Shown: one piece after another, positions 1 through 49,201 of the stretch
Layout of the letters: each line of letters opens with the position of its first letter
How positions within the stretch are numbered: the first letter of the stretch is position 1
Assembly: GCA_001938485.1 (NCBI GenBank)
Contig: MQRK01220026.1
Span: 15,576 to 64,776, forward strand
DNA: 49,201 nucleotides
Direction: 5' to 3'
From: Girardia tigrina
Taxonomy: Eukaryota
Notes under the pieces: generated by a model
What the model saw: only the letters and a program-made list of their open reading frames with translations
What the model was told of the DNA's origin: nothing
Databases searched by the model: none
Position numbers and translations under genes: made by a program

Positions 1-615
1 ACACTACATAATTACTCAATATTATGACATCATTGCCTAACCATTGACCTACTTTTTGCATTGTGCACAATCCGTTTTATGAAATCCGCATTTCATACTT
101 GTACACCTAATATAAACAACAACGAAATCACTCATAAACACACCAATAATTTCCTGCAACAAATTTAAAAGAAGATTCCATGTAGAGTAAATTTATTTAA
201 ATTCTTTCCTTTTTATTTCTTTTTTCTTGAAGTTGAAGTCGAACTAAGTATCCTGGTATAGGAGAATAAGGTTCATTTGACTTTGAGAGTTTAACGGCTA
301 TCGTTCGTTTAGAAGATTTATAGTTTGAAAATTAATAAACTGTGATCTGATAAACTCGCATCGAATATCCGTTTGTGAATACGTTTATTGATACTATTGA
401 ATTGAACAATATAAAGCTGTATGCTATTTTGTGTTATTGGAAAATAAAGTTTTGCAAAAGAATTTGTGTTCATTCATTTATATATTTATATTGGAAGTCC
501 TTACTGATTAATTTGAGTCAGATTTGCAATTAAAGTTTAAAGAGTAAAGATTAAAAAAAAGATTTGTGTTTCTAAAAAGTAAATATTTAAGTTTAAAGAT
601 TTTTAATACCCAACA
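1..615 (+). repeat. LTR (3' or solo) running off the left edge; same family as 47023-47799
   Basis: Shares TATA, AATAAA and GAATTTGTGTTCATT...GGAAGTCCTT...GAGTCAGAT blocks and the end TAATACCCAACA with the solo LTR near 47 kb; no TGG PBS follows. Confidence 0.7.
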
Positions 616-758
616 AAATTTGAGTACTTTATATAGCACCTTGGAATTACATCCAATAAATCATTAATTTGCACTATGTCAATCGTGTTTATGCCATTTT
701 CGTTATAAGAAAATTTCGAATATATATTTATCGTAAAAATTTATTAATGATCATAATA

Positions 759-2046
759 CTAGGGTGTTTCAAATGTATTTTCGTTTTTTCACTCATATTT
801 TCAAGATAAAAAATCAGGTAAACAGAACACATTTAATCTTGAATAAACAGGCCTTTATTTTTGATGGTCCAGCAAGTTGCTCAAGTTCACGGGTATACTA
901 CTCTGTCTTTTTGAAAGCAAAGAAATGGTGGCACCCTTGCTTATCCTCTTCTACTGAATCGAACTACCACCATATGAGAAAATGTGCAATGTCTGAAAGA
1001 AGTGGTAATCGCTGGGGACAAGGTCGGGGATGTAGACAAGGTGTGGCAAAACTTCGATTTCCTGCAGCTCTTGCACTTTTCCACCGGTCAAACGTACAGT
1101 GTGTGCCGGAGCGTTATCATGTTGTAGAAGAACTCGACTGCGATTGACCAATGCCGAGTAATGCTCAAAGAGACTCTATACAGCTGCTGAGTGAAGAGGT
1201 TGGCATTTACAATTATCCCCTCCGGAACCAGCTCGAAGTGTATCATACCCTCAAAATTCCACCATAAACAGAGCATAACTTTGCATAACTGGCATACCAG
1301 GTAGAGCCACTGATTCTCCTTTTTGGAACTACGGAAAATATCCACTTTTTATCCCGTCACGATTCTCCTGAAGACATATCAAGATCATCTACAGTATTAT
1401 TATTACGATCTGCGCTACTGCTCATATATTCTGAACATCCACCAGCTGTTAACAGTTGTCACTAAAGAGCTACGACTGGCGAAGCGAATCCTTCTACTGT
1501 CGCCCATGAAGCAAGATACGGCTGGCTATCTTCGAGTTTTCAGTAATGAAAAAATTTCGCCATCGACGACAAGATCGATCAACAGAAAGATCGATATTTA
1601 TATTTAACCATTGATATTTGTTTATGGGAGTAAGCAAGCAATTCTTTGCAGAAATCAAGTCGTTGTTGTGCTTGAGTAACATTAAATTCATGAGGAATTT
1701 GTCGACACCGTCTTTTGAAAAGGCCAAGCTGATGAAAATGATGTTGAATAGTGGGTTGTGAAGGACTAATTTTTGCTGATAATCAACGCGTGTTGGCACA
1801 GAGCTACTCCTCCGCAGTTCGAAGCAGAGTATCAACATCAACAACAAATGGTCGCTCAGATCGAGTTTGGTCTTATTAAATTGACGTCACTATTTAGGAA
1901 ATGCTTGAATCAAAATTGTGGCACAAAAACACTGACTGTACCTTCACCTTCTACTTCACATATTTCCAGGGATGCAGCAGCTACTTTGAAGCTTTTTGTC
2001 AATAATCTCGCAAAAGGACTCGAATTGGGTTACTTTTGATCTCCAT
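759..2046 (-). mobile_element. Degenerate mariner (DD34D-type) transposase, interrupted by an insert of about 240 bp near 1373-1617
   Basis: Pieces in order: MEIKSNPIRVLL..EICEVEGEGTVS (HTH), QIPHEF, RIVTG, KVMLCLWWNFEG, LLQHDNAPAH, PDLVPSDYHFF; many stops and frameshifts. Confidence 0.85.
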
Positions 2047-3189
2047 AATCTGATAAGAATAAACAAATACAGGTTTAATAACTAAATCAAAACTATACAA
2101 GGAGGTTTTTCATTCAATAATAGAAAATAATATAAAAATCTATAACGCAAAAATAGAATACTCATATAAAATAAATGTCACAATGTAAGGCATAAAAAAA
2201 CTATTAAAAAATTTCTCGTTAATTTAATAATTTTACTAAAATCGATTTCTTAACAGTTAACAGTATAATTCACTAGAACCTATAACTTTATTTTATAATA
2301 CGGTGTGGGACAAACTATCCTTGATTTTATTTACAATTTAGGTTTTTTTCTGTGTGGGCTTTCATCAATTTCTTTATTTTTAAATAATATCAAAAATATA
2401 AAATCCAAAAAGAATGTAAGTTGTTATGTCATATAGATATAACAATTCATTGATTACACAATCACTGCTTGCCTATATATGCAGATTTACAATTCTTTTT
2501 TTCTTGAGAAATAACGATGACAATTATACCGTCGACATTATTTGTCTTCAAAATAATTTTTTTGGTTTTAAATAATTATTTAATTTTTGTTTGTTTTAAT
2601 TTCGAAATAATTGTTTACTTTTTTTTAATTTATAAATTTTTGGCAAAGCGAAAATTTTAACTAACTCCGCATACACTTCATGGATATTGGTGAATAAGAG
2701 GAACAGAAAAAACAATTTTCAATAAAAAAATATTTTGCTAGTTGTTTTTTTTATAATTATAAATTTTAATTTATTGATGGAACCATAAAGCACAAATGAA
2801 GAATTCAATTGTTTAATTATTTCAAATTCTAAAAATAAAAATAAGTTTGTTTAAATGCATTAAATAAACCATTTTTAATGTAAATCAAATTCAAATGTCC
2901 GATAAAAAGGTAATTTTTCCAAATATTGTTGTTGTGAATGTAAAAAGATCGAAAGATCAAAGAGTATTTCAACGTTAATTTTGAGTCTCATGAAATTATT
3001 ATAATGTCGATTAATTAATCAAATTTTTACACGAACATTTCGACATTTCAATGAGAAATATTTAAAATTTTTTAAGTTGAATTTTGTACTTGGGAATGTG
3101 TTCCTTCCTGATAGATACAAAATATTTATTCTGAAATATTATTAAATTAGTTCAATTTCAACTAATGCAGTTTTGTTGAGAGTTGTCTT

Positions 3190-4020
3190 GAGATAATACA
3201 AATTGTGACACTGGCTAGACAGTTTCTAGACATTTGAATGTTTCACTTTTTCGATATTCTATTTTCATGTCAAGAGTCTTGAGTTTCAAGACCACTCAGA
3301 AAATTTATCCATGTTTGAAACTGTGGTGTAATAGGGTTTTTCGTAGTCATCATAAAAGTGATACCTTTATGATTCATTCGTAACAAAAATCTTTTCCCAT
3401 ACAAAGAATGTTTAAAATGTTGCATGAAATAATAAATTGCAAGCAGTTCTTTCATTATTATATAATATCCAAGTTCGTGTTTATTCAATTTATGGGAACC
3501 GCTCATATTGTATCAAAACTTGTATTTGTATCGAGTATGAAGTCTATGACCAAATCAGGGTATGCCAAAATTAGTGTCTTAATCATTCTCTCTTTTAATT
3601 TTTGAAAAGCTTCATCACATTCTTCAGTCAAAATCAGTTTTTTATCTTTGTTCTTACCTCATAAGCCTTCTAAAACTTTTGCATATCTAGCGTAATCCTT
3701 TATGAATTTCCTGTAGTAATTCGTCAAACCCAAAAAGCTTCTTAAATGTTTGATACAGAACGGGTTTTAAAATTTTCTAATCGCATCAATCTTTCTTTTA
3801 TTTGTCTCATTACCTTCTTTGCTTATGACATATCCTAAAAATTTAGTTTTTTTCAACTAGGAATTGACATTTCTCTGGATTTATTCTCAAGCTGGATTCT
3901 TTAATTTTCTCAAATACTTTATGTACTCTTTGAAGATGTTCTTCTCAATCTTTTGCAAAAATTAAAATATCATCCAAATATACGACTGCTTCTTTCCAAT
4001 TCCAATCTCCCAGAACTTTC
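3190..4020 (-). mobile_element. Gypsy pol remnant (RT C-terminal half plus RNase H)
   Basis: YLDDILIF, INPEKCQF, FLGYVIS, LRSFLGLTNYYRKFIKDYA, KELLAIYYFMQHFKH; frameshifted. Confidence 0.85.
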
Positions 4021-4049
4021 CCTATTAATTCTTGAATTATCTATACAAA

Positions 4050-4650
4050 ATAAATGGTTAAGTAAAAAACTGAAAGAAACTTTAGTTCAACGCATTTATG
4101 AAAGACGGATAATATTCTCAGATTTATTTACTTTTTAATATAATCCAGACAGTTAAGTAAATGACAACGATGAATATTTTGAAATCTTCAATAAGAGGCC
4201 GAGGACAACTTTAACAAAACATATTATTGAATTGTTGGAACGTTAATATCTAGTGGAAAAATAATTAAATACTGCTGGGGATTTACCAGTTCAAATCATT
4301 AACAGTCCAGAGACTGCGCAGCCATCTGAATCAGAAAATTTTTCAATAAAGGAAAAATTGCATTTAAAGATTTAAAGAAACATTTCTTCAACTGATAGCA
4401 CAGAAGCTGAAAGGCTCCAACAAAATATCAAAAAAAAATTCTCAAAACAGAACTAAAACTGTTTATGGAGCAAAATACTAGAGAAAAACATTTGTAATTT
4501 TTACAACAAGCTCTATTGACAATCGCTCCATTAAATATTGAAACGGAGAGACCCTTTTCTGTTATGAGTTTGTTTTGTACTAAGATAAGATCCAGAATAA
4601 TTGAGTCTACTTTGGATTGTTTGTTCTTCTTGCGCCCATATTTTTTCGAA
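4050..4650 (+). mobile_element. hAT transposase C-terminal remnant
   Basis: LTIAPLNIETERPFSVMSLFCTKIRSRI..STLDCLFFL resembles the hAT dimerisation motif (ER.FS...R.RL). Confidence 0.6.
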
Positions 4651-4759
4651 TCAATATATGGGGTTGAGGAATAAGTTCCCGCCGTTTTTTGAAAAATTTA
4701 AAGATTTTATTTTTTAACAAAAAAGTTACTACAAATTAATCACAAATATAATCTCCATC

Positions 4760-5330
4760 ATTGTTCACGACTTCTTCCCAACGTTCAACGAGTTTTTCAA
4801 TGCCTCTTTGGTAGAAATCGCCCGGTCTTGACTGGAATTCCAAATTACCAAAGGTTTTTGCTTATCGTTACAGAAGCCTTGACAAAAAATGCCTTTGTCA
4901 AACGAGATTTTACCTTTTTTTGTCCTTATATCTGATTCATTGCAAGCGTTGCGTTTGAGTTCAAAGAAAGAACAAACCACTTTCGTCAAAGGTGTTGATA
5001 TAATCTAACGTAAATTTAGATAACTGCTGCTGAAGAAACGTATGTGCTGCATCTATTGTCTCTAGTGGAACACTTGCTACTTCCCTATGCTTTTTGTATG
5101 ACTTTATTCTATGATGCTGCGTGAACTTTTGTAGCCGTCCATGACTATAATGTAAGAAGTCTATTTGTAAGCGTTCCCCAGGTTCCCGAGCTTTCTGTAC
5201 AACAACATCATCGCTAATTGTAGCACCATTCTCCCACATTCCTGTAAACCATAACAGCAATGGATCTTCTAATTGCTGGAATTCGAACCCTCTATTTCGT
5301 GAAGAAGTAGAAACGGATTCAGATATGGAT
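4760..5330 (-). mobile_element. pogo/Tigger transposase remnant (CENP-B HTH plus first DDE Asp)
   Basis: LLWF...ISDDVVVQKA...YSHGRLQKF..HHRIK...FDESGLF. Confidence 0.8.
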
Positions 5331-5503
5331 ATATTATATATTATTTTTTTAATAAACCAATGAATTTATTTTTAAAATAATTACATGTTTTTATTTTTTG
5401 ATTAATTATTTTCTTAAAAATTTAATATATGACTTAAAATATATTTTGAATAATTTTAAAGTGGATTGTTACTAATTTGAAATAAACTCAACAAAAAATA
5501 TTA

Positions 5504-5583
5504 ATCCCTCTGTCCGAAAATAAGAGTTCCATTTCATTCGAAATTTCCTAATGAAAGGGACTCTTATTTTTGGACAGAGGGAG
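5504..5583. mobile_element. 80-bp Stowaway-like MITE (Tc1/mariner superfamily)
   Basis: TIRs (A)TCCCTCTGTCCGAAAATAAGAG and CTCTTATTTTTGGACAGAGGGAG, TA on both sides; nearly a full hairpin. Confidence 0.75.
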
Positions 5584-5702
5584 TAATATTTTTGAAAAAT
5601 TATTCATTAATTTAATTATTTTCAAAAGTTCAATTGTATTTTATACATAATTTTTACAGATTCGCTTAGTAGTATTTATGTAAGATTTTTTCAACCCATC
5701 AG

Positions 5703-5969
5703 TATGTGAAACCAAATCTCCCCACACCCTCTACCACTACTTCATCACCCACAACACTCTCAAAACTTCCTCATCTACCTTCCACAGCCAACAAGGGAAC
5801 CCATTCAACAAAATATAAATAACCTGACATCATAAGCGCAACAAAAATCACAGAAGAATATAAAACATCACGCTTTTCATTCGATGGTAAAGTATAAAAA
5901 ACATAAAACTCTTAATTAATGTTCAATATTTACAGAAAAATCAACAAAAACTCTTCATGTCACACCATA
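5703..5969 (+). pseudogene. Possible 3' exons of a Thr/Ser/Pro-rich gene with an in-frame TAA
   Basis: cag|YVKPNLPTPSTTTSSPTTLSK...KYK*PDIISATK...FSFD, a 49-nt GT-AG intron (5887-5935), then EKSTKTLHVTP*. No family recognised. Confidence 0.3.
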
Positions 5970-7171
5970 AAGCAACAGAAGAATAAAAAATATGAAATAA
6001 AGATTAAAAAGATTTAAAAATTCAGAACATTTATCTTTTCTTTTCATTTCTACTTTAACAATCTTCTTTTATTGCAAATCTCATCGATATTACTATTCAA
6101 CGACATAATAAATTTATTGAAATTATTTTCAAACGAATTATGTTTATCTTTGAATCGTATAAATTCTATTGAAGTTCAAAGTCACGTTCTTTAATGATTA
6201 GTTATTTAAATTTGATTATTTTCGTTGCGTTGCATAAATTATGTACTTATCATAAATATGCTAATTGAAATTCTTGATAATGTACAATACTTTCCTTTTC
6301 ATGAATTCAAATTTAAAATAAATAAATGATCGCAGATTATTGAAGTGTTATGGCATGACCTATCTAAATGACCAATCGTATCATTCAGTTCAAAAATAAT
6401 ACTAGATTACACAACACATTTTGTAAAAATACACCAGGCACCAAAAATTACAAAAATACGATATCAGTTTATATTTTATCACTCGAACTGTTCGATTTTT
6501 TATACGTCAAGAATCATTACGAATCATTTGTGATACAACGTCATTGAAAAAATTTAGATTCACCATAATTTTTCATTCAAATTGATTTATTTTTAAAATT
6601 TTGATCACGTATCAAAATCCTTTTTAATTGGCTTTTTGAAAAATTCATCAAATTCAAAACAAAAATATTTTTAATTGATTCATTTAAACAAAGTTCTTAC
6701 CATTCTAATTTCTTTTTGTTACATTTGATAAATAAAAATAATAACATACAATGATACACAAATAATTGAAATATTTTAAACACATACTCAAAAACACGTA
6801 CAAATCATCACACCAGATTATTCATGTTAAGAACATTGAGACAATTTTCATTTGAATATTTATTATTATCAAATTATGAGTCATCACAAATCTCGGAAGA
6901 CCATTCAACATTTGACATTGTTCTAATTGTTTTTTATTTCTACTTTTAATCTTGATTATTCGAACAAATTTTTAAATCTTTTTAAAATATTTAATATCTA
7001 AAAATGTTAATTAAAAATAATAATTTTAACCATTTCTTTATAAAAACTCAAAATAATAATGTTATCAAATTGTGAAAAATGAATTGAGATTTAAATTTTA
7101 TTAGTTTTATTTATATCTAATTAAATGCTTTTCTTTTTTTAAAAAATGTTAAACTTGATGTTAAACTGAAT

Positions 7172-7283
7172 GTCAAACCGCAGTTGGGTACGTCAGATCT
7201 CGTTCGATCTCCGAAGTTAAGCAACCAACGACCAAGTTAGTACTTATTTTAGTAACCGATAGGGAAATCGCGCGGCCATTGAC
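7172..7283 (+). ncRNA. Divergent 5S rRNA-derived sequence (SINE3 head or 5S pseudogene)
   Basis: GATCTCGTTCGATCTCCGAAGTTAAGCA...GTTAGTACTT...ACCG.TAGGGAA matches the 5S core. Helix II pairing GTTGG/CCAAC is kept, the helix I 5' strand is eroded, and there is no oligo-T terminator. Confidence 0.75.
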
Positions 7284-7607
7284 TACAGGTCAGGTCAGGC
7301 AATCTGTCTGCTACAGGTACCATGTAAACCTGTAATACATGTCCCATGGTTGAACAGTTGGCGACTAAAGCGGCTCCCTCACCCAGAGCAACCTGTGTGA
7401 AGAGGTGTGTGGACACCTAGCAGGATAAAAAACAAAACCTAGCAAAGGGCGGACGAGCTCCTTGGAGCCAACGGTCATCCATACCTGGAGAGGAGATAGG
7501 TGCCACCAGGTTTCTTGCCTACTGAGACATTCAAAAAATATGCAAACCCAAGCCATATACTTGTGCATAATTGAGTGCACCCACGGCCCAACGGCTATGG
7601 TACCTAC
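7172..7607 (+). mobile_element. Candidate 5S-derived SINE (SINE3) with a GC-richer body
   Basis: The 5S head runs directly into about 320 nt of non-coding, GC-richer sequence within an AT-rich background. Confidence 0.5.
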
Positions 7608-7840
7608 GATACACATTCTCAGCTCTGCAAACGAATCGAAGAACACAATCAAACTTATGGTAAGAGTAATATTACTGAACATAGAAAGAAGTGTAAAAGT
7701 AGTTTTGAGATAAATAATTTCTACTTGTTCTGTGTTCAAATTAGTTAGTTCTGTGTTTAAATTTTGCAAATTATTGGGAGAGAGTTGTGTGTGAGGCTTT
7801 ATTAATCAGGACCCCAAATCCTAAAATAAATGTTCAAGCG
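7608..7840 (+). mobile_element. Penelope-like element remnant, C-terminal part of GIY-YIG endonuclease
   Basis: THSQLCKRIEEHNQ..KSNITEHRKKC...F and RVVCEA.LIR..NPKINVQ fit the PLE GIY-YIG pattern R..EH...H...C...EAL.I...P.IN.Q. Confidence 0.65.
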
Positions 7841-8602
7841 ACAATCACAACCAATTTATTAAAAGTAATTTATTTTTGTCCAATGACTTTTGGCTAATTA
7901 ATTTTTTTATTGGGTTTTAAGTTTGTTTGAAACTTTAATTGTAGTATTTCCAAGGTTCAACCAAACCTTGATTAAGTACAATATGATGAGTGACGGTTTA
8001 GACAGATAATAATATATGTATTTGAACCAAATTTTCGTACTTTTCAATATATTATTGTATATTTTATGCATCCGTAGTCTATAGTTGACACAGTGTCAAT
8101 GACACTTATTGAATTTGATCAAATCTCATTAAAATACAGTTATTATAGCTTATTTTTAAAATGTTTTAGATATCATACATCCATTGTTATATAACATTTA
8201 ACTTATTAATTATTTTTATGTAGAATTCATATTTTAGTAGTTTTGTGAGTTTTGAAAATTTACTTGAAATGGAAAATATCAAAATCTGTAAAAATAATTA
8301 CAGTAATGATTATAATTTTAAAGATAGCATTAATCGGAATTTTCGTTTTTAAGGGGTATATACTCAGTTTTCTTTACTAAGAAAATCGGGTCTTCACTGA
8401 CTTGTATAATATTTAATCGCAAAAACATTATTAAAAGGAATCTTGATGGAAGTTTCCTTGCCCATGGTTTTATGATAATTTCATGACTTTGGCGCACTCT
8501 TAAAATTTTTGAATATTTAAAATGAGAAAATATCTAAAATCAAAAGTTTTTGAAAATAATTATAATTAAAAATATTAAAAAGTGAACGCCATTTTTCACA
8601 AT

Positions 8603-8656
8603 TTATTTTCGTAATTAATTTCGGCGGATTACCCGCCATCTTCAGACTAAATTAAC
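8603..8656 (-). ncRNA. Minimal type I hammerhead ribozyme in PLE pLTR, intact core
   Basis: GUUAAUUUAGU-CUGAAGA-U-GGCGG(GUAAU)CCGCC-GAA-AUUAAU-U-ACGAAAAUAA: core, stem II, palindromic stem III and imperfect stem I. Confidence 0.75.
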
Positions 8657-9052
8657 ACTGGCTTTTTGCAGCTTATATATGAGAAAGGTGATTATGCAAT
8701 CAATCATGAATGCCCATGAAAGTTTAAATAAATTAACAAGTTTATTAAATAAGAATGGATGGTCAAAATCATTTATCGAAAAATTAACTCATCAAACTTT
8801 AGATAAAATATTAAATGAGTCAAATAGTAATAATAAAAATCTTAATAATACGATTCCTCAAACCATTTCCCCCTAATACAAATTATAACCCACTTGAATC
8901 AAGGTACATCTTATCGATTCCTTATTCAGAGGATTTTAAACATTTAAAATCATCAATTTTGAAAAGTTTGATCCCAAATACCATGAATCTAAAAATTATT
9001 TCCCAATCACATAAAATTCGTGATATGTTCAGTAATAAATCTCCCACTCCTC

Positions 9053-9400
9053 NNNNNNNNNNNNNNNNNNNNNNNNNNNNNNNNNNNNNNNNNNNNNNNN
9101 NNNNNNNNNNNNNNNNNNNNNNNNNNNNNNNNNNNNNNNNNNNNNNNNNNNNNNNNNNNNNNNNNNNNNNNNNNNNNNNNNNNNNNNNNNNNNNNNNNNN
9201 NNNNNNNNNNNNNNNNNNNNNNNNNNNNNNNNNNNNNNNNNNNNNNNNNNNNNNNNNNNNNNNNNNNNNNNNNNNNNNNNNNNNNNNNNNNNNNNNNNNN
9301 NNNNNNNNNNNNNNNNNNNNNNNNNNNNNNNNNNNNNNNNNNNNNNNNNNNNNNNNNNNNNNNNNNNNNNNNNNNNNNNNNNNNNNNNNNNNNNNNNNNN
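9053..9400. other. Assembly gap (others at 14880-14929 and 18226-18559)
   Basis: N runs. Confidence 1.
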
Positions 9401-9427
9401 CTCATATATAAGCTGCAAAAAGCCAGT

Positions 9428-9481
9428 GTTAATTTAGTTTGAAGATGGCGGGTAATCCGCCGAAATTAATTACGAAAATAA
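9428..9481 (+). ncRNA. Second hammerhead copy with a C3-to-U change (UUGAAGA)
   Basis: Identical to the inverted copy except tttgaaga versus tctgaaga. Confidence 0.6.
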
Positions 9482-9597
9482 ATTGTGAAAAATGGCGTTC
9501 ACTTTTTAATAATGAATATAAATTGCCATTATTTTTTAAATTACTTAATTAAAAATATCTCTAATTAATTTAGAAAAAAAATAAGTTTTGTGTTTTA

Positions 9598-10100
9598 ATG
9601 AATTCTTTTCTTGACCAAGAACCCGACATTGCGACCATAGCTAGCAGGTTGGAACAATTGATTTCGAGACTCCTACCAGAAAGATACAGGAGACAAGATA
9701 ACATCGAAAGTTTTATAGTGGCTTGTTTTAAAGTAGCAAAAATACCAGAAAATATCCAAAAAATATTGGTAATTGGTTTATTATCATACGAGCTTCAGCC
9801 AGTATATGAGAGCGTATCAGCAGAAATTAAAGGATACGAAGCTCGATTGAGAGAGGCTTTTCGGAAGAAAAGCACGTTAAAAGAAGATTTAGAAGAGGCG
9901 ATAAACTTCGAAAGGTCAGAAGAATCTGTCGAGGAGTATTTTACAAAGGCAAGGAAGCTAGCAGAAAAACTGGCAAAACATAAATGGACAGTATTAGAAA
10001 TTGAAAGGTACCTTCTGATTCACGGTTCAAAAGATAGTGACGTAAAGAAAGAAATCAGATTCAGAGAAGTGAAAGAAATAACATAGGTGAAGGATGTCAA
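9598..10100 (+). mobile_element. Gypsy 5' fragment: LTR end, degenerate PBS and gag N-terminal domain
   Basis: ...GACA|TTGCGACC, then a gag-like ORF (PERYRRQDNIESFI...ESVEEYF) similar to the gag ORFs at 19436 and 25720. Confidence 0.7.
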
Positions 10101-10327
10101 TCAATTGTCTTTTAATAATTTATTGTACTTTTCGTGGAAAAATGTGAATGTATTTTAATTTTTCTAAATCAAACTTTATGGTATTTTACCAAAAATGAAG
10201 AGTGTTTTAATTGTTATCACATATGGTCTGTGAAGTATTTGACGATTGAACTTTATCAGTTTATTAATTCAATGTTGATCACATTATAACTTGATTATGT
10301 CAAATATTACCGATATTTTTTTTTCAG

Positions 10328-10368
10328 GATTTATTGAAAAGCATTAATAGTTTATCATCTGATGGCAG
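10328..10368 (+). CDS. MFSD8: MFSD8 exon (DLLKSINSLSSDG); first exon I can see
   Basis: Acceptor ttttcag; donor GGCAG|gtagtt, phase 2; joins the next exon as AG+T (Ser). Confidence 0.6.
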
Positions 10369-13300
10369 GTAGTTATATTTAATGATTTATATTTTTATTT
10401 CAAGATTATTCATTAAAGTATTCATGAAGATAGAGAAGCATTAGAAGATGAAATACAAAACAATTTGAAGAAAAGATCAATTAAAATTACTTATATAGTC
10501 ATGTTTTTTACTAGTGTATCCTATTCGATACAAATGCCGTCCATATGGCCTTACATGAATATTGTATCATATATTTTTTATTCTCTTTCAATTTTATATC
10601 AAAACTTAGATTAATCCATCATATTCGAAAGAATTCTTGGGTTGGGTGGTGGCAGCTTATAGTATTGGCCAGTTGGTCGCTTGTCCAGTCTTCTCGTATG
10701 CATCTGGAAAATCTGGACATTTTAGAATAGCTTTAATTATTTCTTCTTTATTGGCCATAGGCGGAAATTATCTTTATGCAATAATCAGTGATCTCAATGA
10801 AACGACGGTAAGAAAATTATTGTGTCAAACAGTTTCAGTAATCTAAACATCAAAACATTTTTATCATTTGATTTATGTTCTGAAGTTGCAACATGAAACT
10901 CTTTTACCGTTTAAATTTTTTGAAAGAGTAAAATATCATTCTTTTTCATTTGTATTTGGTGTGTCTGAAAAGTAATGAAACTCCCCTTATCCCACTTACA
11001 AGACTGACAGTTTCCAGTAATGCAATTTTTTCATACGAAATAGTTCCATTGGCTCGAATGACATCTTTGCAATGTGTATACAATCGTTCACGCTCAATGC
11101 GTCGGAACAGCTGCAATGACTCCTCCTGCATCTCTTCTTTGGAGTGGAAGTCCGTCTTTCTTAGGTCTTTTTCAGGTGCTTGAACAACTAGAGATCACAT
11201 TGACTCAATTATGGACTGTAAGGTGACTGACGGATCAGCTTGATCTGCCTTTGTTCAAAGTATTCCCTGATGTGTACAGCTGCATGAGGATACGCATTGT
11301 CATGTTGCCATCAGAGCTCATGCACCAGAATTTTTCTTATCCAGTCTTTCGAGCAACCAACATATTCTACTAACACCTCAATTAATGCTTTCAATTCTCA
11401 TCTGCCAGTTGCTTAACTTAAGCAATATTCTCATCTACTGTTGATGTTGAAGGCCTTCCACTCTTTGGTTGGTCACACAGAGATGTTCGTGAACCTTTAG
11501 AGAAATCAGATGGTAGATCAGTCATCTGTGTTTCTTATAGCTGCTCATACACTTCTGTAGCTGTACGTTCACGTTGTTGTTCAATAAAAGCATATGCACG
11601 AAAGTGCTCTTTGTTCAGCTTCATTTGTAACAGTCGTTGCACTAAGACAAAGTATACTACCAATGATGCTTTATATGTAATTACAGTTTCGATCGTGCCT
11701 TACTAGATTCTGTTGTACTCGAAGAAAATGAGTTCATCAATGAACTCATTTTCCCATCTTTCATGAAATTCTGACAAACAGATCATTGGGATAACCCTTG
11801 TTTGAATATTTATGTCACATTGTACTTTCTTATCCCAAACAGTTAATTTTACACATTGATGTATGATAAGCGTCAAATGGTACAATGATGTGTGCCCTAC
11901 ACTAAAGAACGACTTTAAGTTGTTCTGAAAGTAAGGATTGATTTTTTATTATCATTTTTAATATTAAAATGTTTTATATTTCTCTTATTGGAAGACGTTT
12001 TTTCATATTTCTTTTTATTAAAAACTTATTATAAATTTCATTTAAGACAATTATTTTTTTTTCATTTAAATACTAGAAAAGTACAGCTAGAAAATTGAAA
12101 AAAATGCATATCCTGTGGTTTTTATGACATTGGATAGGACACTGTTTACAAAATGGTTCTTTGCCTTTAAGAAAGGAAATATAAATTTTCAAAATGCCGA
12201 AATATGTTGTCAACCTTGGAGCACTGATGACCAAAAAATTAACTACAATATGGCTGATGAATATGTTTCAGATCTCCATTTAGTACCGTACACAATCATT
12301 TAGTCAAGCTTGTTTTCGCTATAAGATTTGATATTTTAATACATCACTAATTATGAAAAAAAGTGATTTCAGAGCGAACATTTGCATGAATTTCTTTGAA
12401 TAAAAGAAACAAAAAACAATTGCTGAAACAGCTCCTACTTGATGATGATAAGTGGGCTTTATATCGGTGTGGTACTGGAATTAAACACTTCCGAAGATAT
12501 ATATTTCCTCTGTGGAAAGCTGGTTTGCTGGTTCGTATATATGACATTTGGCCTTTTCGTATTGAAAGATGGTTCGCTTTCGATGCGACATTGATCCTTG
12601 GAGGTGCTAATTATGTATGGAAATATAACTGTGAGCATTGAAAGTTATTTTAGGAGACACTTAATAAATACTTAGAGAGTAAGATTTGGAGACAGAGTCT
12701 AAGAAAATAACTGACGAAGAATGTTGAAGTATTTTAAGAGTATATTTCAACTTGAATTTTAAGATAAGTGGTCATGTTGATGTAGTAGAAAAATGATTTG
12801 AACTGATGAAATAAACTCTCATCATAGAATAAAACTTGAATCCTAATCTCCGGTGTCCAATGTCGATATTTGCAACAGAATGCCAAAAGGTCGTGGAGAT
12901 TATTTCTTAGGAGCAGAAGTTTCCACATTTATATAAGGTTGAACTCATCGTAGAATGGCCTAAAGGAAGGTGCGAGAAGGAACCTAAGCGCTTATTTTCT
13001 TGACAGACCCCTTGGGATGGAGGTAGAATATAAAATAATCTTGACGGCAAATGTAAATAAGAAAATTAAAATATTTAGGAGACAATTTTCAATATATTTT
13101 GTTTGTCGATTAACCGTTTCAAATTGAACTGAATTTTGTTCAGGTTTATATAATTAATTTTAAACTGAAAATTAAAAATTTCAAATAGAGATTGATGTTT
13201 ATTGGGTTCTTGATCAAAAGACGTTGTCATGAACACAAAACTTTATTTCTACCACAATTTGGGTTTTTTAAACAAATATTTTCGAGGAACTTTTGCACTT

Positions 13301-16300
13301 TCTTTTTACACAGACCATTATAAATAAGAATTGATATAAATATAAATAAGGTTATTGTATTTTTTTCGAATTAAAATTCTATACTTTTTTCTAATAAAAA
13401 ATTATAAAGTGAATTAAAATTTTGTCACAAAGATTTTGTTTCGTCTTTTATTAAATTTCAATTTTATTGTACCTTGAAATTTACCTGTTTCTCAATTAAA
13501 TTTCCCAATTCTATACAATAGCATTTTTCATTTCGTTTTCATAATAAATTTAAAAATTACTTTGGATTTACACTACCGTACAAATTAGTTGGGACACTTC
13601 GTTTTTCGGTGAAAACTCAGCAACCATCAATCTGATTTTAATGAAATCAACAACCAAGGTGCTAATTAAGTAGAATATTATACTCACAACGTTTGATTAA
13701 GATATCGTTAACACAACGAAAGATTCGACCTTTTTAATGAAAACAACCCGTGCAAATTACTTGGGACAGCACTTTTCAAGTGCAAAACATTAATGTAAAT
13801 CCATAAATTGACATCTCCTTTGAAAGTTTTCTTGTCAGTGTACACAGATCTTGTATTTTGTCGTGTTTTAAAAAAAATTACGTTGTGTGAAGGTTGACTA
13901 TGTTTGACTGATGTGTGTATATGATGTGTGTATATGAACCAATCACATTCTTCAGCATTGACATCAGTCACCCGCTCTATATAAATGCACAGAATAAAGT
14001 AATGTAATTATTTTCTTCTGAATCAAGTCTGTTTATACTTATACGTCCGTTGCATACCATGGATGTGACTGAAAACATTAGAAAAGTTGCAGTTGAGCAT
14101 CATAGGAGTGGTTTATCCATCAGAAAAATTACAAGAAACCTCAGTCTCCCAAAGTCAACCATTGGAAATATTATCAAACTATATTCAAACACTGGGGAAA
14201 TTTCGTCCAGACGTCGTGGAAGATGTGGTCGTCCTAATTTATTGACCGTAAGGGAGGAGAGGAGTGTCTGCCGAGCCAGCACAATGAATCCTCAAGCCAC
14301 TGCCCGAGAGCTGCAAGATTGTGTTGGTGGAAATGTTGTCCGTGTTTCCGTTGACACAATCAAAAGAACTCTACGAAAGCATGGGAAACTCGCCTACAGG
14401 CCTATGAAGAGTCCTTTTCTCACCCCTCCCATCAAAAGGCTGTGCGCGAGCAATGGTGTCGTCAATATCAGCACTGGACAGCTGAAAATTGGCGAAAAGT
14501 AAGCTAAAAAGCAGTATAATCGTAAATAAAGACTCCAAAATTAACATTATTTGGTATTTTTATGTTTATTTCCATTAGGTTTATTTCTCGGATGAAACGT
14601 ACGTGGATGTCGGTGTTGCTCAGTCTCGATTTGTCCACCGTACATCAGATGAAATGATTCGCGACGAACATACGAGGACTCATCGACCGTTCGTCCAAAG
14701 AGTCCTCTTCTGGGGATGCTTTTCCGCCGCTGCTCCAGGCCCTTTGATCAACATTCACGTCACTATGAAGAGTGGTAATTACATTCAGACTGTACAGGAT
14801 CACATGCTACCCCACATTCAAGCTCAGTACCCGGATGGCAGTGGCATATTCCAACAGGATAATGCTCCCTGCCACAAGTNNNNNNNNNNNNNNNNNNNNN
14901 NNNNNNNNNNNNNNNNNNNNNNNNNNNNNCCAATAACATCAACATTTTAGATTGGCCACCTTATTCACCTGATCTCAACCCCATAGAGAATCTGTGGGGT
15001 ATCATAAAAAATAAGGTACGTCGTTTTCCACTTCTTGATCGTCAGTCTCTGGTGGCCGAAATGTTGAAGCAATGGCAAGATGTTTCTACTGTAACAATTT
15101 GTGAAAAACTAGCAACGTCAATGCCTGCACGCATTGCAGAGTGCATTACAAATCATGGTGGACACACACACTATTAAATTTGGAAGAAGAAACTCTTGTA
15201 AATGTTTTATTTCCGATGGATAAATATACAGTACAGTGTAGAATTGTCAAAAAATGGATGGTGTCCGAAGTATTTTGCATGGGGTATTTTCATTAAAAAG
15301 GTCGAATCTTTCGTTGTGTTAAAGATATCTTAACCAAACGTTGTGAGTATAATATTCTACTTAATTAGCACCTTGGTTGTTTATTTCATTAAAATCAGAT
15401 TGATGGTTGCTGAGTTTTCACTGAAAAACGAAGTGTCCAAACTAATTTGCACGGTAATGTAATAATATTTGAAAAAAGAATTTAAAACCGCAATTTTGTT
15501 TAATTTAACATTTTTTAAATTACCCCTTTTTTACATAAAAAATAAAATTATATTTCCATTAGTAATTACGTTTTCCAAAATAAAATGAAAACCGCAGCTT
15601 CATTTAAATCGATTTAATTGTTTTACAATTATATTTTGATTCCAATTTAAATTTCCAAAAAATAAAATTATAGTGACATTTTTAATTTACTTCGATTTAA
15701 TCGTGTAAAATAAAAGAAAGTTACCAAAAAATATTTTAGTTTACTTTCATTTCGCAAATAAAATATTAAACTTTATATTACTTTTGATTTTATTTAACTT
15801 AAATATTTTCATCAAATTTGAAATTAACTTTTCTACTTTATTTCATTAATAAATCTTTTAATAAACCTACCGTAAAATTTATTTTATTTCTTACATTAAT
15901 TAATTTTTTACATTAAATTTCTGAAAATCATATTTTAACATATCTATAACAATATTTTACGGAATGTAATTGTTTAATTATTAATTTGATAAGATTGTAA
16001 TTTCAAAAATTTTATGAACTCAACAATGTTAATATCAACTCAAATATTTATTGTTCTAATAATAAAATGGATCGAATTATGATTTGATTTTGTATTAATA
16101 AGATAATATTTTAAGTCCGAAACAGTGGCACTCCTTGTTTCAAGAGCAGTTATCGGTATTTCTGGAGCTAATATAGCTTCAATACGACTCTTTCTAACAT
16201 TGGCGACAACTGAAGAAGAAAGACTTGTTCCCATGTCTATTTTGAGTGCTTGTCAAGGATTAGGTTTTATTATCGGTCCAGGTATTGTTCATTCGATTTT

Positions 16301-19300
16301 AATATTATATTACTTTGTACAGGTCTTCAAGCAGCTTTTGTACCGATTGGATATCCTGGAATTTTAGAAATAAGCTTTATTAGAATAAATATGTATACCG
16401 CGTCAGGATTCTTTGGTGTTATATCCAGTAATTCAATTATTATTTAATTCAATTATTATCCTACATTTTTTGCATATTATTTTCAAATTTGAGCTATATT
16501 TAGTATATTACACTAAAACATTTGGAATTCTTCTTATTGGGGTGTTACAAAAGTTTCCAAAAATGTTAGGTATTATACCTAAATATTGTTTTTCCAAAAT
16601 ATTATACTTTCAACAAAGACAAATCTTAAAGAAATATATGCTTAATTGATTATATTTTGAGTCACCATTAACCCAACTAATACATTAAAAACATAAAGTT
16701 ATGTCATAATTATAATTTATTTTATTTACAGTATTTATTTCATATTTCCAGATTTCATAATTCTGCTAGTTCTAGCTATATGGTTCAGTGATAAATTTTT
16801 AAGAAAGTCAACAATTGAAACTAAAAGTAAGATTGTATTTTCTGAATGTTTTGTTTTTTAAAGGTCCTAGATAAATTTCACAAAAATGTTTTAGAAAATT
16901 TAATATACTTATTTGCTTTATGTGAGGATTTTAGGAAACTCTTAAATTAACTCTTTAAATCAAAGAGAAAATAAACATTTTAAGTTAATATTAAATTATA
17001 AAAGTAAAAAATAGAAATTTATTGTAAAATAAGTAGAGACAATAAAATGTGATATAAAGTTACAATATTAATAATATTTAAAAATAAATGTTTTAGATAA
17101 AATTTAAAGTAATGAATTTTGTAATTAAATAAATATAAAAAACAAATTAAATTTAAAATAAAATTAGTAAAATAATAGATTTGAAAATGTATTAAATAGA
17201 AGATCTTAAAAATAGTTTAAGAGAATTTAATAAACCTAAAAAAGTAAGTACAATAAGAAAAAAACTAAATATAATAATAAATTTTAAAAATTAATGAAGC
17301 TTAATAAAATTTTTGTTCAAAAGAAAATACAATATTTAAAAAAATTTAAAATTTAATACAAAATTAATACATAAAATATTTGTAAATAGTTTATGTTTAT
17401 AATTTAAATAGTTCTAAATAAAAAAAATTATAAAATTAAATACCATACGAAATTTCGAAAATAATAAATTTAAAAATATTTATATTTTATAATTATTTTG
17501 ATATTATTGATTTGTGCAAGAGAAATGCAGAAATTTACGTAGGCAAAACTTGTTTATATAATTGTTGTTTTTAATCAAGTTTCAATAAATGTCTTTATCT
17601 GAATTATCGTCAGAATGCATTCCCGAACCTTTTACTTTATCATATTCTTTGAATTATTATTGTAAGGGAAATCAATTATAACTCATTAATTAACCTATTT
17701 CTACTATATTTAAATAAATTTATTTATAAATGGATCCAAATACTGTTACATTAAAAACTCCTGATAATTCATTTGTTTAAATAATATATAGGGTTGGTAG
17801 TTTTTTGAATTTAATCAATTTTTGATTGTCAATTTCCTAATTGTTAATTTAATTATTGGCAATGTCCGACAATACTTACAATTATTAACTATTATTTTTC
17901 AAATTAAAATTAATAGTTTACATTACTATATTAGGTTGGTCGAAAAATAATGGCGGTTTTTGAGCTTTATACTTTGTTTATCTACTTTGATATGTATATA
18001 AGTTTAAATGCATTAGTGTTAGATATTATTTGAAATCTTATGCCTAGCTGTATATTCCTATAGCCATTATTAACATATTGCTGTTATTTTTTAGAATATT
18101 TACGGCACTAAATTAATAATGGAAAAAATTAAAATTCGAGCAATTTTCTTGTACGAATTTAAACTGGGTCGTAAAGCAGCAGAAACGGCTCGCAATATCA
18201 ATAAAGCGTTTGGCAAGGGAACAGCNNNNNNNNNNNNNNNNNNNNNNNNNNNNNNNNNNNNNNNNNNNNNNNNNNNNNNNNNNNNNNNNNNNNNNNNNNN
18301 NNNNNNNNNNNNNNNNNNNNNNNNNNNNNNNNNNNNNNNNNNNNNNNNNNNNNNNNNNNNNNNNNNNNNNNNNNNNNNNNNNNNNNNNNNNNNNNNNNNN
18401 NNNNNNNNNNNNNNNNNNNNNNNNNNNNNNNNNNNNNNNNNNNNNNNNNNNNNNNNNNNNNNNNNNNNNNNNNNNNNNNNNNNNNNNNNNNNNNNNNNNN
18501 NNNNNNNNNNNNNNNNNNNNNNNNNNNNNNNNNNNNNNNNNNNNNNNNNNNNNNNNNNNTCTTGATCGTATTGTTACCTGTGATGAGAAATGGATCCTGT
18601 ATGATAACCGACGTCGATCTGCACAGTGGTTGGACAAAGATGAAGTACCGAAACACTTTCCAAAATCGAAACTAACACTCCGTAAGGTTATGGTGACAGT
18701 TTTTTGGTGTGATGCTGGAATCATCCACTATAGTTTCTTGAATCCAGGTGAAACAATCACAGCGGAGAGGTACTGTCATGAAATTGATGAAATGCATAAA
18801 AAATTGAAAAGCCTTTGTCCGGGATTGGTCAATCGAAAAAGTCCCATCCTTCTTCATGATAACGCTAGACCTCATATTTCAAAAGTGACTCTTCAAAAGC
18901 TTAATGAGTTGGGCTATGAAACCCTGCCTCATCCACCATATTCACCAGACCTCTCGCCAGCGGACTTCTACTTTTTCAGGAATTTGTGCAACTTCCTACG
19001 TGAAAAAATTTTCAAAAACCAAAATGATGCTCAAAATGCCTTCCAAGCATTCGTCGCTTCGAGAATTGATGAATTTTATGCTGATGGAATAAAACAACTT
19101 GTTTCTCGTTGGCAAAAATGTATTGATGCCAACGGTTCATATTTTGATTAAGAAACTTTTGTTTCTGTGAATTTGTACGTCTTTGAAGTTTGTGTAATAA
19201 AATTGATTAATAAACTTTACATTAAAAAAAGGCTTATTGAAATTCTATATATATATATATATTATATACATATTTATAATACGGTTAAATTTAAAAAATT

Positions 19301-20919
19301 GTAAAATAAAAACTCATAAAAAAAGAACTTTGTTTAAATATTCAAAAATTTAAAAAGCAACATTTTTTAATAGAATAAATTTTATTTATGGACTCCAAAT
19401 TTGATGAGGCTTACGTTACAAACAGCTTTTCTAACATGGCGACCAAAGCCTCGGAGATCCTCCTATCACGATCTGTCCCATATCGATTCAAGAAAGGAGG
19501 AGATGTTGAAATTTTCTTCTCCAAATGCCGTAGATTCTTCGAGTTAACGCAGACCAAAGAAAATGTAAAAACTATTTTGGTGAAAACTCTGCTGGACGAC
19601 GAGGCCATCAAAGATTATGAGGAAGTAGATGACGGCGTGAAGAATTTCGAAGATCGATTAGGACAAGCATTCTCCAAGAAGAGTTCCCTATTTGAAGACC
19701 TGGCAGAAATTCTGAAATACCAGAGATGTTCCGAATCAGTTGAAGACTACTTTAAGACTGGCAAAATTGGCCAAGAAATTAGCCGCATACAATTGGGACG
19801 AAGCCGAATTAGATAAGGAGATACAATTGCACTGTTCCAGTGATAAAGAGATCTTAAAGGAAGTTGAGATGAGAGATTTAAATGAAATTGCGGATATAAA
19901 AAACGATGACAAAAATGGACAAGATACAAAAGAAATATGATCATGTTAATGCAGTGAAAGACGATTGGATCCAGGTACAATCCCGAAGAAACAAGACACA
20001 ATCTGGAATTAAAGGATTTGAAACGACATTAAATAACAACAACAAGAGAAACCCACAATCGACAGTGAGAAATTTTGAAGCGGAAGATTTACAATTTGGA
20101 AGGCGTATAGTTCTGGTTCTGCAATTTAATGGAACACATAAGCAGGAACTGCAGCAAAAGATTGCCCGTCACCTGCCATACTTGCGGAACACAGGGCCAT
20201 ATCAGAAAAAATTGTCCGAATCTGAAATGTAACCGATGTGCAGCCAATGGCCATAGGAGTGAAGAATGCTATACGAATATGACGAGAAGACATTGGGCAA
20301 ATAATCAAAGAGAAACGAGAAGACCTGATGTCACTGCCACAGTTGGAAGAACTTGGAACAACAACAACTCAAACCGAGGAGATAACCGACAATTGCCGAC
20401 TCAAAACAGACCCAACCAGCCAAGATACTACGAGGAGACCGACTACGAAAGAGGAGTAGGGAGAGGTAAAAAAATAGCATCGATGGAGATGGATGACGGT
20501 GAATGCAGAGACTTAGAGCAAGGAACCCCAAACGAGAGAGGCCCGACCGTAGAGGAGTCGGTCGGAGCTTTACAGTAAACAATTTTGAATTTAACCGTAA
20601 TCGTAAAAGTAGTTTATTTTCTATCTATAATAATATTGTTAAAGGGTTAATTTCTGAAGAATTATTGTGTTGTTTAAAAATATTTATAGCTGATTAGTTT
20701 TGTCACGTAACTAAGGATTTTGAAATTTTTATATATTTTGTTATAAGGGCTTTAAAAATTTATTTCTTATTTATATATTTTATTACAAAAATTTTTTAGA
20801 ATAATAATAAATAATTTTAAATACACTTTTGTTTATTGTAACCAAATTTATAATGGCTTTAAAAATTATTTATTTAAAAAAATTCAGCTGCAAAAAATTT
20901 CAGAGTCAAAATATATTTT

Positions 20920-20955
<36 letters not shown>

Positions 20956-23900
20956 TATATAAATTCTTTCAAAAAACAATTCAAAAAAACGGCGCAAAAA
21001 AGTCCTGATTCCACGTTTAGTGGTAATTACACAATTAATTATGTAGTTACTGTTTAACACAAAAACTTTCAACGAAGTTTATGTGTCACTTGATCTGACA
21101 TTAATTGCTGGATAAACCACTTTAATTAATTATGCATCACATGAAAGTGTTTCCCAATAATTTTTCAAATTGTTACATTATACTTTAAAATCATTTATTA
21201 ATTTAAAGTTATTTATTTAAAAGTAATATGCAACAATTTAAAAAAATTATCATTTAAAATTAGTTATTAAAGAATGATTCATTATTAAATTTAAAATCTT
21301 TTCTATAAATTTAAAAAAAATTTAGTTCACTAAATTGGTGTTTAATTAATTATATTTTGTTTCAGCTGTGGATGAAACTTTGGAAAGTGCCTATCAGGAT
21401 TACGATTCTTTACGTCTTTCAAATGAATTTGTTAATGACTATTTTTCAGCAATTTTCACACTCATATCATTTTTTTTCTGCATGATGAGTTTAGCCATTT
21501 TGGAAACGTAAATTATTATTATTATTGTGAATATTTAAAACAATTATTTATATTTCTCAAATAAACCACAAAAAATATTTATATACAGTTTACCCCTTTC
21601 GCAGCTGCTGGGACACATATGTCCCAGTGAATGTTTAAAAAAGCTGTTGGGACATATATGACCCATCATAAAAGACGATTGGGATATATTTGTCCCAACC
21701 TCCCCAGCCCGCCCCCTGAATAAATTTCCAAAAAAAACTTTTAAATAATAAATTTCAGACCGGAATAAACATTATATATTTAACAAAAATTATCTATAAC
21801 TTAAAACGGAAAGCCGCTGCGAAAGTGTTACTCTCGTTATAACGCCGCTATCGGGACCTGCCAAAAAAGCGGTGTAAAGCGAGGGTGGCGTTGTATCGAG
21901 TTAGCCTAAAATTAAAATTTGAACAAACATTAAATGACTACAAAATCATTCAGTCATCATTTTTTTATTCAATAAATGATCAATATATTGTGATGAATCC
22001 AAAATAATTAATATATATTTTATCTATTAAAGAAGCCACTACATTTTCTTGAAGAGGTTCGTGATGACAACTTACTTTTCCCTCTCACTTCTTGCATAAA
22101 TACGACGCAGCAATTTGGTATTTCAGATGTAGCACTCTTAGAATGCTCTAGAAAAAATAAAACTGTCTGACTTTCTTTAAAGATTATAGCCATGTATTCA
22201 CTGCAGCATTATCATTCCCACTAAGTTCTTCTTCCACTGTAGCAGTAGACACTAAAAAAATGTCATCGGTAAGTTCGACTTCTGTCTCCTGTGAATAATC
22301 AATCCGTTGAAACTCACTTTCAGCCAATCATATTCTCAGATAAAATAGTAAAAATGGCTTGAACGGATTTCCGTAATCAATAGGATCGACTGTGACACTT
22401 GAAGCGAAGCGAATACCAATACCATTCCAGCATTTGCCATTTTACAATAGCGCATTGCATAGTCCAAACGTAATTCATAATAATATATAATATATAATAT
22501 TATCAGATCTAACAACTGATTACAATATAAATAACAATGAACAAAATTATTGAATATCTTTCAAAAAACTTGATTTTTTAATAATTTATTTTTATAATAA
22601 TTTTTTATGATAATATATTTTGAAGATTGTACCGTCATCTTAAGATCACTGATTATGAGTGTAGGCAAATTTAATACCTAACTAATAAAATATTTAAATA
22701 TTAAACAAAATTTATGATTAATATTTCTTTAAATATTAAGATTTTAGGGAAAAATAAAGATTTAAAGAAGCGACTTATTTTTTATCTAATGTTTTTCAAT
22801 AATAATAATATCGTGGGAATCTTTCACCATTGTGTTAGAAGTGTGACTGAGATCAGCTATATCCAAGTCAAGATTCCTTCGTTCTTTAAAAACCCAACAA
22901 ACTGAATGCACAAGTAGAAATCTCTTTCAAATAAGCGAATATCACAAACGAGAAAACCAAATACTTCCATGAACTTACAAATCTTCCACCAGAAATATTG
23001 GACTATATCACATTGTCTATAGATCCCACCTGCTCAGTATCGTTCGACAAACTCGAATTGGCTCTCGTGAAGGAACATTCTCTGTTAGTCCAACAAGCAC
23101 TGCACAAAATAAACCAGCTCAAAACAGACCTAAAAATCAAACCGAAGACAAAGTCACGGAAATCTTCCATATCTGCTTCAAAGAACTAATTCAGAATCAA
23201 AAACTGGATCCTACCATCGGTAATATTCGTCAACAATTACAAACAATCAACAAGAACAAAGATGGACTTTGAATAGACATAACCACCAAAATACCCAGAA
23301 TATTCTTTCCTGAATGTCACAGAGATACCGAAATAGAACGACTACATAGTCTATGCCAAACAAAACATGTGACCAGAAATGTAAAATATAAACATATAAA
23401 CACAAAAATATACACCATATAAACACTGCAATTATAAATATATTTTATAAGGTTACTTCCAAGGAAGTAACAAATTGATCTGATTTCATTAATCCCTCTC
23501 AAAATACGTGTATATGTATTGGTTTCCTAACTACGAAGTAGACTACTTAGTCATAAAATGTTTACATTTATATCCATTCTTTTTCAATCATCATATAAAA
23601 TGTTTTACAATATATTTCCAATGATTTTTAGGAGTTCCACGCCGATGTCGATGGATAATTTTGGATGGTCAAAATCTTATGCTACATTAATTAATAGCAT
23701 TGTTTTGGCTGTATGTGGAATTTGCTGTCTTTTTGTGTTTCTTGGCATAAGATTTATCACAAAAATGTATAGTTGTATTTATTTGTTTTTATGATATTTG
23801 TTCCGATATTAACAGAATAAAAGAAAAAATAGTCCTTTTAATTGGATTTATTTTTGTTTTATTATCGGCAATTTCTTTGATTCCGTTTGGAAATAAACCG

Positions 23901-26900
23901 ATTCCAATCCACAATACAAGTATACATATTTTTATTTTTCATTAATCAAAATGATTTTTTGTTTCAAAATATGAAATTTGTCAATTATTATTTCGTGGAA
24001 TTAATTAATGGCAATGAGAATAATATATTATATCAAAAAATAAATTTATTGTGTATAAAATACTGTAAATGACTGTTTAAATAAATAAATGTAAAGTATT
24101 GGGCAGAAATTTAATAAATTTTCTGGAAACAGTCTCATATGATGTATTAATAATTAGAGTTTTTAATCCAGTATTCCTGCAATCATTTCGGGTTCTAAAT
24201 CTTTTACTATAAAAAAGTCCACTGTTTTCTGTATTCTTTCAATCTTCATCTTTAGTTGTACTATTCCGTAATTTACTAGTTCCGAATCGTTAGCATGATG
24301 TATACGTCTTTTTGTCTCCTTTATTTTGATATTTTCCATATTTTTGAGTATGTCTATTTTAATTAAATTGACTCGTGCTCCCGTATTCAATAGACATCGT
24401 ACATTTTTATTCTTTATTTGAAATTCTATACTAGGCCTTCCTTTCAGTTCTTTGTATTCTTTTTTAAACTTTAATATTTTCATTATCTCTGTGCTTCTTT
24501 CTTCATCTTTTTCTGTGATCAAACTGTCACATTTCTCATTGTGTATTTCGTTTTCACCATCTAATATACACAATTCCTCAGGAATATTTTCAACAGCATC
24601 CCATACACAACATACGTCATCATATAAAATTCATATAGTCAAACATACACATACATTCGTTTCTTAGTGAAATGTACTGATCACTTCTCCCTGTGACCGT
24701 GCCTCCTCGTTTCCCTGTTCGTCTCAGAAATTTTTCTTGTTTGTAATATTTTCTTTTCTTGATAGACTTCCTCTTTTATTCGATCTTTCCGACATTCTTT
24801 CCCACTCATCATCGGAGTCTTCTAATTCTTCTACTTGGTCTCTTCTATTCTTATATCCAATCCGACCTCAGTACTGTGTGTTTGCGTATTCTTTTCGTTC
24901 ATTTCTTCTATTCCTTGTATCTTCTCTTCCAGATTGTTCGCGTTCTCTAAATCTGTTAGGATGCTCACTGTGTGTTCTTACATTGTGTTCTTACATGCCC
25001 TTTCTTATTACAACGGTTGCATTTAACATTTGGACATTCCTGTCTCACATATCCTTCTTCATGGCAGGCCCGACATATGATCCTTCTCGCATTAAAATTT
25101 CTTCTTGGTTCTTCGATCTTTCTCTCTTCGTATCTTGGTCTCGGTCTTCTTGTTCTATATTCTACTTTCTTCCATTCTTTATTTAACTTTGTCGTGTATG
25201 CGTCCACTCTTATATTCCTGTCTTTCAGCTCAAATTCGTAAATTTTCTCTTGGATATTTTTTATATCTTCTACTTTTGTGGCATTTCTCAGAGTCATTTA
25301 TCTTCTTACTTCTTTATCTTCGATGGCATTGGCGCACGCTAGATCTGAAAGTTCCTTTTTTCCTAGTTTTTTTCTCAACTAGTTTTTCCACTAGTTCATC
25401 AATCTTTTTAAATACTTCTGATGGATTTTTATCCCCGATTCTAATCTCTATAAGCTCTTTCATTATCTCTAAAATATTTTTCTCTTTTGAGAATGCACTT
25501 CTCATTCTTGTTTCCCAGCTGCCTCCTTGTGGTTTCTCATATTTGTTTATCGCTTCTGGGGTCATGAATGCTGAACTATTATTGCTTTTCTTTCTTCCTT
25601 AAATTCCAAAATCTTTGAATATCTCTCAAAGCTTATTAGGAATTCTTCTAATTTTGCTTCTGACCCATCGAATGTCTCCAGTCCCTTGATAATTGGTGTC
25701 ACGTGGTGGTGTGTCGCCATATTAAGAACATTTAAACAAGTCTCGTTTAAATCTTTATTGCAATTACATTAAATTAGAGTCATTAAGACTCTCAGAAAGT
25801 CTTTCATCATTTGCCATCGTTCTAATTGGTTTTCTTATTTCTGTTTTTAATCATGATTATTCGAACATTTTTTCTAAATTATTTTTTTAATATATTTAAC
25901 CTCTAAAAATATTAATTAAAAATATTAATTTTTACCATTTTTCGATAAATTCAAAAATAATAAAAATGACATCAAATTATTAAAAATGCATTTTATTTGA
26001 ATTTTACTAAAAATTATTAAACTTAATTTTAATTCTGAAATTAAAGATATGAACTTATAAAATGATTATTTTAATTATGGTCGAATAGTCAATCACTTTA
26101 AATTTAATAAAAAATACCAATTTCCATCTGGGTGGGAGAATCACCATTCTAAATTCAACATACTTAAATCAACATACAACATCAATACATTTACACATTC
26201 AAACAATTTAAAATATTCCTCACATACTTCTTTTCGTTAAGTTCAGTGATATTTGTCCCCGGAAAAATTACTAAATATGAAATATTAACATTTGATTAAA
26301 GTATTATTATTTTGCTGTTCAAATTTAAAAATAAAAAACTCCGGGACCCAATGATTTAAAGCATATTAACCAATTTATACAATAAAAAGTAATGGATCAT
26401 ATAGATGTGGTCTCACGGACCGCAATTTTTTTACTGAATTATTTTTTAAATAATTTTTCATAAGTAAATTTTTGTGGAACGATTTTTAATTTTTCTTGCA
26501 CAAACCAATAATATTTAAATAATTATAAATACATAAAAATATGTTAACTTTATTATTTTTGAAATTTTAGATTATATTTAATTTTGAATTTGAAAACTAT
26601 TATAAACATAAACTTCCTTCAAATATTTTATATTATTTTTTGTATTTAATTATATATTGTTTTTAAATATTGTATCTCTTTTGAATGGTTGTTTTTTAAA
26701 TTCATTAAAATTTAATATTTATTATGATATTTATTTTTTTTGTATTTACTTTTATGGTTCAATAAATTCTATTAAAATATTTTCCATGTTTGATATTTAA
26801 TTCGTTTTCAAATCTATTTTATTTATTAATTTGATTATTTTAAATTCAATTCGTTTTTTAATCCATTTAATTACGAGTTTTATTATTTCAAATTTTATCT

Positions 26901-29900
26901 AAAACGTTTTTAAATATAATTAATATTGAAACTTTATACCGCATTTTATCGTCTTTACTTTTTTAACAATAAATTTCTATTTTTTACTTTTATAATTAAA
27001 TATTAATTTAAAATTTTTTTTATCTTTAATTCAAAAGAGACATCAGAAATCCTCACAATGCTCTATTTTCTTGTTTGTGTACATATTGTCCTTCCAGTAT
27101 CCTATAAGAATATTCAAACCTTGATTTGCTCTTTCAAAATTGGATGAAAAATTGCATACTTGGGGAAGTAGGCCTTTTATCATATACTCTAAATTTTTCC
27201 GAACTGTTAAGAACACCAATATTGGTTTTCACATATTTATTTTCATCACAATTCGAATTGTCTTTTGGACAATTCTCAACCAAGCTGTCATAATTTTCCA
27301 TCTCACTAAATTGATAAATTTTTGTTAATGTTTTGTTAATAAACAATTATTAGAACAATTTTTCATTTTAAATGATTTTCAGATATTATTTTTAAAATTC
27401 TACTTTTATAATTTCGGTAATAAATTTAACTAAATGAAGACGACATTTAAAAAAATGAGAAAAACACGCTTGATTTCAAAATTTTATTTTTACAAAAAAG
27501 TAAATATTTAAACAAACTTAAAAATTTAATAATTTAATTATTAATTTGTTTTATAAGTAGAAATGTGTTTCTACATAACTCCCCCTCACATTTGAAGGTC
27601 TTGTAGGCCGAAGAAGGGTTTAAGTCTATCTACTGAAATGCGCTTGATATTTTCATCGACTTTCACTTCAAATGTTTTCAAATCCTTGCTTCGGTTGATA
27701 ACCTTGAACGGTCCTTCATATGGATTTTGAAGACATCTTTTAGTTTCACGTCTGATCCACACATATTCACAGCTGTATAGATCCTGTGGAATAAAAATTG
27801 TTTGATGTATTGGTCTTCGGTAACGAACTCTGTTGTAATACTTTATTGCTTTCTCAACAGTCGAGTGTGTTGGAGTTTCATGATTATACGTTTCAATAAT
27901 TAGGTCACCTGGAATGTTGGCGGCGCTTCCGAATACCATTTGCGAAGGTGTCACAGGCTCATCGCTTCTTACTAAATTTCTAATGCCTAGCATGACTAAA
28001 GGTAGATCCTTTACCCAAGTGCTCTCTGCATTGTTCGCATGTACTCGGAGGACATTTTTCATTGTGCGATGGAATCTTTCCACTTTCCCATTGCATTGTG
28101 GGTGTTAGGCCGTAGTGCGTCGATGTTCGATGCCATATTTTTCACATAGCTTGTTGAATGTTTCGGAGCAGAATTGGGTCCCCTGATCGGAAATAATGAT
28201 TTCAGGACATCCATATCGAGAGATCCATTCTCTTTCGAATGTTTCGACTATCTTTGTTGCCGAGATCTCTTTAATTGGTATGGCTTCTGTCCATGATGTC
28301 TGCCTGTCAATTAGACTTAAAATGAATCTTTTACCTTCTATTTGCGGGAGAGGACCAACAATATCAATGTGGACCACTTTGAATCGTCCACGGTCTGGAA
28401 ATGTCCCAAGTGGAGATTTTGTATGTTTGTTTATTTTGGCTTTTTGGCATTCATGGCAGCCTCGTACCCATCGCCTGATTTCAGACCTCATTTTTGACCA
28501 CACATATCGTTCTGCTAGAAGACTGGTTGTTGTTTTGACTCCTGGATGAGTTATATTGTGCAGTCTCAAGAATTCTTTGAATCTGTATTTGTTTGGCAAA
28601 ATAATTCTGCCCTTTTTTGTTGTATCGATTAACATTCCATTTTTGGTTTGTATGTTCAAAGATTTTGCTCTGAGGTTTCGAAGACTTGGATCAGTGACTT
28701 GCTCTCTGGCTAATTCTTGAGTTGATATTCGATTCAAATTAGATATCTCATGATCTGGTCTTGATGGGTAGTCTGCAAGGGGTGCTGAACTAATTTCGCT
28801 AAAGAACTAATTTCGCTAAAGAATTATTTTCGCTAAAGAATTAATTTTGTTTTAACTTTATGTTTTTTTAAGATTTAATAAAATTTAAAACGTTGTTATG
28901 GTAGATCAAACCTCATCTTCAAATATTGGATATGAAGTTGTGGAGGGGTTGCGAAAGAATTCCAAACTGTATCGGGCAAATTATTTTTTGTATTATAAGA
29001 ATAAAATGTACAAAAATAGAATTGCATTAAGGTGTCTAATGTATCCAACTACAGACTGCAGTGGTAAAGCCTCTATTACCATTGATACCAATGAAATTAT
29101 TATTGAAACCTGCCATAATCACGAACCTGAACTATATGATGAACCAATGAGAGCACTGAAGAAGAAGCTAAAAGATAAGTCCGAAACAATATCAGAAAGT
29201 TCAAGACAGATTTTTGATAATGTTTGTCGGGTGTACTCAGAAGAAGTTGCCACGAGAATTTCTTTCCTAATGGTTTCCCGAGGAATGACCAAAAGAAAAC
29301 ATCTGGTCTTCCCTAAGATTCCAGAAGATGTGTCTGGTTATGTTAAATCCATAAAAGAAAATACAATACTTAACCATCATTATAAGGGACCAATATTTGA
29401 TGGCGATGAAGTCATTGGAATCTTTTTCTTTTCAATTGAGATGGTTGATAATCTCCCAAATTTTGATAGCATCTGTTATGATGGGACATTTTTTATTGTG
29501 CCAAACATATTTTCTCAGTTGTTCATTATTTCAGTTCGACATGGTCAAAGAATGTTTCCAACGTTTTTTGACTTGATGAAATCTAGGCAATATCAACATT
29601 ACAAGTTGATTATTCAGAAAATAAAAGATGTGGTACCTCAATTTTGCCTTCATTGGCAATTGGTGACTTTGAAAAAGCTCCAATCAGAGCATTTCGTGAA
29701 ATATTTTCACAGATTCCCTGTCAAGGCTGCTATTTTCATTTTAAGCAGGTTATTGTATGGAAACTTGGCGAACTTGGCTTGAAATATTTTTTTTCATTCG
29801 CAATAAAGAATTCAACCAGCTGATAAATTTGATAATGGCGCTTGGATTTTTGCCCTCTTATAAAATACGTACATTATTTAGTACATTGAAACAAACAAGG

Positions 29901-32900
29901 ATTGGAACTCGACAACAACAAACAAAAATAGCCTCTTTTCATCTCTACTTTGAAAGGATATGGCTAATTGATCTCGCGATAATCAATTGGTTCAATTCCA
30001 CGATCTTGACCAACAATTTCTCCGAGACCTTCAACAAGAAACTAAAGATGAAATTTGGGGTTCATCGTGGCAATCCATGGGTTTTCACTGAAACTCTGAG
30101 CAACATTATTGATGACATGAGACTAGAAAGTTTGCGTATAAGAAATGGACTTGAAACTACTAGACAGCGTGATCCTAATATTCTATCAAATCTCTCTTCC
30201 GAGCTCAAAGATAGTTTAATAAATAATGAAATCACTCCATTCCAATTTCTTTGCAGATACTTGAACATTTTGGAGATTTAACCTGCAATTCAATCAATAT
30301 TTTAGACCAGCAGTGGTCTTTAAGACGATCAATTTTGTGTCGAAAAGAAAGATATTTTGTAAACAAAAATATTTGGACTGAAATATATTTTTCGTTCATA
30401 ATATAGCGTTATTTTTATATACAGAGTTATGTTATAAAAGATCGTTCAAGTTATATTCACTTGTTGTTTAGTCAATGCATTATTTGTGTATATTTTTAAT
30501 ATTTCCTAATTAATTTTGTTGTAAAAATAGAATTACATTATTATTCAAATTATTAATCACTTTAACAGCAATTATTTATTTTATTTATTTGTGTAATTTG
30601 AAGGATTAATTTACTTTTTCTACAATTTTACTTTAATTTTTTTACAATTTTTAATTAATTAATTTTTTCTACAATATCGGGCTTCATTAATAATAAACAA
30701 AATAATATCAGCATTAGTGAAATTAGTCCACTAACGAAATTATTTCTTTAGCGAAATTAGTTCTTTAACGAAATTCGTTCATTAGCGAAATTAGTTCCGT
30801 AACCCTTTATTAACGGTCACGGTTGTAAACCGAAATATGCAGTGAACAAGTACGAACCAACCTTAATTTCTATCTCAAAAAATGAAAAAGCACACAACAA
30901 GCCGATCGTTAATTGCGAGATACTGTAAAAGAAGGTAAATGTTATTTTATTTGATATGCTTTATTTAATACTGGAACCGATTTGAATGTAATTAGTGAAG
31001 AAAACTGGGAAAAAATAAAGAATGATAACCCTAATTTGGAAATTTATCCTAGTAAGTCTATGATTAAGTGCGCAAATGGAAACATTGAAAAAGTCATTGG
31101 TAAAATAAAATTGGAAGTGACTATAGGTCCAACAAAAACAAAACCCGTATTTAGTGTAATGAGAGGTATATTTCCACATGTGTTTATCGACATTAGAAGT
31201 ATGAACCACTACAACATTTGTGTAAATCCGAATAAAAATGCGATTTTCATTAATAATATCGAGGTACCATTTATTTCTAGGATCATGACACCATCGGCTT
31301 TAAACTAACGTTATCCGCGTTAGTGAGCCGTAATGTGGATTACTATAGAGAAAAGGCTCGAGGAGGTTTTTTTGAAATTTGATGTCATACTAGCGAATAA
31401 TGTTTGCTTAGAAGGAGATGGTGAATATATGGTGCAAGGAATGGCGGTGGATGAGAAAAGCGTGCCTCAAAACAAGGTAAATGCTTCATTTTTATTTGTT
31501 GGAGACAAACAGAATTTATCGAAACGAGAACTTTTGATCGGTGATGGTCTGGTAGAAGTCGTAGACGGAATATTGTGGATAAGAATATTAATGGAAAAAG
31601 GGGAGTAAAGAAAATACACACTGGGATGCGAATGGGTCACATAGAAAAGTTAACGGAGATCGAAGCTTTTGACAAAATGAATATGATATAAAATGTTCAA
31701 GACGAAATGCAGGGAAGAGACATCGTAAAATCAATAATGGAAAAAACACGATTCATGGAGAATGAAGAAATAATAGGATCTCTGGAATAAATTTTGAAAA
31801 AAACGAGTTAACGTATTCAGTACGAATAAATTTGATCTAGGTATAATTAACGTCATCGAACATACAATCGATACCGGTGATTGCAGACCGATTGCATTTA
31901 AACCAAGGCGGATACCACAAGGTGTAGAAGCTAATGTAAATCAGACGATTGATGAAATGTTAAAAGCAGGAGTTATTAGACCCAGTTAATCGCCATGGAA
32001 CTTTCCAATCGTGGTGGTACAGAAAAAAGATGGTGGTATCAGGTTATGCGTGGATTATTGGGCATTGAATGCCAAGACAACCAGACCAATATTTCCGATT
32101 CCATCAACAAATGAACTTTTCGACACTGTTGGGAATGCAGATTACTTCACTGTATTAGATTTAAGCAGTGGGTATCATCAAGTACCGGTCAGAGATGTAG
32201 ATATCGAGAAAACTGCATTTAGTACAAGATATGGACAATTTGAATTTACTCGAATGCCGTTCGGTCTATGTGCCGCCCCGGTCACATTTCAGAGGATGCA
32301 TAAAATTTTACAACGGATAGAAGAAGCTGGGCTAAAATTATCACCAACAAAATGTAAATTCTTGCAACGAGAAGGCCATATTATCAACAAGGCTGGAATC
32401 AGGACAGATCCCGATAAAATAGAATCTATTCATAAATGGAATTTACCAAATTGTAAGAAAGAGCTGCAAGAATTTTTATGTCTTTGTAATTATTATCGGA
32501 CTTTTATAAAAGATTTTGCGACAATAGCCGAGCCACTATATGCAATGCTGAGAAAAACCTGTGATCTCGGATTGACGGAAGAAAAAATTGCAGGGTTTAC
32601 GAGACTTAAAACGGCACTCATGTCCCCGCCAGTATTGAAACTTCCTTGTCCAGATGGTAAATACATCTTGGACACAGATGCTTCTCAAAGTAGTATAGGT
32701 GCCATGTTATCACAAATTCAGGAAGGAAAAGAGCATGTCATTGCTTATGCGTCTAGAAACCTTACGAAAAGTCAAAGACTGTACTGTATAACTCGTAAAG
32801 AACCACTTGCAAACTATGTATTTGTTTTGAAATTTAAACATTATCTTTTAGGAGTTGAATTCGAAGTTCGTACCGATCACCAAGCGTTAAAATGGTTGTT

Positions 32901-35900
32901 GAATTGGAGATCTCCAAACACCTCGCAATATTGTATCTTGAAAGCAGAATTAGAGATATACAACATGACTGTCACATTCCGGAAAGGTAAAGAGCATACG
33001 AATGCAGACGCTGTGTCCAGATTACCACCATGTGAACAATGTTTATTACCACACGAGGATCCAAAGAAGAAACGAAACAACAAGGTATTAAGTGACAAAG
33101 AATGGAATTTAGAAGAGTCGATAACGGGCAATGAATAAGAGATAATTTTGTGGCAAATTGCTGAGGTCGAAGATAACGAAATTAATATTATTAAACAGCT
33201 ACTTCCTCGGAAAGATGAAACATTGATACCGGAAATCATCCAAACTGGATCAAAAGATATTAAGCATTTGTGGGATATACGAGAAAATATCAGGATAAGA
33301 GGTGATAAATATCACTGAAGAATGATAAATATCACTTGTTCGTACCAAGAGAAGCGCAGGAACAGCTGATAAAAGCAACACACAAATTGCTGGGACACGT
33401 TGGAATCGAGAAGACCGCAACGGCAATGTCGAGTGATTATTACTGGCGAAATTTGCATGACGATGTTCGAGAAATTATTAGTAAATGTAATATATGTGCT
33501 AGATATAAAGATGTAAATGAAAGATTTCGAGCACCTTTACAGAAACTGAAAACCAATGAACCGTTTGAATTACTCGTTATTGAATTACGGGACCATTTAA
33601 AGAAACAAAAGACGGCTACCGATTTATATAAGGAATAATAGATTATTACTCGAAGTATATCTGTCTTGTTCCAATGGAATCTATATCAGCAGCAGCAATA
33701 TCAAAAGCAATTTGGATTCATTGGATATCAAAATTCTGAATACCAAAATAAATTCATAGTGACTGTGGATCGACCTTTAAATCAGCAATAATCGCAGATT
33801 TATACAAACTATTGAACATAAAGAAATCATTTTCCTCACCCTATTAACCTCAAGGTGATGGATTAATAGAACGATTATTTAGGAGTGTCAAACCAATGAT
33901 TGGAGCAATAATGGAAGAAGGGAAACATGAAGACTGGTCCGAAACAATACCTTTCGTTGAATTTGGGATCCGGAACTCGATACAGAAGACAACCGGTTTT
34001 ACTCCTTTTGAGATACTGTATTTTTGAGATATGTATTATTTGGATTTATACCAGAACTACCCTTCTTAAAGCAACCTGAGGAAGTAACATTTACAAAATA
34101 CAGTGATTATATGAAGAATCTCAAAGCAAAACTTCAAATAACCAAGGATATAATATTGCAACGAGGTAAGGAAAAAGGTGATAAAGAAAAAAATCGATAC
34201 AATAAACACCGTTTGAATAAGAAGTTAAAAGTTGGAGATATCGTGCTTGTGAAATCGAGACAGACATCTGATTTTGGAAAGAAATTTATCGGTCCTTTCA
34301 AGATAGAAGAAATTATAAATGATTGGACTTATGTATTATTTAACGAAGCAGATAATAGAAGAATTCAAATGAATTATAATCAAATTAAATTAGTATCACC
34401 AAGTTACGAGGAAGACAGCAGTGATATCAGTGCTTTTAGTAAAAAATCTATTACTTGTCGAACATCTGCAACAACAGGAAATAAAAATCAAGAAGCAGAC
34501 GAAAGAAGATTCCCAATCAGATCAACACGAGGAAAAATTCCAATCAGGTTCCAGTGATAACGTCTAGAAAGGAGGGATGTGAGATAATTAATATAAGTTG
34601 TTTTAATAATATCGAAAAGTGTGTTATTTTTAAAATATAGTTATTATTGATCGATTATGTTCTTATTAATTATTTATAATATAACATGTAATGATCATCT
34701 TCGGTGTAGTATATATTACCTCAATTTAGCATATAATACTACTGGATGTGATATTGCAGTTCAACCGTGGTGCAGTCACGTACCGGCCTTGGAATTTTGG
34801 CAGTATATTTTGTCGATATCTTTTTTTACTTTGGGATATCCAACAGCAAATCTTTTATCATATGTTATTTTTTCTCGACTAATTGATCCATCGTCTCAGG
34901 TATAATTCTTTTTAACTTTATTTTTTATCATGTTGTGTTAATTTTTATATTTAGTATTTATTAGTTACGGTAAAATTATCCGTCGTAATTAATATAAAAT
35001 ATTTTTTTAATACAAACAAATTCAAAAAATTTTTTAACTTCCTTTTAATAATCAATTCCCCGATATTTATTTTAATTTTCAAATTCTGATTTTTTTTTTG
35101 AAAACTCAAACTTAAAAATAATATTTAAATCGATTTTGATTTTTATTCTAACTAATATTTACTTCATAATTATAAAAAAAACATTTTATTCCAAAACTTT
35201 AAAAACCTTTTAATTTTGAATCAATTAAAACATTGAATATTAATTATTGAAAGCTCGAATTATTATTTTCAAAAATTATTTACTTTTTAAATTATAATTT
35301 ATTACAATTATATTATGAAACTTCATTTAAAAGTTCAATTAAAACTTTTTGGCAAATTTTAAAATTATATTTTAAAATTCACTCATCTTTAAATTCTTAA
35401 AATATTGTCAACGAAAAGAAAGTTAACTAACTCATCATATTCCCCATTTTTAAGAATTTCTTCAGTTTTTTCACATTTCAATCCAAAATTTATCTATTTT
35501 CATTTCTAATTTTGTATCTTTTGTTATGTATCTTCTCAATCACTTTGTATGGTGTAGTGCAGAGGTGCTCATGTTTAACGTTTAAACGTTTTCTTTTTTA
35601 GGATGTTTAAACGTTTAGTGATTTTTAAACGAATATGGAATTCTTAAGTTCGTAATTCAAAACTTCACAACATGGGTTATACGTTTTTTGAAACTTTTAT
35701 CAGGCTACTTGATACCTATTACTTTGTTAAGAACACATTATCCCAATTTATTGAGCTTTTTCGTGGGTTTAAAAATGCCAAATATTGAAATAGTGCAATG
35801 TACTTGCACAATTCACCCATGCTTAGCTCTGTTAAATAAAACTGTTTCTTTGTATCATGCGCATTTGACTTTACACAGCTTTAACCCTTAATAACCTAGA

Positions 35901-38900
35901 GTTTCAATTTTGATACCAATCTTTTAAAACGAATGTTCACATTACTATTAGTTTTTTTATAGGTTGGCTGTACGTATTTTACTGTTGTACAATATTCTTT
36001 CCAACGAAATTAAAAAAAGCTATTTTTCCCTTCATCTAGACCCTCAAGCAAACACAGTAATATTAAAAATAAATCACTTTCGTAAATCAGGCTACTAAGG
36101 GTTAACTTTATTTTCGGCTAGTTCTGAAAATTTTAAATAGTCTTTATCTGAGTAAATTTAGAACTCTTTCTTCTTTGGTAGAATTTCTCCAATGCTATAG
36201 GTTTATTATGAGTTTTCTATTCCTATGTAATATAATAATTTTAATTTAGAATTTTACTTTGTAGAAAACTAATGAATTTTTTAAATATTAGTTCTTTTCT
36301 TTTATATTTATTACAAGGAAAGATGCCTCTATCGAAATTCAATATACTCATACATTTGATTTATCTTAATCCTTTATCATTATTTTAATCTTCAGTCAAT
36401 TTTTTATTTGTTATTATATCAGAGTTACTTAATTAAGTATATAAATTTATTATTGCTTTTTAAATTTTATGAAAACTAGTACGAACAAATTAATATTGTT
36501 CTATGAATTTTTTTACTTCTTTGTGAAATAAATAAATTATTAATGTGAAAAATAATTGTTATTTCTAAAAAATTGAAATGTTTACTTAATATTTTTTAAA
36601 ACATAAAGTTTTTTTAAATGAACTGTTTGATAAACGTTTTTCAATTTTAAAATTTATTGTCAGTTTCTTTTTGTACACTCCCTGAGTTTTGTATTTAGCA
36701 AATCTCACCTTTAGTACAGATGCAATAATGATTTTGCGTCGAGTGATGAAAATTAACATGTCTAATTGAGTGATTCTATGAACTTGTTCATGCTTTGTGC
36801 TATTTGTTTTCATTTAGTGATATATAAACAGAGAAACTAATCAAGCCATCTCTCTTATTTTCCATTCTTTTTATTAGTTTGCTTTCAATATGTTTCAAAA
36901 CTGCTTGACCTTTATTTTTTAATACACCTGTTATTTTTTTCCAAGGGCAATCAACCATTCTAATAGGTCATTCTATATAAAAATGAATAAAATATAATAG
37001 GAAAATATAAACTAACCAATAAAAATCAATCATTTTTTCGATTTGATAAAACAAAACCATTTTAATAGGGCCTTAATATATGTGTCTCCCATCTCTTTCA
37101 AGAATGGTAAGGAGCCTATAGGCTCTTTAGATGGTCCACCCAAACCATATAAGTCTATAAGCTCCCCGATTGGCCTCCTACGAGACGTCAACCTTTCGCT
37201 TTCACGCGCGCTTTGACAATCCAGTCAGAAACGACCAGTCATGGATAGTAGTCCCTTGATTCTGCATCCTTTTGGTTGTGTACGTGGACTTGAATGTTCC
37301 TCTCACAATTAGATATGTAAGGTGGTAGTCTAGATGGGTTTCTAAAGGACTCGCTTCTGACTCTCCTATCGAAGCAGCATTCGGATCGACGATTGGTACT
37401 TGAGTTTGCGTTGTCTTCTGGTATCGCGTTCAGTGGTAGATTCTATTATTCTGATTGTCTGGACTAACTGGTTCTGTTCGGAAAATTTTGTACTAATTGT
37501 TCTTCTTCAATTTTGTGCGCTGTTTTGAGATGTCTGATGAGCCATCCTTTGGTCTTGTAGTTCTTTCGGCATAGATGGCAATTAAATCCCTCTGGCTCTT
37601 CTTCTTGAGGGACTCTTGGCCTATGATCTTGTTTCTCATGTCGATTTAATTCGGTCTACTCCGCGAATTACCTGAAACAAGATTTGTATGAACATTGAAA
37701 TAGTTTCATCCGCGCTCTGATAAGTTTTGGCATGTCTTCTGATCTCCACCAAATTATTCGTCTCTCGCATATTATTGAGTCGATCCTAACTTTCATCTTG
37801 AGTTTAGCGCTTTTCTGCTGAATTAATTTTAAAAAATCATCAAAGGAAGCGGTTTGATGTGATCAAACCAATTGTGATCGTGTCCATTCTGATCTTCTGA
37901 TCCTTCCTTATCCCCAACACTAGGCGAGTACCATGATTGTGTAGGCTCTGCAGTTTCTTTACCTGTGTGTCGGTAGTCCTCAAATTTTCACACCCATAGT
38001 ATACTACAGGTAGTATACAACTCTCAATCAATTTTCCCGGGCTTCGGATCATTAGATTTGGACACTTCAGGATAGGCATCAAAGTTGGTAGCTTGCCGTA
38101 CCTTTTCCTTATTCTCTCTCTGATATCCGCCTCACAAGTTCCGCAAGAAGATATTATTGAACCAAGGTAACTGAACTCGGTAACCCATTCTATTGCAGAC
38201 ATCATCTCACAACCTGCTGTTTTTTTATTTTCAAGTCACCATTTAGATTCATAATCTTCGTCTTTTTTTATGTTGATCTTTAGACCCAGTTGCTAGAACA
38301 CTCCGTTTAGAATACGTAGATATCTTGTCAACTCATTATAGTCTTTGTCAAGGAGACAAAAGTCATCTGTATACGCTAAATGATTGATCTTCAGTTCGGT
38401 TCCATCCTCATTTCGTAATTGTACCCCTCCTGTCATTCCATTTACTTCTGCTAGTTTGAGTGCTCTGTCAAACACAATATTAAACAATATCGGTCCCAGA
38501 ACACAACCATTTCTTACGCCTTTGAACATTGTGAACTCATGTCCACCAATTGAGCCCTTGAATCCATCGTAAAATTGAGTAATCATGCTGAGTGTTCTAC
38601 CATTTATCCTCAGTTTCTATAGGCATGTCCAAAGCACATTTCTTGGTACACTATCGAAAGCTTTCTCCAAGTCTATGAAAATTACATATACATCTTGGTT
38701 TCTGTACCTTGCTTCTTCTTAAATCTTCCGAATAATACATATTGCATGTTGAGTTCCCTTCCTCTCCGGAAACCAATTTGTCATTCATCAATTTCTCTTT
38801 CAACTATCGGGATAAATCTATTTACTATAACCCGTGCCATTATCTTTCCTCCAACTTCAAGCAAGAATATCTCTCGGTAATTGTTGAGGTCATTTCTTGA

Positions 38901-41900
38901 GCCCTTTCCTTTGTATATTATGACCACCTTCTCTTCTTTCAAAATTTCCGGGAAGTCTACTCTTCCCTCCCAAAAGTGTTCAAAGCATTCTGTTAGTTTA
39001 AAAACAAGATTATGGCCTCCTCATTTGAATAATGCAGGAATTATTCCATTCCTTCTGCAGTTGTTCCGTTCTTTAGCTGTGCAATTGCGCTTCCAATTTC
39101 CTCTACTTGCGGCACTGCTTCTAGGGAAGCATTCTGTTCTGATAGTCCGATAATGTTTTCGACATCCAAGAGATCCTTCGACTGAAAAATCCGATTAAAG
39201 TGTGAGGCGATTTCCTCGTTTGGAACTGATCTGTTTACTGTACACATGGTGTACTCCCGACTCTCAGTGTTGCTGAGCATTCTAAGCTCCATAAATAGAT
39301 CACGTGTATTACCCCCTACATGGTTCATGATCTCCTCTCTTGCGTTCCCAAGATTTCCGTCCTATTTCGTTTCCGTTCCCTCAACTTTCGCCGTATATGT
39401 TTTCTTGCTGTTTTCCATGTTTGGTAAGTTTCCTCGTAACGTCTTCTAATGAAATCTCTTCTGCTGAATCATTTTCTTTCAAGGAGCTGCTTCAATTCTT
39501 CAATATGCCCATGCAACCATCGCTAATTCATTAGGATGTGTTGCCTCACACTCTGGTATTTAAGTGCAGCTGAGATTATTCCTTTCTCTACGCTTTTCCA
39601 ACTGTTATCCATCTCAGTGCACTCTTTTGCCAGTTCAGCTGTAATTGATTCTTTCCTCTCCGTTTAAAGTAATTTATCCAGTTTTCTCTGCCTTTGACGC
39701 TTCCTTCTGCTAGATTTTTTCTTTTTCTGAGACAATTACTTTAACACTACCAAGTCATGGTCTGATCCGCAGTCAAGTCTTGGGTAGCTGTTGACATCGA
39801 TTATTCTACGGCAACTTTTCAGTCCGTGAGGAGGAAATCAAGTAGCTGTCTGCGCTTAGTTGCTGGATGTTCCCAGTTAGTTCTTTGAGACATTTTATGC
39901 TTGTAAAATGTGTTCTCAATCCGTAAACCTCTGGAGGCCGCAAGTTCCATTAGAAGCTCACCACTCCCTGAAGTGTGGTGAGCTGACCTCGTAAATTCAT
40001 AAAATATTTCTGCATTCATCATGTTTCCCAATTCTACAGTTGAAGTAACCTCCAAAAATGAATTGGTACTTTTTCGTTTCAGCGATCTTTTTCATCTTTA
40101 TCGTTTACTCGTTGAGTTTCTCATAGAAGTGTCGTCTCTCTTCTATGGTGTATCCAGACTCTGTTGGAACGTAAACTCCAATCAGTATTAGTTCCCTGAT
40201 CGGTATAATACAGGTAAAAATTATTTCATCAGCGCATTCAAATTCAATATCATCACAATCAATTTTCTTTATCATCATAGACATACCACATTCTCTTCTC
40301 TCACACACATTTCTGCCAGTGTGTAGTAATTTCCATGAACCAAGTTCGTGTGTTTCTTGGTTCCAGCAATCTGTCTCAGTGAGGATATACATGTCTATGT
40401 GAATCATTTCTGATATTTCAACAAGATTCAATAGTTTCTCATCGTTCAACCCTCGAAAGTTCCAGTTACCAACTCTCAATCTGATGGCTCAGTCTTTCTC
40501 GAGTGACTCACATTTCGGAAGCTTAATGACTTCGGGTCCTTCCAGACCCCTGATTTGCGTTTTTGTAGCGAGCGGGTTAAGAATTAGGTTGGGTTGCTGG
40601 ACCAACCGTCCTTATCTCTTAGTTTAGCCTTAATACATAGAAAAATTAAACATACCTACAAATACAAGCATACACACATTAAACACACAAAAATAATATG
40701 ACATACACGAAATACAAACATGATTTATTTACATTATGAAAGGGCCTTTAACATTTTAAAAGGGCATATTCAAATTATAAATAATAATTTTTTTTAAAAA
40801 TAATTTCCAAATTTAAAAAGAAAAATGGAATTTCATTTTTCGGACATAAGCAGTCCACCTCAAGAGAACCAAAATATAGATGACACAGTAAATATTTATT
40901 TTTTATTAAATTTCATAAACCTGTTTAGTAGTGTCCCGAACGATTCAGAGAAAAGGGAACCGTGCCGAGAGAGAAATCGAAAAATGTAAATAAAAAACAA
41001 AATAAAATTTTTATTTTCAAAAAACAGGTTTTCCAAAGTTGATAAAATCCGTTTAGTGGCAGCATACAATAATCAAGAAGATTATTACATTCTGGGGAGC
41101 CAGTTGGGAATCAAACACAAAACGGTGAGGAATTTTATCTACCATTACAGACGAACAGGTGAAATTTGCTCTGGATCCATCGGAGGTCATAAGAAACCGT
41201 CATAACTGATCATCATGGAGACGCCTTGTTAAACTTAGTGGAGTACTTTCCAGAGGCAACCTTAAAAGAAATTCAAAAATTTCTTAAAGACAATATGGAT
41301 TTTGATTGTTCTTTAACAACAATCAATAGATTCAGGTTCTTATAGGAACAGAAATAGTCACATCAGAAAACAATGCTACATGAACAAGGAGAGATTTAAA
41401 GAAAGAGACAAAGATATAGAAAAAATCAATGGAATAGGACGAACAACACAAGAAATCAACATTGACCTCATAATCAAAGATGTCATATTGCAGGTAACAA
41501 CGATTATGAAGAAACGCGACCAAATGAAGGAAACTCGAGGCAAGGAATGTTTACAGATAATAGACGGGCATATGACAAAGACCAGGGAAACGAGGATGCA
41601 TGATCACAAGGAGAGGTGATCAGTGTGCTTCATTAGAAAGTAAAAATGTTGGTGCATGTGATTGTGTGTGTAATGATTGAGTGTTGGAAGATACCCCTAT
41701 CGCAGTTTGAGAATTAGATTGTTGGAAAGAAGAACAATTACAAAAATGATTTAATGTCTAAACTGATAAATACATTCAGAATCTCAAGGAGGTATCTGGC
41801 ACGCACATTGCAAGATTACAAAGGTTCTTGATTTATTATTAAGTCCCTAAATTTCTAATAAATCTGAGATCAGGGTTATCTTTGAAATCAAAGATTTCAT

Positions 41901-42968
41901 TTTGGATCAGATACCAAAAGCAATAATAAATTTATAATCCATGGAATTATAGAAATGAATGGACAGCAGAAAATATAGCTTACTCACGATGTTTCTCCAT
42001 GAAGTTAGTGATCGTTTAAACGTTTTTAAAACGTTTATTACGCTAAACGAAGACCGTTTAAACGTTTAGAAAATTTTAAAACGTGTCCACGTCTAGTGTG
42101 GTGACACCGTCAAAAAACAATCATAAAAAGTAATTGAAAAACGAATTAAAAAAACAGAAATTAATCCTTGTTTTAATAATTAATTTATGTAAAAAATTCG
42201 AATTGAAAAAATAAAGATTCATTGAATTATTTTCCTTTTTGATGCAATAACTATTCAATTGATCGCTTACTATTTTAATATTGTCAGTAAAAAGATCCAC
42301 GCGATCCTAACGGCCGTACATTTGGATCACCGATCGACGAGCTGGTCACATTTAAAAAAAGTGATTTAAAAAATATTTTTTTAATAATACCGTTAGAAAT
42401 AATTCATTAGGTTCCCCGCCAACAGTATAACCAGCATGTGTAGCCAGTATCACCCTAAAGCCGCCCCAGTATCTTAGTTCGCCTATTTATATGACATGCT
42501 ACATATATGTGATATTTCGGTAGGTCACAATCACATATGACATTTTCCCATTAAATCTTCAATAACTGAAAATTCAACAAAACGAAGTTTTAAAAAATGA
42601 TAAACTAATTATTAATTTTCTATTACTGGAATAAACTGATCCATTTGAAAATTATTTTTTTTCAAAAATTTAAAAGTATATATCTTTGTTTCCAAATTTT
42701 ATTTATTTTATTTATTTCAACCTTTTGCATGGTTCATTGAATATTATAAATTCAGAGTTTGTGGATGGGACTGCTCACTGCTAGCGGAAGTTCAGCTCGA
42801 GTAATTGGGCCTATTTTCATTACAAAATTATATGAGAATTTTGGAACTCAAATCGCTTTTGGGTCTTGGAGTTCTATTATCTTTTTATTTTTACTTTTTC
42901 AACCGCTATTTATTTGGAAGATATCAAAGACAGAAAATCTAAGGGAATTTTTGAAACGGATTAATTGA
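10328..42968 (+). CDS. MFSD8: MFSD8/CLN7-like lysosomal major facilitator superfamily transporter, 11 exons traced, start codon unresolved
   Basis: Exons 10328-10368, 10419-10563, 10610-10807, 16116-16281, 16323-16427, 16752-16826, 21366-21507, 23632-23766, 23816-23919, 34730-34899, 42756-42968. All introns are GT-AG, phases chain without stops, and the total is 1494 nt. The product carries MFSD8-type motifs: SIWPY, FLGWVVAAYSIGQ, CQGLGFIIGP, INMYT, LETSSTP, GC..QPWC, LGYP.ANLLSY, MGLLTASGSSARVIGP. Confidence 0.93.
10419..10563 (+). CDS. MFSD8: MFSD8 exon (...KKRSIKITYIVMFFTSVSYSIQMPSIWPYMNI)
   Basis: TM1 region with the SIWPY motif; donor gtatca at 10564. Confidence 0.85.
10610..10807 (+). 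CDS. MFSD8: MFSD8 exon (INPSYSKEFLGWVVAAYSIGQLVACP...NYLYA)
   Basis: Acceptor ttag, donor gtaaga; TM2-3 motifs. Confidence 0.92.
11040..11624 (-). mobile_element. Internally deleted mariner transposase remnant
   Basis: MKLNKEHFRAYAFIE (HTH), GRPSTS, fused to QHDNA, QSPYSP.LSQCD.LFKHLK, CKDVIRANG. Confidence 0.8.
12050..12600 (+). mobile_element. Highly degenerate mariner remnant
   Basis: KWFFAFKKGNINFQNAE and LDDDKWALY resemble the mariner WF..F..G and TGDEKW motifs. Confidence 0.5.
12730..12960 (-). mobile_element. Tc1 transposase remnant
   Basis: FCCKYRHWTPE...VLFYDESLF matches the Tc1 WT...V.FSDES motif. Confidence 0.55.
13571..15459 (+). mobile_element. Near-complete Minos-like Tc1 element with IR/DR termini
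   Basis: TIRs of about 200 bp, each with two CGTRCAAATTASTTGGGACA-type direct repeats; TA on both sides. Confidence 0.92.
14059..15177 (+). pseudogene. Tc1 (DD34E-type) transposase with an 80-nt intron (14499-14578) and one frameshift near 14430
   Basis: HTH and GRP, HWTAENWRK|VYFSDET, FWGCFS, FQQDNAPCH, WPPYSPDLNPIENLW, GGHTHY*. Confidence 0.88.
16116..16281 (+). CDS. MFSD8: MFSD8 exon (...LLVSRAVIGISGANIASIR...CQGLGFIIGP)
   Basis: TM4-5 motifs; phase-1 donor at 16282. Confidence 0.92.
16323..16427 (+). CDS. MFSD8: MFSD8 exon (LQAAFVPIG...INMYTASGFFGVIS)
   Basis: Follows a 41-nt intron; INMYT motif. Confidence 0.9.
16752..16826 (+). CDS. MFSD8: MFSD8 exon (FIILLVLAIWFSDKFLRKSTIETK)
   Basis: Acceptor ccag, donor gtaaga, phase 1-1; completes TM6. 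Too short for the ORF track. Confidence 0.85.
16921..17521 (+). repeat. AT-rich dispersed repeat, LTR-like; inverted second copy near 26495-27057
   Basis: Both copies start TGTGAGGATTT and share AATTATAAAAGTAAAAAATAGAAATTTATTGT through TTGTGCAAGA; no TSD found. Confidence 0.6.
17931..19200 (+). mobile_element. Cecropia-subfamily (Hsmar1-like) mariner; left TIR present, right TIR lost
   Basis: TA-TTAGGTTGGTCGAAAAATAATGGCGGTTTT TIR followed by the transposase ORF. Confidence 0.9.
18119..19151 (+). CDS. Mariner DD34D transposase, open on both sides of a 334-N gap
   Basis: IRAIFLYEFKLGRKAAETARNIN...LDRIVTCDEKWILYDN...LLHDNARPH...HPPYSPDLSPADFYFF...RWQKCIDANGSYFD*. Confidence 0.85.
19370..20580 (+). 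mobile_element. Gypsy 5' fragment: LTR end, PBS, frameshifted gag with three CCHC knuckles, -1 PRF site
   Basis: AATAAA...CTAACA|TGGCGACC; knuckles C..EHISRNC, CHTCGTQGHIRKNC, CNRCAANGHRSEEC; C CCA AAC plus hairpin at the gag end. Confidence 0.85.
20922..20952. repeat. (AT)n microsatellite
   Basis: About 15 AT units. Confidence 0.9.
21366..21507 (+). CDS. MFSD8: MFSD8 exon (VDETLESAY...FFFCMMSLAILET)
   Basis: Acceptor ttcag, donor gtaaat, phase 1-2; TM7. Confidence 0.87.
21586..22470 (-). mobile_element. pogo/Tigger-type element end with eroded transposase C-terminus; TIR split by a MITE
   Basis: Removing the MITE restores TA-CAGTTTACTCTCGTTATAACG, a pogo-type TIR. Confidence 0.55.
21594..21827. 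mobile_element. piggyBac-like MITE with TTAC target duplication
   Basis: TIRs CCCTTTCGCAGC and GCTGCGAAAGTG, TTAC on both sides, three subterminal TGGGACAnATnTGTCCCA-type palindromes. Confidence 0.75.
22830..23360 (+). mobile_element. Gypsy remnant (pre-integrase zinc-binding region)
   Basis: KELIQNQKLDPTI...KDGL.IDITTKIPRIFFP..HR..EIERLH resembles the ORF at 28105-28737. Confidence 0.5.
23632..23766 (+). CDS. MFSD8: MFSD8 exon (SSTPMSMDNFGWSKSYATLINSIVLA...RFITK)
   Basis: Matches the TP..MD..W motif; phase 2-2. Confidence 0.9.
23816..23919 (+). CDS. MFSD8: MFSD8 exon (IKEKIVLLIG...LIPFGNKPIPIHNT)
   Basis: Follows a 49-nt intron; TM9 and the P(W/F)GN motif. Confidence 0.88.
24163..25790 (-). 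mobile_element. Gypsy fragment: LTR end, PBS, gag (2 CCHC), -1 PRF and aspartic protease
   Basis: AATAAA...TTAATA|TGGCGACAC; CRACHEEGYVRQEC, CNRCNKKGHVRTQC; G GGA AAC; CLLNTGARVNLI (DTG mutated). Confidence 0.85.
26118..27305 (-). CDS. Candidate nested antisense gene fragment; exons 27305-27160, 26270-26228, 26148-26118
   Basis: Three ATTTAG acceptors and GTAT donors, phases chain (1 then 2), giving EMENYDSLVENCPKDNSNC...RPTSPIIFPGTNITELNEKKMVILPPRWKL. No family recognised. Confidence 0.35.
26495..27057 (-). repeat. Second copy of the AT-rich repeat at 16921-17521
   Basis: Its reverse complement aligns by eye with the 16921 copy. Confidence 0.6.
27435..28778 (-). mobile_element. Gypsy (CsRn1-like) 3' fragment: integrase, PPT and 141-bp 3' LTR
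   Basis: HNITHPG...CHECQ, VHIDIVGPLP, ISDQGTQF, HPQCNGKVERFHR, PYEGPF; one in-frame stop at 28105-28107; PPT GAGGGGGAG; LTR TGTAGAAAC...GTCTTCA (27575-27435). Confidence 0.9.
28779..30805 (+). mobile_element. Mutator-like element (MULE) with TIRs built of 17-bp tandem repeats
   Basis: Termini GGGGTGCTGAAC and GTTCCGTAACCC with GAACTAATTTCGCTAAA repeats in inverted orientation; no matching TSD. Confidence 0.88.
28898..30281 (+). pseudogene. FLYWCH-MULE transposase, frameshifted
   Basis: FLYYKNK..LRC...C.G...HNH (FLYWCH), YDGTFFIVP..FSQLF, out-of-frame GDFEKA and CYFHFKQ, TNNFSETFN. Confidence 0.85.
30830..34686 (+). mobile_element. Gypsy element lacking gag: protease, -1 PRF, RT (YxDD deleted), RNase H, integrase, PPT, 109-bp 3' LTR
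   Basis: NTGTDLNVIS; SPWNFPIVVVQKKDGGIRLCVDY, LDLSSGYHQ, MPFGL; LDTDASQ, RTDHQAL, NADAVSR; HKLLGH..CNIC, HSDCG, PQGDGLIER; AAGGAGGGA|TGTGAG...ATAACA (34578-34686). Confidence 0.92.
31299..31359 (+). promoter_or_regulatory. -1 ribosomal frameshift signal (U UUA AAC plus H-type pseudoknot)
   Basis: In-frame slippery heptamer before TAA, 7-nt spacer, stem 1 ATCCGCGTTA/TAATGTGGAT, stem 2 GAGCC/GGCTC. Confidence 0.75.
34730..34899 (+). CDS. MFSD8: MFSD8 exon (YNTTGCDIAVQPWC...LGYPTANLLSYVIFSRLIDPSSQ)
   Basis: Conserved GC..Q.WC and LGYP motifs; donor CAG|gtataa. Confidence 0.93.
35885..36101. mobile_element. piggyBac-like MITE
   Basis: TTAA-CCCTTAATAACCT...AGGCTACTAAGGG-TTAA. Confidence 0.75.
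37082..40626 (-). mobile_element. Full-length degenerate RTE-like LINE (APE + RT + C2H2 finger)
   Basis: RVGNWNFRGL, GVYVPT, ENTFYKHK, LLDFLL, GSDHDLV (APE); GFRRG, FIDLEKAFDSVPR, GVRNGCVLGPILFN, LAYTDD, FSYLGS (RT); 12-bp TSD GCCTTAATAYAT. Confidence 0.88.
40962..41335 (+). mobile_element. Tc1/IS630 (DD37E-like) transposase N-terminal remnant with a 42-nt intron (40986-41027)
   Basis: PRERNRK|.FSKVDKIRLVAAY...LGIKHKTVRNFI...GGHK...VEYFPEATLKEIQ...SLTTINR. Confidence 0.6.
41336..41990 (+). mobile_element. Gypsy remnant spanning the gag end, -1 PRF site and eroded pol
   Basis: GGGAAAC GAG...GATCAC/GTGATC hairpin; the gag end GNEDA.SQGEVISVLH* matches the 24.7-kb element. Confidence 0.65.
42756..42968 (+). 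CDS. MFSD8: MFSD8 terminal exon (SLWMGLLTASGSSARVIGPIFI...KRIN*)
   Basis: Acceptor ttcag, TASGS.AR..GP motif, TGA stop. Confidence 0.93.
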   Translation, partial: SLWMGLLTASGSSARVIGPIFITKLYENFGTQIAFGSWSSIIFLFLLFQPLFIWKISKTENLREFLKRIN

Positions 42969-44811
42969 ATCTTTTTTCAATGGTTATGTATTAATATTAT
43001 ATTTTTGAGGGTTACTAAGTAATTTTGTGTCTGAATAATTTACACTGTGAGGAAATAAAATGAACTTTTCACTAACAGAGTTTATATTTTTTAATAGTTT
43101 TGGGTGATATATTTTATTCCTTTTCCTAGGAAGACATGCTCGGTGAATAAACATTACCATGTTAATAAACGGTTGAACCTATCCTCATTTTTTATCCTAT
43201 TGTTGTTTTATTGTATGTACATTTTCCAACGCAAATGAAGAAAATGTGTTCGTTGAAGAAAGTATGTTGCTTGATTGGACTCTGAAATTTACTTCAAGAT
43301 AATTGTTCTGAATTGAAAATGTTACTTAAAAACAAATAAAGAAGTTCTTTTTTTATAAAATTAGAATTAAATTGAAAAAAATTCTTTATTATTTTTTTAT
43401 AAAAGATTGTTTTGTTTGAGAGAATTATTTTTGGGAGTTTCTCGAAAAATCCAAAAAGTTTTTTGTTTTTTGTTGTTGGTTGTGGGACAACTTTGAAAAA
43501 TTTGTGAGTTAAAAATTTTTGAAATGGTGTTTGAGAGGAAATAAAAGAATTTCTTCTTCATTGAGCAATTTTGAATATTTAATAGAGTAATGATCCAAAC
43601 AAAATTAGTTAAAGATTGATTCTTGACAAAGATACTCAGACAATCGTCGTTCTTGATTAGTGACGGTGTTCTAAATGTTTCTGGAGAATGTGAATTTGTT
43701 GAGTGTCTCATTTGCTTTCTTTGGTTGAAAATTCCATCAGCTTTATTAGTAAAGGTTTTGCAGTTGCTTTTTCCAATTGGCAAAGAATCTTTTTCAGTAT
43801 ATTAAAGTAGCCTCTTGAATTGAGAAACTTTTTTATGAGAAGATTTCATTATTTCATTCAATAAAAAGTAAAAACTTTTAATAAAATTTAAATTGTGACA
43901 ATTTTTGTGTTCAATTTTTATCAACAAAACTAAAACATCACATTCCCAAACAAGCCACGCTCAACCAATTACAACCGCACATACGACATTCATAATTTAC
44001 ACACAAATTTTCAAACTGATTCCTAGTTACAAAGAAATCACGTGATTATAATAACGTTTGAAAATGGTTCAAACAAGACACATTGGTACAAACATTGATT
44101 AAATTTACTTTTCATTTAAAGAATGAAAGAAACAAAGTTTGAACTCGAGATCGACACGAATAGAATACCACGAAGAAAATTATTCAAATTTCGAAATAAT
44201 ATCTCTTATAGTATATATAAAAAGATTGGAAGAAATTCTGTCTTCTTTAGATGTAACCAAAAAACTAAATTTTTTATTTACTTATTTATTTAGTTATTAA
44301 TTTTTAAATAATTATATTAATAATTATAATAATTTTTTATTTTTTTACTTTATTTAAATTTAATTAAACTTGTTTAATTATTTATTTAATTTGCTTATTT
44401 ATTTAATGGTCAAATCAAACCTATTTCCGCTCCAATAATAGAAAAACAGTAACGACAATAAAATTTTTTATTTAATTATATATATATATATATATTAATA
44501 TTTGATTTATTGCATCCATATTTGCAACCCCGCGTCTCTCAGTACCTTGATCAAACAAAGTGAAGTTAAAAGTGGATTACATCTCATTTGTTTTATATTT
44601 ATTATTTACTTTTACTATTACTTTTTCTATTTACGGGGTTTACAGAGTAAGATGATTTATTATTTAAGATATGTTATACATTTATTTCGGGACCCCAACA
44701 ACATAAACTTCTTTCAAATCATATGTAACCCAAATACCCAACTTCTTAACGAGACCGACACGTTTTATATACTTCTCAATGGCTGTATATGAAACATTTA
44801 ACTTATAAAAC

Positions 44812-44889
44812 ATCCGGTAGTACCGGCATTGAAATTTTTCAGTACCGAAATACCGGTATTGAAAAATGGTACCGGTATTGGATGCCCTA
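44812..44889. mobile_element. hAT-type MITE end fragment
   Basis: Repeated TACCGGTA(TTG) motifs ending GGATGCCCTA; partner end not found. Confidence 0.45.
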
Positions 44890-46383
44890 ATGCCATCTAT
44901 ATTAAGATTAACTGGTCGAAATGAAAGTTGATCATCATTAATAGAAAAATCTTCACAACGGAATTTTTTAAATCAATATCAGCATTACCTTTCCTTAAGC
45001 TAGGTTAGGATGACTGTTCGATTCACCCGAGGGTAAATGAAGGGTGATATATTTTTGTGGACTTTCAAGAATCGTTGATTTGAAAGCCAATGATGATAAC
45101 AAAACAGTTTTGGAGAAGGCACAAAATGATTTGGAATCATTTATATTCTTGGTAAAAAAATCAGTTTGAAATGATACTTATATTGAATTTTCTACTGATT
45201 CGGAAAGATCTGCAGCTATTGAAGCTGCTCAAAACATTGGGATTGGTATGAAGGACAGGGTGTCTATACACCGAAAGAGGAATAGATTAACAGATACCCA
45301 GAATTACAAAAGTTGATGTTTACTATCGATTTTTGCGTGAAAAAAATATCGACAAGACCTGAAATATTTTCCCGACATAATTCCATTATAAACACATCAA
45401 ATACAAATCGAAAAACATTAAAAAACTGACTGGTAAAAGTAAAATATTCACTTAAGCCGAGCACGATTCCTTATTGAAATTGATTATAGATACTCTGAAA
45501 TGGTACGCAAACGAAAATTCCACTTTTAAATCAATGAATATGAATGAGAGCCCACAAATCACCACTTCTGATTTCGAACCCAATTTTCTAGCTGGACGAT
45601 AAATCGGTTATTTGTTGAATAAAATCTCGATTTGGAAATCTCAACCGCCACCGCCACTATCAAATTCTTCATTATCGTTTAATGATACTCTGAATAACAA
45701 AAACGGTAGGAAAGAAGACGAATCCGAATCAACAGATAAAACTCAATCATCAGATGATGAAAAGTCAGTTAAACCAGATCCTAACTCCAGTACACAAACT
45801 GATAAGAAACCTTACATACCATAAGCCGGACAAGATATCCACTTTGTTAAGATTGCGTTCTAAAGTTGCCGAACGAACTTCTTAACTTTGAAGTCTGATT
45901 ATAATATCAATAGTAAAAAACGAAGACATTCACGGCCATTATTGAAATGTAATAATTTTCCGCCCAAGAACGATTCTATTAAAAGATCAAGTTTCTTGTG
46001 CCGAGGGAAGAACAAAAACAAATTTGTATCTGACAACAAAAATGGCTTCAGAAGACCGTCATTATACAACTACAGTCGACTTTATTTTTTTAAGGAATTC
46101 TCGATCGACTACAAACGATCCGTCCCTGAAAAATATGCTTTCATATAAAAATAAAACCTTTGGTGGAACAAAGACCTTGATGTTGAATACAAAATCTTCA
46201 GAGTTCTCTATTCACAATCGACGAACATCAAAACATCAAAAAAAAACAAAATAATTTTTCTAATTATCACATGGCTAACAGAAAGAAACAGAAAGAAAAC
46301 CAGAATAATCTGAATCTCATAGAAATTTTTATTTATTCTCAAATTTGGATTGGAGAATTGAATATATCAGTCATAAGAGAAAC

Positions 46384-46545
46384 CAGTGTTGTCGACTTGA
46401 GTTCTCAAAACTACTCGACTCAAAAAATTATTAAACTGACTCGACTCCTGACTCGTTTAAAAAATATTGACTTGACTCGAAGAAAAATAAAACTGACTTG
46501 GTTTATGACTCGTTTACTAAATGTTTCTGATTCAACTGCACTCGA
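46384..46545. mobile_element. hAT-type MITE end fragment
   Basis: CAGTGTTGTCGA start followed by many GACTC(G) subterminal repeats. Confidence 0.45.
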
Positions 46546-47022
46546 ATTTTTAATTTTACTTTAATATTTAGTAAATACTAAAATCAAATTTTTAATATTA
46601 TTAATAGTAATTATTATTGTCGATTGAATGAATATATTTTTTTTAATTTAACTTTTATAATTTTTTTATCTAATTATTTTTTTAAAAATTAATTTTTACA
46701 AGATTTGTTGTTTTTGTGAACTAATATTGATTCAAAATAAAAAAAATTGTTAATAGTTTTTTAAAAATGTTATGTAAATTCTATAATTCAGGTAAATCAA
46801 ATCAAGTTTGTTTAAATAATATGAATATTTTTTAATAAGGTAAAAGGGGGGAAATGTGTTAACTCGTCTTGACATTATTTTATGTCCAGTTGCTACAACC
46901 TTTAATAAAAATGCCATATAGGTGTAATTCTGCCAATATATTAACTCCATTCCAAAAAGTCTTAAGAAAAGCGTGAACGACATCGAGAAAGTATAAGTCT
47001 TTTAAAATAACCCATACAAATG

Positions 47023-47799
47023 TGTTAGGGTTTCGAAAAATGCATATGAACACTTTTGATAAAATTTTATGTAGAAAAAAATTAAAATAATTCTTTTGGT
47101 AAAATTAATTTATTAAAATAAATTTTAAATAGAATAATATTTAGTTTAACAAAACTTGGAATTAAAAATTATAAATGTATGTTTTACTTCATCAAAAATT
47201 ATAAATATTTTAGTCTTTGTTTTACTTCATCAATTTTCAAGGCTGATAAAAACTGCTATATAAACAGCAGCAAATTTAGTTTTAGTTTGCCCAAAAATAT
47301 CTGCAAGAAATTTACCAAAAGAAGTCTCTGTAACAAGTAACGTAAATACAAAATTCATTTTATTTTCATTTTATTCTTTTAAAATATTGTTAAACCATTA
47401 GTATCCTGTATGAGAGAAAAAGGTTTAATCTAAAAAGTACAATATCGTTCGTTTTCGAAGATTCACAGTCTTTACTGTAATCTGTTAACCCGCACGAAAT
47501 ATTGATTTGTGTTGGTATTCTGTCATCAAGAATTGAATTATTATTATTATTTTTGAATTGTTAATTTTTGTTAGTTGAAATAAAGTTTTATAAAAGAATT
47601 TGTGTTCATTATTCATATATTTATGTTGGAAGTCCTTTCTGATTAATTGGAGTCAGATCAAAGATTTTCAGATTAAAGATTGTTTATTAAAGATTATTGA
47701 TTAAAGAATAAAGAATAGAGATTTACGATTAACGATTAAGATTTAAGATTTGTGTTTTAAAAGTAAATAATTATATTAAAGATAATTTAATACCCAACA
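47023..47799 (+). repeat. 777-bp solo LTR
   Basis: Termini TGTTAGGG...CCCAACA, 4-bp TSD AATG on both sides, TATATAAA near 47257, AATAAA near 47579. Confidence 0.82.
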
Positions 47800-47829
47800 A
47801 ATGTATTTTAAGCACAATTAAGACAGGTG

Positions 47830-48600
47830 TCAGTAAGGTGACATGTTTCACAAGCACACAGATTATAGATGCATCAATGTAGCCATTCTTAACTAGTGTC
47901 TATCCATCCGCATTGACACACATAACCTGAAGTCTTTCTTTTTTCAGCTTTCTTTGCTGCGGTGACACATGGTAAAGCTTGTTTCTTGCTTCTCTTCTCT
48001 GCATACTCATTCACTGGAGATTTCTCTTTTTCAGGTCTCTTCGCGGAGACACACGACAAATGTTGTAGGCCTATGTCACTAGATGTGCTTGGCTGGGTTG
48101 GGTCCAATGCTGGTGTACACCCTTTTTTTGATTGTCTTTTTTTTGTAAAATATTCTCAGGTGAATAAAATATTGGTAGAGGTAAATGTTGTCAATGGATG
48201 TTGTGATATATGCTGAGTGGGAAGCCTCATCGACAGGAGATAATGGGTCCTTTGCTGGATACCGACCACAGTGAGCAAAGGAATTCACCACAAGACCTCT
48301 CCGACTTAGTAGCTGATTCCATACTGGCTGGAAAAGAAGGTGAAATTCGTGGCGTGTCAAAATGAAATTGTTATGTTGCATCAAATTTTGTCTCAACTAT
48401 GTCGCCAGATAGTTTTCAGAACTTTATCAACGGGAGTCGATGAGTTGTGTGTGGTGGCAAACAAACAAGATCAATTCCATTTGCTAAAGCAAAGTCGATC
48501 GCTTCAATGGATAGGTGAGATGAAGGACCGTCCATGGCCAAGATACACTTTTCCCTTCTATTTTAACGCACAAGCTTCTTCCGCTTGTAAGTCCAATTTT
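47830..48600 (-). mobile_element. pogo/Fot1-like transposase remnant with Cys-rich C-terminus
   Basis: LAMDGPSSHLSIEAI..A..NGIDLVCLPPHTTHRL, then FAHCGRYP and C-terminal CQC..W..CETC. Confidence 0.75.
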
Positions 48601-49043
48601 TGAAGAAAATGTAATTATATGATATGAGACACACATACAAAGTTGTTAGTCAAAAAAATTAATATAAATGTTAATGGTAACAAAGTGGCATAATTACCCC
48701 CGAAAATTTTAAAACATCCATTTAATTATTATTTATAAGTTAATTTAGTATTATCAAATTCACTTCTTTATGGTTTTAATCCTCAGATATTAGCTAATAA
48801 ATAATGTTTACCTTTTTAAAACGTCAACAATAACTTAAGAAATATCGAACTGTAAAAGCAGACAAGTAAGAAATCGAATATAAACGTAAACAACCATGTG
48901 ATATTTAATGTATTAAAAGGCTTCTACATAGACAGAAGACAGCATATCTGCATGATGTATTAAGGCTTCCACCGAATAAGCGTAAACTAGAATAATTGAA
49001 AACAATTTAAAATGTCAATATAATATTTAAAATATGATATATA

Positions 49044-49201
49044 CAGTCGCGAGCAAAAGTAATGGGCCACCTAGGTAAAATATCTATTTCATTAGAAATA
49101 GGCACTTGACTAAAACAATATGCTATATAATAAGTTATATATTATTTCTGAAGGGCTATTAATTAAACTTAGTATGCTACAAAGATTAAAATACATTAGT
49201 A
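49044..49201. mobile_element. Start of a Tc1-like element (TIR only)
   Basis: TA-CAGTCGCGAGCAAAAGTAATGGGCCAC resembles Tc1 TIRs; runs off the window. Confidence 0.45.

Follow-up and report, generated by a model that had tools for sequence, protein, structure and literature searches.

The window analyzed here, by which we mean the whole stretch of 49,201 nt, holds fragments of three LTR retrotransposon families, designated A, B, and C, each with a junction at which the LTR meets a tRNA primer site. Direct reading of the window gives an ATG at the junctions of families A and B, in frame with a Gag-like peptide in both, and an ATT at that of family C, a mutated copy with a Gag-like frame. These junctions and their frames had been described in an earlier sequence-only reading and were found as described. 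Every window copy of these families is both truncated and broken. The heptamer TGGCGAC occurs five times in the window, where 1.11 occurrences are expected. Those at 7359, 16201, and 48401 were rejected as primer sites, there being no gag downstream; that at 16201 lies inside an exon-like piece of a host membrane-transporter gene. Neither tRNA genes nor Rfam families were found in the window, nor were the 5' junctions of the decayed retroelement pieces entered in Table 1.

Table 1 Features of the window (positions counted from its first nucleotide)
Feature	Position	Strand	Remarks
Decayed pol piece related to family B	3292..4036		
LTR fragment, sister family of B (~80% identity)	6823..7103	-	Ends AACA, then no primer site
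GC-richer stretch	~7190..7290		No Rfam match at gathering score; presumably 5S rRNA-like
Family C LTR piece, 5' part	8512..8575	+	Parted from the remainder by an insertion with inverted ends
Insertion	8573..9511		111-nt inverted ends and an assembly gap; splits the family C LTR
Family C LTR 3' end	9575..9628	+	Upstream in-frame ATG at 9598-9600, -10 codons; 12/18 distinct copies
Family C junction and mutated primer site	9628..9637	+	ATT (9628-9630) here; ATG in 12/18 copies
Family C gag fragment	9629..10099	+	Truncated
Exon-like pieces of host membrane-transporter gene	~10420..10800 and 16170..16290	+	Taken by us to be MFSD8-like
Element with 204-nt inverted ends	13568..15462		Presumably Tc1-like
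Transposase frame	18095..19151		Taken by us to be mariner-like
Family A 5' LTR remnant	19209..19436	+	Full LTR ~300 bp, 5' part absent here; adjoins mariner copy; AATAAA 19374-19379
Family A upstream in-frame ATG	19388..19390	+	-16 codons from junction; likely (putative) Gag start; 23/27 distinct copies
Family A junction ATG (19436-19438) and primer site	19436..19445	+	9-nt match to tRNA-Arg(ACG) plus CCA
Family A internal region	19437..20639	+	Broken gag with capsid-like part and CCHC knuckles; ends before pol
Family B internal region	24175..25719	-	Broken gag and protease start, truncated
Family B junction ATG (25720-25718) and primer site	25713..25720	-	7-nt contiguous match to tRNA-Arg(ACG)
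Family B 5' LTR	25720..26224	-	505 bp, TG...TA ends; AATAAA 40 nt before end
Family B upstream ATG	25815..25817	-	Out of frame in window copy; in frame at -31 codons in most copies
Decayed integrase	27586..28806	-	
MULE/FLYWCH-like element	28777..30807		17-bp repeats in ends
Decayed Gypsy pol	30955..34557	+	PR-RT-RH-IN
Decayed LINE-like frames	37840..40488	-	

Copies of each family were sampled as the best 30 genomic matches in an AT-rich assembly (1.43 Gb searched) with identical copies removed; for family C the junction was covered in 23 of the 30 loci. Among these matches the junction triplet was ATG in 24 of 27 distinct copies of family A, all 29 of family B, and 12 of 18 of family C. The upstream block common to the copies starts at TGT and spans ~300 bp in A and ~500 bp in B. 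Its other end, the LTR end, falls exactly on the junction A in both families: 13/22 rows without a primer site in family A (3 of the 22 are identical copies) and 16/29 in family B (with some duplicates among the 29) are solo LTRs bearing a 5-bp target duplication. The search with the LTR block alone that gave these rows also gave 3' LTRs preceded by a purine tract in both families; for family C, a single LTR pair carrying a 5-bp duplication (locus L184) fixes the LTR end. LTR and primer site adjoin without a spacer in families A, B, and C. The sequence-only reading was right that these elements have no internal leader and that their primer is a tRNA-Arg.

The elements are Ty3/Gypsy LTR retrotransposons by structure. 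Full-length copies of A, B, C, and a sister family outside the window, D, have the order gag-PR-RT-RH-IN (in agreement with the Pfam sets of close relatives, of which at least 120 are listed, none with an informative name), with a tRNA primer site after the 5' LTR and a purine tract before the 3' LTR. LTR lengths across the four families range from 214 to 580 bp. The LTR termini are TG...CA in A, C, and D and TG...TA in family B, in all solo LTRs seen; several relatives of family B also end their LTRs in TA, with normal 5-bp target duplications. Gene order, CCHC knuckles, 5-bp target duplication, and purine tract are shared with canonical Ty3/Gypsy elements (Metaviridae) as given in the available part of the source (PMC4974528), and the capsid fold here may be Arc/Ty3-like, by weak matches. 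In contrast, the primer segments of Ty3 are placed by the same partial source at the 5' UTR and in the 3' UTR rather than in gag (PMC4974528), whereas the present elements lack an internal leader, and B and several relatives end in TA.

The primer was sought in the host tRNA set, as the sequence-only reading had proposed. Host tRNA-Arg(ACG) and tRNA-Arg(TCG) genes both end in GTCG. The complement of tRNA-Arg(ACG) with CCA added matches families A and C over 9 nt and family B over 7 nt. A 13-mer of tRNA-Arg(ACG) has 1434 exact genomic sites versus only 11 for a 14-mer of tRNA-Arg(TCG), and the latter was rejected as primer on these counts. Eleven loci have a family B LTR end followed by a longer tRNA match. 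Four of the 11, probably one insertion, carry 18 nt and then unrelated DNA; one carries 38 nt, another 73 of 76 nt, and two carry 11-12 nt before other DNA. The remaining three run on into gag, with the frame shifted in every case. Such joints are the expected leftover of copying the primer during plus-strand strong-stop synthesis, and thus identify the primer of family B. C-type LTR ends joined to 14 and 18 nt of tRNA complement also exist. The same search gave no extended tRNA tract at family A LTR ends, and the assignment of tRNA-Arg(ACG) to family A is a putative one from the 9-nt match only.

LTR ends joined to tRNA-Arg(ACG) complement were seen at L317-L327, L231, L225, L276, L241, L238, L223, and L287, with tracts of 11-18 nt, 38 nt, or 73 of 76 nt that give way to unrelated DNA or an integrase end. 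We consider these loci likely to be integrated plus-strand strong-stop products. ARAGORN calls one such LTR/tRNA locus (L201) a tRNA gene with CCA. In a sample of 90 of the 1434 tRNA-matching sites, 23 match exactly 18 nt of the tRNA. Among the 66 sampled sites preceded by A, gag is in the junction frame in 26, shifted in 12, and without a gag match in 28. The proposal that the primer site is recopied from the tRNA in each cycle holds in part. The tRNA does overwrite the primer site, as the tRNA-derived tracts show, but not cleanly in every cycle: the match usually extends over 7-9 nt only, a mismatch lies within the first three primer-site bases in some C-type copies (L184, P0001, and P0003), and gag is out of frame in all three family B copies in which a tract precedes it.

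The gag frame was then walked upstream from the junction into the LTR. Among the best 30 matches per family, an ATG is reached before any stop at -16 codons in 23 of 27 distinct copies of family A, at -31 codons in 25 of 29 of family B (with one at -27), and at -10 codons in 12 of 18 of family C. The three database proteins closest to family C (P0001-P0003) begin at this -10 position. The sequence-only reading had taken the junction ATG for the start codon, with Gag residues 1-3 encoded by the primer site; for A, B, and C this is probably wrong, since most copies offer the upstream in-frame ATG that it had itself named as evidence to the contrary. That the primer site is coding was correct.

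This arrangement is not peculiar to the three families. The 90 sampled sites together with A, B, C, and one metagenome element gave 21 hand-defined groups with Gag-like sequence downstream; nine sites without evident gag were left out, as were sites consisting of LTR, tRNA tract, and unrelated or shifted DNA. An upstream in-frame ATG was present in 19/21 groups in the gag frame versus 3/42 in the other frames, with 23% in random flanking DNA. As the 21 groups are related, they were collapsed to 10 lineages, at least 8 of which have the ATG (P = 2.5e-4). Five B-type LTR ends of 54-71% identity all keep an ATG at -31 or -32 codons with the frame open, whereas a neutral-tail model gives a 2-6% chance per lineage of keeping an open frame with its ATG. 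Eight of the 21 groups have gag running over the primer site in another frame, so that the junction reads CTG or an out-of-frame ATG, and 7 of these 8 have an ATG of their own in the LTR. Owing to these groups, the trait common to all is read-through of the primer site, not the junction ATG. A metagenome scan returned 79 loci, of which only L328 clearly belongs to the lineage, and its layout is the same.

The Gag proteins carry the same signature. Those of A, B, and C are homologs, at 28-37% identity to the sequence in the first alignment row, and the junction Met is nearly invariant, a conserved anchor of the alignment. Distant Gags came from a 50%-identity library, in which 78 of the 150 matches listed cover the N-terminal part of the capsid and were retained, the other 72 being left out. 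Twenty of the 78 lack the motif as defined and were not counted, although about half of them show an extension before an M-A-like core. Among the matches listed this leaves 58 representatives with an M-A/S/V-T core, of which 47 have an extension of 3-38 residues and 11 start at the junction; note that these starts are gene-caller choices and that some of the proteins are probably also from Girardia tigrina. The extension ends in Asn in 43 of the 47, a residue encoded by the LTR end AAC or AAT. With the sampled groups, these distant Gags bear out the suggestion that the layout is a lineage trait. Extension length varies from 0 to 38 residues, without common sequence. Acidic residues make up 18% of the extensions and F/I/L/Y 20%, versus 8% and 42% in translated LTR DNA, and in composition they look like protein rather than translated AT-rich DNA. 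In a structure model the extension is of low confidence and non-helical (residues 1-18 have pLDDT <50) and is probably short and disordered. The same model has a helical capsid-like domain, for which the top 11 Foldseek ranks listed are Arc, PNMA2, and Copia capsids (probability 0.85-0.99, none with E <= 0.001). CCHC knuckles are present.

The reading that we favor, and hold to be reasonably probable, is that these families form a compact Ty3/Gypsy lineage primed by tRNA-Arg(ACG), in which the gag frame crosses the LTR/primer boundary and Gag would start at an ATG within the LTR (R/U5), 10-31 codons upstream in A, B, and C, to be read through the primer site much as in Ty1. The RNA would start in the LTR and ribosomes would initiate at the R/U5 ATG, giving a Gag that consists of a short extension followed by N-M-A-T, the latter encoded by the LTR end together with the primer site. 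The junction ATG would be forced by three constraints, namely the terminal A of the LTR, the TGG dictated by the tRNA CCA, and the inherited frame, and so would need no selection of its own. The available text of PMC3601003 gives YNYAACA as the general LTR end, and with TGG following, AAC-ATG-G arises without further selection. With a forced junction ATG in reserve as a second start, some families could lose the upstream ATG. An elongating ribosome would presumably not be stopped by a short primer duplex. As a side effect, up to 18 nt of tRNA may be copied into the plus strand over the coding primer site, which would either write M-A-T-T-P-G into Gag or shift the frame and kill the copy.

Several observations stand against an upstream start. 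The upstream ATG lies downstream of AATAAA in A and C but upstream of it in B; if the RNA begins downstream of this ATG (AATAAA in U3, with a short R), the upstream ATG of B would not be transcribed. In Mag A LTRs, according to the available part of the source, the U3/R border is upstream of AATAAA (PMC3601003). Conservation centers on the junction Met, whose context is also the stronger one, with A at -3 and G at +4, whereas the extension is variable in length and the upstream ATGs of A and C mostly have T at -3. Weak context was nevertheless rejected as a case against the upstream ATG, since the obligate LTR ATGs of the other-frame groups are also mostly without A at -3. The upstream ATG is absent in 6 of 18 copies of family C, three of which form one clade (91/89 support), while none of the 18 lacks both ATGs. 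Finally, family D and 11 of the 58 representatives begin at the junction.

The same facts can be read as use of both in-frame ATGs by leaky scanning, with a long and a short Gag of which either would suffice, such that the extension could change length or vanish. The weak upstream and strong junction contexts in A and C fit this alternative, as do the family C copies, none without both ATGs, and the short form alone in family D and the 11 representatives. However, the family C pattern is marginal (P = 0.05), the copies being old, related, and not independent. Moreover, out-of-frame ATGs that would intercept ribosomes scanning to the junction lie between the two starts in 24 of 27 copies of A and 29 of 29 of B; with a mean of 3.7 of them in B, scanning to the junction is unlikely there. 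We regard use of both starts as unlikely, though less so than the alternatives that follow.

A main Gag start at the junction ATG in A, B, and C, with primer annealing over it switching the RNA from translation to reverse transcription, seems to us distinctly improbable. The ATG is exact and in frame in most copies, its Met is nearly invariant across the lineage, and predicted primer duplexes of -22 to -29 kcal/mol (calculated for a free 18-mer with the tRNA fold ignored) cover two bases of the junction codon; the layout also appears to be realized in family D. Against these points, upstream in-frame ATGs are conserved far above chance, out-of-frame ATGs intervene in A and B, and the other-frame groups cross the primer site without a usable junction ATG. 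A junction ATG follows automatically from the LTR end and the CCA complement, and the primer site of Ty1, which lies in GAG, is translated nonetheless, in so far as the partial sources go (PMC4974528 and PMC7969010).

Spliced-leader trans-splicing occurs in flatworms, and in two of the other-frame groups the ATG is immediately preceded by a pyrimidine-rich tract and CAG, yet the idea that Gag is made from a processed RNA (with a cis- or trans-spliced leader) or from a non-AUG start, neither genomic ATG being the true one, is very improbable given that no acceptor is evident before the family D junction and, as a weak argument, that the contigs of four RNA runs, aligned to family B, show no intron-like joint near the junction.

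Family D (loci L250, L432-L461, L463, L464, and L473) differs from A, B, and C. Its LTR is 214 bp, with the end fixed by three LTR pairs with 5-bp duplications (3/18 stretches). All 29 distinct copies lack an in-frame upstream ATG, a stop usually lying 12 codons before the junction, and 18 of the 29 have no other ATG anywhere in the LTR. In 24 of 29 copies no in-frame Met occurs within 80 codons downstream of the junction; 28 of 29 retain an intact junction ATG. A search for a splice acceptor before the junction found none evident, with no AG in the last 60 nt. These data make it likely that Gag of family D starts at the junction ATG, and here the layout advanced in the sequence-only reading is probably right. 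A minority of other families without an upstream ATG would likewise initiate at the junction. As an upstream start is absent in D and in about 11 of the 58 representatives, only there would an annealed primer cover the initiation codon. The duplex predicted for D is -29 kcal/mol, again for a free 18-mer with the tRNA fold ignored.

Primer annealing needs the acceptor stem of the tRNA to be opened, normally by Gag, so any primer switch would be a Gag-dependent feedback. In its strongest form the proposal is that in D and about one in five members of the lineage the sole Gag start consists of the LTR terminal A and the first two tRNA-complementary bases, that annealing of tRNA-Arg, driven by Gag, hides the AUG within a duplex of 13 bp and so stops that RNA from being translated (an mRNA-to-genome switch), and that the Gag N terminus is periodically rewritten by a host tRNA. 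This chain is speculative and we rate it as unlikely. For the question of how LTR-element RNA leaves the ribosomes to be packaged and reverse transcribed, these elements would offer a natural comparison, with the primer site inside the coding region in A, B, and C and over the sole start codon in D. If the upstream start is true and the primer has no effect in D, the layout would be a modest structural variant with Ty1 as precedent. Annotation of gag in these elements should run across the LTR boundary. A coding primer site would have a cost, in that tRNA-templated overwriting shifts the gag frame, and overwriting in frame would explain the recurrent M-A-T-T-P(-G) in the Gags.

The closest precedent is Ty1 of Saccharomyces cerevisiae (Ty1/copia). 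Its primer site is inside GAG, according to the available part of PMC4974528, and in Ty1 RNA there are signs of primer annealing in cells and of remodeling by ribosomes, according to that of PMC7969010. As there, the primer site of the present elements lies within the gag frame and one RNA would serve as mRNA and template (PMC4974528 and PMC7969010), and the acceptor-stem match is short, 10 nt in Ty1 as given in the partial sources and 7-18 nt here. The same sources have Ty1 as a copia-type element primed by initiator tRNA-Met, whereas the order here is PR-RT-RH-IN and the primer tRNA-Arg(ACG). Here, moreover, the junction spells an in-frame ATG, apparently the sole start in some families. Neither feature of Ty1/copia membership (IN before RT and an initiator tRNA-Met primer) was found in these elements. 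They share a coding primer site with Ty1 and in this respect seem to function as it does, without being copia elements.

Insect Gypsy elements primed by tRNA-Arg (Mdg1 and one Mag element) also have the primer site adjoining the LTR, as far as the available text of PMC3286476 describes them; a gag start in the LTR or at the junction is not described in that text. The available part of PMC4202319 makes no mention of primer sites or start codons. No description of a Gypsy gag starting at the LTR/primer-site junction was found in the literature searched, which was largely open-access. The feature is real; a coding primer site is already known from Ty1, and the layout is apparently undescribed for Gypsy elements in that literature.

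The other-frame Gypsy-like groups (L217, L222, L245, L219, L244, and relatives) have LTRs of ~85-125 bp where a boundary is visible. The evidence for where these LTRs end consists of common 5' boundaries, terminal inverted bases, and a single LTR end that lacks a primer site; a solo-LTR search for one of the groups matched a flanking repeat instead. In L217 and the others the LTR seems to share its last T with the primer site (AGTTA...TAAC|T), which resembles the one-base overlap of LTR and primer site in the gypsy lineage given in the available text of PMC3286476.
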